A DNA stretch of 64,000 bases, taken from Candidatus Sulfomarinibacteraceae bacterium. Its GTDB lineage: Bacteria > Acidobacteriota > Thermoanaerobaculia > Thermoanaerobaculales > Sulfomarinibacteraceae. Made by a program: the position numbers and the translations under genes. Below are positions 1-64,000 of this stretch, in pieces. The notes beneath the pieces are model-generated. The model was not told where the DNA came from, made no database searches, and worked only from the letters and a program-made list of their open reading frames with translations. Where the stretch lies: assembly GCA_963796455.1 (NCBI GenBank), contig CAWCLO010000004.1, positions 192,001 to 256,000 of the forward strand. The letters run 5' to 3'. The stretch's first letter is position 1. Every line of letters begins with the position of its first letter.

Positions 1-61
1 TCCGTCCCTCAAAATGCCCGGACGCCCGGCGACGGACGACGATATCTAGGGCCACCTGCTT

Positions 62-3000
62 TCATTCTGCGGCGTGGTAACAGCTCCAGCTCCTCACCCT
101 GAGATCCTTGATCGAGACCCGCTCGAGGGCCTCGGCCAGTCGTTCGGCGAGCTGGCGGTTGGTGATCAGGGGAATGCCGAGATCGGCGGCCGTCCGTCGA
201 ATGATGTAGTCGTTGGTCAGCTCTTCCTTCTGGAAGTGTTTGGGGATGTTGATCACCAGATCGATTTTGCCCTGCTTGAGGTAATCGACCGCGTTCGGGC
301 TTTCGTTGTCGAGCGGCCATTTGAGGATCGTCGTGCTGATGCCGTTGCGTTCGAAGAACTCGGCCGTGCCCTGGGTTGCGAAGAGCTCTACGCCAAGCCG
401 CACGAATCGGCGCGCGGTGTCCAGAAAGGCCGCCTTGCTCTCGATCGGACCGGTCGAGAGCAGCGCACGTTCGATCGGGAATTTGAATCCGACGGCAATG
501 AGGGCCTTGAGGAAGGCCTCCTCGAAATCCCACCCGAGGCAGGCCACCTCGCCGGTGGAGGCCATCTCGACCCCGAGGGTCGGATCCGCGCCTTCCAATC
601 GCGTAAAGGAGAAGTGGGGCGCCTTGACGCCAACGTAGTCGAGGTCGAGTTGTGCCCGGTTGTCGAGCTCCACCGGCCGACCCATCATGACCCGGGTGGC
701 GGCGTCGATCAGATTCTGTTTCAACACCTTCGAGACAAAGGGGAATGACCGCGACGCCCGGAGGTTGCACTCGATCACCATCACCTTGTTGTCCTTGGCC
801 AGAAACTGGATATTGAAAGGCCCGGTGATGTTGAGTGACTCGGCGATCTTCTTCGTGATCACCCTGATCCTGCGCATGGTCTCCAGATAGGTGCGCTGCG
901 GCGGCAACACGAGAGTCGCGTCTCCGGAGTGCACACCGGCGTTTTCGACGTGCTCCGAGACCGCCCAACCAACCAGTTCGCCGTTGCGCGCAACGGCATC
1001 GATGTCGATTTCTTTCGCGTTCTCGACGAATTTGCTGACTACCACCGGGTAGTCGGGGGAGATGGCCTCGGCATTGGATAAATAGGTCGTGAGCTCTTCG
1101 TCGTTGCCGGCCACCGCCATGGCCGCGCCGGAAAGCACGTACGAGGGGCGGACGATCACCGGGTAACCCTGTTCCGACGCGAATTGAATCGTCTCGTCGA
1201 GAGACGTGAGTTCCTGCCAGGCCGGCTGGGGAACCCCGATCTCTTCCAGCAGACTCGAGAAGTGGTGCCGGTTCTCAGCCCGGTCGATGCTTCGGGGCGA
1301 GGTCCCGAGCACTCGCATACCGGCGTCGCCACACGGAACCGCCAGATTGTTGGGGACCTGGCCGCCCATCGATAGAATGATGCCGAGCGGCGACTCTTTG
1401 TGATAGATCTCCGAGACCGCTTCGAAGCTGAGTTCGTCGAAATACAGACGGTCGCACTCGTCATAATCGGTGCTCACGGTCTCGGGGTTGTGGTTGACCA
1501 TCAAGGTCCGATAGCCGAGATCACGGAGGGTCCGGACCGCGTTGACGCAACACCAGTCGAACTCCACCGAGCTGCCGATCCGGTAGGCACCGGGACCGAG
1601 GATCATGACCGAGCCCTCTTCGCCAAAATCGACGTCGTCGTCACTTCCGTTGTAGGTGAGATAGAGGTAGTTGGTGGCGGCGGGGTATTCGGCGGCCAGG
1701 GTGTCGATCTGTTTGACACAGGGATGGATGCCGAGTTCGTGGCGGCGGGCCCGAACCGCCTCCTCGGCCGCACCTGTGGCCCAGGCTATCTGGGCATCGG
1801 CGAAACCGAGCTCTTTGGCGCGCCGCAACAGATCGGTATCGAGTTTTGGCACTTCGGTTGCCTTGAGGCGTTTTTCGATCGCGACCATCCCGGCGATTTT
1901 GTCGAGGAACCACTCGTCGATGTGGGTGATCTGATGGATCTCGTCTATCGAGAGGCCCTCCCGGATCGCCTCGGCCACGGCAAAGATCCGCCGTTCGGTC
2001 GGTTCGGCCAGCGACTGCCGCACGTTTTCAAATTTGAACTGATCGTTGAGCACGACTCCGCGGGCCCCGGTCTCGGTCATTCGCAGGGCCTTTTGCAATG
2101 CCTCCTCGAATTTTCGCCCGATCGCCATCACCTCGCCGACCGACTTCATCGCCGATCCGATCCGTTCCTCCACGCCGGGGAATTTTTTGAAATCCCAACG
2201 CGGCGCCTTGACGACGACGTAGTCGAGAGCGGGCTCGAAGCAGGCGCAGGTGGATCTGGTGACCGAATTCTCGACATCGGTCAAGGACTTGCCGAGGACG
2301 AGCTTGGCGGCCACGAAGGCCAGTGGATAGCCGGTGGCTTTGGATGCCAGGGCCGACGAACGGGACAGACGGGCGTTGATCTCGATGACGCGATAGCCCT
2401 CGCCGTCCGGAGAAAGCGCGTACTGGATGTTGCACTCGCCGACAATCCCGAGATGGCGGACGACCCGGATCGCGAGCTCTCTCAAGAGGTGGTATTCGTC
2501 GTTGTTCAGAGTCTGGCTGGGCGCCACCACCAGGCTCTCCCCGGTGTGGATCCCCATCGGGTCCAGATTCTCCATGTTACAGACCGTGATGCAGTTGTCG
2601 TAGGCGTCTCGCATCACCTCGTACTCGATCTCTTTCCAACCCGTCAGGTATTCTTCGACCAGGACCTGACCGGTGTGGGCGAATGCCTTTGCAGCCAGCG
2701 CCTCCAGGTCCGTTTCGGAACGGCAGATTCCCGAGCCGAGCCCACCGAGAGCGAAGGCCACCCGGGCCATGCACGGATAACCGATCTCACGCCCAGCCTC
2801 GATGGCTTCTTCGAGTGTGGTGGTTGGCCGACTGCGTGGCACCGCGACGTCGATCTCGCCGAGGCGGGCGACGAATCGTTCGCGGTCTTCGGTATCGAGG
2901 ATCGACTGGATCGGGGCGCCGAGAACCCGGACTCCGTATTTTTCGAAGACGCCCTGACGATCCAGCTCGACCCCGCAGTTGAGGGCCGTCTGACCGCCGA

Positions 3001-3265
3001 AACCGAGCAACACCCCGTCCGGGCGCTCCTTGACGATCACCTGTTCGACGAAATCAGGCGTGACGGGAATGAAGTAGATCTCATCCGCCAGATGTTCTGA
3101 GGTCTGGATGGTGGCGATGTTGGGGTTGATGAGGACAGTCTTGATGCCCTCTTCCTTGAGCGCTTTGATGGCCTGGCTTCCGGAGTAGTCGAACTCACCG
3201 GCTTCGCCGATCTTGAGGGCCGAACTGCCCAGGACCAGGACCTTCTGAGGCAGCGGCCGGCTCAT
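62..3265 (-). CDS. carB: Carbamoyl-phosphate synthase large subunit
   Basis: GEAGEFDYSGSQA N-terminus, two ATP-grasp halves (EINARLSRSS, ECNLRASRS), C-terminal MGS domain. Start moved to MSRPLPQK at 3265, which gives an ATGA overlap with the carA stop. Confidence 0.97.
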   Translation of the reverse strand: MSRPLPQKVLVLGSSALKIGEAGEFDYSGSQAIKALKEEGIKTVLINPNIATIQTSEHLADEIYFIPVTPDFVEQVIVKERPDGVLLGFGGQTALNCGVELDRQGVFEKYGVRVLGAPIQSILDTEDRERFVARLGEIDVAVPRSRPTTTLEEAIEAGREIGYPCMARVAFALGGLGSGICRSETDLEALAAKAFAHTGQVLVEEYLTGWKEIEYEVMRDAYDNCITVCNMENLDPMGIHTGESLVVAPSQTLNNDEYHLLRELAIRVVRHLGIVGECNIQYALSPDGEGYRVIEINARLSRSSALASKATGYPLAFVAAKLVLGKSLTDVENSVTRSTCACFEPALDYVVVKAPRWDFKKFPGVEERIGSAMKSVGEVMAIGRKFEEALQKALRMTETGARGVVLNDQFKFENVRQSLAEPTERRIFAVAEAIREGLSIDEIHQITHIDEWFLDKIAGMVAIEKRLKATEVPKLDTDLLRRAKELGFADAQIAWATGAAEEAVRARRHELGIHPCVKQIDTLAAEYPAATNYLYLTYNGSDDDVDFGEEGSVMILGPGAYRIGSSVEFDWCCVNAVRTLRDLGYRTLMVNHNPETVSTDYDECDRLYFDELSFEAVSEIYHKESPLGIILSMGGQVPNNLAVPCGDAGMRVLGTSPRSIDRAENRHHFSSLLEEIGVPQPAWQELTSLDETIQFASEQGYPVIVRPSYVLSGAAMAVAGNDEELTTYLSNAEAISPDYPVVVSKFVENAKEIDIDAVARNGELVGWAVSEHVENAGVHSGDATLVLPPQRTYLETMRRIRVITKKIAESLNITGPFNIQFLAKDNKVMVIECNLRASRSFPFVSKVLKQNLIDAATRVMMGRPVELDNRAQLDLDYVGVKAPHFSFTRLEGADPTLGVEMASTGEVACLGWDFEEAFLKALIAVGFKFPIERALLSTGPIESKAAFLDTARRFVRLGVELFATQGTAEFFERNGISTTILKWPLDNESPNAVDYLKQGKIDLVINIPKHFQKEELTNDYIIRRTAADLGIPLITNRQLAERLAEALERVSIKDLRVRSWSCYHAAE

Positions 3266-4371
3266 CGTGACCCCCCGTTGAGGGTGGCGGCAAAATCGTC
3301 GATGATCCACTCCGAATCAACCGGCCCCGGGTTTGCCTCGGGGTGGAATTGAACACTCTTAATTGGTTGTGACACGTGGCGAATACCCTCGATGGAGCCG
3401 TCGTTGGCATTGACGAACCACGGCCGCCAATCACTCGGTAGACTTTTTTCGCGAACCGCATAACCGTGGTTCTGGGATGTGATCATGCATCTCTTGCCAC
3501 GAGATCCGGATTCCTCGATCTCGATGCATGGCTGATTCTGGCCGCGATGGCCGAAGGGGAGCTTGTATGTTTCGGCTCCGGCGGCCAGGGCCAGGAGTTG
3601 ATTTCCAAGGCAAATGCCGAGGATCGGAACGTCGAGGGCCAGCGCGCGCTCCACATTACGGATTGCCGCCTGGCACATCTGCGGGTCGCCGGGACCGTTC
3701 GAGATCACGAGGCCGTCGAATTCGATGCCGGGGAAGTAGTGATCGTGAGGCACCCTGAGGACATTCAGCCCCCGTCGCAGCAGACAACGAACGATGCTCG
3801 TTTTACAGCCGCAGTCGAGCAGGACGACGGTGGGAGCTCCGTCGACTCCGCTCTCGTAGCGGACGACCTCGTCAACGCTCACCGTGGCCACCAGATCGGT
3901 GGCATTGGGGTCGAAGAGGCTGACCGGTTCGCTCGTGTTTTCGGCCTCGATGGCGCCCAGCATCGAGCCCTTTTCCCGCAGACGTTTGGTGACGAGACGG
4001 GTGTCGATGCCGGAGATAGCGGGGATTCCCTCGGAGCGAAGCCACTCATCGAGGCTTCGTGAAGCCAGGTAGTGGCTGTATTTCTCCGAGTGTTCGGAGA
4101 CGACGAGTGCCGTGGCCTGAATACGATCCGATTCGAAACCGAGTGGGAGCCCGAAGTCGTCACGCTCAAAGGCAGGAACCCCGTAATTGCCCACCAGCGG
4201 GTAGGTCAGTACCAGAATCTGACCCGAATAGGAGGGGTCCGTCAGCGATTCCGGGTAGCCCACCATGCCGGTGTTGAAAACCACTTCACCGGCGATCGGG
4301 GTGTCAGCGCCGAAGAGCTTTCCGTTGTACGTCGTTCCGTCCTCGAGCCTGAGGCGGCCTTTTCGATCCAT
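3262..4371 (-). CDS. carA: Carbamoyl-phosphate synthase small subunit
   Basis: GEVVFNTGMVGYPESLTDPSY, SNGPGDP, GICLG, QFHPE glutaminase motifs. Start at MDRKG after GAAAGG. Confidence 0.97.
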   Translation of the reverse strand: MDRKGRLRLEDGTTYNGKLFGADTPIAGEVVFNTGMVGYPESLTDPSYSGQILVLTYPLVGNYGVPAFERDDFGLPLGFESDRIQATALVVSEHSEKYSHYLASRSLDEWLRSEGIPAISGIDTRLVTKRLREKGSMLGAIEAENTSEPVSLFDPNATDLVATVSVDEVVRYESGVDGAPTVVLLDCGCKTSIVRCLLRRGLNVLRVPHDHYFPGIEFDGLVISNGPGDPQMCQAAIRNVERALALDVPILGICLGNQLLALAAGAETYKLPFGHRGQNQPCIEIEESGSRGKRCMITSQNHGYAVREKSLPSDWRPWFVNANDGSIEGIRHVSQPIKSVQFHPEANPGPVDSEWIIDDFAATLNGGSR

Positions 4372-4647
4372 CAACGAGCCTTTCTCGCGCCTTCCGGCAC
4401 AACCGATCTTGACGCAGAAGATTAGCGTGTTCGGACCGGCTTGGCGAGAATATTTCCCAGGAAGCGGGCGGAGGCGTGAGATCGTGGCGCGAGGGAATAC
4501 CTCAGTCGCTTCGCAACATGAAGATGGTGGGCCGATCGGGGAAGGCAGAATTGGCAAATTCAGTCGTGTATCGGGAAATGTGGTCCGATGACTCCGACGG
4601 CAGAGTGTTGGGTCCGTGGAAGCAAAATTAATAGAAGGAGTCTTTCA

Positions 4648-5310
4648 ATGGCAACAGTTTGCATCACCGGAGCGAATCGGGGAATCGGTCTCGAACTCGC
4701 CCGTCATTACAAGGTCCGGGGAGACCGGGTCATCGCGGTGTGTCGATCGGCTTCGAAAGACCTGAAGGCTCTCGGGGTGGATCTGTCCGAGGGTGTCGAT
4801 GTAACGATCGACGACTCGGTGACGGGTTTCGTGGCGGAGCTTGCTGATACGCGGGTGGATCTGCTGATCAACAACGCCGGTCTTCTCAGCGATGAATCGC
4901 TGGTGGATCTCGACTTTGATCGTATGCGGCGACAATTCGAGGTCAACACCCTCGGGCCGCTGCGGATGACGGCCGCAGTCGCGCCCAATCTTGGAGAGGG
5001 CTCCAAAGTTGCCATCATCAGCAGTCGAATGGGTTCGATCCAGGACAATACCTCGGGTGGCCGTTATGGTTACCGAATGTCCAAATGTGCGGCCAACATG
5101 GCCGGTCGGTCGCTGGCCCATGATCTCAAGGATTCGGGCGTTGCGGTCGCGATTCTGCATCCCGGGTTCGTGCGGACCGAGATGACCGGTGGCCAGGGTC
5201 TCATCGATTCGCCGGAGTCCGCAGCAGGTCTGATGGCTCGAATCGACGAATTGACCTTGGAGACCACAGGTACCTTCTGGCACGTCAACGGCGAGGTCAT
5301 TCCCTGGTAG
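4648..5310 (+). CDS. Short-chain dehydrogenase/reductase (CsgA-like)
   Basis: TGANRGIG, NNAG, YRMSK, HPGFVRT. AGAAGGAG RBS before the ATG at 4648. Confidence 0.92.
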   Translation: MATVCITGANRGIGLELARHYKVRGDRVIAVCRSASKDLKALGVDLSEGVDVTIDDSVTGFVAELADTRVDLLINNAGLLSDESLVDLDFDRMRRQFEVNTLGPLRMTAAVAPNLGEGSKVAIISSRMGSIQDNTSGGRYGYRMSKCAANMAGRSLAHDLKDSGVAVAILHPGFVRTEMTGGQGLIDSPESAAGLMARIDELTLETTGTFWHVNGEVIPW

Positions 5311-5347
5311 GGATCGGACTCCGCCTTTCCCGTGCCCGTGTCCGCGT

Positions 5348-5708
5348 CCGAATTGCAGCGGCAGAGTCCAGCGACAGGGACAGGGCACGGCAGACAGCGT
5401 CAGCGAACAGTAGGCTGCGGCAGCGTTCAGTCATCAGCGTCAGCGGTCAGCGGCCGGGACAGTGAACAGCACTCATCTCTTCGGGGATCCGGCCTTGGTG
5501 GTGCGGCCGTCTCGGCCGCACGACGGGCAGGCGAGACGCCGACACAAAGACGGCGGTTCCTTCTGTTGAACGACCCGGATGTGGCCACTTGGTCGCCTGG
5601 ACTCCTGATCGCTGCCGCTGAACACTGATCGCTGTCCCTGTCCGCTGCCACTGATTGCTGCACCTGTCGCTGTCCCTGAACGCTATCCGAGACTCTGTCC
5701 TGGACAAG
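5348..5708 (-). mobile_element. ORF-less derivative of the four-helix-bundle IR element
   Basis: Begins CCGAATTGCAGCGGCAG and ends TGTCCTGGACAAG, with inverted CAGCG(A/G)-rich arms. Keeps the leader motif (GAACGACCCGGATGTGGCCACT on +) and the post-stop motif TGAGTGCTGTTC seen in the copy at 25766-26539. Confidence 0.7.
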
Positions 5709-5726
5709 AGTGGTGGGGGAGACCAG

Positions 5727-5750
5727 GTGCAGGCGGGACGCCTGCACCAC
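5727..5750 (-). repeat. Single REP (GTGG plus palindrome)
   Basis: The reverse strand reads GTGG-TGCAGGCG-TCC-CGCCTGCA-C, identical to the REP flanking the RAYT gene. Confidence 0.85.
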
Positions 5751-5773
5751 AATTCACCCGCAAGTCTACCCTT

Positions 5774-6346
5774 CTAATGAATCTCTTCGACGCCGCCCTT
5801 GATGCTGTCGATCTGGCCTTTGAGGCTGCGGGGGTTCCAGTTCATGGGTCCGCGCGCCTGGTGAGCCATGATCCCAGCGGGATCGTAGATCAGGGTTTCG
5901 GGCAGCCGGCGCACTCCAAAGAGGTCACCGGTCTTTCCGTTCTCGTCCAGGTAGACGAGGTCCATCGGCACCTCGGCATCTTCGGCCCAGGCTTCGATGC
6001 CTTCCCAGGATGGTGCCCGGGCTATCAGGAGCACGTCGATCATCGGATCGGATGCGACCGACGCGGCGAAAGCCGCGGCCTGGGTCTGTTCGAAGGCATC
6101 TGTTGCGGTTGGATCGAACCAATGCAGAACCAGGACCTTTTCGGGGCGCCCAACGAGGTTGCGACGGTCGCCATCGACGGAGGCAACCCAGAGGAACCCA
6201 CCGGCATCTACTTTGGCAATCGCGTGATCGTGATCCGCGTGCCGGGCCGGCGTCTGGCTGTAATACATCTGATAGGCGAGAAAAACTCCGGCGGCCACGA
6301 TGGCGACGCCAATAATCAATCGATTGCGGACGGCTGGTTTCATCAT
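5774..6346 (-). CDS. Membrane-anchored TlpA/redoxin-fold protein lacking CxxC
   Basis: N-terminal TM helix, KVLVLHW strand, LPETLIYDPAG and ARGPMNW motifs typical of TlpA. No Cys in the protein. Confidence 0.7.
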   Translation of the reverse strand: MMKPAVRNRLIIGVAIVAAGVFLAYQMYYSQTPARHADHDHAIAKVDAGGFLWVASVDGDRRNLVGRPEKVLVLHWFDPTATDAFEQTQAAAFAASVASDPMIDVLLIARAPSWEGIEAWAEDAEVPMDLVYLDENGKTGDLFGVRRLPETLIYDPAGIMAHQARGPMNWNPRSLKGQIDSIKGGVEEIH

Positions 6347-6376
6347 CGGCGGATGATAACAAAATTTGCCCGGGTT

Positions 6377-7045
6377 TCATCCCCTGCGCGCCATGAATAT
6401 CGTATGTCGTGGGCCCTTCGCTCCCTGGCGGGCTCGAACAGTCTCGGTTGAAACCTCGAATCCGGCCTTGGACAATCGGCGCTCGAAGGCCCGGTCGGGG
6501 TCGGAGGACCACACTCCGAGCACCCCCCGGGTTCGCAAACAGCCGTAAATCGCCTGCAGTCCGCGTTCTCCATAGAGTTTGTTGTTCTGCTCGGTGGTAA
6601 ACGCGGCGGGACCATTGTCGACATCGAGGAGGATGGCGTCAAAGGTCCGTCTGTTTCGGGCGATCACTTCACCGACATCGGTGGCCGAGATCGTGACCCT
6701 CGGGTCCTCGAGCGGGGCTCCGGCCAGGTCGGCCAGTTCGTTTCGATTCCACTCGATGACCGCCGGAAAGATCTCGGACACCACGATTCCGGCTTCGCTA
6801 GGAGCCAGGTCGAGAACCGCCCTCAGGGTGTAGCCCATCCCCAACCCGCCAACCAGGATCCGGGGTCTGGCCTCTCGGACCAGAGCCATCACCAACCGCG
6901 CCAGGGCCTCTTCCGAACCGTGCGCCCGGCTCGACATCAGCTCGAGACCGTTCACCCTGATGGCGAAGGCGCCGTCGCGTTCGTGGAGAATGATCTCTTT
7001 GCCGTCGGGTGTGATCGCCCGACCGAGGGTATGTTGCGGTTTCAT
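6377..7045 (-). CDS. Spermidine-synthase-like SAM-dependent methyltransferase fold protein
   Basis: LVGGLGMGYT, FDAILLDVDNGP. Confidence 0.85.
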   Translation of the reverse strand: MKPQHTLGRAITPDGKEIILHERDGAFAIRVNGLELMSSRAHGSEEALARLVMALVREARPRILVGGLGMGYTLRAVLDLAPSEAGIVVSEIFPAVIEWNRNELADLAGAPLEDPRVTISATDVGEVIARNRRTFDAILLDVDNGPAAFTTEQNNKLYGERGLQAIYGCLRTRGVLGVWSSDPDRAFERRLSKAGFEVSTETVRARQGAKGPRHTIFMARRG

Positions 7046-7182
7046 GGACCTCCCGTTGTAATCCGATGCTATCAGTCAGCCCCGAGTATCCTCGTACCAG
7101 ACACGGAAATTCAAAACGCCCATTCTCAAAACCCCATCCTCACGATATTCCTGTGAGAACTGAGTTCGGCGCGTTTGACTGT

Positions 7183-7272
7183 CCGAATCGTAGCGGCAGC
7201 GCCAGTGATCAGTGGTCAGCGGCAGCCACAGGGAGCAGCAAACAGGAACAGCGTTCTGCGGCAACGATCAGG
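7183..7272 (+). repeat. Degenerate left arm of the CAGCG-rich IR element family
   Basis: CCGAATCGTAGCGGCAGC followed by CAGCG-like units. Confidence 0.5.
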
Positions 7273-7444
7273 TCGGTGCCATGATCTGACGCGGTCAACC
7301 CGAAGACGAGAGTGCCGCCCGAGACACTTTCTTGAACTCGGTTGAGCGCGTATCTGAATTTTTCGACCTGATCCTGAGCCGGAGCGATCGAGTGGTGGAC
7401 GCTCGCGGTAGAATGGATTTTCAACAAAAGAAGAGGATATTTCA

Positions 7445-8512
7445 ATGCAATTTGCCCCCTATTTCAAGCCACCCTGGCCCCCGAAAACCGGAAAACGCGC
7501 GCTGCTCACTGGAATCACCGGTCAGGATGGGTCCTATCTCGCCGAGTTGCTGCTCTCGAAGGGTTACGAGGTATGGGGCCTGATTCGCCGCTCGTCGACG
7601 ATCAATACCTCACGCATCGATCACATCTTCGAACCGCCGTGGATCGAGGACAAACGCCTCAACCTGGTGTATGGCGACCTCAACGATGCCTCGTCGCTCA
7701 ACCGCATTCTGAAGACCGTTCGGCCGGAAGAGGTCTATAACCTCGGTGCGCAATCGCACGTCAAGGTTTCCTTTGAAATCCCTGAATACACAGCGGAAGT
7801 GGTCGGTGTCGGCGCCACCCGCCTGCTCGAAGCCATGCGTGAATTGGGACTCGAGGCCCGCTTCTATCAGGCGTCGTCGTCGGAGCTCTTTGGCAAGGTG
7901 CTGGAATCACCCCAGACCGAACTGACGCCTTTTTATCCGCGCAGCCCGTACGCTGCGGCCAAGGCCTATGCCTTTTACATCACCCGCAACTATCGTGAAG
8001 CCTACGGGATCTTTGCGGTCAACGGGATATTGTTCAATCACGAATCGCCGCGCCGCGGTGAGACCTTTGTGACCCGGAAAATCACCATGGCGGCGGCCAG
8101 GATCAAGGCAGGACTGCAGGACTGTCTTTATCTCGGCAACCTCGACGCAAAACGCGACTGGGGTTTTGCCGGCGACTTTGTCGAGGCTATGTGGAGCATG
8201 CTCCAGGTGGATGAGCCCGACGATTACGTCGTGGCCACCGGAGAGACCCACTCGGTTCGTGAGTTCTGCGAAATTGCTTTCGCCCACGCCGGGCTGCCGA
8301 TCGAGTGGTCGGGTGAGGGTTTGGATGAGATCGGCGCCGATGCGGATGGCCGCACCCTGGTTCGTATCGATCCACGTTATTTCCGGCCGGCAGAAGTCGA
8401 TTTTCTACTTGGTGACTATTCGAAGGCCGAGAAGGACCTCGGTTGGCGACCGACGACCGACTTCGAAGGCCTCGTGAAAATGATGGCCGAAGCGGATATG
8501 GAGGCACTGTAG
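7445..8512 (+). CDS. gmd: GDP-mannose 4,6-dehydratase
   Basis: [54 protein letters not shown]. Confidence 0.97.
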
Positions 8513-8697
8513 ATCCCGCAGCCTCTCGGCGGAACCTCCTGCAAGATCCCGGGAGCGAAATGAAACGCGGTCGGCTGAAAACGGAAGGGCAGCGGGTACA
8601 ACGCTCGCGAAATATTTTTCGCGGTGGACCCAAAAGAACGGCGGGTCGATTCATGGAATCGACCCGCCGTTGTGTTGCTGTCAAAAACTACTGTTGA

Positions 8698-10113
8698 TCA
8701 GCCTTGGACCACGGTCCACCCACCAAATCCGGACTCAAAGTCATCGTTGAAGATGTCCTGGCCGCCGGGCTCACCGGAGCCACCGGCACCGAATTCGAAG
8801 GCCCCGAGATCCACGATGGCAGACCCGTTGCCGTCGCCGTCCGCGGGACGATCGTTGCCTTCACAGTCTTTTGCGGCTGCGAGCGCGTTCGAACCGGCGT
8901 CGATGGCCGGGGAGGTATCGGGAATCTTGAAGTTCTGGGCGCCTGGATTGACGAGGAGGGGATTCGACTGAATCGAATTGGAGCCCCATCCGTATCCGTT
9001 TTGACTGCGGAACTGGCTGACGGAGCCGGTCCTCCACGGCGGCCAGGAGACGACATTCGAGGAACTCGGCGACCACATGAGATTGTGGCTGGTTTCGATG
9101 GTCGGAAGGTTGTTGCCCTCTTCGTAGATCACCATCGCCGGGCCGTCACCGCGCGACACCATGAGGTTGTTGTGCACGGTATGACCTCTGCCCCAGAGAG
9201 AGATTTCGCCGGTGCCGTCATACCTTCCGAGACTGTTTTTCCAGCAGGTGTTGTTACGGATGGTGGCGTTGTCACTGTTGAAGATGTCCATGCACCAGCC
9301 TTCGTTTTCCCAGATCACGTTGTTTTCGATCAGGGCGCTGGCTGACGCGGTGCAATAGTCCAAAATGATCCCGTGACCCTCGGTCTCGCGATAGTCTTCG
9401 TCGGTATTGCCCCAGATGTGGTTGCCGCGAACAACGTTTTCGCCTTCGCACTCCCAGAGCGAGATCGGGCTCGTCCAACCGGTCAGATAATTATCGTGGA
9501 TTCGGCAATTCTCGATGGTCAGTGACGCCGCCCTCTGCGAACTGATCCCACCCCAGACACAACCGGAGAGATCGACGTTTTTGATTACGATGTCGCTCGA
9601 CTCCGAAACCATGATGCCCACCTCGGGGAATCCTTCGATGACGAATCCGTTGATCTCGACGTATTGAGGCGTAAAGCCGCCGCCTCCGGCCGCGATCACG
9701 CCGTAGATAGCTCCACCACTGGGATTGAGGACCACATTCTCGCCGGGTGCGGCGATAAATTTGATTGGGGACTGTTTGGTACCGCTGACGCAGATTTGCA
9801 GGACCGCTGCGCCCCAGCTCAGAGGATGTTGATGGTGAGTCTCAGAATAGACCCCTTCTCTGACATAGACAACATCACCGCTCTGGACGTCGGTGCCCGC
9901 TTTGGCCAGGGTGCACCACGGAGCGGATTGCGAGACCTGATTGCGTGCCCGATTGTCGTTGCACTGGCCGCCAAGCGAATTCCGGTCGACCCAGAGCTCG
10001 GCGGCACTGGCCGAGGAGGTCACGACGAAAAACACTATAAATGCAAGTAAATAAATAACTTGTATCTTAGACAATCGATTTTTCGCGACCTGAAAACCGA
10101 GAAAATTTGACAT
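8698..10113 (-). CDS. Secreted right-handed parallel beta-helix protein with choice-of-anchor Q-like tail (paralog 1)
   Basis: Signal peptide, PWCTL...GDVVYVREG, NosD-like repeats, SPAIDAG..DGDG..DLGAFE, final DIFNDDFESG..W tag. Confidence 0.85.
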   Translation of the reverse strand: MSNFLGFQVAKNRLSKIQVIYLLAFIVFFVVTSSASAAELWVDRNSLGGQCNDNRARNQVSQSAPWCTLAKAGTDVQSGDVVYVREGVYSETHHQHPLSWGAAVLQICVSGTKQSPIKFIAAPGENVVLNPSGGAIYGVIAAGGGGFTPQYVEINGFVIEGFPEVGIMVSESSDIVIKNVDLSGCVWGGISSQRAASLTIENCRIHDNYLTGWTSPISLWECEGENVVRGNHIWGNTDEDYRETEGHGIILDYCTASASALIENNVIWENEGWCMDIFNSDNATIRNNTCWKNSLGRYDGTGEISLWGRGHTVHNNLMVSRGDGPAMVIYEEGNNLPTIETSHNLMWSPSSSNVVSWPPWRTGSVSQFRSQNGYGWGSNSIQSNPLLVNPGAQNFKIPDTSPAIDAGSNALAAAKDCEGNDRPADGDGNGSAIVDLGAFEFGAGGSGEPGGQDIFNDDFESGFGGWTVVQG

Positions 10114-10300
10114 AGTTCCACCCTCCATACCAAAACGGTTAAAAATCGAATGCGGCGCGCTGTTCCGGGCTACGCCGCTCTCAACAAGGGCCCACTCCGA
10201 GATTTATGTTATTGGACATCGTTCCTCGAGACAGTGCTCCTGGTCACATTTACCGGGGATGTGATGAGAATGGTAGATCTGACAGGATTGCCGGTAAGTG

Positions 10301-10420
10301 CCCGAATTGCAGCGGCAGCGACAGTGTCCAGCGGCAGCGACAGGGATCAGGGGCTGGGAACAGCGATCAGCGGCAGCGATCAGGTCCGTTCCTGAACGCC
10401 ATTCAAGACTCTGTCTTGGA
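10301..10420 (+). repeat. Short ORF-less member of the IR element family
   Basis: CCCGAATTGCAGCGGCAG ... GACTCTGTCTTGGA ends. Confidence 0.65.
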
Positions 10421-10467
10421 AAAAAGTTGCTTTTGGAATGAAGGGGAAAGTCAGGGCTCGGACCGGT

Positions 10468-11913
10468 TCAGGGTTGGGTTCCCGTCCAGGCCGAGGTGCT
10501 GCCGCCTTCGAAACTGTCTTCGAAGATCCCGGTGAACTCGTAGGCACCCAGATCGGTCTGCGCGCTGCCATCCCCATTGCCGTCAACCGGTCGCAAGACA
10601 CCGATGGCGTCTTTGTCCGCGCCATCGGCATCGCTGCCTGCGTCGATGGCTGGCGATGGCGGAGTGGGGTCGAAGGAATGGGATGCCGGTGCCCTGAGCA
10701 ATGGGTCCACCTGGATCGAGTTCTGCCCCCAGCCATATGGGTTCGCCTGTTGAAACTCGGCCACGGTGTCCACGTTCCACGGCGGCCAGATCACCACATT
10801 CTGACGATTTGGCGACCACATGAGGTTGGAGCCTGTTGCGACCGTGCTGAGGTCTCCGTCCCTTTCATAATCAAAAATGAGGAGGGCGGGGCCGCCCTCA
10901 CGGGAAACGAGGATGTTGTTGTGTGCCGACAACTGATTGCCCCGGAGCGACAGTTCACCCGTTCCGTTGTTGCGGCCGAGGCTGTTCTGCCAACAGGTGT
11001 TGTTGCGGATGGTGGCGCCGTCGCTTTGGTAAATAAGGATGCACCAACCTTCGTTGTCCCAGATCACGTTGTTTTCGATCAAGGCACCACCGAGTTCAAA
11101 ACAACTGTCCATGATGATGCCGTGACCTTCGGTCTCGTCGGGGTGCTCGTCGGTATTGGCCCAGATACGGTTGCCGCGGATGACGTTTTCATCTTCGCAT
11201 TGCCAGAGATTGACCGCGCTGGTCCAGCCACCGATCGGGTTGTCATGGATTGATGAATTCTCGAGGGTGATGCGCCCGGCGTAGTTGGTTGAAAACGCCG
11301 CGTTCACACACCCGCTGATGTCGAGATCGCTGAGGGTGACATCGCTCGTCCGGTTGACGTAGACACAGATATCGGTGAATCCGCCGCTCACTTCGAAACC
11401 CGAGACCTCGATGAAACGAGGCGTGACACCCGTGCACTGTCCGACCACGATGCCCATTTCCGCCCCGCCGGCGGGCGAGAGGGCGACCCGTTCGCCCGGT
11501 TCGGCAACGAATTTGATCGGGTTTTGCGCCGTCCCGCTGACCACGACCTCCAGGACACTGGGCGAGCAACACAGAGGACAGGTGTTTCTTTCGGTATAGA
11601 CGCCGCCACGAACATGTACGGTATCGCCGGGTTGAACCAGGGTGGCGGGTGGGATCAGCGTGCACCACGGGGTTGATTTCGTGACCTGGGCACGGGAACG
11701 GGCGTCGCTGCATTGCCCGCCGAGCGAGTCACGATCGACCCACAGATCCGCTGCCATCGCCGGTGGAATGAAAAACAGAATTGCGAAAAGCCAACCGATC
11801 GCTGCAAATGTATGCGGCCGCAACAGATTCGGTCGCGAGAAGCACTCTGCAGACCTGACCCGAAAACCCTTCGGGCACAAGATGCACGGTGCATGCGGGC
11901 GGTTATGGTTCAC
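10468..11913 (-). CDS. Secreted beta-helix protein (paralog 2)
   Basis: Same motifs as paralog 1, ends IFEDSFEGGSTSAWT. Start estimated at the GTG at 11913 after AAGGA; the longer listed ORF overlaps the neighbouring gene. Confidence 0.8.
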   Translation of the reverse strand: MNHNRPHAPCILCPKGFRVRSAECFSRPNLLRPHTFAAIGWLFAILFFIPPAMAADLWVDRDSLGGQCSDARSRAQVTKSTPWCTLIPPATLVQPGDTVHVRGGVYTERNTCPLCCSPSVLEVVVSGTAQNPIKFVAEPGERVALSPAGGAEMGIVVGQCTGVTPRFIEVSGFEVSGGFTDICVYVNRTSDVTLSDLDISGCVNAAFSTNYAGRITLENSSIHDNPIGGWTSAVNLWQCEDENVIRGNRIWANTDEHPDETEGHGIIMDSCFELGGALIENNVIWDNEGWCILIYQSDGATIRNNTCWQNSLGRNNGTGELSLRGNQLSAHNNILVSREGGPALLIFDYERDGDLSTVATGSNLMWSPNRQNVVIWPPWNVDTVAEFQQANPYGWGQNSIQVDPLLRAPASHSFDPTPPSPAIDAGSDADGADKDAIGVLRPVDGNGDGSAQTDLGAYEFTGIFEDSFEGGSTSAWTGTQP

Positions 11914-11963
11914 TGGCAGATCCTTGTTGAAAGATAGCACAAAACCGGGCGAACAACCGTGGA

Positions 11964-13514
11964 TCATGGGGAGGGTTGGGATCGCCTGGCCCGGATCCTC
12001 ATGGATGACAGCGATTTCGCCAAATCTTCGATTCTTTTTCGACCGAAGGGATTCCGGCCGGGCGAGGTGCTCATTCGAGCCTTTTCGAGCTCGGCAACGA
12101 CCCGGTCGAAAGGGGCATCCACGGTCACGAGTTCCCCGTCGATACTGATTCGCGCAATGTTCGCGACGCCTCGTGCCACCCTTTCGGCCGCAACTACAGA
12201 CAATGAGGGCGAGTCGGGCGATGAGGTCAGAACTGCGGTGATGTTCTGTTCGACTGCGGATCTGAAACGAGGCCGCAAGGCTGACATTTTTTCGTGAAAG
12301 ACCACCATCTGATCGGCCCCGCCGGCGGCCGATCGTGACGCCAGACCGGCCAGCGGCTGCCGCATCTCTTCCATCACGATCGCGAGGTCGGAGTCGGCTC
12401 CCTCGACGATCTCGTCTCCGGCGCCCAATGAAGAAAACCAACTCATGATCCCGTTGGCAAAGGATATGAATCGTCCAGGTCGGTCATCGGGTGTTGATTC
12501 TGCGCCGGGCCACCAGATATTGAAACCAAATGGGGTGTTTCGGTCGCTCTCATCGCCGAACTGCAGGTCGAAAGGAGGGCGGCCGGTGCGGGGGAAAGCC
12601 ATATTCCCGGCGATATCCAGGTTTGTACCGAGCACCGAGAGCTCACCAGTGTCGTTTCCGCGCCCCAGCCCATTGCCCACACAGGTGTTGTTGCGAACGG
12701 TCACATTCGAGGAATGGAAAACGTGGACACACCACCCCTCGTTGTCCCAGATGACGTTGTCTTCGACGATCGCGCCTCCCCAGTCCTCGCAATAGTCGAG
12801 GATGATGCCGTGTCCCTCGGTCTCGCGAGCGTCCTCGTCGGTGTTGCTCCAGATCGCGTTTCTCCGCAGGATGTTTCCGTCCTGGCAGGTCCACAGGGAT
12901 ATGGCGCTGATCCAGCCCTCGAGTGCGTTATGGTGGATGCGGCTGTCCTCGATCGTCACTCGCGCCGAGTGTTGGGTGCCGATGGCCCCCCAGCGACAAT
13001 TAGTGACCTCGATATTTTTGAGGACAACATCACCGGTGCCTTCGATCATGACGCCGAGTTGATCGAAGTCCCGGATCTCGATATTCGAGACCTCGATATG
13101 ACGAGGTTGGAAGTCCTGATTTCCGGCGACCAGGACCCCGTAGTCGGCACCACCCGAGCCCGAGAAGACCACTGATTCTCCCGTTTCGCCCATAAAAATG
13201 ATTGGTGCCTCCGGAGTCCCGCTGACAACCATCTGCAAGACCGCCGAGTCCCAGCAATGTTCGTTTCCGGTGTGAATCGCGGTGTATTCGCCGCCTCGAA
13301 TGTGGACCACGTCTCCCGGCTGGACGTTGTTTGCCGCCTGCTTGAGCGTGCACCACGGTTCCGAGCGGCTCACATCGGATCGATCCCGGTGATCGGAACA
13401 GATCCCGCCTGTGGAGTCTTGATCGACCCAAAGGACTGCCGCTACAGCAACGGGACTCCACCAAAGGATCGCTACCGCAATCACCCGTGTGGCGATCGTC
13501 GGCAGTTGCGTCAT
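11964..13514 (-). CDS. Secreted beta-helix protein (paralog 3) with a divergent C-terminus
   Basis: LWVD..GG.CSD, PWCTL, ETEGHGIILDYC, NEGWC shared. The anchor-Q tail is replaced by an unrelated helical region. Confidence 0.8.
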   Translation of the reverse strand: MTQLPTIATRVIAVAILWWSPVAVAAVLWVDQDSTGGICSDHRDRSDVSRSEPWCTLKQAANNVQPGDVVHIRGGEYTAIHTGNEHCWDSAVLQMVVSGTPEAPIIFMGETGESVVFSGSGGADYGVLVAGNQDFQPRHIEVSNIEIRDFDQLGVMIEGTGDVVLKNIEVTNCRWGAIGTQHSARVTIEDSRIHHNALEGWISAISLWTCQDGNILRRNAIWSNTDEDARETEGHGIILDYCEDWGGAIVEDNVIWDNEGWCVHVFHSSNVTVRNNTCVGNGLGRGNDTGELSVLGTNLDIAGNMAFPRTGRPPFDLQFGDESDRNTPFGFNIWWPGAESTPDDRPGRFISFANGIMSWFSSLGAGDEIVEGADSDLAIVMEEMRQPLAGLASRSAAGGADQMVVFHEKMSALRPRFRSAVEQNITAVLTSSPDSPSLSVVAAERVARGVANIARISIDGELVTVDAPFDRVVAELEKARMSTSPGRNPFGRKRIEDLAKSLSSMRIRARRSQPSP

Positions 13515-13520
13515 CTGGCC

Positions 13521-15047
13521 TCAGTCCTGGTTTGCGGAGTCTCGTTCGCTCCGCTGGACGCCCCGGGTTCGCGATTCTTTCCCGCTTTGTTGCGGGCGGA
13601 TCCTCCGGTCGACGCCGTCGTTGCGGTTTCGGATCAGCGGGTTGTATTCGTAGGCGCCTCGGTCGGAGGTTGCGCGACCGTCCCTGTCCCCATCGAGAGG
13701 CCGCGATTGTCCGACGGAATCGAATGCGGGAGACATGGAGTCGGTGGCGCTGTCGATGGCGGGGGACTCGCTCGATAATCTGAAATCGCCGAATGAAGGG
13801 GCGAGGAGTTTCGGGTCCTCCTCGATCGTGTTTTCGTCGAGACCATATTTCTCGTTTGCGTAGAGGGTGATGCCTCGAAATTCGCTCGAGTGACGAGCAG
13901 TCTTGGCCGTCTCTGGCGACCAGAAGATGTTGAAATCGGATACGATCGTGTCCGGGTTGCCACCGTCCCACATCTGAAAAGCCTGGGTTCCGTATCTGGC
14001 CACCAGAATGTTGTTGTGGACGGCGATCTCGTTGCCGACCGCCAGGATTTCTCCGGTGCCGTCGTATCGTTCTCGACTGTTTCGGTAGCACGTATTGTTC
14101 CGGACGGTGGCGTTCGAACTGAAGAAGACGTTGATGCACCAGCCTTCATTGTCCGAGATGACATTGTTCTCGACCAGCGCGCTCGCGGTGGATTCGCAGT
14201 AGTCCAGGATGATGCCGTGGCCTTCGGATTCGCGCCAATCTTCGTCGGTGTTGGCCCAGATGAAATTTCCCCGAAGGATATTTTCTCCCGTGCATTCCCA
14301 GAGGCTGATGGCGCTCGTCCAGCCCTCGAGGGCGTTGTCGTGGATGCTCGACGACTCGATGGTCACGCTGTTGGATTGAATAGACCCGATCGCCCCCCAC
14401 CTGCAACCGGAAACATCCAATTTTCTGAGGGTGATGTCGGAGGCGCCGGTGATCATCACTCCGACCTCCGGAAAACCTTCGACGACAAAACCTTCGACGA
14501 CCACGTGACGCGGGGTAAAACCGGTGCCTGCGGCCGCGAGGATGCCATGCTCGGCTCCACCGCCGCTGCCAAGGGTCACCGTTTCACCCGGAAACGCCTT
14601 CCAGAGGATTGGAGCTTGTTGTGTGCCGCTGATCACCACCTGAAGAACCGCTGCGTTCCAGGCCTGGGGATGATCGGTGAGGATCTCCGTGTAGAGGCCT
14701 TCGCGAACGTACACCACGTCTCCTGGCTGGACCCTGTTGCCAGCCACTCCGATGGTGCACCAGGGCGCCGTAACGCTTACGTCCTGCCGGCTCCGGCCGT
14801 CGCTGCATTGGCCTCCGTAGGAGTTGCGATCCACCCACAGGTCGTTTGCTGCAACCGTCGCACCGCTGAGCACAACCGCAACGAGCGCCAGAATGCATCG
14901 CCGAATTCGGCCCGATCGCGGCGCGGAGCGTCCTGAAGAAGGACCCAGCGTCGGGCTTCTGTGCAGTCGGTGGGATGTGTGTAAATGCGTCATGATGCCA
15001 CGATTCAAAGCCGACCTGCCGCTCGATTCGGAGAGCAGACCATTCAA
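13521..15047 (-). CDS. Secreted beta-helix protein (paralog 4)
   Basis: Same motifs, anchor-Q-like tail, ends with ..DRRIRP.. Start uncertain. Confidence 0.8.
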   Translation of the reverse strand: MNGLLSESSGRSALNRGIMTHLHTSHRLHRSPTLGPSSGRSAPRSGRIRRCILALVAVVLSGATVAANDLWVDRNSYGGQCSDGRSRQDVSVTAPWCTIGVAGNRVQPGDVVYVREGLYTEILTDHPQAWNAAVLQVVISGTQQAPILWKAFPGETVTLGSGGGAEHGILAAAGTGFTPRHVVVEGFVVEGFPEVGVMITGASDITLRKLDVSGCRWGAIGSIQSNSVTIESSSIHDNALEGWTSAISLWECTGENILRGNFIWANTDEDWRESEGHGIILDYCESTASALVENNVISDNEGWCINVFFSSNATVRNNTCYRNSRERYDGTGEILAVGNEIAVHNNILVARYGTQAFQMWDGGNPDTIVSDFNIFWSPETAKTARHSSEFRGITLYANEKYGLDENTIEEDPKLLAPSFGDFRLSSESPAIDSATDSMSPAFDSVGQSRPLDGDRDGRATSDRGAYEYNPLIRNRNDGVDRRIRPQQSGKESRTRGVQRSERDSANQD

Positions 15048-15204
15048 CTCGTCCTCTCGAGCGGGATAACCCCTGAACTATATAGGATATTGCACTCTCG
15101 GGGAGCGGTGTCGTCGTTAAAAAAGGGTCAAAATTCTTTTTGCGAGAGAGGGGCCGGTGGGTTGTCGTGTATCCGATCCGCCGGATTCGGCAGATCCGGG
15201 TCGC

Positions 15205-15235
15205 AAATGAAATGCCCCGGCTCGAGGCCGGGGCA
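15205..15235 (-). terminator. Intrinsic terminator after the M56 peptidase gene
   Basis: TGCCCCGG/CCGGGGCA stem followed by TTTCATTT on the minus strand. Confidence 0.6.
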
Positions 15236-15262
15236 GGATATCGGTTCCGATGAATCGATGGG

Positions 15263-17188
15263 TCAGTTCATGCTGATCGTCAATGGTGACAGACCGATCA
15301 CGGTGTCTTCGATGGCGCTGTCGAAGTTGCTCTGCGTGCCGATTCGTTGATCGGAGAAGAGGTCGGTCAAGATCTGCCGCGTCTCCGTTTTTGATGCTCT
15401 GAATCGAATCATCTCGTCGTCGACATTGATGTGGGCGTCGTCGACGATTCGTTGGGCAGCTTCGGAGAAATCGGCGTCCGGCGCCGTCACGCTGCCAAGT
15501 TTCTCGCGTAGATAGGACTCCACCTCGGTTTCGAGCGCATCCTCAAACCGTTCACCCAGACGTTCCATCTCCTCGTGGAAGGGCTCCATTTCTTTGTGGA
15601 TCTTCTCCATCTGCTCGTGGAAAGGCTCCATGTCGATGTGGATCTGTTCCATCTGCGCGTGGATGGGCTCCATATCGATGTGGACCTCGGCCATCTCTTC
15701 GTGGAGGTGCTCCATCTCCTGGTGGATTTGCTCCATCTGTTCGTGGAAGGGCTCAAGATTGACGTGGAGGTCTTCGAGTTGACTCATGTGGATCGACATC
15801 TGTTCGTGGATCTGCTCCTGGACCTCCGCAAGGGTTCCGTCTTCGATGTGGATCTGGATGCCTTCGAGCTGTTGTTGCAGTCCGTCCATCTTGACCACAA
15901 AGGGCTCCATGTCGATTTCGATGGCCTCGAGGCGTTCGAGGTATGGCTCCATCTTTGCTTCGATTTCTGCAATTTTTTCGTCATCGATGGTGATCTCGAT
16001 ATCCGAAAGCATCTCGATCTGGGGCTCCATATCGATCTGGATGTCTTCGATCGTCGCCAGGAACGGTTCCATCTTTGCTTCGATGCTAGCCATCTCGGTG
16101 GCGATTTGTTTGAGCTCTGATCCCGCCTCTCTAGGTTGCGGATCACTCGGGTAGACGGCTGCCAATGCCGGGACCATGGCAGCCATGGCGATGATTGCGG
16201 GAATCAGAACCGCGGTACCGACGCGGCGGTGATTTTTGTGGTCGAGAATACTCATGATGCGTTCCTCCATGTGGGTTCTGCGAGCCATCCCCAGTGCCGG
16301 GATGGCGGGAGCGGGACACGGCAAAGCGTTACGGGCGATGCCGAGCAGGTGGCAGGCATAACTCGAAGCGCGGGTTCCGAGGGCGATGACCTCCTCGTCA
16401 CACGCGAGTTCTTGTTCGAGATCGAGTCGTCGGGTGGCCCACCACGCGAGCGGGTTGAACCAATAGGCGGCTCGGGTGAGCCGGGCAATCGTTCGCATGG
16501 GCCAATCGAATCGGGCGATATGAACCGTTTCGTGGAGCAGCACGGCCTGGCGGCGCCCCCAGACCCATCGCTCGGCACCCAGGGGCAGCACGATGGCCGG
16601 TCTGAAAACGCCGACGGTGGCGGGGATCTCGACTTCGGTGCTGGTCAGGAGCCGGATTTTTCGACGACACCCGGTCTGCTCGCGCGCTGCCGCCAGCATG
16701 CCGAGCCAATGGGCATCATCCACAACACTGGAAGCTCGGAGGCACGATGTCATCCGCCACAGACCGATGGCGAGCCGAAGCAACATGAGCCCGAATCCGA
16801 CAGCCCAGACGGCAAGGATGGTCGCCTTCCAGTTGATCGGCGGGGTGTTTCGGGCCGGTGGAGCGGTGACGGAGAACTCCGGGATGTGAACGACTCCCGA
16901 GTGCCCGCCGACTATATCCTCGCTGATCTGGAGATCGATGCGTGCTGTGGTCTGAACCGCCTGGTCGGCGGTAGCCCACTGCGCGAGGCCTTCCGGCACC
17001 GGTAGCGACAGTTCCGGAAGGAAGGGCGCCACGGCCGGAATCACCAGACATCCCGCCAAGGCGGTTCCCCACACCGCGGCCCGAAGCCGGGCCGACCGGT
17101 TGCGAAGGGCGAAGGCGAACCCGCCGGCCGCTATCAACAACAACAGGGCCTTGAGCGACCCCAGTACCAGGGTCAGGATCGTGGTCAT
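15263..17188 (-). CDS. M56 (BlaR1/MecR1-like) membrane metallopeptidase with a His/Met/Glu-rich repeat C-terminal domain
   Basis: TM helices, LLHETVHIARFD, WFNPLAW, EQELACD, RIMSIL; then 14-aa EPFHEQMEQIHxxM repeats. Confidence 0.9.
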   Translation of the reverse strand: MTTILTLVLGSLKALLLLIAAGGFAFALRNRSARLRAAVWGTALAGCLVIPAVAPFLPELSLPVPEGLAQWATADQAVQTTARIDLQISEDIVGGHSGVVHIPEFSVTAPPARNTPPINWKATILAVWAVGFGLMLLRLAIGLWRMTSCLRASSVVDDAHWLGMLAAAREQTGCRRKIRLLTSTEVEIPATVGVFRPAIVLPLGAERWVWGRRQAVLLHETVHIARFDWPMRTIARLTRAAYWFNPLAWWATRRLDLEQELACDEEVIALGTRASSYACHLLGIARNALPCPAPAIPALGMARRTHMEERIMSILDHKNHRRVGTAVLIPAIIAMAAMVPALAAVYPSDPQPREAGSELKQIATEMASIEAKMEPFLATIEDIQIDMEPQIEMLSDIEITIDDEKIAEIEAKMEPYLERLEAIEIDMEPFVVKMDGLQQQLEGIQIHIEDGTLAEVQEQIHEQMSIHMSQLEDLHVNLEPFHEQMEQIHQEMEHLHEEMAEVHIDMEPIHAQMEQIHIDMEPFHEQMEKIHKEMEPFHEEMERLGERFEDALETEVESYLREKLGSVTAPDADFSEAAQRIVDDAHINVDDEMIRFRASKTETRQILTDLFSDQRIGTQSNFDSAIEDTVIGLSPLTISMN

Positions 17189-17574
17189 TGGTTTTCCTCC
17201 CGCCGCACCGCGTCGATCCTTCGTGCCAGGCGTCGCAGGGCCTCTTCATCCAATTGATCACTCTCGAGGTCGAGGAGGGCCGCCATGGCGCCCTCGGGGG
17301 AGCCGCCGAAAAAGGTCCGGACCAGGCGGCGGAGCGCATTTTCACTGGCTTCCTCGTGCGGAACTGTCGGTAGAAACACGTACCGGGGGCCGTCCTGTTC
17401 GTGGCGGATGTGGCCCTTTTCTTCGAGAATCCGGAGCATTGCCCGGACCGCCGAGTACGATGGGGGATCCGGCATCCGCTCGCGGACCTCGGCCGAGGTC
17501 ACCCGGCCCATTTCGTACACGATCCCCATGATCTGTCGTTCGCGCCGGCTCAGATCTGCGGTGTCTGCTGTCAT
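17185..17574 (-). CDS. BlaI/MecI/CopY family repressor
   Basis: LSRRERQIM..SYSAVRAMLRILEEKGH..FFGGS. ATGA overlap with the M56 gene. Confidence 0.93.
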   Translation of the reverse strand: MTADTADLSRRERQIMGIVYEMGRVTSAEVRERMPDPPSYSAVRAMLRILEEKGHIRHEQDGPRYVFLPTVPHEEASENALRRLVRTFFGGSPEGAMAALLDLESDQLDEEALRRLARRIDAVRREENQ

Positions 17575-17616
17575 CGGTCCTCCACGTTCGGTCTGATGTC
17601 GATGGCCATCGACTGG

Positions 17617-17670
17617 TGCTAATAAATTAGCATCATGCTAAGAATCTAGCACCTGATATTGATTTGTCAA
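17617..17670 (-). promoter_or_regulatory. Sigma70-like promoter overlapped by a tandem palindromic operator
   Basis: TTGACA-16bp-TAGATT on the minus strand; TGCTA-N6-TAGCA at 17617-17632 and 17636-17651. Confidence 0.75.
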
Positions 17671-17735
17671 GACCCGTTCCAGTTTTCTTTACGGAATTTG
17701 GTGGTTCGGGGTTCGGATCCGCGGGGGATTCCGAA

Positions 17736-17805
17736 GTGCAGCCGGGACGGCTGCACCACCATGGCGCTCAGCTGTTTATCCTGGTGGTGCAGGCGTCCCG
17801 CCTGC
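17736..17805. repeat. REP doublet (REPIN-like), left of RAYT
   Basis: Two inverted GTGG-type palindromes; these 70 bp are identical to 18461-18530. Confidence 0.9.
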
Positions 17806-17841
17806 CCATTTTCGCTGTGGCGATGCAATACTGAGTAAAGA

Positions 17842-18456
17842 ATGACTCCCGAAAATAGACGCGGACCGCTTTTCCCCGAACGGTTTGTCGACCCGAAGTC
17901 GCGACCCTTCACATCGACGAAATGGAGGGGAAACCTGCCGCACATCTACAAAGAAGGCGGCACATACTTCGTTACATTTTGTCTTTTTGATGCGATGAAC
18001 CGCGGACGAAAAGGGCCAGAACGCTCCGACGATTGGACCGCCGTCGCAGAGAGCCTCGATACGGACCCAAGTATTGGTGCATGCATTCTGAGACGCCCGA
18101 CGATCGCGGGTTTGGTGGAAGGGGCACTCCTTTATTTTCAGGGTGAACGGTATTTGCTGAGCGCCTGGTGTGTGATGCCGAACCATGTCCATTGCGTGGT
18201 AACACCGGCTTCAGATCACGACCTGTCGAATGTTCTTCACTCATGGAAATCGTATACGGGTCATGCGATCAACAAACGGCTCAACCGGGAAGGCGTGGTG
18301 TGGCAGCAGGAGTCGTTCGATCATTTCGTTCGGAACCCGAGTGCCTTTGAACGCTTTGTCGCTTACACCGAAAACAACCCAGTGACCGCCGGGTTGTGTG
18401 ATCGTCCGGAAGATTGGTTGTTCAGCAGCGCAAGGCATCGGGGAAACCCGGGATGA
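17842..18456 (+). mobile_element. REP-associated tyrosine transposase (RAYT, Y1 HUH family)
   Basis: NLPH..TYFVTFCL, VMPNHVH (HUH), SWKSYT, WQQESFDH, YTENNPV, WLFSS; flanked by REP doublets. Confidence 0.92.
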
Positions 18457-18460
18457 TTTT

Positions 18461-18532
18461 GTGCAGCCGGGACGGCTGCACCACCATGGCGCTCAGCTGT
18501 TTATCCTGGTGGTGCAGGCGTCCCGCCTGCAC
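18461..18532. repeat. REP doublet, right of RAYT
   Basis: Direct repeat of 17736-17805. Confidence 0.9.
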
Positions 18533-18536
18533 AGGC

Positions 18537-19115
18537 TTACTCGTCGAAAAGAAAGGTCTTCGTGTCGACCACCTTGGCGTAGGTCCGGTCGAGGGTCGCC
18601 AGGGTGGAGGCGTGGACATCGGCCGCCGGCACGACACGATCGCCGTAGCTGAGGTCTCTGGTCGCACAGGCATCGCCCACCACAATGCATTCGAAACCGT
18701 TGTCGGCGGCGGCTCTGGTGGCCGCCTCGAGGCACATGTGGGTCTGCATCCCGACGATCACCAGCCTATCGATACCGAGGTTTTTGAGGTGGGCCAGAAC
18801 CTCGGTGCCTTTGAAACAGCTGACTTCCGTCTTGGTGAAGACCTTTTCACCATCAAGCGGCGCCACGCTCGCGTGGATCGCGCCCCCCGGTTCAAATTCG
18901 TGGCGGACATGGATCACGGGCCTGCCGTCAGCTCGAAACGCCGCCAGAACACGGCCCGCATTTCGGGCCGCAGCCTCGGGTTCGACCAGCGGCACCTTGC
19001 CTCCCGGGAAATAGAAATCCTGAATGTCGATGATCAACAGAGCCGTTGTGGGCTCCGAAGCCCACAACGGTGCCGCCAGCGCCAGCAGAAGCACCGCGAT
19101 CACAAGTGATTTCAT
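18537..19115 (-). CDS. Isochorismatase-family cysteine hydrolase with a signal peptide
   Basis: ALLIIDIQ, GMQTHMC, DACAT. Confidence 0.9.
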   Translation of the reverse strand: MKSLVIAVLLLALAAPLWASEPTTALLIIDIQDFYFPGGKVPLVEPEAAARNAGRVLAAFRADGRPVIHVRHEFEPGGAIHASVAPLDGEKVFTKTEVSCFKGTEVLAHLKNLGIDRLVIVGMQTHMCLEAATRAAADNGFECIVVGDACATRDLSYGDRVVPAADVHASTLATLDRTYAKVVDTKTFLFDE

Positions 19116-19123
19116 GACGCCCC

Positions 19124-20494
19124 CTATTCGGGTTTCGGCAGGCCTTCCATCACCGCCAGCGAGCGCTCCATGACTTCCGGCGGCAGCGGGTAGTTCTTGA
19201 GGTCACCCGCAAAATAGGCCGCATATCCGGCGAGGTCCATCAGACCGTGGCCGGAGTAGTTGAAGAGGATGGTCTTTTCCTTGCCCTCCTCCTTCGCCTT
19301 TTTGGCCTCGTTGATCGCGGCCGCAATGGCGTGGCTGGTTTCAGGTGCCGGGATGATCCCCTCGGTCCGGGCAAAGGTCACCGCCGCTTCATAGCACTCG
19401 AGCTGCGCAACGGCTGTCGGAGCCATGAGCCCGCTCCGGACGCTGGCAGAAACCAGTGGGGCCATCCCGTGGTAACGGAGCCCGCCGGCATGAATGGCCG
19501 GCGGAATGAACTCGTGTCCGAGCGAATACATCGCCAGTAGCGGCGTCATTTTCGCGGTGTCGCCGTGGTCGTATGCGTAGGGCGCCTTGGTGAGCGTCGG
19601 GCAGGCCTCCGGTTCGACCGGGATGATGTCGATCTCCGCCCCATTGATCTTGTCGGCGACAAAGGGGAAAGAGAGACCGGCCAGATTGGAGCCGCCTCCG
19701 GCACATCCGATGACCACATCGGGTTTGTCGATGCCTGCGATCGCGAGCTGTTTCTTTGCCTCGAGACCGATGATGGACTGGTGGAGCATCACGAAGTTGA
19801 GCACACTTCCGAGCGAGTAACGGGTCGTACCGCTGGTGTCCGTCACCGCGGCTTCGATGGCTTCCGAGATCGCGATGCCGAGGCTGCCGGGAGTGTCGGG
19901 CATCTTTTCGAGAATTCCGCGCCCGACCTGAGTCTCCGGCGACGGCGAGGGCACGCAGCGGGCGCCCCAGGTTTCCATCATGGTCTTGCGGAAGGGCTTT
20001 TGGTCAAAGCTGACGCGAACCATCCATACATCGACCTGAATGCCGAGAAGCTGGCCCGCAAAGGCGAGGGCCGAACCCCACTGACCGGCGCCGGTCTCGG
20101 TGGTCAGCCTCTTGATGCCGAACTCCTTGTTGTACCAGGCCTGGGCCACCGCGGTGTTCGGTTTGTGGCTACCGGCCGGAGAAACGCTTTCGTCCTTGTA
20201 GAAGATCTTGGCCGGCGTCCCGAGGTGTTTCTCCAGGGCGTAGGCGCGGCGGAGCGGAGTGGGCCGCCAGCGCGCATAGATCTCGAGGATCTCCTCGGGA
20301 ATATCAATCCAGCGTTCGGTGGAGACCTCCTGCTCGATGAGGTTCATCGGAAAGACCGGAGCCAGCATTTCGGGCCCGATCGGGTTTCCATCTGGACCGA
20401 GGGGTGGTGGCGGCGGTTGCGGAAGGTCGGCGGCCAGGTTGTACCACTGGCGCGGCATTTCTTGGGTTGACAGGGTGATTTTTGGGTCGTTCAT
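19124..20494 (-). CDS. trpB2: TrpB-like PLP enzyme (TrpB2)
   Basis: [32 protein letters not shown]. Start MNDPK after AAGGAGG. Confidence 0.93.
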
Positions 20495-20671
20495 TTCGGC
20501 GCCCTCCTTCGAGAATAAAACCCCGCCGCCGCTCCATCGATCGGCGACGAATTGAAGGGCCGATCCTAACATTTCCGCCGTTCACCCGGTACATACCGCC
20601 ACTCGCCGAAATTGCCGTGACAGCCGAAGCGCCAACGACCATGTTGGAGGTGACGGAAAAAGGAGGCAAAA

Positions 20672-21091
20672 ATGACACATCATCACCACCACGGATTGAA
20701 CGGATGCGAATGGTGCGATGGCCGCCATGGATTGTGGGGCGCCTTCGTGCTCGGTCTCGGAATTGTCGTGATCGGTTCGATTCTGATTCTGAATAACTTC
20801 GGCGTCATCGACGGGAGCGCCTATCTGCCGTACTGGCCGGTGCTACTGATCGTGCTCGGTCTCAGCCATCTGGTGCAACCCAGATCGGGAAAAATCGGTT
20901 GGGGGCTGTCATGGATCGCAATCGGTGCGATCATATTGCTCGACAACCTCGGTGTGATCGCTTTCGGAATCTGGGATCTGTGGCCGGTTCTATTGTTGAT
21001 CCTGGGCGGCAACCTCCTGATATGCGGGTTGCGGCGCCGGCTCGGAAGGTCTGACGAACGTACCGGACCCGATGCGACACCCTTTGTCTGA
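20672..21091 (+). CDS. LiaF/LiaI-like (DUF5668-type) membrane protein
   Basis: Repeated L.N.G..(Y/L)WPVLLI.LG TM pattern; His5 and CEWC at the N-terminus. Confidence 0.75.
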   Translation: MTHHHHHGLNGCEWCDGRHGLWGAFVLGLGIVVIGSILILNNFGVIDGSAYLPYWPVLLIVLGLSHLVQPRSGKIGWGLSWIAIGAIILLDNLGVIAFGIWDLWPVLLLILGGNLLICGLRRRLGRSDERTGPDATPFV

Positions 21092-21109
21092 GGCGGGAAG
21101 GAAATCAAC

Positions 21110-21949
21110 ATGAAACAGAGAGAAGACGATTCGGCACGAAGGGGAACAGGTGGATCGTTTCGAGATCGGGACGACTGCTGTCCCGATTGCGGTTCCTGGC
21201 GCCATGTGTCCTGTGCCGGGGAGAACGGCGGGCGCGGCCACCACGCGACCGTCATCGGTATCGGTCTGGGGGGCGGCAGGCGCGGATTCGGAACGGCAAT
21301 CCTGGGTCTCGGTGTGCTGGCTGTCGGCGTGATCTTGTTGCTCGACAACTTCGGCCTCGTCGATGGCGAGAATTTTTATGATTACTGGCCGGTGCTTTTG
21401 ATTCTGGTCGGCCTCAGTCACTTCATTCGCCCTCCGGGATCGCGCCGAGTGCTCACCGGATCGGTATGGATCGGGATCGGCGTTGTCGTTTTGCTCAGCA
21501 ATCTCGGAGTGATCACTTTCGAGATCTGGGATCTGTGGCCGGTGATTCTCCTCATCATCGGTGGCAATTTGATTCTGAAACCGTTTCGACGAAGGGGTGG
21601 CGCGTACGACGACACCGCCGCGGCCTTTGAAGCGACCGCCATCCTCGGGGGCGCCAGCCGAAGGTTGTCGGCCCCCGACTTTCAGGGCGGTGATGCGACG
21701 GCCATCATGGGTGGTTGCGAGATCGACCTCAGAGATTGCGGTTCTGAGGGTGGACCGGCACGGATCGACACCTTTGCTTTCTGGGGTGGGATCGATATTC
21801 GGGTCCCGGATGATTGGGAGGTCCAGGTCAACGGCGTCGCGATCCTCGGCGGATACAACGACGAAACCCGCACCGCTGAAGGTCTTGGCCGCAAGGTCCT
21901 GGTGATCAGCGGTACCGCCATCATGGGCGGAGTCGATATCAAAAACTGA
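21110..21949 (+). CDS. LiaF-like membrane protein with a DUF2154-type C-terminal domain
   Basis: WPVLLI TM repeats, AIMGGCEIDLR, FWGGIDIRVP. Confidence 0.85.
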   Translation: MKQREDDSARRGTGGSFRDRDDCCPDCGSWRHVSCAGENGGRGHHATVIGIGLGGGRRGFGTAILGLGVLAVGVILLLDNFGLVDGENFYDYWPVLLILVGLSHFIRPPGSRRVLTGSVWIGIGVVVLLSNLGVITFEIWDLWPVILLIIGGNLILKPFRRRGGAYDDTAAAFEATAILGGASRRLSAPDFQGGDATAIMGGCEIDLRDCGSEGGPARIDTFAFWGGIDIRVPDDWEVQVNGVAILGGYNDETRTAEGLGRKVLVISGTAIMGGVDIKN

Positions 21950-21952
21950 CCC

Positions 21953-23047
21953 ATGCACCCGATTCTTGCCAAACGCCGTCACCTCGCCATCTATTTGATG
22001 GCGTGGGTGCCTGTGGTCGTGTTGCTGATGGCCGCGATGGTCATGACCGGGTGGGGCGGTTGGTTCCGGGCGCTCGTTTTTGTTTTTCCGATGGCTGTGG
22101 TTTTTGCGTTTCTATGTCTTTCGGCGTGGTATCCCTGTCGCTCGATGCCGCTCGGTGGCGAACGAACGGCCATGACCCTGGCCACCCATGCAACTGCGGC
22201 TGGATTGTCGGCCGCACTGTGGGTTGGAATGGCGGCCGTTTTTTCGGAAGCGATCAATCGATCGGAGGTCTTCAGCGACCCGTTTTTGTTGAGTGCCGAG
22301 CACAGCGGTTTGTTTTTTGTTTCCGGCATGCTGCTCTATCTCCTGTCGGTGGCGATCCACTATCTTTTCGCCGCCGCCGAATCATCGAGGGTCGCGGAGA
22401 GACGGGTTTTGCAGGCAGAGGTGGCGGCGCGGGATGCCGAGCTTCTGGCCCTCAAAACTCAGCTCAATCCCCACTTTCTTTTCAACAGCCTCAATTCGGT
22501 GGCGTCATTGACCGTTGACGATCCTCCGGCAGCCCGCGACATGTGCATTCAACTCGGCGACTATCTGCGCGGAACGCTCAAGAGTGAAGGCACGTCGTTG
22601 GTTTCACTCGGCGAGGAACTCGCCCAGGTGCGGCGGTTCCTGAAGGTTGAAAGAGTTCGTTATGGTGACCGTTTGACTGTGATCGAGGCAATCGACGAGG
22701 ACTGCCTCGATAAGGAAATACCGCCGCTTCTGCTTCAGCCGCTGGTCGAAAACGCGCTCAAACACGGTATCTCGGAGCTGGTGGACGGTGGCGAGATTCA
22801 CATCGGCGGTCGACTTCGCGGGGATCGATTGCGGGTGTGGGTGGAGAACCCATGTGACGATGCGAAACGGCTCAGCGAAGGTGCGGGTGTCGGTCTGGCA
22901 AATGTCCGGCAACGGCTAGCACACACATTCGGAAAGGAAGCGAGATTGAGTTGCGGCCGCTCGGCCATTGGATTTCGCGCCGAGGTCCTGGTGCCGGTCG
23001 GTGGCTCCGGATCGTCGCCTGACAGGAAGGGTTCAGACAATGGGTGA
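21953..23047 (+). CDS. LytS-family sensor histidine kinase
   Basis: QLNPHFLFNSLN, LQPLVENALKHG, GVGLANVRQRL. Confidence 0.93.
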   Translation: MHPILAKRRHLAIYLMAWVPVVVLLMAAMVMTGWGGWFRALVFVFPMAVVFAFLCLSAWYPCRSMPLGGERTAMTLATHATAAGLSAALWVGMAAVFSEAINRSEVFSDPFLLSAEHSGLFFVSGMLLYLLSVAIHYLFAAAESSRVAERRVLQAEVAARDAELLALKTQLNPHFLFNSLNSVASLTVDDPPAARDMCIQLGDYLRGTLKSEGTSLVSLGEELAQVRRFLKVERVRYGDRLTVIEAIDEDCLDKEIPPLLLQPLVENALKHGISELVDGGEIHIGGRLRGDRLRVWVENPCDDAKRLSEGAGVGLANVRQRLAHTFGKEARLSCGRSAIGFRAEVLVPVGGSGSSPDRKGSDNG

Positions 23048-23789
23048 GGACGATCTGAAGATCATCGTCGTCGATGACGAAGAGCCTGCACGAAAACTGG
23101 TCAGAGCTTATCTCGACGATATCGACAACGTGACCGTGGTCGCCGAATGTGGCAATGGCTTCGAAGCGGTCAAAGCGGTCGCCGCTCATGATCCCGACCT
23201 GATCCTGCTCGACATCCAGATGCCCAAACTCGATGGATTCGAGGTCCTGGAGTTGCTCGAACGAGACATCCCGGTGATCTTTGTGACCGCCCACGACGAA
23301 CATGCCCTGCGGGCCTTCGAGGTTTGTGCGGTTGACTACCTCCTCAAACCCCTTGATGCCGCCCGTCTGACGGAGGCTCTGCAGCGCGCGCGTGACCGCA
23401 TCGGTCGAGGGGACCCGCCGCCTTCGGTGGCCGAGTTGGCCGCATCGGCGCGACCCGGACGGAATCACCTCGAGCGCATCCTGATTCGAGATGGCAGTGA
23501 AGTCCACGTTTTGCCGGTCCGGTCGGTGGACTATTTCGAGGCCCGAGATGATGCCATCGCAGTCTTTTCGAATGGTGAGAGTTTTCTCAAGGCGCAGCGC
23601 CTTCAGGTGCTTGAAGACCAGCTCGATCCGGCGATTTTTGTTCGGGTCCACCGGTCTTTTATCCTCAACCTCGATCGTCTCCGCAGCATCGAACTCTACG
23701 CCAAGGACAGCAGGATCGCCATCCTTGTCGATGGCACCAAGGTGCCGATCAGCCGCTCCGGCTACGCGAAACTGCGCCAACTTCTGTAG
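23040..23789 (+). CDS. LytTR-family response regulator
   Basis: VDDE, LDIQMP, FVTAHD, DYLLKP, RVHRS. Confidence 0.95.
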   Translation: MGEDDLKIIVVDDEEPARKLVRAYLDDIDNVTVVAECGNGFEAVKAVAAHDPDLILLDIQMPKLDGFEVLELLERDIPVIFVTAHDEHALRAFEVCAVDYLLKPLDAARLTEALQRARDRIGRGDPPPSVAELAASARPGRNHLERILIRDGSEVHVLPVRSVDYFEARDDAIAVFSNGESFLKAQRLQVLEDQLDPAIFVRVHRSFILNLDRLRSIELYAKDSRIAILVDGTKVPISRSGYAKLRQLL

Positions 23790-23880
23790 CGCCTCTTTCT
23801 CTTTGCAGAGTGGCACCTGATCTCACGGGCGGCAAGGGCTGCTATTCTGGTGGTATCTGGAGATCGAAAGGAGATTCGCA

Positions 23881-24273
23881 GTGTTTTTGAACCTGCTCGA
23901 CGACAATGAAAAGAGTGCCTTCGCAGAGCTTGCGGAGAAGATGATCGAAGCCGACGGTCTGGTGATCGGACGCGAGGTTGCCGCGCTGGCCGCCCTCAAG
24001 GCCGAGGCGGGGGTGACGGACACCGGTGGGAGCGGCCGCACCGTAGAAGAGCTGGCGGCGGTTTTCTGGTCGCGGCGAACAAAGATTGCGGCCATGCTCG
24101 AACTGATAGGTCTCGGCTATACGGATACCCATTTCAGCATCGGTGAACAGTCCATCGTCACCACCGTTGCGCGCGAGATGGGGATGAGCGATTCGGAGCT
24201 CGAGCAATGCGAGAACTGGGTGCGCGAGCACGTCAATCTGGTTCGAAACGCCTTGATCCTGATGCGTGAATGA
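23881..24273 (+). CDS. TerB-like small helical protein
   Basis: Two repeats resembling ADG....E / D..FS..E; GGAGA RBS before the GTG. Confidence 0.6.
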   Translation: MFLNLLDDNEKSAFAELAEKMIEADGLVIGREVAALAALKAEAGVTDTGGSGRTVEELAAVFWSRRTKIAAMLELIGLGYTDTHFSIGEQSIVTTVAREMGMSDSELEQCENWVREHVNLVRNALILMRE

Positions 24274-24325
24274 TGGCGCCTTGCTTCGGAGTTTTGCTTG
24301 CAGCGTTGACGCGATAGCAGGCTTC

Positions 24326-25684
24326 TTACTCGACGACCGAGCGTGCGATCTCACCGCGAAACTTCCACGACATCCGCGCCAGAAGGAAGGCCGCGACCGT
24401 GAAGAGCCCGACGACCAGCCCCCACCACAGACCCTCGGGACCGAAACCCAGGTGAAATCCGAACAGCAGGCTGGCGGGCAACCCGATCAACCAGAAGCCG
24501 ATGAGATTTGCGACCAGTGGTGCCCTGGTGTCGCCGGCACCGCGCAGTGCGCCGGCAGATACGACCTGGATGCCGTCGACGATCTGAAAAAACCCGGCGA
24601 TCGGAATCAGGAGTGATGCCAGGACCACGACCTCTTCCACCGACGTATAGACTGAGGCGAGCAAGCGTGGCAGACCGATGAAGAGGGCTGCGGTTATCGA
24701 CATAAAGGCAGCTCCGACTATCAATCCGGCGCTCGCCGCCCGTCTCGCGGCATCGCTTCTTCCGGCGCCGATCGCCTGCCCGACCCGGACCGCGGTTGCA
24801 GACGCCACGCCGAGCGGCACCATGAATGTCAACGAAGCCATATTGATGGCAACCTGATGAGCGGCCATTTGCAGGGTGCCCATGCCGCCCATCAACAAGG
24901 CGATGACTGCAAAGGCGATGATCTCCAGTTGGAGTTGGAGACCGATCGGCACGCCCATCCGAATCGTTCTCCAGAGAGGGTCCCATCGAAATGCGGCCCG
25001 ATCGATAGTGCTCAGGACCGGTGCGAGTTCCTTTCGTGCGATGACGATGAGGACCACGAAGAGGAGGCTGCGCGCTGCGGTTGTCGCCCACGCCGACCCC
25101 ACGGGACCGAAGCCGGGGATCGGACCGGCGCCAAAGACGAGGATCCAGTCCGCCACCAGGTTGAAAATGTTGACCACGATGATCGTCACCACGACCGGGC
25201 GCATCCGTTCCATTGACTGGAGTGCGAGTCGCAGCACATAAAAGGCGTAGTAGGGGAGCAGCCCAGGGATGCAGATCCGGACGTAGGATGCGGCGACGGG
25301 GACGATTTCGGATGGTTGGCCGAAGATCCTCAGCATGGGCTCTGTCGGCAAGAGGAGCAATGTGCTTGGAATCATCAAACCGATCGAAAGGAGCAGACCG
25401 CGTTGCACCGAACGCCTGAGGGCGTCCGGATCTCCGGCGCCGACGGCTTGCGACACCAGTGGGTCGAGCGCCAACAACAAACCGATACCAAAGGCGGATA
25501 CGGCGACGACCATGACGTGTCCGAGCGCCACGGCGGCAAGGGCTTCGGAGGAGAGGCGGCCGACCACCATCGTGTCCACGACGCCGAGCAGCATCATCCC
25601 CACCTGGACCACCACCACTGGTGCTGCCAGGCTGAACATCGCCGAAATATCCCGGTGGCGCGGGGTCCTGAACGGGTGCGTCAT
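24326..25684 (-). CDS. MATE family efflux transporter (NorM-like)
   Basis: VDTMVVGRL, 12-TM pattern, FQIVDGIQVV..GALRG. Confidence 0.93.
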   Translation of the reverse strand: MTHPFRTPRHRDISAMFSLAAPVVVVQVGMMLLGVVDTMVVGRLSSEALAAVALGHVMVVAVSAFGIGLLLALDPLVSQAVGAGDPDALRRSVQRGLLLSIGLMIPSTLLLLPTEPMLRIFGQPSEIVPVAASYVRICIPGLLPYYAFYVLRLALQSMERMRPVVVTIIVVNIFNLVADWILVFGAGPIPGFGPVGSAWATTAARSLLFVVLIVIARKELAPVLSTIDRAAFRWDPLWRTIRMGVPIGLQLQLEIIAFAVIALLMGGMGTLQMAAHQVAINMASLTFMVPLGVASATAVRVGQAIGAGRSDAARRAASAGLIVGAAFMSITAALFIGLPRLLASVYTSVEEVVVLASLLIPIAGFFQIVDGIQVVSAGALRGAGDTRAPLVANLIGFWLIGLPASLLFGFHLGFGPEGLWWGLVVGLFTVAAFLLARMSWKFRGEIARSVVE

Positions 25685-25713
25685 TTGGTTGCGGAGGATA
25701 GCAGCAATTATTG

Positions 25714-25761
25714 GAGAATTCGGAATTCGGAATTCGGAGTTCGGAATTAGGAATTAGGAAT
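25714..25761 (+). repeat. Heptamer tandem repeat GGAATT(C/A)
   Basis: About 6-7 units directly before the IR element; AGGAATTCCGAAT resumes after it. Confidence 0.8.
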
Positions 25762-25922
25762 CACCCTTGTCCAAGACATTGGGGACAGCGACAGGGAACG
25801 GTGGGTAGCGTCAGCGACAGCGTCCAGCGTGCAGGGACAGCGACAGGAGGCAGCGTCAGCGGCAGGGATCAGCGAACAGGGACGGCGACAGGGAACAGCG
25901 ATCAGGAGTCCAGTCGGCGAAG

Positions 25923-26059
25923 TGGCCACCTCCGGGTCGTTCAAAGAAAGGAGTAGCCGGTGGGCGGCCGATGTCAAGGACAGGCAGGGTGCAGGGCATC
26001 CTTGACATCGGCCACCACACCGGCTTGTGGGTATGGGCATGAACGACCCGGAGGTGACC
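25923..26059 (+). promoter_or_regulatory. Long nested leader hairpin covering the RBS of the four-helix-bundle gene
   Basis: CACCTCCGGGTCGTTC pairs with GAACGACCCGGAGGTG; inner AGCCGGTG/CACCGGCT and GGCCGATGTCAAGGA/TCCTTGACATCGGCC stems. Confidence 0.75.
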
Positions 26060-26413
26060 ATGTCCAACGCCGCCACGAACACCAACCTCGTTGCCCACTC
26101 GAAAGCCCTCGAAGCAGCAGGAATCGCGATCAATCTGGTAATGAGAGTTCCCGCTCCACTGAAGTCCATAGCCGATCAGGTGATCCGGTCGGCAAGTTCA
26201 GTCCCTGCGAACCTGGCAGAAGGGCACGGCCGTTTCGGTAGAGACCGGTCGAACCACTGGAGAATCGCCTACGCCTCGGCCAAAGAGGTCGACAGCCACT
26301 TGCAGCTCCTCGCTCACGCCGGGGCGATCAGCCGGAATCGAGCCAGTGAAGCGATGAAGGCCTTCGATGAGGTCCGTGCCATGACATGGCGACTTTTGAA
26401 CCCGACGAAATGA
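26060..26413 (+). CDS. Four-helix-bundle protein (23S rRNA-IVP family)
   Basis: DQVIRSASSVPANLAEG..R..IAYASAKE signature; GGAGGT RBS before the ATG at 26060. Confidence 0.9.
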   Translation: MSNAATNTNLVAHSKALEAAGIAINLVMRVPAPLKSIADQVIRSASSVPANLAEGHGRFGRDRSNHWRIAYASAKEVDSHLQLLAHAGAISRNRASEAMKAFDEVRAMTWRLLNPTK

Positions 26414-26573
26414 GTGCTGTTCGGTGTCGCTGCCCCGGCCGCTGGACACTGCCGCTGCCGCTGACTCCTGTTCGCCGACGCTGCCCACCGTTCCCTGTCG
26501 CTGTCCCTGCACGCGATCCGAGAATCTGTCTTGGACAAGAGATAGGAATTCCGAATGAGGTTTTAGTGCGGAG

Positions 26574-27389
26574 TCATTTGGATTCGATGCCAAAGCTCCG
26601 TTTTTGGTTGATCATCAACTCGAGCGGCGCGGCGGCCGGACAGAACGAAGCAGCGAGCTCCCGGCGAAAGGGTTCGAAGGAGGCGGCGATGGCCGGTGGG
26701 AGGCCGTCCTGCCAGGGGATTCTCGAGGTGTCGTCCTGCAAGATCTTGATTTCGGCCTCGAGAGCGGAGATCTCATCCTCGGCGAAACCCTGTTCCCGCA
26801 TGGCGGCAGATTGGTTCTCGAGCATCGACCGCAAAGCACCTCGCACCCGCGAGTTCACGGGACCCGGACCGAAGAGCTGGAACTCCCCGGACGGATTCAA
26901 CAGCTCGTCGTGGAATCCCATGACAAAGAGGTAGGTGAACTCTCCCAGTCCCATCTCCGCCTCCAGGAGCCCACGATTGCGAATCTCGTAGAGTTGGCCG
27001 ATGACCGGTCCGACCCCCATCATGCTTTTGGTGGTGGAGAAAGCCATCTTCATCACTTCGATGCGGTCGATCTCGTCCTGATCGTCAACACTCTCGAGCC
27101 TGGCAACCTGCTGCTCGGCGTTCTCGAGATCGGAGCACACATCAACCAGTGAGCGTTGGATCTCGAGGAAGAGCTCGACGCGGTCCGCAGTGGGCGCTCC
27201 CGAAGCGGGAGGAACGTAGTCCTCCTGGGTGCCGAATTTTTCCTCGATCACCTCACGGTCGTCGACTGCCTGGTTGAGCGGCGCCACGATCATGACACCC
27301 AGAATCACCGGCAGAGCGATGGCGGCGACCAGGGCGATTCCGCATCCGACGGCCGTCGTTTTGAGGCAGCCCCACTTTTTGTCGTCCAC
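26574..27389 (-). CDS. Hypothetical membrane-anchored protein
   Basis: GC...GC plus TM N-terminus; acidic helical body; GGAGG RBS. Confidence 0.75.
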   Translation of the reverse strand: MDDKKWGCLKTTAVGCGIALVAAIALPVILGVMIVAPLNQAVDDREVIEEKFGTQEDYVPPASGAPTADRVELFLEIQRSLVDVCSDLENAEQQVARLESVDDQDEIDRIEVMKMAFSTTKSMMGVGPVIGQLYEIRNRGLLEAEMGLGEFTYLFVMGFHDELLNPSGEFQLFGPGPVNSRVRGALRSMLENQSAAMREQGFAEDEISALEAEIKILQDDTSRIPWQDGLPPAIAASFEPFRRELAASFCPAAAPLELMINQKRSFGIESK

Positions 27390-27510
27390 TCGACCTCCGT
27401 CGTCGTTGTGGCGTCCAGAGGAACGCCTACAGGATTCAACGTTTGGGACTGCAAATGGTTAACAAACAATCGAAACGGAATGATCGCGGGCCGGCCCCGG
27501 TTGCCAGGGT

Positions 27511-28272
27511 ATGGCCAACAAGATGCAACCGGATGTTCGCAACCACGCCGCCTGGATCGGGCCTCTGGTCTCGATCGCCGGCGTCTTGAGCTATTTCACC
27601 GTGATGGTCCGTTTCCCCGGTCTGAGGGACAGCGCGATCGTCAATTTGCTGATGGTCGGGATCGGCACGGCCATCGCTGCATGGGCACTGTCGAGGCGCC
27701 GGAACTGGAAGAGTTGGCTCGGTCTCGTGGGTGCCGCGGTGCCAGCGATATTGCTCTTCGCATACGTATTCGGATTCTCCAGTCAGATTCCACCAGCTGG
27801 TCTCGAGGCCTCTGTCGGATCGCCGGCGCCGCCTCTGGAGCTACCCGATCAGGGTGGCCGAATGATCTCGCTGGCGGACTACGCCGGCGAACGGGTGGTG
27901 GTGGTTTTCTTCCGCGGAAATTGGTGACCATTCTGTCGCTCAGAGCTGCAAGGTCTGCAGTCACGTATTCAAGATATCCGTTACGCCGGTGCCGAGGTGA
28001 TCGCGATTTCGGTCGACACCACCGAAGAAAACGCCCGGTTGGCTAAATCACTCGGTCTGGATTTCCCCATCCTCTCCGACGCCGCTGGCGTGGCGATTAC
28101 GACCTGGGGTCTGGTCCACGAGGGGGGCAAACCGGGGGGCGGCGCCATCGCGCGTCCGGCGACCTACCTTGTGGAACCCGACGGTACGATTTCTTGGCGC
28201 AACTTGACCGAAAACTATCGAATCAGGGTGCGGCCGGAACACGTCCTGGATGCGTTGGCCGCAAAAAGTTGA
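27511..28272 (+). CDS. Membrane-bound peroxiredoxin-like (AhpC/TSA) selenoprotein, UxxC
   Basis: FFRGNW-TGA(27925)-PFC continues in frame into AISVD..FPILSD..RPATYLV; SECIS-like hairpin downstream; 3 N-terminal TM helices. Confidence 0.88.
27943..27962 (+). promoter_or_regulatory. Bacterial SECIS element
   Basis: GAGCTGCA-AGGTC-TGCAGTC starts 15 nt after the UGA and closely resembles the fdhF SECIS upper stem-loop (GGUUGCAGGUCUGCACC). Confidence 0.75.
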
Positions 28273-28345
28273 CGGATCACGCCGCCTGGAGAGAATCGAT
28301 ATAGTAGTGGCCGGAGGCTTGACCTTGAGGCCAATTCGATCCGTC

Positions 28346-29371
28346 ATGAATATTCTCTGCGTTCTGCTTTTCGCGGCAGAGGTCGCCTTCGCTGCCGAAA
28401 CGGTTGTCGAGCCTCTGAGTTTTGTTCCGGTCGTGGTTCTCAGTTATGCCGACCCTGACTCCGGGGAAATTTTCGAATGTGGTCCCGGCTGCCGTCGATT
28501 CAAAGTTCCCGAGGGTATCAACCTCGATATTCAGGTGCGAATCGAGAATCCCGACGGCAGCGTGAGCGGTGAAGGGCTGGTCTGGGATCTGTGGTTCAAT
28601 CAACCGCTTCATCCCTTTCCCGGTGTCCATCTCGAAGACTGTCAGATTGGCGACGGCAGTCAAATCGACGCCGAGTGTTGGCGGGCTGCCATGCTCCGGG
28701 TGGACTGGCAGTCGTGGACAGATCTGAGCGCCGATCGCGTGTGCGTCCCGTCATCAACGGACAGCTGTCGAGAAGAGACTGTTCGGCTTTTTATGGATGC
28801 CGATTTCGATGGTGCAAGGCGACCCGGGACCTACCACATCGCATTGTGGCTTGACCGTTTCCGTATCTCTGCCGACCGAGATGAGTTCGACAATTTTATT
28901 GGACCGATCCGAGTGACGGTCGTTCCGCGGGACGGTGGAGACGACTCTCAGCATGTCGCCCCACCACAGGAGGTCGGACAGGGCCCCGTGATCGAGCCGT
29001 CCACGGCGAAACCGTGGACTGGAGTCATTGAGCCGGGGGAAGCCGACAACGGATTCTCGTTGGGGTCAGAGCGTGCGCGCGGTATTCTCGCCTTCGAACC
29101 GGGGCTCCCGGGGCCGGTGGAGATCGAGATCGAACAGGTCGGCGATCCGCAGATGGTCATTGTCGAGGTGCAAAAGGTCTCGACCGGGGAAGTTTTGGCT
29201 GAGGCCCGCGATCGGGGCAGGATCCGGCTCAACGGCACCATCAGACCGGAAATGCTCAAGGATGATCGCCGATTCGAGGTGGTGGTCAGATCAACGACCA
29301 GGCCGCAGGGTCTGCGGGGCATTATTCGGGTGAGATACCCGAAGCGTGTTCGGTTCCACCCGGTGGATTGA
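28346..29371 (+). CDS. Hypothetical secreted protein
   Basis: Long ORF with a signal-like start and paired Cys; start uncertain. Confidence 0.7.
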   Translation: MNILCVLLFAAEVAFAAETVVEPLSFVPVVVLSYADPDSGEIFECGPGCRRFKVPEGINLDIQVRIENPDGSVSGEGLVWDLWFNQPLHPFPGVHLEDCQIGDGSQIDAECWRAAMLRVDWQSWTDLSADRVCVPSSTDSCREETVRLFMDADFDGARRPGTYHIALWLDRFRISADRDEFDNFIGPIRVTVVPRDGGDDSQHVAPPQEVGQGPVIEPSTAKPWTGVIEPGEADNGFSLGSERARGILAFEPGLPGPVEIEIEQVGDPQMVIVEVQKVSTGEVLAEARDRGRIRLNGTIRPEMLKDDRRFEVVVRSTTRPQGLRGIIRVRYPKRVRFHPVD

Positions 29372-29379
29372 CCGACGCC

Positions 29380-29997
29380 GCAACCACCAAGACACCAAGA
29401 CTCGAAGGAGTCACACCAAGAAAACCACAGAGGCCACAGAGACACAGAGAGATCACAGAGGAGAAGTGCAGCCGAGACGGCTGCACCACCATGGTGGTGC
29501 ACGCGTCTCGCGTGCACATTGATGAACCGCGAAGAACGCAAAGAACGCAAAGGCGCAAAGACGCCAAGGCACGGTTGCCGGGATTGTGCGGTGGTGCCAT
29601 CGGTGTCGGCAGATCGACAGACGATCTCCGATCGCCCGTCGCCGGTGAGAAGCGGGGTGCCTCCAATCGCCAGCGCTCGGAGTCACCCCGCTCCCCACCG
29701 CCCGGCACGCCTACGGCATGCCGGATCTGCCTTACATCGGAGACCCCCTCTCTTGATTGAAGGGGAGGGGAGGAAGGAGGCGAGACCTGCGCGGTCGCGC
29801 AGGCCGCTGGGCGGAGGGTTCTTCCAGGATGTCCTCTGCGTCTCTGCGTCTTTGCGTTAAGAACCCGGGAGGTGGACGCCGCTAGGTTGCAGCGGGATCT
29901 GTTGGCCCTGCAATGAGGCTGTCATCTGGGCGAATCCGTTTGATCTGTGGGCAATTTGCGGTGTTTTGCGATGGCCCGGAGCCTCTGTGGTTTTTCC
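29380..29997. repeat. Composite nested repeat, copy 1 (ACACAGAG and CGCAAAG tracts, REP doublet, structured core, inverted closing tracts)
   Basis: 29466-29860 aligns with 31991-32390; AAAACCACAGAGGC pairs with GCCTCTGTGGTTTT. Confidence 0.85.
29608..29731 (-). ncRNA. Candidate four-way-junction structured RNA, copy 1
   Basis: Closing stem GGCAGATC/GATCTGCC with three internal hairpins that pair fully only on the minus strand via G-U. Confidence 0.45.
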
Positions 29998-30082
29998 GCT
30001 GAAGCCCAATCAGCCGGTCTCGGCTCCGCGGGTGTAGAATCCGGTGTCAGCGGTGGAAATCACCGACTGAAGGGGGCTGGCG

Positions 30083-31673
30083 ATGCTGCGTCGGGCTTTT
30101 CCGGTTGGCACAGTCGCGTTTTTTATGGCGTTGATGTCTTCGGTTGCGGCTCCGGCTGAACAGCCGCCTCAACGTCCCGAGGGCCCCATCGGAATGAGCT
30201 CGGCCCCCGATATCTCCAGACTTCTCGGTCCCGGAACCCCGTCACCAGATCGTCGGCGCAAGCTGCCGATGCATCGAGGCGTATCGACAAAATCCCTCGA
30301 GGACTCGGTGGATCTCTGCGTCGAGGGTTATCATGGCGCTGATCGATGCTCCCGGAGCCGCGGTGGCCGTGGTCCAGAATGGTGAGCTGGTTTATGAAGC
30401 GGGATATGGCGTCAAGCTTCGTGGCGGCAACGATCTAATCGATCGCCACACCATCTTTCGTATCGGGCCGATCACCAAGCAGATGACGGCAGCCGCCGTC
30501 ATGCAGCAGGTCGAATTGGGGCGGGTGGCCCTTTCGGATCCCGTCACCGAGCTCATCCCGGAATTCGAGATCGCAGGGCGTTGGCCCGCCGACCAGATCA
30601 CCGTTTGGAACGCGCTGACCCACACCAGCGGATTTCCCGATTGGGTCGATTCCGATCCGGTCCGATCGAACGCCGCTCTCTCGTTGTGGGCTGGGCGACA
30701 GCTCGAGGTCCCGCTCCACGCACCCCCCGGTTCCTTTTGGAACTATGCGAGCCCGAACTACATGATTGCGGGCTTGATCGCCGAGCGCGCCGCGGGAACT
30801 CCATACCGTCAGCTTTTCAAAGAAAACTTGTGGCAGCCCGCCGGTATGGATTCCACGACCTTCAGCCCGGACGAGGTCATCGGTTCCGGGAACTATGCCT
30901 ATGGCCACTGCTATACCTGCGCCATCGGCGGCGAGCGAATCGTGGTGCCTGAAGAACACGATCTGTGGGCAGTCGGACCCGCCGGAATGGCGTTTTCGAC
31001 GGCGGGCGATCTGGCCAATTGGGCCTTGTTGTTGATGAATGGGGGAGGGTCTGTCCTGTCCCCTTCATCCGCGTCGATCATGCAGGAAAGACACCAGTGG
31101 ATGCACCTCACACCGGATCAATACTACGGACTCGGCATCATGACCGAGAACTATCGTGGGCTCGATGTTCGTGCGCACGGAGGGGTGATCACAGGCTTTG
31201 GCGCTCATCTGTTGTGGGTCTCGGAGTATGGTTTTGCCGTTGCCGTCCTTGTCAACGTCACCTCGACCCTCGACGATCTCGCGCACTGCATCATCGACGA
31301 AGTGCTCGGCCCTGACCCGGTCGAGCCACCCGATCTTCACACCGATCCTTCGACCTGGGCCCGTTACGAAGGAGACTATCTGTTCCGCGGGATCGACAGC
31401 ACCCAGGGGGCGCAGGTCTTCCTCGATGGTGAGGAACTTTTCATCACCCTCGAAGATCCGGTTCAAGCCGGCGTCAGCTACACCACCGAGTTGGTGCAAC
31501 AGTTCTCGGATACCTTCTGGTTCGACTCCAACGAGGATGGATCACCCGAGACCGAGATCACCTTTTGCAGCAGCGATGGTGAACCGGGTTTTGTCAGGTG
31601 GCTGCGCAACCGGCGTGCGGTGGCTGAACGGCAGTTCTCACCGCGCTCCGCGGGCCGGCGGGTCACGCCCTGA
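30083..31673 (+). pseudogene. Beta-lactamase-family serine hydrolase, frameshifted, with degenerate catalytic motifs
   Basis: The signal-peptide ORF at 30083 joins the ORF at 30333 by removing one base near 30328. FRIGPITK has Pro at the SxxK serine; LTHTSG, YASPNY and HGG are present. Confidence 0.7.
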
Positions 31674-32130
31674 TCGATATCCCGGAGCTGAGAAACTGGA
31701 AGAACGCCCGCAGATCACGCAGAGAGACCCAGATTGATCATCTTTTTCGCTATCGCTATCGCTATCGCTATCGCTATCGCTATCGTCTGGAGACTGACCG
31801 GATTTGCCCACAGATCTCCCAGATGACCCGGATGGCCGGCGTCGCAACCACAAAGACACAAAGACACAAAGCAGTCACACCAAGAAAACCACAGAGGCAC
31901 GGAGACACAGAGAGGGAACACAGAGGGCCTGGCGCAAAGGCCACAGAGCACACAGAAAAACACAGAAGCCATCGCACAGGCACGACCGGAGTGCAGCCGG
32001 GACGGCTGCACCACCATGGTGGTGCACGCGTCTCGCGTGCACATGGTTGAACCGCAAAGAACGCAAAGTCGCAAAGACGCAAAGACGCCAAGGCGCGGTT
32101 GGCGAGATTGTGGGGGGTGCCATAAGTGTC

Positions 32131-32254
32131 GGCAGATCGACAGACGATCTCCGATCGCCCGTCGCCGGTGAGAAGCGGGGCGCCTCCGATCGCCAGCGCT
32201 CGGAGTCACCCCGCTCCCCACCGCCCGGCACGCCTACGGCATGCCGGATCTGCC
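32131..32254 (-). ncRNA. Candidate four-way-junction structured RNA, copy 2
   Basis: Near-identical to 29608-29731; the differences keep or improve the pairing. Confidence 0.45.
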
Positions 32255-32395
32255 TTGTGTCGGTGACACCCTTTCTTGATTGAAGATGAGAGGAGGAAGA
32301 AGGCGAGACCTGCGCGGTCGCGCAGGACCTCGCCGGGCGGAGGATTCTACCGGGACGTCCTCTGCGTCTTTTCGACTTTGCGTCTTTGCGTCACT

Positions 32396-33204
32396 CTTGT
32401 CCAAGACTGCGTCTCAGACAGCGATCAGCGTCAGCGAACAGTAGTCAGCGAACAGGAGTCAGCGTCACGTATGACTGGTATGGAGCCCTGAAATCAAGAC
32501 TCTGGGTTGAGTAAACGCCAGGTCATCGCACGGACTTGATCGAAGGCGTTCATCGCATCAATGGCTCCGTTCGGGCTGATCGCCCCGGCGTGGGCGAGGA
32601 GCTGCAAGTGGCTGTCGACCTCTTTCGCCGAGGCGTAGGCGATTCTCCAGTGATTCGACCGGTCTCTACCGACTCGGCCGTGCCCTTCTGCCAGATTCGC
32701 AGGGACCGAACTTGCCGACCGGATCACCTGATCGGCTATGGATTTCAGCGGAGCCGGAACCCTCATCACGAGCTTGATCGCGATTCCTGCCGCTTCGAGG
32801 GCCTTCGAGTGGGCAACGAGGTTGGTGTTCGTGTCGGCTGAGGACATGGTCACCTCCGGGTCGTTCATGCCCATACCCACAAGCCGGTGAGGCGGCCGAT
32901 GTCAAGGATGCCCTGCACCCTGCTTGTCCTTGACATCGGCCGCCCACCGGCTACCCCTTCCTTGGAACGACCCGGAGGTGGCCACTTCGTCGCCTGTAAT
33001 CCTGACCGCTGCCGCTGCCGCTGCCGCTGATCACTGAACACTGATCGCTGTTACCTGTCGCTGCCCCTGGACTCTGTCGCTGCCGCTGCAATTCGGGATC
33101 GGGAACGGGTAGGGGCCAACCGCGAACCGGATATGCCAAAAACCAACCCGTAAACCACGTGTTGTCAGGTGGGAAGCTTCAGGTGACGATCTGTTTTGGA
33201 CAGC
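32396..33204 (-). mobile_element. IR-bounded element carrying a four-helix-bundle gene (copy B)
   Basis: Left CTTGTCCAAGAC; right CTGCCGCTGCAATTCGGG (to 33097) and degenerate TGTTTTGGACAG (33192); same leader hairpin as copy A. Confidence 0.7.
32494..32847 (-). CDS. Four-helix-bundle protein (23S rRNA-IVP family), close paralog of 26060-26413
   Basis: Same signature and length (117 aa) with few substitutions. Confidence 0.9.
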   Translation of the reverse strand: MSSADTNTNLVAHSKALEAAGIAIKLVMRVPAPLKSIADQVIRSASSVPANLAEGHGRVGRDRSNHWRIAYASAKEVDSHLQLLAHAGAISPNGAIDAMNAFDQVRAMTWRLLNPES

Positions 33205-33443
33205 AGCGTCTTTGCGTTAAAACCTCGAGAGGCTGAGGCCGTTTTTTGCAGAGGTGGCTGATGGCGCTGCAACCGGGCTGTCATGTGCGTCGATCTGCGT
33301 GATCTGCGGGCAATTTGAGCGGTTCTTCCAACGGCTTTTTTTCTGGGTGCCTCTGTGGTTTTCTCGGGAAGGCCGTGTGGCATACCGTTCGCGGGCCTGC
33401 CCTGATATTCTCTCCCCTGCATTTCGCACCGGGGGGATTCCAG

Positions 33444-36400
33444 ATGAAAGCTCGTTGGCTCGTTTCTTTGGTTGTTTTATTGGCAGCTTCGGCGACCTTT
33501 GCCGAGGTCTCTGATGAAGTTCTGAATTCACTTTCCTACCGTCTGGTCGGCCCCTTTCGCGGCGGTCGCGTCACCGCGGTGACCGGAGTGCCGGGTGATC
33601 CGTTGACCTACTACATGGGCTCGACGGGAGGTGGTGTGTGGAAGACCACCGACGCCGGCAAGACCTGGAACAACGTATCGGACGCGGTCAGGATGCTGGA
33701 GCCGAAATCCGAGCCCGAAATCATGGGCGAGGTCGACCCCGCTCTTTCCGAGCTGGGTCTGCTGCGACCCCCGATCGGTGGTCTGCCGTCGGATGTCGAA
33801 TGGGAGCAACGCCCCGGCGACGCATTCGGTACCGCCTCCATCGGAGCGATCGCGGTCGCCCCTTCCGACACCAACGTGGTCTACGTCGGTACCGGTTCGG
33901 CCTGCCCGCGCGGCAACGTTTCTCCGGGCGACGGAATCTACAAGTCGGTCGACGCCGGTTCCACCTGGCGTCATATCGGACTTCCCGAGGCCGGTCAGAT
34001 CGCCCGGATCGTCGTCCATCCGACGGATCCGGATGTGGTCTACGCGGCGGTCCTGGGTCACATCTTCGGCCCCAATCCGGAGCGTGGGGTTTATCGTTCG
34101 ACCGACGGCGGTCTGAGTTGGTCGAAGGTCCTCTTCGTGTCCGACGAGGCCGGAGCGGTCGATCTTTCGATGGATGCCTCCAACCCGCGGGTGCTCTATG
34201 CCGCCATGTGGCAGGCCAAACGTTTGCCCTGGACAATGGTGTCCGGAGGCGCGGGAAGCGGCGTCTACAAAACCACTGACGGCGGCAACACCTGGGTCGA
34301 ACTCACCGAGGGGCTGCCCGAGGGGACCAAAGGGCGGATCGCCGTGGTGGTTTCACCGGCCGCGTCGAACCGCGTGTGGGCCCTGGTGGAGGCTGAGGAC
34401 GGTGGGCTCTTCCGCTCGGACAACGGCGGCAAGAAATTTCGCCGCGTCAGCAAGAGCCGCGATCTGGTTCAGCGTGCCTGGTACTACACCCACATCGAGG
34501 CGGATCCGAAGAACGCCAACACGGTCTATGTCAACAACGTCATGTTTTGGAAATCTGTTGACGGCGGCAAGAGCTTCCGCCCGATCCGGACCCCTCACGG
34601 CGACAACCACGCGATGTGGATCAACCCGGATGATCCGGCCAACCTCATTCAAGCCAACGACGGTGGCGCCAACATCAGTTTCAATGGTGGGCGCACCTGG
34701 TCGGTGCAGTCGAATCAGCCGACCTCCGAGATCTATCGCGTCACGGTGGACGACCAATGGCCCTACTGGCTCTACGGCGGCCAGCAGGACAACTCGGCCG
34801 TCGCCACTCCGAGTCGTGCCCCGGGCGGTATCGCCTGGCGTGATTGGTATGCCCCGGCGGGCTGCGAAACCGCCACAGTCGCGGTCGATCCGCGCAATCC
34901 GAACATCACCTATGGAGGCTGCTATGGAGGTTCCATCGGTCGCCACGACCGAGAGACCGGGCACGAACAGAACATGATGGCGTGGCCTCAGATGGCGGTT
35001 GGTCAACAGGCCAAGGATCTCAAGTACCGCTTCCAGTGGAACGCACCGATCCGGATTTCACCCCACGATCCGTCGATTCTCTACCACACGGCGAATATCG
35101 TGTTGAAATCCACCGACGAAGGCAGAAGCTGGACGGAGATCAGTCCGGATCTGACCCGTGACGACGAGTCGAAACAGGGTTATGCCGGCGAGCCGATCAC
35201 CCGCGACAACACCGGGGTGGAGGTCTACGGCACCATCTTTGCCTTTGAAGAGTCGCCCCATCAGGCGGGTCTGCTCTGGGCGGGCAGCGACGACGGACTG
35301 GTTCATATCTCGTCCGACGGCGGCGCGAGTTGGAGCGATATCACACCGGTCGATATGCCGGAGTGGGGGACGGTCAATGCCATCGAGCTCTCGGCTCATG
35401 ACGCCGGCCGGGCCTTTCTCGCCGTCCAGCGCTACCGCCAGGACGATTTCACCCCGTACATCTTCCGCACCGATGACTTTGGCAAGAGCTGGTCGATGCT
35501 CAGCAACGGCTCCAACGGCATTCCCGCCGATCATTTTGTCCGCGTCGTACGCGAAGATCCCGAACGTGAGGGTCTGCTCTACGCCGGCACCGAGTTCGGG
35601 CTCTATGTGTCATTCAACGACGGCACGAAATGGCAGCCGCTGCAACTCAATCTGCCGGTTACCCCGATCACCGATCTCGCCGTCAAACGTGGAGATCTGG
35701 TGGTGGCGACGCAGGGCCGGTCGTTCTGGATCCTGGATGATTTGACCGTTCTGCATCAGCTGACCGAAGACGCGGCTGAGGCGGACTTCCACCTCTTCAC
35801 GCCTCGCACCGTTGTACGGTGGGTCGATCAATCGGGCGGCGGTGGACGCGGTGCGGTGGGACAGAACCCGCCCTTCGGCGCCACGATCCACTATGTCCTG
35901 CCGAATGGCATGGGCGAGAAGGATGCCGACGAGGTGACCCTCGAGATCCTCGACGCTTCGGGAGAGGTGCTGCGAAGCCTTTCGAGCAAGACCCCTGAGA
36001 AAGTCGCACCAAGCCCCTGGCGGCAGATGTTCCCGGAGCTCTTCGAACCGCTTCTTTTGAAGGTGCGGGCCGGCGCCAACCGCTATGTTTGGAACCTGGC
36101 TCTGCCCGATGCGGGCTTGGTTGACGACGCGGTGGTTTGGGGCTCCCCGGGGGGGCCGACGGTTCCGCCGGGCTCCTATCAGGCACGGATGACGGTGGGC
36201 GACTGGAGCAAGACGACTTCGTTCGAGGTTGTCCAGGACCCGAGGCTCGATGTTTCGCAGGAGGCCGCCGATCAGCAGTTTGCTCTGGCCTCAGCGATCT
36301 GGAGAGAAATCACCCGTTCACACGACGCCATCAAACGGATCCGGAAGATCCGTGATCAGGTCGAGACCATCGCCGAACGGATGGACGACGAGGCGATCAC

Positions 36401-36707
36401 AGAAAAGGCTGGGGAGATCAACGAGGCTCTGACCTCGATCGAGGAGAAAATGCGCCAGGTCAAGAGCGAGGTGGGCCAGGACGTGCTCAACTTCCCGCCA
36501 CAGATCGACAATCAACTGGTTTACCTCCAGGGTGTCGTGGAGAGCACTGTCGGCGCCCCGCTGCAAAGCTCTCGCGATCGATTCACAGAGCTCGAGACCG
36601 AGCTTAATGGTTACATCGCGGACCTCGATGCGATCGTCGAGGAGCGGGTGGCGGAATTCGAGGGGATGCTCGAAGCAGCCGATCCCCCGCGCATCGCGGT
36701 CGACTAG
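33444..36707 (+). CDS. Secreted VPS10/BNR (Asp-box) repeat beta-propeller protein, glycosyl hydrolase-like
   Basis: GPFRGGRV, many S/TxDGGxTW boxes, helical C-terminus; start MKARW. Confidence 0.9.
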   Translation: MKARWLVSLVVLLAASATFAEVSDEVLNSLSYRLVGPFRGGRVTAVTGVPGDPLTYYMGSTGGGVWKTTDAGKTWNNVSDAVRMLEPKSEPEIMGEVDPALSELGLLRPPIGGLPSDVEWEQRPGDAFGTASIGAIAVAPSDTNVVYVGTGSACPRGNVSPGDGIYKSVDAGSTWRHIGLPEAGQIARIVVHPTDPDVVYAAVLGHIFGPNPERGVYRSTDGGLSWSKVLFVSDEAGAVDLSMDASNPRVLYAAMWQAKRLPWTMVSGGAGSGVYKTTDGGNTWVELTEGLPEGTKGRIAVVVSPAASNRVWALVEAEDGGLFRSDNGGKKFRRVSKSRDLVQRAWYYTHIEADPKNANTVYVNNVMFWKSVDGGKSFRPIRTPHGDNHAMWINPDDPANLIQANDGGANISFNGGRTWSVQSNQPTSEIYRVTVDDQWPYWLYGGQQDNSAVATPSRAPGGIAWRDWYAPAGCETATVAVDPRNPNITYGGCYGGSIGRHDRETGHEQNMMAWPQMAVGQQAKDLKYRFQWNAPIRISPHDPSILYHTANIVLKSTDEGRSWTEISPDLTRDDESKQGYAGEPITRDNTGVEVYGTIFAFEESPHQAGLLWAGSDDGLVHISSDGGASWSDITPVDMPEWGTVNAIELSAHDAGRAFLAVQRYRQDDFTPYIFRTDDFGKSWSMLSNGSNGIPADHFVRVVREDPEREGLLYAGTEFGLYVSFNDGTKWQPLQLNLPVTPITDLAVKRGDLVVATQGRSFWILDDLTVLHQLTEDAAEADFHLFTPRTVVRWVDQSGGGGRGAVGQNPPFGATIHYVLPNGMGEKDADEVTLEILDASGEVLRSLSSKTPEKVAPSPWRQMFPELFEPLLLKVRAGANRYVWNLALPDAGLVDDAVVWGSPGGPTVPPGSYQARMTVGDWSKTTSFEVVQDPRLDVSQEAADQQFALASAIWREITRSHDAIKRIRKIRDQVETIAERMDDEAITEKAGEINEALTSIEEKMRQVKSEVGQDVLNFPPQIDNQLVYLQGVVESTVGAPLQSSRDRFTELETELNGYIADLDAIVEERVAEFEGMLEAADPPRIAVD

Positions 36708-36727
36708 CGGCAACGCACCGAACAAAC

Positions 36728-36757
36728 AAACCCGGGGCAAAGGCCCCGGGTTTTTCT
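36728..36757 (+). terminator. Intrinsic terminator
   Basis: AAACCCGGGG-CAAAGG-CCCCGGGTTTTT. Confidence 0.8.
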
Positions 36758-36869
36758 GTTTGGGGCCGGCTTGCGGTTCAAGGAAACCGGGACCGCGAAA
36801 ATCCGTATTACAGACGATGCTTTTCGCCATCGCTTCACACATGCAACAAATTGAAAATCAGGAGGTCTG

Positions 36870-38063
36870 ATGCAACGTCACGTCGTGTTCCTTTTTCTCG
36901 TGTGCCTTGTGGCGGCCGCGGCCAACGCCGGCGAGCCCATTACCATTGGTGAGACCATCACCCTGCAGTCGAAGATCATGGGCGAGGAGCGCACTGTCCT
37001 GGTGTCCACACCTCCCGGTTACGAGCAGGGCACGGGCACCTTCGCGGTCCTCTATATGACGGATGGCAACGGCCATTTCACCCATACCCGCGGGACCGTC
37101 GATTTTCTCGCCGGCAACGGTCTGATGCCCCAGGTCATCATCGTGGCGGTCGGAAACACCGATCGGACCCGTGATCTCACGCCGACCCACGTCGAGCGCC
37201 CCCAGACGGAGGGTGGACCACCTCCAGCGCCCACCAGCGGCGGCGCCTCGAAGTTTCTCGATTTCTTTGAGAGTGAGCTCATTCCGTTTATCGATGAGAA
37301 TTACCGGACCGTGCCGCTGCGGCTCTTTGCCGGCCATTCATTCGGCGGACTCTTCGCGCTCAACGCCAACTTCACCCGTCCAGAGCTCTTCGGCGCGGTC
37401 ATCGCCGTCAGCCCGAGTCTTGCTTGGGACGACGAACTGCCGGCGCGGCAGGCGGCGGAGTTTTTCAAGGATCGGAAGGAATTCAACGCGGACCTCTTTG
37501 TCACCATGGGCAATGAAGAGGAGGGCGACCCGAGGCCCAACCGACTCGACCGTCTCGAATCGGCGCTCGAGGCCTCGAATGCCAAGGGCTTCCGCTGGCA
37601 GATCAAACGCCTGCCCGACGAGACCCACGGATCGGTGGTGCTCCGATCCCACTACTGGGGCTTGCGTTTTGTCTTTGAAGGTTGGCAACTCCCGAGAGAC
37701 GCCGAAACCGGTCGAGTCGATGGCGGTCTCGATACAGTCAAAAAGCACTACGCCGCTCTGTCGAAGCGATATGGGTTCACGGTCCTGCCCGACGAAAACC
37801 AACTCAACGGCCTCGGCTACCAATTCCTCCTGGGAGGGGATATCGAACCGGCGATCGAGGTCTTTTTATACAACACAGAGTTGTATCCCGGGGCTGCAAA
37901 CCCCTTTGACAGCCTCGGCGAGGCCTATGAAGCAGCGGGGAAGATGAAGCAGGCCTTCGAGGCCTACTCCACGGCCGTCACGAATGCCGAAAAAAGCGGC
38001 GATGACCGAATCGGGATCTTCACCACCAACCGGGATCGAGCGAAAACCGCGATCGAGCAGTGA
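36870..38063 (+). CDS. IroE-like alpha/beta esterase with a C-terminal TPR
   Basis: VLYMTDG, RTRDLTP, GHSFGG, DETHGS, DSLGEAY. Confidence 0.9.
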   Translation: MQRHVVFLFLVCLVAAAANAGEPITIGETITLQSKIMGEERTVLVSTPPGYEQGTGTFAVLYMTDGNGHFTHTRGTVDFLAGNGLMPQVIIVAVGNTDRTRDLTPTHVERPQTEGGPPPAPTSGGASKFLDFFESELIPFIDENYRTVPLRLFAGHSFGGLFALNANFTRPELFGAVIAVSPSLAWDDELPARQAAEFFKDRKEFNADLFVTMGNEEEGDPRPNRLDRLESALEASNAKGFRWQIKRLPDETHGSVVLRSHYWGLRFVFEGWQLPRDAETGRVDGGLDTVKKHYAALSKRYGFTVLPDENQLNGLGYQFLLGGDIEPAIEVFLYNTELYPGAANPFDSLGEAYEAAGKMKQAFEAYSTAVTNAEKSGDDRIGIFTTNRDRAKTAIEQ

Positions 38064-38105
38064 CATTGTGATCGACCGGTTCAAGGGTCGTCGACGTGCG
38101 GACAG

Positions 38106-40296
38106 ATGGCGCGGCCGCGACCTTCGACCTATATTCGAGGTGGAGGAGCCGTGTTTCGATTAGGGCTCGTGACAATTCTGACGGCCGTCGTTTCGACCGG
38201 TTTCGCGACCGACAGGCCGGACAACCGCGAGGAGACAGAGGACGGGTGTTCGCGCGCCAAGATCGCGCTGCATCGAATCGAGACGCTGACCAAGCACCTC
38301 GAAGATTCCGGCCATGCCTTGACCGATGTCCAGCACTACGTGCTCGACTTCGAGGTCGATCCCGCGGCCGAGATCATCGATGGCTCCACCACCATGACGG
38401 TCATGAGCAGGGTGGATGATCTTTCCGAGTTCAGGTTCTGGCTCAACGAGACCATGGTCATCTCGTCGGTGGAAATCGATGGCCAAGCTGCATCGTGGCA
38501 ACGCTTCGACACCACCCGGGTCGATGTGAACCTGGATCGTGTGTATGCCGAGGGCGAGATCTTCGCTCTCGAGGTGAGCTATCGCGGGAGGCCTGCACCC
38601 GCGTGGTTCTTCTCGACCCAGGGCACCTCACCCATCGTGTCGACCCTGAGCCAACCGTGGAATGCCTCGGACTGGTGGGCGGTCAAGAACGACAATACCG
38701 ACAAGGCAACCGGTGAGCTCCTGGTGACGGTTCCCGCGAATCTGATCGTTGTATCCAACGGCGTTTGGATATCAACCGAGAACGTGTCCGGCAATCGGAG
38801 TCGCTTTCACTGGTCCACTGCCTATCCCACCACGCCCTACCTTTTTGCATTTTCGACCACCGAATACAACACCTTCGAGGAGACCTATTTCTTCGAAGGC
38901 GGTTCGATGCCGGTGGAGTTCTTCATCTACCCCGATTCGGACACCACCGAGAATCGTGACGGGTGGCGTCTTTCGGTCGACATGCTGGCGACCTTCGAAG
39001 AGCTCTTTGGTCCCTACCCGTTCCAGGATGAAAAATACGCCATCTATCAGTTTCCATTTGGCGGCGGAATGGAGCACCAGACAGCGAGCGGCCAGGGCGG
39101 CAATTCGGCCTTCAGGGACTATCTGACCGCACATGAAGCGGCCCACCAGTGGTGGGGCGACATGGTGACCTGCGCAACATGGAATGACATCTGGCTCAAC
39201 GAGGGTTTTGCCACCTATTCCACGGGTTTGTGGTACGAGTGGGAGTCCGGAACCTCCAACCCCGACGCGCTTCAGACCTATATGGAGATCCGGCGGCCGG
39301 ACCAGCTCGACGGCACCGTCTACGTCTACGATGCCTCCGACTCGGCTCGCATCTTTTCGTCGAACTATTCCTACAGCAAAGGAGCCTGGGTTGTTCACAT
39401 GTTGCGCGGAGTGGTGGGCGATGAGAACTTCTTCGACATCCTCGCCGCCTACCGCGATCGGTATGAGTTCTCGACCGCGACGACCGACGACTTCAAAAGG
39501 GTCGCGGAGGAGATCTGGGGCTCCAATCTCGCGTGGTTTTTTGACGAGTGGGTCTACGGCGGCGGTGCGCCCGCATACCGCAATGGCTGGCAGGAAACCG
39601 TGGTCAACGGACAACGGTATCTGGAGCTCCTCATCGAGCAGAGCCAAAATGAGGCGGTCTTTCAGATGCCTTTGGAGATCGTGACCGACGAAAGTGGTCA
39701 GCCCCGCAGTTACACCATCTGGAACGACGCTCGCGTCGAGCACCATCTGATCCCTGTTTCAGGTGCGGTGGACGATGTCGACCTCGACCCGGAGAACTGG
39801 ATTCTCAGCCGGATCAACATCGAGGGTCGCATTCTTCGATGGACCACCAAAAGTCGTGGCGATCGATCCTGCACCAGGGTTCGTCCACTTCATGGGCGAG
39901 CCCCTGGCGGTCGACATCACCTTCCATCGAGATGTCGTGATCGACGCTGACGACTTTGTTCTCCGTCGTCAGGGCGGCCGCGACCATGCGCTCGATGTCT
40001 TCTACAACGCCACGACCCAAACCGTAACCCTGAGGGCCGGGGCGCAGCTGCCGGGTGGGTGGTACCAGATCATCGTCAAGGATGCGATCGTCGATACCGA
40101 AGACGGCATCGCGCTCGACGGCGAGCTCGAGACCGTTCGAAGCAGCCTCCTTCCGAGTGGTGACGGCGTTCCCGGTGGCGACTCCGTGATCGATTTCGGG
40201 GTCATCGGCCTCAGGCAATCCACCGACCGCCGGATGATCCCGATGGGCGCCGCCAAAACCCCTCAGCGAAACCAACCCGGCTGGGCTCCATTCTGA
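38106..40296 (+). CDS. M1 family aminopeptidase with a C-terminal Ig-like domain (frameshift near 39825)
   Basis: GGMEH, HEAAH..NEGFA, YSKG. One extra G in GAGGGTC separates it from the VVAIDPAPG Ig-like ORF at 39763-40296. Confidence 0.85.
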
Positions 40297-40811
40297 CGCG
40301 CTTCGGAGACGATCCTTCCAAGCGATGCCCGCTGCCGTCTCAGCTCTTCCCCGATCTCTTTCAATCGAGCCTCAGCGCGAGCGAGTCGTGCCAGGCTCCT
40401 GGGAGTCAGACGGCCGTCCTGGATGAGATCGATATCGGCTTCCACCTGCCTCTTCTTGCGCTCGACCTCATGGACTCGTTGCTGTTGTTTGAGGTACCGC
40501 GAGCGCCAGAGGGCCCGAGTGCGGGCCTCTGCGGCCGCCGGTGCCGAGGCCACCACGAGATCCCCCGATGGGCCCTCGATCAAGGCCGTTTGGCTGCCGA
40601 TGACCTGGACGTTGTCGTTGCTGATGGTCACCCGGCCGGTATCGTCGGTGGCGAGGGTTCGACGAAGTTCGAGCGTTCTGGCGTAGGCGGCGAGAGTCCC
40701 GGGCCGGGGTGTTGAAGGTGGCTGTTCAGCCGAGTTGGCAACGACCGAACAACAAAATGTGAACAGAATCTGGGCCGCGAGTGTGGTCTGGGATTGGTTT
40801 GGAAAATCCAT
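40263..40811 (-). CDS. Hypothetical secreted coiled-coil protein
   Basis: AAAGGA RBS, signal-like start, ends ARQNGAQPGWFR. Confidence 0.65.
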   Translation of the reverse strand: MDFPNQSQTTLAAQILFTFCCSVVANSAEQPPSTPRPGTLAAYARTLELRRTLATDDTGRVTISNDNVQVIGSQTALIEGPSGDLVVASAPAAAEARTRALWRSRYLKQQQRVHEVERKKRQVEADIDLIQDGRLTPRSLARLARAEARLKEIGEELRRQRASLGRIVSEARQNGAQPGWFR

Positions 40812-40860
40812 GCCGGAGTCCTTTCCGGCGTGGACGGGATGGGGTGATCATAGACGATTC

Positions 40861-41040
40861 AGGGCAGGGGGGAAAGGGAGGAAAGGGAGAAAGGGAGAAA
40901 GGGAGAAAGGGAGCAGGGGGGAAGGGGAGAAAGGGAGATCGCCAGTCGACCCCATTTCGCTCCTGATCCCGTTCCCGATCCCGGATAAGACGTACATCGC
41001 AGAGGGGCAGAGGGGCAGAGGGGCGAGGGAGGGGCAGAGG
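40861..41040. repeat. Purine-rich GGGAGAAA and CAGAGGGG tracts with a CCCGTT/CCCGAT tract
   Basis: Visible tandem units; reverse-complement tracts occur at 43355-43453. Confidence 0.7.
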
Positions 41041-41189
41041 ATGGCTCGCCATCTTCGCTATCGAACGGTTTTTGTGGATACCGGTATCAAAGGGGTAAAG
41101 GGAGACTGAGGCGGTGCATCTGGTTGTGAGGAATCAGGAATTCCATCGCGCCCTTACTTGACAGTCCTTGAGGCGAATCTACGATTTCG

Positions 41190-41285
41190 CTGCATCCTGC
41201 ATCCTGTCTGCATCCTGCATCCTGCATCCTGCATCCTGCATCCTGCATCCTGCATCCTGCATCCTGCATCCTGCATCCTGCATCC
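41190..41285. repeat. Heptamer tandem repeat (CTGCATC), about 13 copies
   Basis: Counted directly; one 4-bp interruption. Confidence 0.95.
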
Positions 41286-41286
41286 G

Positions 41287-41610
41287 CTACCAGATTTCGG
41301 GTGGGGCCTTGAGCCTCTCGACGGCTTGCCCGCCGAGGAGGTGGTCGTCAAAGATTTCGCGAACATCGGCCGTGGTAACTCCGACGTACATGACGCCGTC
41401 GGGGTAGACGAGCACGCTCGGTCCGAGTTCGCACGGACCGAGGCAACCGCTGCGGGTGATCTTGATCCTGCCGTAGGCCTGCCGCGCCTCCATCAATCGG
41501 CCGAATTCCATCATCAGATCCTGGGCACCGCGTTCACCGCAAGATCCTTTGGGGTTCCCGGGCGGGCGTTCGTTGAGGCAGAGAAACACGTGTTTTTCGG
41601 GTCGGGGCAT
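41287..41610 (-). CDS. Thioredoxin-like [2Fe-2S] ferredoxin
   Basis: HVFLCLNER..SC..SGCLGPCELGP.VLVYPDG. Confidence 0.92.
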   Translation of the reverse strand: MPRPEKHVFLCLNERPPGNPKGSCGERGAQDLMMEFGRLMEARQAYGRIKITRSGCLGPCELGPSVLVYPDGVMYVGVTTADVREIFDDHLLGGQAVERLKAPPEIW

Positions 41611-41703
41611 GACGGAACTCCAGCAATGATGTTCAGTGTCCGCAACGAAACGGAAGATCGAATTGTTCCCTGAGAGGGGCCAAGAGCACAAGGCAATATG
41701 CTA

Positions 41704-41738
41704 AAGCCCATAGCCCATAGCCCATAGCCCATAGCCTA
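41704..41738. repeat. Heptamer repeat (AGCCCAT), 4-5 copies
   Basis: Seen directly. Confidence 0.85.
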
Positions 41739-41762
41739 TTGCCTGTAGGTTGCGATGCCCGC

Positions 41763-42578
41763 CTACCGATCGATCGAGATCAACTCCACGTCGAAGACCA
41801 ACATTCCGGCCGGGGCGCCCGGTTGCCCCTGGTAGGCCAGCTTCTCAGGAATCCAGAAGCGGCGTTTTTCTCCCGCGACCATGAGCTGCACTCCTTCGGT
41901 CCATCCTGCAATCACGCGGTTGAGGGGGAACTGAACGGGCTCGCCGCGGCGCACTGAAGAATCAAATAGTTCACCGTCGGTGGTCCATCCGGAGTAGTGG
42001 GCGGTGACCGTCGATGATGCCGTGGGGTGTTTGTCCCCAACGCCAGGCTGGAGCACCTTGGTGGCCAGGCCGCTGTCGGTGAACTCGGCATCGGCGGGTG
42101 GTGCCGCGACATCGGAGGGCACTGGTGGTGGCGGTGGCGGCTGAGGATTGTCTTTGATACCGAGAAGTTCGACATCGAAGACCAACATGCCCGCCGGCTT
42201 GCCTGGTGCATTGTTGTACGCCAGTTCGACGGGTATCCAAAGGCGGCGTTTTTCGCCCACCAGCATCAACTGGAGGCCCTCGGTCCATCCCGGAATGACC
42301 CTGTTGAGCGGAAAGGTCGCCGGTTGACCGCGGCGGACCGAAGAATCAAAGAGCTGACCATCGGTGGTCCAGCCTGAGTAGTGCACGGTGACTTCGTCCC
42401 ATGCATCGGGGTGTTTGTCACCGGTTCCGGCAGCGAGTACTTTGGAGCACAGTTTGCTTTCGGTGCATTCGGCGTCGGCGGGCGGCGCCGCAACGTCGGT
42501 CGGTGTCTGAAGGTCCTGGGCCTTGATGGAAAGCGTGCAAAAAACGGCGGCAACAACAAAATATGCTATCAACTTCAT
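41763..42578 (-). CDS. Exported tandem two-domain FKBP-type PPIase
   Basis: Two HYSGW..FDSS..VI.GWTEG..LVFDVEL domains with a Pro-rich linker. Confidence 0.95.
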   Translation of the reverse strand: MKLIAYFVVAAVFCTLSIKAQDLQTPTDVAAPPADAECTESKLCSKVLAAGTGDKHPDAWDEVTVHYSGWTTDGQLFDSSVRRGQPATFPLNRVIPGWTEGLQLMLVGEKRRLWIPVELAYNNAPGKPAGMLVFDVELLGIKDNPQPPPPPPVPSDVAAPPADAEFTDSGLATKVLQPGVGDKHPTASSTVTAHYSGWTTDGELFDSSVRRGEPVQFPLNRVIAGWTEGVQLMVAGEKRRFWIPEKLAYQGQPGAPAGMLVFDVELISIDR

Positions 42579-42652
42579 GGCGTTACCCTAACCCGACGCC
42601 ACGGATACGGCAAGGGACAACCGGTCTGCTCGCACCGGGCGTGTCGGGGCAA

Positions 42653-42835
42653 AGAGGAGCAGAGGAGCAGAGGAGCAGAGGAGCAGAGGAGCAGAGGAGC
42701 AGAGGAGCAGAGGAGCAGAGGAGCAGAGGAGCAGAGGAGCAGAGGAGCAGAGGAGCAGAGGAGCAGAGGAGCAGAGGAGCAGAGGAGCAGAGGAGCAGAG
42801 GAGCAGAGGAGCAGAGGAGCAGAGGAGCAGAGGAG
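42653..42835. repeat. Perfect octamer tandem repeat (AGAGGAGC), 22 copies plus a partial unit
   Basis: Counted directly. Confidence 0.97.
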
Positions 42836-42868
42836 ACCCGGCCCTTATCACGAACGACGTCTCCGGTA

Positions 42869-43430
42869 CGGTTCTCCCTTTCTCTTTTTCGGGAACTGGA
42901 ACGGGAACGGAACAATCCTTCAAGATGTCATCCTGAGCGAAGCGCCTTCGGCGCGCAGTCGAAGGATCTGCGGTCGCATGGTCCTATCGGTCGTCCCATA
43001 GATCCTTCGACTACGCCCCCGGCGGGGCTCCGCTCAGGATGACATCGGAGGAAACATCGCCATCAGGCGACAGTGCCGGTGGTTTCCCTCTGCCCCTCCG
43101 CCCCTCTGCTCCTCTGCGCTGTGGGGTGCGGTTCTCCCTTTCTCTTTTTCGGGAACGGGAACGGGAACGGAACAATCCTTCAAGATGTCATCCTGAGCGA
43201 AGCGCCTTCGGCGCGCAGTCGAAGGATCTGCGGTCGCATGGTCCTATCGGTCCGTGCCATAGATCCTTCGACTACGCCCCCGGGCGGGGCTCCGCTCAGG
43301 ATGACATCGGGAGGAGACATCGCCATGCAGGGCAGATCAGTGCCGGGTGGTTTCCCCTCTGCCCCTCCGCCCCTCTGCTCCTCTGCGCTGTGGGGTGCGG
43401 TTCTCCCTTTCCCCTTTCCCCCTTTCGGGA
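42869..43430. repeat. Tandem ~260-bp duplication, each unit holding a ~123-bp palindromic element
   Basis: GATGTCATCCTGAGCG...AGTCGAAGGATCT / AGATCCTTCGACT...CGCTCAGGATGACATC at 42924-43046 and 43184-43308; a third unit starts at 43398. Confidence 0.9.
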
Positions 43431-43593
43431 ACGGGAACGGAAACGGGATCGGGCATCCAGCATCCAGCATCGAGCATCGAGCATCGAGCATCGGGTTGCT
43501 GGCGATCTCCCGAACGAATTCTGAGATCAACAACCCGAGTCGGAATCAGCCTGCTACAGTTGAGGGGAATGGAACCCAGGCGAGGAGAACGCT

Positions 43594-44442
43594 ATGAGGT
43601 GCAGTCTCTGGACTCTGAGCTGTCGTTTGATATCCGTGGCCTGTGCAGTTGCATTGCTCGCCGCGTGCGGCCCCACAACCATCGACACCTCCAGCTTCGA
43701 GGGCCTCGAACGCTCGGTGACCGATCTCCGCGAACCGATGGAGGAAGGGCAGCGAGCACAATTCGATGAGTCACTCAATTATCTGGTGGGCGAGACGGCG
43801 TTGTTGAACGGGGAGAAGCAACCCGCCCATCCCGAACTGGTTTTGGCGCTGTACAAACCTCTGGCCGGTATGACTGCCGAGGGCATCATCTCCGAAGCAT
43901 TGCGGCGGCGGTTGGACGAGGTTCAGACCGCGGTCGCAGCCATCGAGCGCAAGCGTGAAGGCGCCGAGGAGCAGCGCCTGGCCCTGGACGCTTTTGATCT
44001 CCAGAAGAGCAAGGTCTACAAACGGAATCGCGGCTCCCTCGAGTGGCCGGTCATCGAATTCAAGGCCGCGAACAACACCGATCAGCTGATCTGGCTGATT
44101 CACTTTCGCGCAGCGCTCATGCGCCCTGGCTATGACGAACCGTGGCTGGTGGAGGAATTCGATCAATTGGTGCTCAACGGGATTGCGCCCGGTGAACGGG
44201 ATCTGTGGCGGATCGAGCCCGAACGGCAGGAATGGGTGACTCTCGTCGATCCCCATCCGGATCTCCTCTTCACTCTCGAAGTGATGCGCCTCGAAGGCCT
44301 CGGTGGCAATGTCATCGCGGCGACCGAGTGGGGCTTCATCGAAGAGATTCAGATCGAAATGTATGAAAAGACTCTCGAGATCATCCGTGAAGGAAACAGT
44401 CTTGCTCTCGACCAGCCTCCGCGACCGGGTGTTCCTCAGTAG
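43594..44442 (+). CDS. Hypothetical lipoprotein
   Basis: LLAAC lipobox; GAGGAG RBS. Confidence 0.8.
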   Translation: MRCSLWTLSCRLISVACAVALLAACGPTTIDTSSFEGLERSVTDLREPMEEGQRAQFDESLNYLVGETALLNGEKQPAHPELVLALYKPLAGMTAEGIISEALRRRLDEVQTAVAAIERKREGAEEQRLALDAFDLQKSKVYKRNRGSLEWPVIEFKAANNTDQLIWLIHFRAALMRPGYDEPWLVEEFDQLVLNGIAPGERDLWRIEPERQEWVTLVDPHPDLLFTLEVMRLEGLGGNVIAATEWGFIEEIQIEMYEKTLEIIREGNSLALDQPPRPGVPQ

Positions 44443-44489
44443 ATACCGGGTGTCGGTGCCCCGTTTCCGCGCCCGTGCCCCTGTCCCTG

Positions 44490-44593
44490 CCCGAATTGCA
44501 GTGGCAGCGACAGTGTCCAGCGTCCGCGACTGCGATCAGCAATCAGGGGCCGAGGCAGCATCAGCGACATCGTTCAGTCGGACTGGTATGGAG
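44490..44593 (+). repeat. Left-arm-only member of the IR element family
   Basis: CCCGAATTGCAGTGGCAGCGACAGTGTCCAGCG; ends GACTGGTATGGAG, also present at 32473. Confidence 0.65.
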
Positions 44594-44719
44594 ATTCTAA
44601 ATTCTTGAAAATAGGCCTATTCAGGGCTGTTTTCCCGGTTGAACCGGATCGAATCCGTCCGTGCGAATTTCGGCAATCGGACTTTTTTCGGGTCCACGGC
44701 CGTATTACACTGCACGCCC

Positions 44720-45487
44720 ATGATCGATCCAACATATCTACCCAGCGGCCTCCAGGGAGAGCCCTATTTTCGTTGGCGCGGCGGCGACGTCTCGCGTATC
44801 GAGGGTCTGTCCGATGCTGTTTTTGCGCTCTCCCTGACTCTGCTGGTGGTGGCGCTCGAGGTTCCTTCGTCGTCACAGGAATTGATCACCGTTTTCTGGC
44901 AGTTTCCGGCGTTCGCCTTCTGTTTCGGGTTTATCCTCTGGGTCTGGTACGAACACTACATCTACCACCGGCGCTACGGTTTCGAAGACGGGATGACTGT
45001 CGCCCTGAATGGGTTGTTGCTGTTTTTTATCGTCTTCTACGTCTTTCCCCTCAAGTTCCTGGCGTCGGCGCTGGTGACCGGACCCTTGACCGGCGACCGA
45101 ACGGTGCAGAACATGAGCCAGGGAACGACCGTGATGCTGTTTTACAGCGCTGGTTTCGTTGCCATTTTTACAGTCCTCACCCTCATGTACGGGCGGGCAT
45201 GGCGGCTGCGCGATCGGCTCCATCTTGATCTGTTGGAGCGGATTGCGACTCGAGGGGCCATCCGGCGCCACCTGTTGTCGATCGCCGTCGGGCTCGCATC
45301 CATCGTGTTGGCAGTGTTTGTGCCTCAGCACCCGGCATGGTCGGGAATGATCTATTTCCTGATGGGACCGGTTCAGGGTATCAGCGGCTATCTGAGCGGG
45401 AGAGAGCTGGAACGCGCGATGGAAGCCGGGATCGAGGATGTAGGAATCGAGTCTGAAAGTCGCGAGTCGGTTGCCGATTCCGACTAA
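44720..45487 (+). CDS. TMEM175 family (DUF1211) potassium channel
   Basis: RIEGLSDAVFALSLTLLV, W..H signature. Confidence 0.85.
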   Translation: MIDPTYLPSGLQGEPYFRWRGGDVSRIEGLSDAVFALSLTLLVVALEVPSSSQELITVFWQFPAFAFCFGFILWVWYEHYIYHRRYGFEDGMTVALNGLLLFFIVFYVFPLKFLASALVTGPLTGDRTVQNMSQGTTVMLFYSAGFVAIFTVLTLMYGRAWRLRDRLHLDLLERIATRGAIRRHLLSIAVGLASIVLAVFVPQHPAWSGMIYFLMGPVQGISGYLSGRELERAMEAGIEDVGIESESRESVADSD

Positions 45488-46143
45488 AAACGATAACCCA
45501 GACCCGCGAGGCCGTGCAGGGACACGTTGAGCCCTTCCGCGTGGCCGTCGACCACGGGTACCCGGAACCAGGCCACGAAGAGATCGGCCTCGATGACAAA
45601 GAAGAGACCCTTCCAGATCGTGAAATCTTTGCTGACGCCGCCGACGACGGCCGGCCCGGTGAGGGTGTAACCGCTGCCGAAGAGCCCGCCCGAATCTTCA
45701 TCGGCCATGCCGCGGATGATGGTGTTGGGCTCGGCCAGCACGAGGCCGGCGCCGATACGGAGCGTGACCGGCAGGTCTTCGAAGCTTCGGTGGAAGCTCA
45801 GGATGTTGAATCCGTGGGTGATCTCGAAGTGCTCGACCTCGAGGGGTGGGTTGCTGAGGAAAAGTTTGTGGTGCCGGGCCTGAAACTCCCACGCTCCCTT
45901 TTCGGTGCGGTTGAATGCCAAACGAAAGGACCAGTACATCGGCCGCTCGAAGCCGCGGGTTTCGTATTCTGCCGTGAAGTCGAGGGTCGGATATCCAGTT
46001 TGGGAGATCTTCAGCGGGGTCTGGAGATTGACCGCGTTGCCGAGAAAGAACTCAAAGGACGAAAACTCGATCGCCGCCACCGGAATGGCGAAGCCGAGCA
46101 GGATCACCGAGACGGACGTGATGATGATCTGAATGCGGCGCAT
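45484..46143 (-). CDS. Putative outer-membrane beta-barrel protein
   Basis: Signal peptide, amphipathic strands, terminal GLGYRF. Confidence 0.75.
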   Translation of the reverse strand: MRRIQIIITSVSVILLGFAIPVAAIEFSSFEFFLGNAVNLQTPLKISQTGYPTLDFTAEYETRGFERPMYWSFRLAFNRTEKGAWEFQARHHKLFLSNPPLEVEHFEITHGFNILSFHRSFEDLPVTLRIGAGLVLAEPNTIIRGMADEDSGGLFGSGYTLTGPAVVGGVSKDFTIWKGLFFVIEADLFVAWFRVPVVDGHAEGLNVSLHGLAGLGYRF

Positions 46144-46180
46144 TGTTGTGCTCCGCGGGAATCATACCTCGGGTCGGGTT

Positions 46181-46741
46181 CTACTGCGGCCAGAGCCAGC
46201 CGAATATCCCGGCTGTGAGCAGGGCGTAGACCAATCCGTCGAAAACGTGCTTGAGGCACATGGAGAACGGCTTCTGCTTCCACACGGCATCCGCAATGTA
46301 AGCAAAGGAGTAGGCCATAAAGCTCGAACAGCCGACAACCCGGAAGACCTGGAGATAGTGGGTACCGGCTGCGAGCGTCCGGCTGGCCAGATAGGCCGCG
46401 AAGACACCCACCACGATGCTGTAGATGAACCACAGAACAAGGGCTTTTCCCATGGCCGGCGGGCCGCTCGGTCCCACGTTGATGGTGCCGACCGGTCCCT
46501 CCTCGTACTTCTTCAACATCTCGGGCGAGCCCATTTCCTTCATGGTTCCTGCATAGGGGAATGCATAAAAACCAGGCTCGACGCCTGCGTTCCGCATCCC
46601 GTCGAGTACCGATGCTTCGTCAGGTAATTGTCGATATTCCGAGTTGTGGTATTTCAGCGCCATGTGGATGACGGAGCTCGCGATGAAGACCGCAACCGCA
46701 GCGAGCAGGATCGGGAGCCAGAGCGTGGTCAAGGACACCAT
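46181..46741 (-). CDS. Conserved hypothetical membrane protein
   Basis: Four TM segments; GGAGGT RBS before MVSLTT. Confidence 0.8.
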   Translation of the reverse strand: MVSLTTLWLPILLAAVAVFIASSVIHMALKYHNSEYRQLPDEASVLDGMRNAGVEPGFYAFPYAGTMKEMGSPEMLKKYEEGPVGTINVGPSGPPAMGKALVLWFIYSIVVGVFAAYLASRTLAAGTHYLQVFRVVGCSSFMAYSFAYIADAVWKQKPFSMCLKHVFDGLVYALLTAGIFGWLWPQ

Positions 46742-46882
46742 ATACACCTCCGAATAACGGACAATTTCGTTGTGACTCGGTCTCGATTTCTGGCCCCTTT
46801 TATAGCAGCGCGGTCTTTTCCTGTCCACCGCGTGAACCTTGTAGAATGTGGTCGTCGACAGTGTTCTGTCGCAGGAGGAGGC

Positions 46883-49018
46883 ATGATGTTGAAAGTTGGC
46901 AAGGGGACTCTGTATTCACTCGCACTGGTTGTGATCGGTGCAGCACTCAGTGGAGGGATTGCCGTCGCCGGGGAAACAGGCGGTCTTTCTTTCGAACAAT
47001 TGGCGGCGATTCGATCGGTGGGGGACGTGGCGTTTTCGCCCGATGGTTCTCTGGTGGCTTACACCCTGAGCGTGCCCCGACGGCCGGGTGAGGATGACGA
47101 CGGTTCGGCGTGGCGCGAACTCCGGGTGGTGTCGGTTCCCGGCGGTGTCGACCGAGTCTATGTCGGTGGGCAGGTCAGTGTCTCCGGGATTCGTTTTACC
47201 CCGGATGGCAGCGCGATCACCTACCTCGCAAAACGGGGTGATGACGAGCACACGGCCCTATGGACCATTCCGATCGACGGCGGAGAATCGCACCGGTTGA
47301 TCGGCTTCGACACGGCGATCGCAGATTACCGGGTCTCACCTGATGGCACACGAATCGCCTTCGTGGCGAATCAGCCAATGTGCGAAAAACGCGAGAAAGC
47401 CGAGGAGAAGGGCTACACGCAGGAGGTCTTCGAGGAGGATTGGTTGCCGAAAATGGTGTGGGTCGTGCCCATGCCGACCACGGCGGTTCCCGATCCTTCG
47501 CAACCGGAGGAAGAGGCTGTCGAACCCAAAGCGCTCGCTATTGACGGCAGTGTTTTTAATGTCCGCTGGAGCCCCGACTCGGCCACGCTGGCGGTCGATG
47601 TGGCGCCGCGGCCTCTCGTCGACGACCGGTACATGTTCCGCAAGGTGACGATTGTGGACGCTGCAAGCGGGGAAGTGCGCACGCGTTTTGCCAACCCAGG
47701 CAAGCTGGGAGATTTTCAGTTCAGCCCCGATGGTGCAACCGTTGCGATGATCTCGGCCGCCGATCCGAATGATCCGGGACAGGGGCGCCTGATGGTGGCG
47801 CCGGCCGCTGGTGGCGATCTCAAAGATGTCCTGCCCGGCCTCGAGGGCCACGTCAGCAGATTTGCCTGGCGGGACTCGGAAACCCTGGTCTATGTGGCCG
47901 CTGTCGGTGTCGAGAGCAGGCTTGGTGAAATCGATCTTGGCGGCAAAAGGGCGCGGACCTATCTCGAATCTCCAAACGAGTTTGCCGGCGTGCGGGTGCC
48001 GATCATGGGTTCGATGAGCCTATCCGGCGACGGGATGCGGGTCGCGATCTCCGGCAACACCCCGCTCCACCCCAACGAGGTCTATGCCTTCAATCTCGGA
48101 GAAGCTGCCGGTGCACGCCTGACCGACAGCAACCCGTGGCTCGCGAATGTGGCGCTCGAGCCGCAGGAGGTCTTCAACTGGAGGGCGAAAGACGGCCTCG
48201 AGCTCGAGGGTCTGCTGATCCGGCCCGCGGGTGCGGCTGGCCCCCTGCCGCTCATCATGGGGGTCCATGGTGGACCGGAGGGGCACCGGAGCAATGGTTG
48301 GCTCAGCTCCTATTCTTTGCCGGCCCAGATGGCGGCCCACCAGGGTTATGCTGTTTTTTATCCCAACTATCGCGGCAGCACCGGACGGGGTGTCGAATTC
48401 TCGAAGCTGGGTCAACACGACGCAGCCGGAAAAGAGTTCGATGATCTGCTCGATGCCCTTGCGACACTGATTGATCGCGGGATCGTCGATGCCGATCGAG
48501 TCGGGGTCACCGGTGGGTCCTACGGTGGTTATGCGACCGCCTGGTTGGCCACCCGCCATACCGAGCACTTCCGTGCCGGAGTGATGTTCGTGGGCATCAG
48601 CAACAAATACAGTAAGGCATTCACCACCGAAATTCCGGTGGAGGACGTCATGGTCCACGCCTTGTATCCGCCCTATACGAATACCGAATTCAGTCTCGAG
48701 CGCAGCCCCATGAGTTGGGTGGAAAAGGGGAGGACACCTCTCCTGATCGCGGGGGGCACGGCTGACAGCCGGGTCCATCCCTCACAGAGCCTGCAGTTTT
48801 ATCGCGCACTCAAACTGGTCGGTAAAACGCCGGTTCGCTACGTGCGCTATCCGGGAGAAGGCCACGGCAACCGCCGCGCTGCTTCGCGCGACGACTATGC
48901 CCATCGGGTGATGCGATGGATGGATCACTTCGTCAAGAACAAACAGACCGATCTTCCGCCCTGGGCGTTGGAGGTCGCCGACGAGAAGACAGATGCCGGA
49001 GAGGGTGAAAACGACTGA
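46883..49018 (+). CDS. S9 family (prolyl oligopeptidase/acylaminoacyl) peptidase
   Basis: Propeller repeats (SPDG), HGGP, NYRGS, GGSYGG, DSRV, EGHG. Confidence 0.95.
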   Translation: MMLKVGKGTLYSLALVVIGAALSGGIAVAGETGGLSFEQLAAIRSVGDVAFSPDGSLVAYTLSVPRRPGEDDDGSAWRELRVVSVPGGVDRVYVGGQVSVSGIRFTPDGSAITYLAKRGDDEHTALWTIPIDGGESHRLIGFDTAIADYRVSPDGTRIAFVANQPMCEKREKAEEKGYTQEVFEEDWLPKMVWVVPMPTTAVPDPSQPEEEAVEPKALAIDGSVFNVRWSPDSATLAVDVAPRPLVDDRYMFRKVTIVDAASGEVRTRFANPGKLGDFQFSPDGATVAMISAADPNDPGQGRLMVAPAAGGDLKDVLPGLEGHVSRFAWRDSETLVYVAAVGVESRLGEIDLGGKRARTYLESPNEFAGVRVPIMGSMSLSGDGMRVAISGNTPLHPNEVYAFNLGEAAGARLTDSNPWLANVALEPQEVFNWRAKDGLELEGLLIRPAGAAGPLPLIMGVHGGPEGHRSNGWLSSYSLPAQMAAHQGYAVFYPNYRGSTGRGVEFSKLGQHDAAGKEFDDLLDALATLIDRGIVDADRVGVTGGSYGGYATAWLATRHTEHFRAGVMFVGISNKYSKAFTTEIPVEDVMVHALYPPYTNTEFSLERSPMSWVEKGRTPLLIAGGTADSRVHPSQSLQFYRALKLVGKTPVRYVRYPGEGHGNRRAASRDDYAHRVMRWMDHFVKNKQTDLPPWALEVADEKTDAGEGEND

Positions 49019-49040
49019 TCGCCCTCGACGTATTAAAACT

Positions 49041-49076
49041 GAAGGGCCGGTCGCAAACCTGCGACCGGCCCTTTTC
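49041..49076. terminator. Terminator hairpin between convergent genes
   Basis: AAGGGCCGGTCGCA-AACC-TGCGACCGGCCCTTTT. Confidence 0.85.
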
Positions 49077-49100
49077 TATTTGTACTCGATGGAATTCGCC

Positions 49101-49853
49101 TCAGAGCGTCATCGCTCTTCCGGCGAGATAGGAGACGATGTCGGCGGCTTCGTGCATCGCCTTGTCACCGACGCAGAGGCAGGGCGCCTGGCCCTTGCCG
49201 GCGATCTTGGTCAGGTCGTCGAGAGCCCCCTGGTCCTCACTCACGTTGCGCACCGGCACCGTGTCGAGGTGGAGATTGCCCAGCGCCGCCGCGGCATTGG
49301 TCGAAAACATGCAGTTCGATCGTACGAAAAGCACGGTATCGTCCTCGAGGCCTGGCGGGTCTTCGGGCGTTCTGAGAGTGTTTTCGTGTTTCCGGTTGAC
49401 TTCTTCGCAGAGTGCGGCGAGTTCAGCGATGTCTCTCTTGCCGCCGGGACCGACGGACGATGCGTGGCGGACCACGCCGTCGGCATCGATGATGACGGTG
49501 GCGCGATCGGTGATCCCGGCTTCTTCAAGATAGAGACCATAGGATTTGGCGACCTCACCCTTGGGGTGAAAATCTGCCAGGAGCGGGAAAGATACTCCTC
49601 CGAGGCTCATTGCCCAGTTCATGTGGCAGTAGATCGAGTCAACGCTGACACCCAGAACCTGGGTGTTGGCGGCGAGGAAGCGGTCTTGAAGAGCTTCCAC
49701 GCCGGGTACCTCGGTGCTTCACGTGGGTGTGAAATCGAGGGGGTAAAAGAGCAGCATCACATGGCGCCGCCCCTTGAACTGGTCGAGGCTGATGTTTCGC
49801 GAGAATTGGTCGGTCAGGCTGAATCCTGGTGCGGTCTGTCCTACTTCGATCAT
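49101..49853 (-). CDS. Selenocysteine peroxiredoxin (AhpE/BCP-like) fused to a glutaredoxin-like domain
   Basis: FYPLDFTPT-TGA(49721-49719)-STE places Sec at the peroxidatic position and reads in frame into GVSVD..FPLLAD..RATVIID; C-terminal NCMFS..QAPCL..EAADIVSYL. Confidence 0.88.
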
Positions 49854-50214
49854 TTTTCCTCCTTGTCCTTGCTCGCGGCATGATACCTTTTCGCTGCTGG
49901 GCAGCCAACCGCGGATGAACCGGATTGCCGGAGCGAGGGTCCTGAACGAAAATGGACCATGGTTTCTTGCGGAAACCGGTGCCCCGCACCTATACAGAGC
50001 ACCAGGAGCTTGGCGTCGGCACCCCACAAAAGCGCGGACACGGTAACCTATGTTCAGCGTGAAGGAGTCAATAAAGGTGCGCACATCCGTAAAGGTTAAA
50101 GGTGCCAGGTACGGGGGTATTGATCTTTCGGATTCTGGCGGCCCGAAACACCATGGCCACGACGAAACGGCCATCGTGTGAACAGGGGAAAACTTGCGAT
50201 AGAGTTGTGAAAGG

Positions 50215-51277
50215 ATGATCGTTGGTTCGGGAGGAAGGAAAAGCTTGGGATACACCAAAGATTCGAAAAGCACGTCTATCCGTCTTCCATTTCATATTGG
50301 GTTCGTCGGGCTGGCACTCCTCCTTGGAGCCTCCTGTGATCGGGCTGTCTCAAGCCCGGCAGGTGAAGGTGCTTCAGAAAACGAAACCAGCGCCAAAACC
50401 ACCGCGGGGCCCGAGGGGCAGCCAATCCCAACATCCGGGTTGGAAAATAGACCGACGCCAAATACTTGGCCGGTCGAACCACCTGGGAACCCCGCTGCAG
50501 GCGAACTGTGGGTGGACTCTGCTGCCAATATTGGTTTCCGTGCTATCCCGCACGGGTCGTTCACGATGGGAGGGCCGATAGAACATCTCAACACCCGACG
50601 GCTGAAGGTAACGCTCACGCGAGATTACTGGTTGGCTGAAACGGAAATCACACGACAGCAGTGGGATATCATCATGTCCGACAAAGACAATTCAAAACGG
50701 GGACCCAGTCGCGGTTTTCCTGAAGACTCAGTCACCTGGTGGCAGGCCGTCGAGTTCGCAAACCGTCTTTCGCAGAAATCCGGCCTGGAGGAATGCTATG
50801 AACTCGCCGTTGCCGAAGCCGGCGCACCTGGCGACCAGCATCCAGATCCTCAATTTTTGGGGCTCGATTGTGAGGGCTATCGCTTACCAACCGAGGCTGA
50901 ATGGGAACGGGCGGCGCTGGCGGGAAGCAATACTCTTTTCTCGGGCGGCGATGACCTGGAAGCTTACGGCTGGTACGAGTCCAACAGCGACAGAAAGGTT
51001 CACCGTTGCGCAGAAAAGGCGCCGAATGCATGGGGTCTTTATGATATGTCGGGGAATCTGAACGAATGGGTTTGGGACGAAACCCGGAATTCGGCCCTTT
51101 TGGTTCGCCGTCGATTTCTTTGTATCAGAGAATCCTGACGCCCTCGACGAAGAAAGGGTCAGGAAGGGCGGATCCTACTGGGATCGAGACTCTCAATGCC
51201 GGGTGCATGAGAGCCGTGCCGAGGGGCCAGGCCATGCCGGCGATACCGGCTTTCGGGTAGTGCGGACCGGTGGTTGA
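50215..51277 (+). CDS. FGE-sulfatase (SUMF1)-domain protein, probably a lipoprotein (frameshift near 51082)
   Basis: YRLPTEAEWE, PNAWGLYDMSGNLNEW. The expected RVRKGGSY..GFRVVR end lies in the +1 frame. Start uncertain. Confidence 0.8.
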
Positions 51278-51292
51278 GCCAGAACATGGATC

Positions 51293-52066
51293 TTAGTGGA
51301 TGTTGATGTAGAACATCTCTTCGATTTTCGGTGTGTCTGACAAATCGGTTTCGATGGACACCCGAACCGATACATTATTGAGATCCGGGTCCTCTGCTTG
51401 CATCAGATCGAGCAGGAATTGGGTGTGGGCCTGGTAGTGGAGTTTCTCTCCGTCTTCGAGCTTGCGCACCCTCACCTCGAGTTCGGTCGTGTCCAGAGAG
51501 ACGTTTGTGATCTGAAAATCAAGGTTCGGCTCTCCAGAGATGAGAATGATCCTGCGCACAAAATCCCCTTGGTTCGGGTAACTACTTAGGGGGAGTTCGG
51601 GCCCCAGCAGAAGCAAAAGATCGGGAAGCGGCTCAACACGAAGGTTGAAATCGACTGATCGCGGGCTGCGAACTCCAACCCGAAACTGGAGACGCGCAGA
51701 GCCTGTCTCCCAGGGCACGACCCAATGCCGATACGTCTGGGTTTTCTCGGGCGGTTGGATTTCGATCCTGATTTTCTTCATCCCATTGGGTGGGATTTCT
51801 CCAGTCGGGTCGGGGACAGAAAAAAGGTCGCTTTGAAGACCCACGATCACCATCACTTCGTCCGATTCGTTTCTGACGGCGATCTCGGCCGCTTTGAATT
51901 TCCCGGCCCGGATCGAACCCAAGTCAAGAAACGGGTCTGGCACGGCCAACTCATACGATGCGTCCAGCACTATCGCCTGTTCGGCGCCGAGAGCGGGACC
52001 TATGAACGATGCAAAAAGCAATACCAGCCCGGCCCTGCGAACCAGCGATCCTTGTATACCCAACAT
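51293..52066 (-). CDS. Hypothetical secreted Ig-like (DUF1573-like) protein
   Basis: Signal peptide, DLGSI..VRNES..IPPNG pattern. Confidence 0.6.
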   Translation of the reverse strand: MLGIQGSLVRRAGLVLLFASFIGPALGAEQAIVLDASYELAVPDPFLDLGSIRAGKFKAAEIAVRNESDEVMVIVGLQSDLFSVPDPTGEIPPNGMKKIRIEIQPPEKTQTYRHWVVPWETGSARLQFRVGVRSPRSVDFNLRVEPLPDLLLLLGPELPLSSYPNQGDFVRRIILISGEPNLDFQITNVSLDTTELEVRVRKLEDGEKLHYQAHTQFLLDLMQAEDPDLNNVSVRVSIETDLSDTPKIEEMFYINIH

Positions 52067-52109
52067 TAATCCGTCTCCATTGGTTTTTGACCCCTCTCGC
52101 CTCATTTTC

Positions 52110-54097
52110 TCAGCCACGCTTCCTGACAATGAAGACAAGGACAGCAACGAAGGCAACGGCCAGGAGCGCCAGCAAGATGATCGGGCGGCCGCGCCATGGA
52201 AGGTCGAACTTCGTCTTTCCGTCAACCTCAAGGCCAGACGGATCTTCCCTGGTCGGATCAAAACGCCGGATAGCTTCTCCGACAGCGAAGGCGCCCCCAT
52301 TGCCATCACCCCAGACGGCCGATAGATCGCCGTCCTCCCTGGCATCAACTGGGGACCAGGACTCACCATCGAAATGGAAGATGTTCATTTTCGTATCGCG
52401 TCCGACAGCAATGACATCTGCCGGCCCATTCCCGCCGACGCTTGCGAGGTAGGGCGCATAGTCATCGGTCAATGGCATCAATGTCCAACTCGATCCGTCA
52501 AAGTGACCAATTCTCGCGCTGTGGCCGACGACAAAGACGTCATTCGCTCCACTGCCCCAGATACTCGTGGAGTACATCTGGTAGGGGTATTCCGGCAAGC
52601 ACATCTCCCCCCACTCGGTCCCATCCCAATGTTGGACGCACCAGTTTCCTCGGAGAATGTACACGTCATTCGGCCCGCTACCCCAAACTGATACAAAGTC
52701 GTGTTGGTCCCCGGCATCGAACTTGGTCCATGATGCCCCGTCATAATGCACGGCGGTTCCCTTGGCACCGACAACGTAAATGTCATCCGCAGCACTACCC
52801 CAAACCCCCTTGAGATCCTCTTTGGTGCCAATTTCAATCGGGGACCAATCGTCGCCGCCGAAATGCAGGACCGAGCCCGCGTTTCCAACGGCATAGATGT
52901 TGTCCGGACCGCTACCCATCCGTGGGTCAGGTTGATCCGAGGCCGCGGTCGGCGGTATCGAATTTCGCCTTTTTTTTGACGGTGCTCGCGATCAGCCTCC
53001 TGACCGTAGACGATGGCCCAGTTCTCGCCATCATAGTGCGCGATGAGTGCGTCTTGTTCGACGTACCCAAAAGCGTAAACATCGTCTGGCCCCGTCCCCC
53101 AAACAGAATTGAACTTGGCATTCCAGGCGACGACGTTCCTGCTGATCTCGTGCCACGCTGTCCCGTCAAAATGCATGATGATGCCTCGCTTCCCGACCGC
53201 GTAGACATCGCGTGGGCCGGCGCTCCAAACCTCACGAAAAATCCCGGAGCAGTCCGCGACTTTCACCCACTCCGATCCATTGAAGTGCAGTGTCCAAGAA
53301 TCAGAGTCTCTCATGTTTTGAACCTGAACGAAGGCATTATCTGGACCGGCTCCCCACATGTGGGTGGTCATCTGGCTGTGTGCGATTTTCGGCAACGGAA
53401 ACGGGGTCCAGCTTCGACCGTCGTAATGGAACATCGAGGAAAAGCTCGCCTCTCCTCGCACGATTTCCTCTGAAAAGAAACCCTCTTGCGATCGGCCCAA
53501 GACTCCTCCATACCCCCAAGCTTCGCGGGACATCATGGTCCATTCGGAACCGTCGAAATGTCGTACGGTTCCCCCTTCTCCAATCACATAGACATCTTTC
53601 CGACTCACTCCCCAGATCTTCGTGTTGCTCGGGCCGTCGATTTCAATTGACGACCAGGAGGCTCCGTCGAAATGGAGGATCGACCTTTCTGAAATGGCGT
53701 ATACGTCCTTTTTGCTGCTTCCCCACACGTCCAGCAGATGCTTCGTATCCGTGCTGACGTTTGCCCAATTTCGACCATCGAAGTGGAGGAGCGTGCCCTG
53801 TTGACCTACGACAAAAACGTCTTTCGGGCCACTACCCCAGACACCATTGAGCTTTTCCTTTGTCAGGCGATCGAGGACATTCCAGGATCCTCCATCGAAG
53901 TGGACGATGGTTCCAGCATTCCCGACGGCGTAAATGTCGGTGGGCCCGCTTCCCCAGATGTCGTGCAGCGTATGCCCTACAGGATATGGGTGCTGCCATT
54001 CCCATTGTTGTTCTGCGCCGACCTGCTGCCCCAGGCCGAGGGCAATCGTGAAAAGAACGATTGTGGTATTCAGTTGCCTCCCGACGGGTCCTTTCAT
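52110..54097 (-). CDS. Secreted beta-propeller repeat protein with a C-terminal membrane anchor (frameshift near 52917)
   Basis: About 12 WGSGPxDVYAVG..G.I.HFDG.W repeats spread across two ORFs; one G missing in GGATGGGTAGC; ends in a TM helix plus RKRG. Confidence 0.85.
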
Positions 54098-54488
54098 CGG
54101 CTACCCCCAAATCGTCAGCCCATTTCCATTGGGCGAATGGAATCAGGTTTTTCCTACGACTTCTCTGACAATTTCTCGTTTCTCGATTTCCACGTCGTCG
54201 AAACAACTCTATCTCATGTCCGGGAGTCAGGCCTCGCATGGAAACGGAGAATGAGGCCGTGAAAGCGGTGGCGGTCAGAAGGTTCTGACTCTTCTGAAGA
54301 TGGGCGGCACCAAAAGGTACTTCAGATTTCCAGCGAAAGTCTCCGGGTTCGACGGTACCCAGGAGTTCGATTGACCACGGCACCCATGTGCCTGATCCTG
54401 CGATGTTGTGCCCTTGCGGTGGCATCATTGAGTAGAGAGGACGGGATCATGATCCGTCGCAGTCAGGTCTGAGACCAAGGAAAAGGCA

Positions 54489-56354
54489 ATGACCCAACAG
54501 ACGCCCAAGCAACGCGCCGGTATTTCCTGCGCAGTAGTCCTGTGTTCAATGGTCCTTTTGATTCTCGCTGCGATGATGGTCTTCTGGGGATTTGTCGCCG
54601 ACATGAACGTGAATCTCATCACGACGGGTCTGGTTACCGCTTTCCTGGGCGCGTGGCTGTCGCTGCGTCCGCTGGTATTCGAGCGGGGCAAGAGGGTGCA
54701 CAAATCAGCCCTCAGCGCGAGTGTGGTGACCGGCATTTTCGCCCTGGTGTTGGTGGCGGCAGGCATCGCGTTGGTTGTCGCCATTGGTTGGGGCCGACCC
54801 TTTTTGAAAAAGGACCGCACGGCTTTTTCTCGCGAAGACAAGATGAAAATTTCGTTGAGCCCTCGGCCATCCGACGGCACGCAAGGAATCGATCCCGATA
54901 CGGAATTTCTCATCGAAATCGAGGGAGCACATTTTCGCGACGGGTTTTCCAGGTTGGGCCTGATGCTGGCCGACCACGGCAGGCAGTCCGTCGAGTCCAT
55001 CTGTCAAACCACCGACAAACACGGCCGCCAGATTCGTTGTCAGCCGCGAACTCCGCTTTTGTTTGACACCAGGTACAAGGCGAATTTCACGACGACAGCC
55101 TACGGCAAGAAAGGCCGTGCAGCGATCACCGTGAACGAGTCGTGGTCATTCACGACATCTTCCAGGTACGACGACCTCAGGGGGATTTTTCCAGCATTGA
55201 TTCGAATCATATCGCCGGCCGAGAACAAGGTGGTCATCGAAGGGAAGGCCGGCGCTCTGCCGGCCCACGCTGTCGCGAGTGGCTGGCAGGTGTACCTACG
55301 GGACCGCGGGTCCTTGCGACTTCAGCTGCCGGTTCGGGCCGACGGGAGTTTTGGAGACATCGTTACTTTTGTGCGGAAGGATCGCCTGAACGGTAGCCGA
55401 GGCTTCTACCTCGAAATCACCGGCGCCACGGGCGAACCCGTGGCCCGTCTCCCGTTAGGGCCGATGGTGTCCAGCGACGGACGGACGATCCACCTCGTGG
55501 GGCAGCGCCCGTTTCGATACCTCACCCCGGACGGGGCCATCGTGGTGTTCGACGGAGACGACCCCCAAGGCTATATCGGCTCCGTCTTGATTCAGAGGAT
55601 CGAAGATTCCTGCTCACACCTCCTTCCACCCGAACTCGGATGTGCTGGAACCTGGAAGATAACCCACAACGTGACCCAAAGCGGCCGGTTCCCCCCCGGC
55701 GGCGGGGTGAGGGCCGAGTTCGTTCGTCCCTCACCCGCCGTCGAGGTGCTCTACCCGGCACCGAATGGCGTTGAAGAGTCGCCACTCTTTCTCGACACGA
55801 CTCTCGGCAACATCATGATGAGGAATAGCGGAAGGCGAATGTTCATTCTCCACGGCATCGGCCGGTCGCTCGAAACAGGACTCGGCCGCTTCGTTTCGGT
55901 CCGCGAGGAATTCCCGGTCGCTGGTGGCGGCAAACTCAACGAGATCGATCCGTCCAGGATTTTCAACAGAGATCCCGACGGGACCCATCACCTCTTGTAC
56001 GCACGATCGAATACCGTCGCCCTGGTGGTTGGAGACTACAGTGGTGAAAATGGCGCGGGTAAGTGGCACGTGAGCTCTCACAGTCTGGTCGTCAGTCCGG
56101 ATTCCAGGCTCAACGTGGCTGCGCCCCTGCCAGTGTATGGAGCCTCGATCATCGCCCGAGAGGATCGCACTCTGGCGATCCTCCCAGTCATCGCCGAGCA
56201 ACCGTTTGATCTCCTCAGCATCGATCCCCTGACTGGATGGGTTGGTGGCAACGTGCACTTCGAAGGCGTCGACGAGAAGGTGGGGACCATCCAATTCGTG
56301 GGGGATCTTGATCGACTTCAGGCGGCGAAGATGGCAAAATCGCCGAGGAGATAG
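54489..56354 (+). CDS. Hypothetical membrane protein with an Ig-like (Big_5-type) domain
   Basis: 3 TM helices, then P.DGTQGIDP...P.TPLLFDTRY...WSFTT. Confidence 0.7.
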   Translation: MTQQTPKQRAGISCAVVLCSMVLLILAAMMVFWGFVADMNVNLITTGLVTAFLGAWLSLRPLVFERGKRVHKSALSASVVTGIFALVLVAAGIALVVAIGWGRPFLKKDRTAFSREDKMKISLSPRPSDGTQGIDPDTEFLIEIEGAHFRDGFSRLGLMLADHGRQSVESICQTTDKHGRQIRCQPRTPLLFDTRYKANFTTTAYGKKGRAAITVNESWSFTTSSRYDDLRGIFPALIRIISPAENKVVIEGKAGALPAHAVASGWQVYLRDRGSLRLQLPVRADGSFGDIVTFVRKDRLNGSRGFYLEITGATGEPVARLPLGPMVSSDGRTIHLVGQRPFRYLTPDGAIVVFDGDDPQGYIGSVLIQRIEDSCSHLLPPELGCAGTWKITHNVTQSGRFPPGGGVRAEFVRPSPAVEVLYPAPNGVEESPLFLDTTLGNIMMRNSGRRMFILHGIGRSLETGLGRFVSVREEFPVAGGGKLNEIDPSRIFNRDPDGTHHLLYARSNTVALVVGDYSGENGAGKWHVSSHSLVVSPDSRLNVAAPLPVYGASIIAREDRTLAILPVIAEQPFDLLSIDPLTGWVGGNVHFEGVDEKVGTIQFVGDLDRLQAAKMAKSPRR

Positions 56355-56423
56355 CTCCAAGTCGACGGTACTTGATTCATGGGTTTGCGATTTCCAATCC
56401 AATTCGACCTGAGAGGAAACCAG

Positions 56424-57533
56424 ATGAACACCCCGCGTTCTATCCGCATTTTGGTTGTCGGCACTTGCCTGGTAGCAACAATGGTGCTCATTGCGTGCGG
56501 CAAAGACGAGAGACTCGAGAGTGCGGCGGTGTTGTTGGACCTGGGAAAGACGGAAGAGGCGGCCAGTGTTTTGGACGCGGTGATTCATGATGATCCGAAG
56601 AACGCGGAAGCGCATGTAATGCTCGGTCGGGCATTCGCCGAAACGGGCGATCTCGATCAGGCTGACGAAGCATTCAACACAGCCATAGCGATCGGCGGAA
56701 AAACGACCGTGAAGTTGATCGACGAAGAGCTTCTTGATGCGTACAAATCAATCTTCGTGGAGCACTTCCCGTTTCAAGGAGAAGGGGAACTCGAACGGTA
56801 CAAAAATATCTGCGGGGCCCTTGCACTTTTGAACTCCAAGGACTCCAAGAGTGCGCTTGCCAACTGGCAGGCAGAACTCGACATCAATGAACCGTGGGAA
56901 ACCACGAGGCTCGAGACGCTGCGAGATCTCTCGAGGGTGTGGCTTCGTCTCGGGGACAACCAAACCGAAAGCCTCATGCAAAACATGGTCGTCAAGGCTG
57001 TTGAAACTTCGGAGAACCAAGAGCAAGCTCGCGAGGTGTTGAAAAGTTCGCTGGAGTATTTCAGGGAACCCGCCATCAAGGTTGAGATCGAGGAACTGTA
57101 TCGCTCCTACAAGACTGACTCGGATTTCGGTTTCGACACCGTGGCCCTCATGAAAACCCTTGGTATTGCGATTGAAGCGTACGCGGTGGATTGGGCGTTC
57201 TACCCAACCACAAGTGACGTATCAGAAACGGTTCCCCTCCTTTCACCAACCTACGTGAAGAGCGTGAGTGCCAATGATGGATGGGGGCAGAAATTTTTTG
57301 TGGCCTCGCAGTCCTATGCGTACGTCATCGTTTCTTCGGGCGCTGATGGCCGGTTCGAAATTGACTACTCCGATCTGGATCTTGGCAATGTCGGTTGGAC
57401 GAGGGGCGTCGGCACGGAAGTCAATCAGGTAGGATTTCCGCTACGCGGACCCGCCAACAACCTAGATAGCGACACCATATACATCAATGGAAACTTCTAC
57501 CGTTGGCCGGAGGAATTAATAGGTACCAAATAG
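56424..57533 (+). CDS. TPR lipoprotein with a C-terminal GspG/pseudopilin-like domain
   Basis: LIAC lipobox, TPR (DPKNAEAHVMLG), AIEAYAVD...YP...DGWG...SSGADG. Confidence 0.7.
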   Translation: MNTPRSIRILVVGTCLVATMVLIACGKDERLESAAVLLDLGKTEEAASVLDAVIHDDPKNAEAHVMLGRAFAETGDLDQADEAFNTAIAIGGKTTVKLIDEELLDAYKSIFVEHFPFQGEGELERYKNICGALALLNSKDSKSALANWQAELDINEPWETTRLETLRDLSRVWLRLGDNQTESLMQNMVVKAVETSENQEQAREVLKSSLEYFREPAIKVEIEELYRSYKTDSDFGFDTVALMKTLGIAIEAYAVDWAFYPTTSDVSETVPLLSPTYVKSVSANDGWGQKFFVASQSYAYVIVSSGADGRFEIDYSDLDLGNVGWTRGVGTEVNQVGFPLRGPANNLDSDTIYINGNFYRWPEELIGTK

Positions 57534-57559
57534 GTACCATATTCCACATTGTTGCATTT

Positions 57560-57590
57560 TCATCAGTGCCCATCAGTGCCCATCAGTGCC
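57560..57590. repeat. Decamer repeat (CATCAGTGCC), 3 copies
   Basis: Seen directly. Confidence 0.85.
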
Positions 57591-57815
57591 TGGTCTGACG
57601 ATTCCGACGATTTGAGCGGGAACTGAGAAATGGCACCAATACCGATATAACACCGATGCCGATAGTTTTACTCGCGCCCTTTGGTCGCGGTGACCAGCCG
57701 TCACCAGCGAGTGGCCGAACGCACAGGGCAGTATTGGCGCCAGTCTCACCGACCCTCCTCCGGTTATTTCGAGATACGATGGAGTGGACGGTTTCTGAGA
57801 TGACCCTGTAGTTCA

Positions 57816-59549
57816 ATGAGTCGAGGAGGACACGTGCGCTCTGTCATTGCCAAGCTCTGCGGTGTCGGCGTTGCGATCGTATCTGGGGGTTTGTTGTACT
57901 ACGCACTGCTCATCAACTCGTTGCCGCTGGACTCCGGGGAGATGCGGTGGTGGATCCCGGCCCTCAAGAAGGTGCTCTACGCTCCGACCCTTTGGATGAC
58001 GGGCCCAATCCACCAGGCACTCTATCTCTCGGGTACCTACTGGCCGATCCGGTGGCTGATGTTTGCCGAGATCGGGTTGCTGGCTGTTCTCTACGGGGTG
58101 TTGTTTCACCAGGCGATCATGGGCAAGCTGACTCCAACGAAGATCGCTGCGTGGTTCTCGCGGCGCAAGGTGCCGGTGGCGGCAGTTGCCGCCATCATGA
58201 TCGTCGGGTCGATCGCGGGCCGGGTCGCCACAGCGCAACAGGATTTTCGAAGGGAGGTATCGGCCGACGAGGACGCGCCCGGCGTAGTGTCACTCGTCGA
58301 AACTCGCGGCATTCAGGTGACAGTGCTCGACGCCAAAGAGATCGTTTTCCCGGAGGGTTCTGAACCCGCAGCGATCCTGAGAACCAAGGGTGAACCGGTC
58401 AGCGTTCTTCTGACCGGCAATGTCAAACGCGATGAGACCAACTTCATGTCTGCGACCGGGGACCTGACGATGCTGCGGTTGGATGGAGAGAAATGGGCCG
58501 TTCGAAAGGGTCTGGCCGGATTGCAGATGTCGCCGATGTCGAGCGACTTCCGTTCGCCGAGCGATCCGGCTTCGTCCGGGGTCATTTTTCTAAACATTGC
58601 TATAGGTAATCCGCAGCTGATGCTGCCATTCGACGATGAGGGTCAGCTGATCTCCTTCGCACCGTTTATCGATTCCGAAGCCGGGTTTGCGGCGGGCGAC
58701 TCGATCTGGGTGGTCGGCCTCGGTTTTGGCTGGGAGAGCTGGGACGGGCCATCGGTCGATCGGATTTCGGCCTATCAACACCCGAACTTCGCCACGCACT
58801 CACTCGGGGTGTTTCGGCTCGATCCGGCCACCGGCTCGATCGAACTCAAAGGGGTTTGCGACAACTTCACCGACCACAGCATCAACACCCTCGATGCGAC
58901 CCTGGACGACGAAGGCGTGATGCACGTGGTGGCGGCCGAAGTTCTGATTGCCAACGAAAACTCGATTCGAGTTCATTACCTGCGCTTCGACACCGCGGGC
59001 TCGAAGTGGCTTGGCGATGAGGTGATATGGAAATCGGACGTCTTCACTTCAACGGTAGACACGCTGATTCGCAGAAGCTCTCAGGGCATCGAGATGTTCT
59101 GGAATCTCTCTCGATCGCCGACTGTGGAGACGGGTGGCGTCTTTGGCTATCGCGCGGGCGATCCGCAGGCGTTCCAGCTCACCGACCGTGAGGACAGCTT
59201 CCTCGGGGTTCTCGCCGATCCCAGCCCGGGCATCGAGATGCTGGTGGGCCGAGTCGACCCGGGATTTCAGACCGACCGGACACCGGGGCTGACGCAACAG
59301 GAAAGCCTGATGAAGTCGTTGGAAGCGAACAGGGCGGCCCAGGAGTCGAACGAGACGACGGTCGAGTGGTACCTGAAACAGGGCGGCGGGTGGGCCAATG
59401 CGGGTACGACAACCGTGCCGGTGAAACTCTACGACACTGATTTCGGCCAGACCGGATTCTGGCTCTGGCCGGGCGCCGACGGCAAGATCCTTGCTGCTTT
59501 CAGAGCGCGCAGCTCGATGATCGTCCAAGAGCTGGTGATTGGGGAATAG
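57816..59549 (+). CDS. Hypothetical membrane-anchored beta-rich protein
   Basis: 3 N-terminal TM segments and a long beta-strand-rich domain. Confidence 0.7.
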   Translation: MSRGGHVRSVIAKLCGVGVAIVSGGLLYYALLINSLPLDSGEMRWWIPALKKVLYAPTLWMTGPIHQALYLSGTYWPIRWLMFAEIGLLAVLYGVLFHQAIMGKLTPTKIAAWFSRRKVPVAAVAAIMIVGSIAGRVATAQQDFRREVSADEDAPGVVSLVETRGIQVTVLDAKEIVFPEGSEPAAILRTKGEPVSVLLTGNVKRDETNFMSATGDLTMLRLDGEKWAVRKGLAGLQMSPMSSDFRSPSDPASSGVIFLNIAIGNPQLMLPFDDEGQLISFAPFIDSEAGFAAGDSIWVVGLGFGWESWDGPSVDRISAYQHPNFATHSLGVFRLDPATGSIELKGVCDNFTDHSINTLDATLDDEGVMHVVAAEVLIANENSIRVHYLRFDTAGSKWLGDEVIWKSDVFTSTVDTLIRRSSQGIEMFWNLSRSPTVETGGVFGYRAGDPQAFQLTDREDSFLGVLADPSPGIEMLVGRVDPGFQTDRTPGLTQQESLMKSLEANRAAQESNETTVEWYLKQGGGWANAGTTTVPVKLYDTDFGQTGFWLWPGADGKILAAFRARSSMIVQELVIGE

Positions 59550-59568
59550 CTGAGGGTGGAGATAATTC

Positions 59569-59711
59569 TGTACATTGTGTACAGATAAGAGCATGCCGTA
59601 GAGAGTCTCAACACGACTGAAGCTCACGAGGATCTCGCCGAGGTCATCAACCGCGTCAACTCCGCAAAGGACCGCGTGCGGATCGCCCATCGAGGCGAAG
59701 CATATCGCTGA
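59569..59711 (+). pseudogene. Phd/YefM antitoxin remnant with a TGTACA operator pair
   Basis: 59598-59711 translates VESLNTTEAHEDLAEVINRVNSAKDRVRIAHRGEAYR*; no in-frame start; TGTACA-TTG-TGTACA upstream. Confidence 0.7.
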
Positions 59712-59920
59712 GAGGTTCTTTCTTTAGCCGCTGTCCCGCGGCTGATGTGGCACCGTGACGGGCCACCACCAACGGGGACAATCCTAGACCTCAGCATTGC
59801 GAACGCGATGCCTATAGGTATCGGCACCGATACCTATACGCCATCACTCTCAGTCGCCGGAAGGCCGACCACAGGCATTTCAATATTTGTCGGGGCTGGG
59901 TTCCTGGCGGATAATGGACC

Positions 59921-61043
59921 ATGATCCAGGCTTCCAGATGGTCCAGGTGGCGCTTCGCCGTGCTCGCGATTGCGGCCATCGTGCCCCGCCTGCCGGCGGT
60001 TTCATCGGGCTTCGGCATCGAAGATCTTGCCTACCTTCAGTACGCTTCCGAACATTCGGGCCCGGGCGGTATTCTGTTGGCAGCGTGGCCATATGGATTC
60101 TACCGGCCCCTGGTGACACTCCATTTCGAGCTCCTCCAGCCGGTATTCGGCGAGTGGGCCGCGGGTTATCACCTGGCTTCGATTATTGTTCATGTGCTGG
60201 TGGTCTGGCTCGTCTACCTCTTGATCTCGAGGATCCTCAAGAACGCGAAGGCAGCTTTCCTGGCCGCGCTCGTTTTTGCGGTGCTGCCGAGCCAAACGGA
60301 GGCGATCGCCTGGGCGTGCAGCGTCGGTGATCTCTGGGCCGCCGCATTGGTGATCGTGTCGGTCCTGCTGGCGATCGCGGCTCCCGATCAGCGGCCCGAA
60401 AGGGCCCCTTGGTTCTGGGTTGGGGCCTTGCTGGCCGCTCTCGCCGCCTGCGGGGCGAAGGAGTCTGCCGTCGCCGTCGGTCTTGCGGCGCCTTTGGCGG
60501 CATGGCTCTTTGCCAAAGCGTCGTGCCCATTGGGCATGGCTGGCTTGCTTTCCCACGTTGATCATCACCTATGTTGCATGGTATGGAACCAGAACCGGGA
60601 ATGCAGGCGCGGCCCTCGGCCTCTTCGGTTGGCCGCACGATTGGTTGAAGCGTTTCTTCCAGGAGATCGGGATGATCCTGATACCGGCGGCCAAGGGACC
60701 GATCGGAGATCGGATCTGGTCCGATGCCACGCTGACCTGGCTGTGGACAGTCGGGGGGGTTGCGCTCGCCGGATGGCTCATCATCAACGCTTTTCGGAAA
60801 GGAGATCGAGCCATGATCTTTGGGTGGTGGTGGGCGGCGGTTTTCTTCTTTCCGTCGTGGAGACTGCCCTGGGCTGAACGGTATTCCTATCTGCCGAGCG
60901 TCGGTTTGATCCTGGTTGTGGCGGTACTCATCAACCGAGCGCCTGAAAAAAGATGGAAGACCTTGACGGCCTGCCTTCTCGCCATGGTGGCCCTGCTGGC
61001 GCTTGCCAGCGGCGTCGCTGCGGCGAATTGGGGATGGAACTGA
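59921..61043 (+). CDS. GT-C-like (PMT/TMTC-type) polytopic membrane glycosyltransferase (frameshift near 60515)
   Basis: ED, FYRPL, EAIAW, KESA, AERYSYLPSVG; one extra A in GCCAAAGCG. Confidence 0.72.
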
Positions 61044-61082
61044 GTTGCGCCGCAGGCTGAGATCGGCGTAGAGTCCGAGTCC

Positions 61083-62003
61083 ATGTCGTCGCCCAGTATT
61101 TTGCTCAAAACCGTGACCCTCGTCTTTTTGACCCTCGTCTGGGGCACGACGTGGGCGGCGATCACCGTTTCGCTCAGGTCCTTCCCGCCGTTTACCGGGG
61201 TGGCCCTCAGATTCGTGATCGCCGTGGCATTGCTTGCCCTCTATGCTGTCCTGCGGGGAATTCCCCTGTGGTCGACCAATCGATTGCACCGCCGACTGAC
61301 GCTGCTTCACGCCGGGCTGACGTTCTGCGTTTCTTATGGTGTGGTTTTCTGGGCAGAGCAGTGGGTGCCTTCAAGTCTGGCTTCGGTTCTCTTTGCGACC
61401 TTTCCTCTGTTGGTGGCGGTCCTCGCTCATTTCATGCTGCCCCGTGAGCGCATGACGATGCCTGTTGTCGCGGGCACCCTCGTCGGTTTTGCAGGAATCG
61501 CGGTGATTTTTGCGGAGGATTTCAATCTGCTTGGGGGCCGGCAGGTCCTGGTGGCGTCCGTTGTCATGCTTCTTTCACCACTCGCCGGGGCTTTCGTGAG
61601 CGTCTCGGTAAAACGCTGGGGCTCGGGTATGCATCCGGTGACCTTCAATACCGCCGCGATGGGATTGGCGGCGATGACCATGGGAATCGTGGCGGCGGTT
61701 GTTGAAGGTGATCGTACTCTGGTTGTGGAGCCGGGCCCGGTGGCCGCCCTGTTCTACATGGCCATTCTCGGAACCGCGATAACCTTTCCCATGTACTTCT
61801 GGCTGCTCGACCATATGGAGGCCCGGCAGGTTGCGCTCATCGGCTATGGCACGCCCGTGGTGGCGCTGATCCTCGGTGCCGTCTTTATGAATGAGCCCGT
61901 CACTCCTCGAACGCTTGTTGGGTCGGCGATGGTTGTTGTCGGTGTTGCGATGGCATCACACCTCCTGAAAGGGAAAACCCGACCGAAGAACCGAACACAA
62001 TGA
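61083..62003 (+). CDS. EamA/DMT family transporter
   Basis: VWGTTW, 10 TM helices, PVVALILG..NE. Confidence 0.93.
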   Translation: MSSPSILLKTVTLVFLTLVWGTTWAAITVSLRSFPPFTGVALRFVIAVALLALYAVLRGIPLWSTNRLHRRLTLLHAGLTFCVSYGVVFWAEQWVPSSLASVLFATFPLLVAVLAHFMLPRERMTMPVVAGTLVGFAGIAVIFAEDFNLLGGRQVLVASVVMLLSPLAGAFVSVSVKRWGSGMHPVTFNTAAMGLAAMTMGIVAAVVEGDRTLVVEPGPVAALFYMAILGTAITFPMYFWLLDHMEARQVALIGYGTPVVALILGAVFMNEPVTPRTLVGSAMVVVGVAMASHLLKGKTRPKNRTQ

Positions 62004-62051
62004 GGAGATCCGAATTGGCCGGAAAATGCATGTTGGTTGTACGATAGATGT

Positions 62052-62615
62052 ATGAGCCAACAAAAAGTCAAAGCATCCGTATTGAAATCCAGGTTGGCAT
62101 TTGTCGAGACCCGGTTCGGCAGTGAGGGGCTCGATAAAGTCCTCAAGAGCCTCGACGAGGAAGACCGGAAAGCCCTCGCCGGGATGGTCCCGGTGGCGTG
62201 GCTCGATTTCGGAGTGGGGAAACGCTTGGATGATGCCATCGTCAGGGTTCTGGGTGGAGGCCGGACGGAGATCTTCGAACGTTTGGGTGAGGCGTCGGCG
62301 GACAGCAATCTCACGACAGCCCACGCGGCTTTCATCGCTCCCGGGGATCCCCAGGCCTTCCTTGCCAAAGCGCCGCAGATCTATCGGATGTACTACCAGA
62401 CCGGGCGGCGCGAGTACGAGGCCCTCGGCGAAAACGAGGGCGTGTTGACCACCTACGATGCGGAGACGTTTTCCAAACCGGACTGCCTGACGGTCATCGG
62501 TTGGTACCGGCGGGCGCTCGAAATGTGCGGTGCCAAGACGGTACGGATTCACGAGGAGCAGTGCCGCGCAGCCGGCGGTGAGGTCTGTCGTTACCGGGTC
62601 AGTTGGAAGACCTGA
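62052..62615 (+). CDS. DUF2378/TIGR02265-like protein with a V4R-type C-terminus
   Basis: GWYRRALEMCG..EEQCRAAGGEVCRY. Confidence 0.65.
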   Translation: MSQQKVKASVLKSRLAFVETRFGSEGLDKVLKSLDEEDRKALAGMVPVAWLDFGVGKRLDDAIVRVLGGGRTEIFERLGEASADSNLTTAHAAFIAPGDPQAFLAKAPQIYRMYYQTGRREYEALGENEGVLTTYDAETFSKPDCLTVIGWYRRALEMCGAKTVRIHEEQCRAAGGEVCRYRVSWKT

Positions 62616-62621
62616 AGAGCT

Positions 62622-63143
62622 TCAAATTCCTTCGAGACTGATCTCGGCGGTGTCGAACCAGAAGCCGGCCCCGGTGACCATATCCATCTCCGCCTGGACG
62701 ATGGCCACATGGCCTTCTTCGATCTCGACGAATCGTTCGAAAAGCTGTTTGCCTTCGGCATCCAGGGTGGCCACCATCTGCTTGTAAAAGGCGCTGGTCT
62801 CCCGTTCCAACTGGAGCGCCTTGGTGAGGCTTTCGAGTTCGGTGCCGCGGCTAACCCGTCGATCCGGCGAGAGGTTCTGCTTGAGCTTGGCGGCGTGGTT
62901 TTCGATCGCTGCCTTTGGAACCAGCACGGTTGAAAGATCGACCACGGTGATTTTTCCGGTCGAGCGCCACTCCGACAAGCGCTCCTTGAGGTATTTGATG
63001 TGTCCGAGTTCTTCGTCGCACAGGGTTGCGAACACCTTTTTCGCCACCTCGTGTTCGGCTTTCTCGACCGCCTCGGCATATGTGTGGTGGACTCGCGCCT
63101 CGAATTCGAGGGCAGTGGTGATTGCCTGCTCCAGATTCATCAT
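62622..63143 (-). CDS. Rubrerythrin/ferritin-like diiron protein
   Basis: ALEFE..EELGH..ALQLE..EEGH. Confidence 0.88.
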   Translation of the reverse strand: MMNLEQAITTALEFEARVHHTYAEAVEKAEHEVAKKVFATLCDEELGHIKYLKERLSEWRSTGKITVVDLSTVLVPKAAIENHAAKLKQNLSPDRRVSRGTELESLTKALQLERETSAFYKQMVATLDAEGKQLFERFVEIEEGHVAIVQAEMDMVTGAGFWFDTAEISLEGI

Positions 63144-63240
63144 TTCCTCCAGCAGCTTGCGTTCGCTGACATTATGCTCCTTCCCGGCCGACCTTGCGTG
63201 TTAGCCTTTTCGGACCAGGCGATCAGAAAAGGGGGATCCG

Positions 63241-64000
63241 ATGGGAAAGACAGTCTTCAAGGTGGCGATTTGGTTTTTGGCTTATATGCTGATCGCGCCG
63301 GCGGTGGGAGCCGGGACCGAAGAATCAGAGAGCCCGGATTTCAAACAAGTCCTCAGTCTCGAATCATCCAGCGGCCCCCGCATCGCCCCCGATGGCGGCG
63401 ACGTGCTGTACTCGGTCAACACCGTCGACTGGGAAAACAACCGTTATGATTCCGAAATCTGGCTGTCGAGAAAGAGCGGCGAATCGTTCCAACTGACGCG
63501 AACGGATGACGGTCGGAGCAGCGGCGCCAGTTGGTCGCCGAACGGATCGTGGGTGGCGTTTTTGGCCGATCGAGGCACGGACACCCAGATCTGGCTGATT
63601 GCTCCGACGGGCGGAGAGGCGCGACCTCTGACAGCGGTCGAAGGCGGTGTCTCGGACTACCAATGGTCACCGGATGGTCGATTGATGGCGGTTTCGGTTA
63701 CCGAACCGCAATCTTCCGAGGACAAAAAACGTGAAGAAAAATTCGGCCAGTATTCGGTCGAAGACCGGGATTTTCGACTGACCCACCTCTGGGTCCTGGA
63801 TGTGCAAGCCGCGCTGGCTCAGGATAGTGGTGCCGAGCTGCCGGATGCCGAAACCGGGGAAGATGATGAAGGCGAAAAGATCGCGGAGGACCCGAAGCCT
63901 GATGAGGATTCAGAATCAAATGGTGAATCACCGTTTCGCCGCCTCACCGGCGGGAGCGACTTCACGGTTCGAAATTTTCGTTGGTCTCCCGACGGCAGCC
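63241..64000 (+). CDS. Probable S9 peptidase, N-terminal propeller (runs off the window)
   Basis: MGKTVFK signal peptide, IAPDG, WSPNG, WSPDG repeats; no stop in the window, so absent from the ORF track. Confidence 0.8.
   Translation, partial: MGKTVFKVAIWFLAYMLIAPAVGAGTEESESPDFKQVLSLESSSGPRIAPDGGDVLYSVNTVDWENNRYDSEIWLSRKSGESFQLTRTDDGRSSGASWSPNGSWVAFLADRGTDTQIWLIAPTGGEARPLTAVEGGVSDYQWSPDGRLMAVSVTEPQSSEDKKREEKFGQYSVEDRDFRLTHLWVLDVQAALAQDSGAELPDAETGEDDEGEKIAEDPKPDEDSESNGESPFRRLTGGSDFTVRNFRWSPDGS

Follow-up and report, generated by a model that had tools for sequence, protein, structure and literature searches.

A transposase-less cassette with IS4-family-type ends carrying a four-helix-bundle gene in a Sulfomarinibacteraceae genome

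Organization of the cassette in the window

The window analysed here is a stretch of 64,000 nucleotides from a Candidatus Sulfomarinibacteraceae bacterium, whose assembly is 90.5% complete and consists of 10 contigs. At positions 25762-26543 lies copy 1 of the element, a unit bounded by terminal inverted repeats (TIRs) and composed of CAGCG-rich inverted arms, a leader hairpin and a 117-aa gene of the PF05635/TIGR02436 family. The 18-nt ends at 25762-25779 and 26526-26543 contain a 13-bp inverted repeat without mismatch (CTTGTCCAAGACA at 25766-25778, its complement at 26527-26539). The left TIR (CACCCTTGTCCAAGACAT, plus strand), placed by motif coordinates, is of the right-end type, and it is followed by the left arm, a run of degenerate 6-7-nt repeats (25780-25925, plus strand) containing a 36-nt stretch, 25782-25817, that is 94% complementary to 26472-26507. 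The leader, on the same strand, includes the 5' strand of helix P1 (25926-25943), which bears an anti-Shine-Dalgarno stretch starting with CCACCTCC and pairs with 26040-26057. Then comes the hairpin P2 (25956-26024), supported by compensatory changes and holding the invariant pair TGTCAAGG/CCTTGACA in its stem, followed by the 3' strand of P1 (26040-26059), where sequence and leader alignment place the Shine-Dalgarno sequence GGAGGTG directly 5' of the ATG. The gene itself (26060-26413, plus strand), assigned by profile matches and an AlphaFold model, encodes a four-helix-bundle protein of the 23S_rRNA_IVP/S23p/TIGR02436 family. It is followed by the CGCTG-rich right arm (26414-26525, plus strand), recognised as the complement of the left arm by sequence, repeat pairing and fold, and by the right TIR (26526-26543, minus strand, motif coordinates). 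Thus, the 13-bp terminal repeat, the CAGCG arms, the hairpin leader and the single 117-aa reading frame described in a first-pass annotation of this DNA were all confirmed in copy 1.

A tandem heptamer array, (GGAATTC/GGAATTA)n, is read from the sequence at 25713-25761 and adjoins the left end of copy 1. It is the pre-existing target and lies outside the element; the empty orthologous site in the related genome G022 has a GGAATTY-type heptamer array in the corresponding position after the start of the MATE gene. The 774-bp unit of copy 1 is atypical, as the usual copy measures 815-890 bp, has a left-end sequence different from its right-end sequence and bears, on its left side, a conserved module (about 95 nt) missing from copy 1. 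The inverted repeat of copy 1 is perfect because a right-type end stands on both of its sides, and only two of the nine target-duplication positions match in the canonical register; copy 1 is thus a variant form that has undergone rearrangement.

The second full copy that had been reported in the opposite orientation is real and corresponds to the canonical 817-bp form, located by blastn and motif coordinates at 32392-33208 on the minus strand, with 91% identity to copy 1 over 508 nt. From its left end (33191-33208), motif coordinates place the left module on the 33208 side, to about 33117, the arm start at 33080-33097, the P1 5' strand at 32965-32981, the P2 hairpin at 32883-32951, the ORF at 32494-32847 and the right end at 32392-32409, all on the minus strand. 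It is flanked by an exact 9-bp target duplication, TCTTTGCGT, at 32383-32391 and 33209-33217 (9/9). Regarding the four ORF-less relatives also listed for the window, all are significant matches, but they are of unequal standing: one is a 384-bp derivative (5329-5712; repeat pairing and blastn) with left arm, right arm and right end and no recognisable left end, while the other three are only arm fragments of 57-128 nt, located at 7183-7266 (72% identity over 85 nt, E 8e-5), at 10301-10428, followed by a degenerate right end (repeat pairing and blastn), and at 44490-44546 (82% identity over 57 nt), all on the plus strand.

Genome-wide family, target duplications and candidate transposases

A blastn search of the 5.02-Mb genome with the unit gave 65 ORF-spanning copies of 82-90% identity, far from a chance resemblance. 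The expected co-occurrence of arms and gene holds throughout the genome; the copies were aligned with MAFFT in fast mode. ORF-less derivatives are also numerous, measuring 300-560 bp and having ends, duplications, many copies and intergenic sites. Among the TIR-bounded elements of 250-700 bp, 18 of 43 share one common architecture, an ORF-less subfamily found at 18 loci with a REP-like doublet in place of the hairpin and ORF, and 84 of the 131 matches to the left module lie outside ORF-bearing copies. According to crude GC3-based gene calls, 64 of the 65 ORF-bearing copies have a coding ORF on each side, at median distances of 142 and 114 bp, and, of the 31 copies lying between co-directional genes, 24 carry the cassette ORF in antisense orientation to these genes (binomial p = 0.003, same calls). 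As a rough estimate from the copy counts, cassettes and their debris make up about 2% of the genome, which is a practical warning for annotation.

The 18-nt ends fit CACTSYTGTCCAARACAG, and 270 such ends occur in the genome, forming 74 pairs at a spacing of 250-950 bp. The 9 nt flanking paired ends agree at 77% of positions, compared to 52 +/- 1.6% with shuffled partners, while registers of 7, 8, 10 and 11 nt give only 13-19%, leaving 9 bp as the sole matching register. Of the 74 pairs, 21 have identical duplications (9/9) and 39 agree at 8 or more of the nine positions; the logo derived from these 39 has the consensus ATSCWGSAT. The ends, which begin with CA and bear T at position 9, and the duplication length agree with those of the IS4Sa subgroup, for which ends of the form CA------T, direct repeats of 8-10 bp and a size of 1150-1750 bp are given (Table 1, PMC2266710). 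The heptamer arrays are insertion targets and not products of the element, as only 100 of the 1336 arrays of period 7-8 adjoin an end and 93 of the 270 ends adjoin an array; those at ends are mostly of the AGCATCC, AGGATGC or AGCATCG type, the AGCATCC type being preferred and supplying the ATSCWGSAT site.

A comparison of filled and empty orthologous sites had been proposed, and empty sites are present in congeners for both window copies. At the copy 1 site, the two flanking genes are separated by 268 bp in G022 versus 850 bp here, and at the copy 2 site the gap is 332-678 bp in G014, G003, G018, G010 and G015 versus 1826-2167 bp here, indicating that the insertions are lineage-specific. With the 9-bp duplications, these empty sites and the ORF-less subfamily at 18 loci, the proposed mobile family of full and reduced copies is upheld. 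Concerning sequencing reads, the best runs contain at most 0.29 of the sampled words; pieces of contigs from one sediment run, X1, are identical to the flanks, although at low depth, and this run may be the source sample. No read contig spans the element or has a joint corresponding to an empty site, and the raw-read run X21 contributed nothing. Two read joints skip the ORF with sides of only 21 nt and were left out of the evidence, and contigs with related ORFs occur in the RNA-library run X20, a presence that does not show transcription.

A candidate parent element is present in the congener G017, where locus L001 has the ends CAGTCTTGTCCAAAACCG and CACTGCTGTCCAAAACAG, 1411 bp apart, enclosing a 402-aa protein (L001:1129-2334). 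Both ends match the 18-nt cassette motif (0 and 2 mismatches) exactly at the unit borders. The protein matches DDE_Tnp_1 (1.3e-25) and DUF4372 (2.9e-24) and has the motif YKDRWQIELFFKALK, of the form Y-2-R-3-E-6-K (YREK). By these sequence features, the insertion sequence fits the IS4Sa row of PMC2266710 and is an IS4Sa-like member of the IS4 family. It shares no sequence with the cassette beyond the 18-19-nt ends, and its single copy lacks a clean duplication (4/9 positions by manual reading). No homologue of its transposase was found in the present assembly (tblastn best E 4.9) or in G006, although G006 carries IS4-ended cassettes; they are rare elsewhere too, with 6 of the 119 genomes of the order having one, and just 1 of the 24 other genomes of the genus. 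Other sources were considered and rejected: among larger TIR pairs (1.9-5 kb) inspected as possible autonomous copies, the three of 1.96-2.23 kb enclose ordinary genes; the sole DDE_Tnp_1 gene of the genome (C7:291107-291601) has unrelated ends; and a motif-like site in G006 (loci L006 and L011) is internal to a different IS with other ends.

Cargo gene, leader and arms

The 117-aa ORF matches PF05635 (1.1e-15, 58.2 bits against a cut-off of 33.8) and TIGR02436 (2.5e-16, 59.8 bits against 24). It is the only ORF with a family match inside the unit, which is thus transposase-less, as had been stated. PADLOC gave no family match for the cargo protein or for the G017 transposase. The AlphaFold model (pLDDT 91.9) consists of four helices and superposes on 2gsc and 2rld with a TM of 0.82, as well as on the structures 4dwl and 8ub7 of Avd, the accessory protein of diversity-generating retroelements (DGRs), with a TM of 0.77-0.84 and an rmsd of 1.6 A, at a sequence identity of only 9-10%. 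Of 63 ORFs, 57 keep the intact length of 117 aa, and no two of these encode the same protein, the variability being concentrated at residues about 90-102. With a pS of 0.28 and a pN of 0.054 among copies, the dN/dS of 0.16 points to purifying selection on the ORF. The between-copy dS of about 0.35 indicates an old amplification, and the present selection on the ORF may be host-level rather than element-level.

In the leader, P1 was followed over 73 distinct sequences. Of its 15 paired positions, 7 are invariant, 2 change while keeping a standard pair and the other 6 have no more than an occasional mismatch, found in 1-2 leaders. P2 has compensatory changes across copies and species (such as GC 61/AU 8 and AU 56/GC 16), including a stem swap from CGGCCG...CGGCCG to CATTCG...CGAATG. 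The anti-Shine-Dalgarno stretch is predicted to mask the ribosome-binding site in transcripts entering from outside. The invariant TTGACA in the covarying hairpin might, tentatively, be either a palindrome bound by a protein or the -35 element of a promoter inside the cassette, from which transcripts would be predicted to start just downstream of P2. When 25700-26600 was scanned for sigma-70 consensus promoters, none was returned, so that an internal promoter is not supported by that scan, and one terminator-like site appeared at chance level; Rfam, applied to 25600-33400 at E <= 1, returned only a sub-threshold chance match to a miRNA hairpin.

As an RNA, the whole unit folds at -407.9 kcal/mol, compared to -314.7 +/- 6.6 for 20 shuffles (z = -14.1). 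Arm pairing was studied in the 42 of 63 copies with all four anchors. The duplex of a copy's own left and right arms has an energy of -113.1 kcal/mol versus -114.0 for non-own partners, with own-partner ranks evenly spread over the 42 copies; copy-specific co-evolution of the arms is not supported. The sense duplex (-113.1) is more stable than the antisense one (-111.2) in 25 of the 42 copies (Wilcoxon p = 0.16), with 304 versus 238 G.U pairs. If transcription reads through a cassette, the two arms are predicted to pair over about 100 bp, and by analogy with the intervening sequences (IVSs) of 23S rRNA this duplex would be a likely substrate of RNase III.

The cargo is a self-contained IVS-type module, in which inverted microsatellite-like arms surround the leader and the four-helix-bundle gene, and the same module is found in two frames with 71-86% protein identity. 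In the present genome and in G006 it has IS4-type ends with 9-bp duplications, and in G014, G008 and G005 it has ISL3-type ends (GG[CT]TC[AT]TCCGGAATT) with 8-bp duplications at (T/G)AACGTTY. G017 has an autonomous ISL3 IS whose ends and target are the same as these (transposase PF01610, 6.7e-69; L061:1036-2244). Among 80 loci of 17 assemblies, the ends are of the IS4 type at 30, of the ISL3 type at 32 and of neither type at 18, and no locus combines the two. In the present genome, ISL3-type ends gave 37 matches at up to 2 mismatches, versus 20 for a reversed control, and no pairs.

Relation to known systems and alternative explanations

The unit is a transposase-less cassette with IS4-family-type ends and 9-bp duplications, and a DDE transposase of the cut-and-paste kind, provided in trans, is likely to have moved it. 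Such mobilisation follows most naturally from ends that equal those of the IS4 element of a congener and from the lack of a transposase inside; the G017-type IS or a relative would be the mobilising element. Since this IS is absent from the assembly, the copies here may now be immobile.

The element is of a known kind, a non-autonomous DDE-transposon cassette of the MIC or MITE type. As in MIC231, a mobile insertion cassette (MIC) on IS231/IS4-family ends, the cassette has IS4-family ends, duplications of the length of its subgroup and an unrelated passenger gene with no transposase, and mobilisation in trans is presumed. MICs generally occur as few copies per genome, in contrast to the 65 gene-bearing copies and dozens of reduced ones found here. 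The cassette also differs in holding its passenger inside long inverted arms with its own leader, in the purifying selection on nearly all passenger copies and in the presence of the same passenger on ISL3-type ends in related genomes. The ORF-less derivatives resemble MITEs in their ends, duplications, copy number and intergenic sites, whereas the full cassette, of about 850 bp, is protein-coding. The earlier designation of an undescribed system was thus too strong, as the mobility is ordinary DDE transposition of a non-autonomous element with a passenger, a described class; what is unusual is the cargo and its fate. A limited literature search, covering titles and the starts of abstracts, found no description of this four-helix-bundle gene carried on transposon ends.

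The closest known counterparts of the cargo are the IVSs in the 23S rRNA genes of Coxiella, Leptospira, Brucella and Xanthomonas, which share with it the PF05635 gene and the fold of 2gsc and 2rld. As given in the part of PMC4990558 drawn on here, the Coxiella IVS ends in a stem that RNase III cuts and whose loop contains an S23p ORF; it also has tandem GACAGAT heptamers, and its ORF is decaying and probably untranslated. The cassette likewise has terminal inverted sequences that make a stem with the ORF in its loop, and short tandem GACAG-type repeats beside the ORF; unlike the Coxiella ORF as described there, it has a strong Shine-Dalgarno sequence and a conserved reading frame. The GACAGAT heptamers of that description also recall the GACAGCG-type units of the cassette arms. 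The arms are about 110-150 nt, compared to the 28-bp IVS stem, and the cassette, unlike IVSs, has transposon ends with target duplications and is not inserted in a 23S rRNA helix. The single 23S rRNA gene of the genome (C10:140644-143654, 3011 nt for 2925 model positions) has no PF05635 match.

The first-pass annotation envisaged a rod-like RNA or ssDNA bound by the element's own protein, and movement as such a molecule, coated by the Avd-like protein and using an HUH/Y1 or reverse-transcriptase route, is highly improbable. The long arms do give a strongly stable fold, the protein shares the four-helix-bundle fold of Avd, and the genome has six Y1_Tnp matches, including one within the window (about 18157-18318). 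However, TIRs together with 9-bp duplications mark DDE transposition, an IS4 element has the same ends, the ORF-less form has spread with no gene in cis, RVT_1 has no match in the genome, and arm pairing is generic and has no strand bias. Avd is encoded beside a DGR reverse transcriptase with template and variable repeats; only its fold is shared by the cassette protein. Elements of the IS200/IS605 type have neither TIRs nor target duplications, their subterminal hairpins being recognised by a Y1 transposase, and REPs, which with RAYT (Y1) proteins resemble the cassette as abundant intergenic palindromic repeats, are short hairpins with neither TIRs nor 9-bp duplications. With its 18-nt inverted ends and 9-bp duplications, the family belongs to neither group; the Y1 (RAYT-like) gene of the window is flanked by a different, REP-type repeat, and REP-like palindromes occur in both window and genome.

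A less unlikely alternative, although still the weaker one, is a domesticated multigene family, spread long ago and now fixed, with host-level selection for diverse four-helix-bundle proteins or for structured repeats acting as insulators or processing sites. This would agree with the missing cognate transposase, with old copies whose ORFs are nevertheless mostly intact, constrained and all distinct, with the variable residues and with the antisense orientation seen in the crude gene calls. It is compatible with transposition of a cassette in trans rather than opposed to it, but both window sites are empty in congeners, ORF-less derivatives have spread too, a dN/dS below 1 can also result from gene conversion or from the propagation of only intact-gene copies, and the consulted part of PMC4990558 states that no function is established for the S23p/IVP family. 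It is somewhat more doubtful that the cargo is the real selfish unit, an IVS-type module colonising the ends of different transposons as a free-living relative of the 23S rRNA IVSs, with a protein acting on its own hairpin or arms. The two frames with related proteins, the autonomous ISL3 element with matching ends and target, the distribution of end types over the 80 loci and the organization of the Coxiella IVS, as far as described in that source, speak for it, but a single nested insertion followed by decay would also explain the two frames, the 23S rRNA gene here lacks such an ORF and the arms lack copy-specific co-evolution. Equally doubtful is its extension, that the module hitchhikes on IS4 and ISL3 ends, is kept because the protein acts on its own structure (for example the TGTCAAGG/CCTTGACA hairpin) and is the free-living source of the 23S IVSs, whose origin is left as "perhaps a transposition remnant" in the same part of PMC4990558.

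A module of the widespread S23p/IVP family, whose structures are solved, can here be seen to be mobile: its ends are defined, it has target duplications and empty sites, and there are candidate transposases. It also rides a second, unrelated transposon frame in sister species. One genome offers 57 intact, diverged gene copies under apparent purifying selection together with natural ORF-less controls, so that the need of the protein for spread, its binding to the hairpin and the cutting of the arms by RNase III become testable.

Architecture and copy number of the cassette

The flagged observation is confirmed. Copy 1, the cassette originally flagged, occupies 25762-26543 and has 18-nt inverted ends at both borders, inside which lies the perfect 13-bp repeat reported by the first-pass annotation. 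Inward from these ends stand a left arm built from degenerate CAGCG-type 6-7-mers, the leader, the 117-aa ORF (26060-26413), directly preceded by GGAGGTG, and a right arm complementary to the left one. When the whole unit is folded as RNA, it reaches -407.9 kcal/mol, compared to -314.7 +/- 6.6 for shuffles. The second full copy (copy 2) was also found, at 32392-33208, on the strand opposite to copy 1. Regarding the four ORF-less relatives proposed alongside, 5329-5712 is a real derivative possessing both arms and the right end, while the remaining three, of 57-128 nt, are fragments of arms.

In the source genome (5.02 Mb, 10 contigs, the window being C4:192001-256000), blastn with the unit retrieved 65 ORF-spanning copies with 82-90% identity. 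As seen by aligning copies with their flanks, the typical cassette has 815-890 bp and begins with a CACTGCTGTCCAAAACAG-type left end, followed by a conserved module of ~95 nt (the left module) and a variable hexamer run; after these come left arm, leader, ORF and right arm, and a CACTCTTGTCCAAGACAG-type right end closes the unit. Copy 1 is atypical, as it lacks the left module and carries the right-type end at both borders, which explains its perfect inverted repeat. Of 131 genomic matches to the left module, 47 lie within ORF-bearing copies and nearly all others are followed by arms; roughly estimated, ~2% of the genome consists of cassettes and their remains. Between co-directional genes, the ORF is antisense to its neighbours in 24 of 31 cassettes (p = 0.003, with crude gene calls by a GC3 criterion), suggesting a tendency towards this orientation. 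Outside the window, C5:1335-2018 and C4:114700-115252 hold the same ends, here termed IS4-type, and left module around another, non-coding-looking cargo with a GTCATCCTGAGCGGAGCG-type repeat; therefore, this frame accommodates different kinds of passenger.

Insertion sites and mobility

The end motif occurs 270 times in the genome, forming 74 pairs spaced 250-950 bp. The 9 nt flanking paired ends agree at 77% of positions, compared to 52 +/- 1.6% for shuffled partners, and agreement is just 13-19% in registers of 7, 8, 10 or 11 nt. The 9-bp duplication is exact in 21 of the 74 pairs, among them copy 2 (TCTTTGCGT), and at least 8/9 positions match in 39; copy 1 has no clean duplication, with 2/9 positions in register. 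The consensus of the duplicated site, ATSCWGSAT, is palindromic and explains the heptamers beside the cassettes, as AGCATCC-type arrays hold that site every 7 nt. Such arrays are targets lying outside the element, since only 100 of the 1336 arrays of period 7-8 detected genome-wide by TRF (covering 43 kb) adjoin an end, and a GGAATTY array is already present at the empty orthologous site of copy 1 in the congener G022. Conversely counted, 93 of the 270 ends adjoin an array, mostly of the AGCATCC type. Insertion into arrays seems general for transposons of this genus, because two autonomous elements of related genomes are also flanked by short tandem arrays, the IS4-type IS at locus L001 (G017:C434) by (ACTCAAA)n / (TTCTTAA)n and the ISL3-type IS at locus L059 (G008:C1) by (GAGTTTT)n.

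Other repeats are present in the window. Long simple arrays lie at 42605-42876, 43083-43425 and 41194-41299, among them a (CTGCATC)n array and a (AGAGGAGC)n array, the latter seen as 24 overlapping 88-nt windows with 8-nt spacing and accompanied by complement-type arrays ~400-700 nt off. The intergenic DNA is rich in such arrays, with units of 6-9 nt. At 9202-14345, a 300-nt segment occurs in four direct copies (65-73% identity, spacing 1.4-1.75 kb), which are probably tandem paralogous genes. A repeat of ~340 nt, 93-95% identical, flanks a gene on both sides and holds GC-rich REP-like palindromes of the GTGCAGCC...GGCTGCAC type (29466-29517 and 31991-32042, also 29590-29803 and 32113-32326).

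Both window copies lie between genes whose synteny is kept throughout the genus. At the copy 1 site, 268 bp separate the MATE gene from its neighbour in G022, versus 850 bp in the source genome; at the copy 2 site, gaps of 332-678 bp in G014, G003, G018, G010 and G015 compare to 1826-2167 bp. Both copies have empty orthologous sites in congeners, and the fixed positions that the first-pass annotation had held to speak against mobility were not found. Regarding reduced copies, TIR-bounded elements of 250-700 bp number 43, and 18 of them have one common architecture, where a GC-rich REP-like palindrome of ~60 nt, related to those of the window, stands at the centre in place of the hairpin and nearly all of the ORF. 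As several of these 18 loci bear their own near-exact 9-bp duplications, such as C1:92868 and C5:63916, spread does not require the ORF in cis. The mobility, put forward as part of an undescribed system, is explained by a described class, that of non-autonomous IS4-family cassettes with a passenger.

Two transposon frames and their candidate enzymes

No transposase is present within any cassette copy, nor in three larger end pairs inspected, and the sole DDE_Tnp_1 gene of the source genome was rejected as parent, its ends being unrelated. When DDE_Tnp_1 was searched in the 24 other genomes of the genus and the resulting loci were scanned for the cassette end motif, L001 of G017 yielded a unit of 1411 bp with CAGTCTTGTCCAAAACCG at one end and CACTGCTGTCCAAAACAG at the other (2 and 0 mismatches, respectively, to that motif), encoding a 402-aa protein with DDE_Tnp_1 (1.3e-25), DUF4372 (2.9e-24) and the motif YKDRWQIELFFKALK. 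As described in PMC2266710, the IS4 family signature is Y-2-R-3-E-6-K, and the IS4Sa subgroup has ends CA------T, repeats of 8-10 bp and a size of 1150-1750 bp; all of these traits fit. Since its transposase has no homologue in the source assembly (best E 4.9) and, across 119 genomes of the order, homologues in just 6, since this IS copy lacks a clean target duplication, and since IS and cassette have their ends alone in common, we infer only that the cassettes would be mobilised in trans by an IS4-family enzyme, and the copies in the source genome may be fossils.

Elsewhere in the genus, only arms, leader and ORF of the element are matched. In G014, G008 and G005 this module is bounded by GG[CT]TC[AT]TCCGGAATT ends, and in G014 the motif GGCTCATCCGGAATT, allowing up to 2 mismatches, is matched 54 times versus 3 for the control. 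These ISL3-type ends show 8-bp duplications at (T/G)AACGTTY, with 6-8/8 positions matching in 8 pairs, and the same ends and target belong to a 1303-bp ISL3-family IS of G017 (transposase PF01610, 6.7e-69). Among 80 loci from 17 assemblies, mostly Acidobacteriota, Thermoanaerobaculia or Candidatus Sulfomarinibacteraceae, 30 have IS4-type ends (2 assemblies), 32 ISL3-type ends (5 assemblies), 18 neither and none both; paired ISL3-type ends are absent from the source genome.

The conserved cargo and its likeness to intervening sequences

The label IVP/Avd-like given earlier to the ORF product is correct. In profile searches, the copy 1 protein matches PF05635 (1.1e-15) and TIGR02436 (2.5e-16), and its AlphaFold model, built on 13 relatives (pLDDT 91.9), has four helices that superpose on 2gsc and 2rld (TM 0.82) and on the DGR protein Avd (4dwl, 8ub7; TM 0.77-0.84, identity 9-10%). 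The leader is recognisable in 63 of the 65 copies, 57 of which keep an intact 117-aa ORF, all 57 proteins being distinct; pooled Nei-Gojobori values (pS 0.28, pN 0.054) give a dN/dS of 0.16, with variability clustered at residues ~90-102. The genome has 70 PF05635 matches, 67 above cut-off. The four top-scoring ones (C4:1278094-1278408, C1:983149-983445, C9:2726-3031 and C10:733004-733315) belong to other subfamilies, with 75-110 bits, above the cassette genes, and open frames of 122-150 aa in place of the usual 135; blastn with the unit did not return them among the matches inspected.

In a comparison of 73 distinct leaders, taken from the source genome and from 16 loci in other species, the outer helix, where CCACCTCC... 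pairs with the Shine-Dalgarno (SD) region, changes only rarely, and in the inner hairpin compensatory changes are clear around an invariant core, TGTCAAGG/CCTTGACA. In transcripts entering the cassette from outside, the outer helix is predicted to mask the SD. The TTGACA of the leader could be a -35 box; as a consensus scan at the cassette finds no promoter and the -10 region varies between species, an internal promoter is proposed only tentatively. The suggestion of a rod-like RNA or ssDNA genome is unsupported, as arm pairing is generic rather than copy-specific (-113.1 kcal/mol for own partners versus -114.0 for others) and the arms have no strand bias. Searches revealed no reverse transcriptase in the source genome and no matching Rfam or PADLOC family. 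Elsewhere in the window, a 204-aa ORF on the forward strand (17842-18456) with an HVH motif matches Y1_Tnp (PF01797, at 18157-18318), one of 6 such matches in the genome; with its flanking inverted arms (17736-17808 and 18460-18532, 73 nt each, 77% complementary), 17736-18532 resembles a REP-associated tyrosine transposase and the repeats belonging to it.

In Coxiella 23S rRNA, the intervening sequence (IVS), as described in PMC4990558, holds an S23p ORF in the loop of a stem built by terminal inverted repeats and cleaved by RNase III, with GACAGAT heptamers in tandem beside the ORF; its origin is left open there, a transposition remnant being one idea. The cassette cargo has the same gene family, the stem-around-ORF layout and arms composed of GACAG-type short repeats; however, it lies outside rRNA. 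For this reason, and because the single 23S gene of the source genome carries no such insert, the cargo is filed as a module that would work like an IVS, not as a member of the IVS class. The cassette's high copy number, conserved passenger, two unrelated frames and likeness to the IVS make it unusual and worth a bench test.

Follow-up and report, generated by a model that had tools for sequence, protein, structure and literature searches.

Inverted doublets of four-way-junction arms in Sulfomarinibacteraceae: probable gene-less cores of GxxExxY nuclease cassettes that act as folded single-stranded DNA

REPINs with their RAYT transposases and Ssn nucleases with their NTS/SRM repeats are the described systems that come closest to the element analysed here. 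As portrayed in PMC3116915 and PMC3733652, a REPIN is an inverted, structured doublet with a spacer that is intergenic, present in tens of copies, expanded in a species-specific manner and presumed to depend on an enzyme acting in trans; its REP units are hairpins with stems of 5–13 bp tagged by GTAG/CGTC (PMC3733652). According to the account in PMC11893778, Ssn is a small single-domain GIY-YIG nuclease whose gene is flanked by directional structured repeats, hairpins of 20–50 nt that in many copies also occur without the gene; strand-specific cleavage of single-stranded DNA (ssDNA) has been shown for it, and it was through the link between gene and repeats that a new class of such nucleases came to light. 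IS200/IS605 elements, as well as derivatives of them that are non-autonomous, possess subterminal ssDNA structures, and their HUH enzymes target the lagging strand (PMC6006769). The PF13366/GxxExxY family is described in PMC3424549 as one of unknown function with many transfers; a literature search under GxxExxY and PDDEXK_3 returned papers on other subjects.

The doublets described here work like the REPIN–RAYT and Ssn–NTS systems but differ from both in the structure of the unit and in the enzyme family. They were analysed in a 5.02-Mb Candidatus Sulfomarinibacteraceae genome (G000; other genomes are labelled G0xx and examined loci Lxxx), and each consists of an arm A, a spacer of about 50 nt and an inverted arm B. 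All the general REPIN traits listed above recur; however, the units are four-way junctions of 118–127 nt rather than hairpins, inspection of the arm ends found no GTAG/CGTC tag, the gene that can lie between the arms encodes a PD-(D/E)XK nuclease rather than a Y1 HUH transposase, and the copies do not flank a Y1 gene, the nearest of six Y1_Tnp matches (G000 only) lying 11 kb away. With Ssn–NTS they share the combination of a gene for a small single-domain nuclease with flanking repeats that are structured and directional and are also found without the gene, dispersed repeats on both sides of the nuclease gene being confined here to one clade (G054, G055, G057, G086, L243 and L244). The components are different: GxxExxY, four-way junctions and short tandem repeats in place of GIY-YIG and hairpins, and GxxExxY is a predicted nuclease, whereas Ssn cleavage is experimental. 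Coupling to the lagging-strand template, as described for IS200/IS605 (PMC6006769), would give the same orientation bias as that reported below. No HUH transposase is linked to the doublets, however, and their two arms fold on opposite strands. The ends of IS608, by comparison, fold on one strand. Each arm mimics a four-way junction, and GxxExxY belongs to the same superfamily, and is of the same size, as the PD-(D/E)XK Holliday-junction resolvase Hjc, but the predicted GxxExxY fold is no closer to Hjc than to Cas4 or restriction enzymes. Unlike classical MITEs, the copies show no detectable target-site duplication (2 of 34 versus 2.7 in shuffles, in a test made rough by ragged outer ends), and unlike integron attC sites they do not lie between co-oriented single-gene cassettes: 17 of the 34 copies in G000 are located between convergent genes, 4 between divergent genes and 13 between genes in tandem.

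Two copies are present in the window, the whole 64,000-nt stretch of DNA that was analysed. In copy 1, arm B occupies 29608–29731 on the minus strand, its P1 (7–8 bp), P2 (9–10 bp), long P3 with a conserved tip and P4 (about 11 bp) being defined by folding and covariation, and it scores 101 bits against the covariance model R1. A 47-nt spacer (29732–29778) separates it from a remnant of arm A on the plus strand (29779–29811); comparison with complete A arms identifies the 5′ half of P1, the hairpin P2 (29786–29803) and the start of P3, the remainder being deleted. The sequence-only reading had correctly noticed this hairpin but had taken it for a separate feature, when it is P2 of the deleted inverted arm. 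Short, inward-facing repeats of the type found in GxxExxY cassettes flank the doublet, with a left block at 29385–29568 (minus strand), which includes a passenger REP doublet at 29466–29517, and a mirrored right block at 29834–29991 (plus strand). Copy 2 has the same organisation: arm B at 32131–32254 (minus strand; recognised by its fold, its identity to copy 1 and its match to R1), a spacer at 32255–32301, an arm A remnant at 32302–32334 (plus strand) that has kept P1 and P2 and lost P3 and P4 between two 4-nt direct repeats, a left repeat block at 31717–32092 (minus strand) with a passenger REP doublet at 31991–32042, and a right block at 32360–32390 (plus strand). Their flanks, which had been thought to drift away from a conserved core, are homologous as well, and the composites of about 550 nt align with a mean column identity of 87%.

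The passenger REP doublet rides beside arm B inside the G000 composite, was not seen in the flanks shown for relatives, and belongs to a REP family that also flanks a Y1 transposase gene. A RAYT-type Y1 gene with its own REPs on its sides lies in the window at about 18157–18318 (G000:C4:210157; L025). A RAYT was considered as the mover of the doublets and rejected for G000, where all six Y1 matches are 11 kb or more from the closest copy and the nearest Y1 gene has REPs of its own. The window has further features of independent interest. An AhpC/TSA redoxin gene at 27511–28272 (plus strand) contains an in-frame TGA, and read-through would yield one protein of 253 residues with a UxxC motif, a probable selenoprotein. 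Two inverted copies (91% identical) of a cassette at 25896–26403 and 32504–33011 carry a gene for a four-helix-bundle protein (23S rRNA IVP, TIGR02436) with microsatellite-like flanks, and the intergenic stretch 40864–43493 contains long, perfect 7-/8-mer tandem repeats and short duplications.

Folded as RNA, the minus strand of either copy of arm B forms a four-way junction in which nearly every base is paired, at −94.8 (copy 1) and −96.5 kcal/mol (copy 2), with z scores of −9.9 and −9.6 and none of 200 shuffled sequences folding as well. The plus strand folds more weakly (−68.9 and −70.6 kcal/mol), and so it does with DNA parameters (−51.5 and −53.0 for the minus versus −37.9 and −38.8 for the plus strand). 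Arms A and B share one four-way geometry (P1 of 7 bp; P2 of 9–10 bp; P3 of 20 bp, a 2 × 2 internal loop, 6 bp and a four-base tip loop; P4 of 10–11 bp) and the same tip motif. The internal loop reads GA/GA in most B arms (40 of 48) and in about half of the A arms (17 of 33); in arm B of G000, ordinary pairs replace it. Among 48 B arms, filtered to less than 93% identity, 92% of cells are paired and two-sided changes occur at 34 of 54 pairs; the corresponding values for 33 A arms are 94% and 31 of 52. In both arms covariation exceeds that of all 500 shuffles and all slid controls, comparisons that are not to be read as probabilities, the sequences being kin and chosen with patterns written by the analyst. 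The cells that depart from canonical pairing are G–T rather than A–C by 152:18 in arm B and 97:34 in arm A, and strand-biased mutation cannot yield both excesses because the two arms lie on opposite strands. These results support selection on the arm structure as a single strand. Much of the sequence-only reading is borne out: the four stems are present at both sites, the cores are 98.4% identical, the G–U pairing is strand-specific, and a molecule selected in its single-stranded form agrees with the covariation.

The element had been regarded as a mere duplication; a BLAST search with its core, however, finds 34 places in G000. All are intergenic, and the earlier impression that no convincing ORF is present holds good, since the hexamer-trained gene caller puts no gene over any of the copies, even though mechanical ORFs overlap the element. 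Arm A lies about 47 nt upstream of arm B on the opposite strand and is complete in 21 of the 34 copies; in both window copies it is internally deleted. Among the outward-facing arm pairs in the loci examined, 58 of 60 have a spacer shorter than 120 nt. Covariance models detect arm B in 43 and arm A in 37 of 77 genomes of the family; every one of the 24 other genus members has arm B, as do 11 of 12 genomes of a sister genus, and the number of its matches per genome ranges from 1 to over 40, genus genomes that are 96–97% complete with only 1–2 matches among them. A phylum-wide sample of 150 other genomes gave one borderline match (E 8.6e-4), and none turned up in the others that were searched. 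In viral contigs the P4 pattern had no match, the tip had one unstructured chance match, and the protein had no relative.

Two candidate matches were discounted, one in L231 (a junction-like fold without the tip motif) and one in L319, where an inverted duplication lies within a coding region. The latter, at L319:2080–2660 on a metagenome contig, where the coding region is secY-like, is probably an assembly artefact. G067 (L149, L153, L157, L160, L164 and L167) and G092 (L146, L151, L156, L166, L171 and L173) have a related four-way junction that shares the tip; upstream of it, the place of arm A is taken by a long, conserved hairpin on the same strand. The whole unit is a structured repeat of about 460 nt, for which two loci tested gave no Rfam match. 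A multi-hairpin segment of about 370 nt, likewise without an Rfam match, lies within a doublet spacer (L112:2079–2450) and recurs upstream of the arm in L015. There is also a hot spot (G000:C4:783–793 kb, L328, L330, L333, L337, L353 and L355) at which, in seven genomes, doublets or single arms occupy two to five successive intergenic gaps, every arm in the same orientation, among genes taken, from their sequences, for imuA-imuB-dnaE2 (SOS mutagenesis) and blaI/blaR-like genes.

Every doublet lies within an array, 0.5–1.3 kb in length, of short tandem repeats. The two-sided arrays in G000 are inward-facing without exception (37 of 37), and the doublet is central between the repeat blocks in 29 of 34 copies; in the other five, strict patterns find repeats on one side only, and no copy breaks the order. 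Across nine genomes, an outward repeat is found no more than 300 nt away from all 137 arms, with none reversed, versus 171 of 1999 intergenic midpoints, a contrast that is partly circular because the repeat patterns were derived from these same arrays. The same short repeats bound GxxExxY genes in G000 and across the family. G000 has two intact GxxExxY genes and a broken one, bounded by repeats and none with arms. The innermost repeat type beside the doublet varies between genomes. As a separate matter, GxxExxY cassettes with differing repeat types are found in one and the same gap, between genes read as M20 peptidase and carbamoyltransferase (L134, L177, L178, L180, L183, L185, L186, L191, L192, L194–L196, L200 and L202); here the repeat type tracks the protein clade, which suggests either replacement at one site or co-evolution of protein and repeat.

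The copies are gained and lost at shared sites and are homogenised within genomes. Forty-three sites of relatives could be mapped to adjacent G000 genes, 24 of them occupied and 19 empty in G000; 17 further arms were unmappable. At shared sites the arm of the relative is 0.52–0.73 identical to the G000 copy, no closer than to other G000 copies, and 0.74–0.88 identical to its own paralogues; 33 of the 34 G000 arms fall into one clade. The gene upstream of copy 1 has orthologues in relatives, behind which there is no arm (0 of 17) and no repeat array either (0 of 16, 3 of these with less than 400 nt of flank), which implies that the whole composite arrived at the copy 1 site in the G000 lineage. 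Four sequencing runs gave, at this site, only fragments of related strains and repeats, with no piece spanning it.

The orientation of the doublets follows replication. In G000, to judge by GC skew and dnaA, the origin lies on contig C10 and the terminus on C4. Of the 34 copies, 31 have arm B folding on the strand with the lagging-strand sequence (p 8e-7); other repeat families of the same genome are without replichore bias (RAYT-type REPs 72:83, a CGTC-type repeat 93:117). Pooled over eight relatives, the same polarity holds for 50 of 53 B arms and for 31 of 33 regions. These regions stem from 40 stretches of 11–20 kb around strong matches, of which seven were dropped for a skew below 0.015 (six fit, one does not), and the 20-kb skew calls the replichore correctly in 221 of 223 control windows; orthologous or shared sites are not independent observations in such counts. 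Transcription does not explain the polarity, because only 54% of genes are on the leading strand and because, at tandem sites, the transcript bears the B fold eight times and the A fold five times. G082 has seven arms that fit and four that do not. In the intact cassettes described below, the upstream, more B-like arm is on the leading-strand sequence, contrary to the polarity rule, in an observation from short contigs and one operon.

The connection to a protein comes from sister genera. G054, G055, G057 and G086 each have a GxxExxY gene between two arms, which in turn lie between repeat blocks; like those of a doublet, the two arms fold on opposite strands. The metagenome loci L243 and L244 (the L244 protein is identical to that of L182) are likewise intact cassettes with both arms; in a second G057 copy and one G060 copy, the gene between the arms is internally deleted. 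Both arms were found in 5 of the 72 family GxxExxY loci examined (among 99 matches listed) and in 2 of the 80 best of 513 metagenome loci. The arm-bracketed proteins fall into a single clade (100/98), and their genes into a single operon region, so that the layout may reflect a single capture event. The cassette arms score 25–54 bits against R1, a range that overlaps the 43 bits of the unrelated L319 duplication, and the link therefore rests on tip motif and geometry: with a 12-nt tip profile built from genus arms, six of the arm-bracketed loci rank first among 151 GxxExxY loci, at 20.5–20.7 of a possible 20.7 bits, the best unrelated locus reaching 15.6. There are no short repeats between arm and gene in the intact cassettes. 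Genus GxxExxY loci examined have repeats and no arms, and arm-bearing intact copies came to light in sister genera only. Two long-spaced arm pairs were considered as autonomous copies within the genus and rejected, as they contained other repeats, and pairs around a dinB-like and an imuA-like gene were set aside as neighbouring independent elements; no other gene family was found between arms. Arms co-occur with GxxExxY genes (35 of 43 genomes, versus 14 of 34), a comparison among non-independent kin that is not used as support, and G017, 95% complete, has 27 arm matches and no PF13366 hit.

The cassette protein belongs to TIGR04256/PF13366 and has conserved E, D, ExK and Q residues. Its structural model (pLDDT 95.8) has a generic PD-(D/E)XK likeness only: comparison with Cas4 gives a Z of 7.8 (rmsd 3.8, 99 residues aligned) and with Hjc a Z of 6.7 (rmsd 3.2, 86 aligned), no Z reached 8, no relative by sequence turned up among solved structures, and Foldseek gave no match at an E of 0.001.

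The reading that we favour, at a probability of roughly 0.6, is that the doublets are non-autonomous, gene-less cores of GxxExxY cassettes that act as folded ssDNA. It builds on the anatomy of the doublet, on covariation with a G–T strand bias, on the central position within the repeats, the arm–gene–arm layout, gain and loss, homogenisation and replication polarity. Several results weigh against it: no intact arm-bracketed gene turned up in the window's genus, the GxxExxY genes of G000 are without arms, G017 has arm matches but no PF13366 hit, the innermost repeat type varies between genomes, and the polarity rule is contradicted by the intact cassettes and by part of the G082 arms. Some of the evidence would also suit an independent, REPIN-like ssDNA element that homes into the centres of GxxExxY arrays and once captured a gene between its arms, with a mover (HUH, GIY-YIG or host) not found here. 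The innermost repeat type differs by genome, the arm-bracketed genes are one clade, related junctions in G009, G084, G067 and G092 have no repeats in the 200–260 nt shown, and the lagging strand is what IS200/IS605 HUH enzymes target (PMC6006769). A gene cassette landing between the arms should, however, have brought its short repeats into the spacer, and none are there; no family besides GxxExxY has been found in that position, and the Y1 matches are not only distant but, at the nearest, have a REP of their own, in a Y1-linked REP family without replichore bias. We consider an independent element unlikely, if a serious contender. The same facts bear on the earlier suggestion of ssDNA for an HUH enzyme: ssDNA is the better alternative to RNA, but the linked enzyme family is PD-(D/E)XK and the six Y1 matches are all at least 11 kb from any copy.

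That the arms act as RNA, either as a 3′-end stabiliser or terminator-like structure on read-through transcripts or as a small structured RNA or ribozyme, and were spread passively by gene conversion, we regard as improbable. An inverted doublet would give either strand one well-folded junction, the asymmetry is of the G–U type with covariation, and 17 of 34 copies lie between convergent genes, versus 614 of 4032 gene pairs. The loops can be read both ways. Three-base side loops prevail in most arms, GNRA and UNCG loops being few, and c(GNA)g triloops are found in G000 arms at P2 (29 of 34) and P4 (25 of 34), those at P2 being mostly a G000 trait (7 of 48 across the alignment). The c(GNA)g type is described in PMC13037366 as a DNA mini-hairpin motif with much less stable RNA counterparts. 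Of the 48 B arms, 40 have tandem GA pairs and 43 a tip loop of the form C(U/C)NG. Both motifs are stable in RNA too. Against an RNA stand the orientation, which tracks replication and not transcripts, the near absence of conserved unpaired bases for a catalytic core, and a copy number that varies from 1 to over 40 within the genus. No Rfam family, moreover, was matched in the window at the gathering score, ten loci gave two chance miRNA hits (E 0.2 and 0.55), and there is no T-run terminator at the arms, the surroundings showing no promoter-like site and one terminator-like site. The earlier proposal of a stand-alone ncRNA is not favoured, the element being half of an inverted doublet, present in tens of copies, oriented by replichore rather than by transcript and nested in GxxExxY cassette repeats. 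The strong polarity, together with the reuse of sites across species, notably around the cluster read as imuA-imuB-dnaE2, might also be expected of a domesticated polar chromosome signal (in replication restart, segregation or repair) that is kept by the host and for which the nuclease link is historical; near-complete genus genomes with 1–2 matches, sites gained and lost and the frequent deletion of arm A make such a role very hard to credit.

If the doublets are indeed gene-less cassette cores, each arm would fold whenever its strand is exposed as ssDNA; for arm A, that strand would be the lagging-strand template. A protein of the GxxExxY family, encoded elsewhere in the genome, would then bind the repeats, the junction or both and nick in trans, and host repair would copy the 0.5–1.3-kb composite, either to a fresh intergenic position or on top of an existing copy. 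The commoner loss of arm A would fit a hairpin on the lagging-strand template. A bolder and rather speculative version is a mobile system that runs on a 125-residue PD-(D/E)XK nuclease alone: the ends, opened by the fork, would be intramolecular Holliday-junction mimics that GxxExxY resolves, and host recombination would spread and homogenise the gene-less copies, whose orientation relative to the fork would stay fixed. Literature searches, mostly of non-subscription literature, found no paper on this element, its four-way arms or their replichore orientation.

The doublets are defined, covarying candidate substrates and form a natural series in which intact, deleted and gene-less copies follow one another, so that a single biochemical test can address what the GxxExxY family cuts; the replication polarity hints at when the reaction occurs. 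As a practical caution, a 'novel ncRNA' candidate from an uncultured bacterium may, for all its strong covariation, be a structured DNA repeat. If the bolder version of the mechanism is true, the large, uncharacterised GxxExxY family would gain a substrate, namely cruciform and four-way ssDNA.
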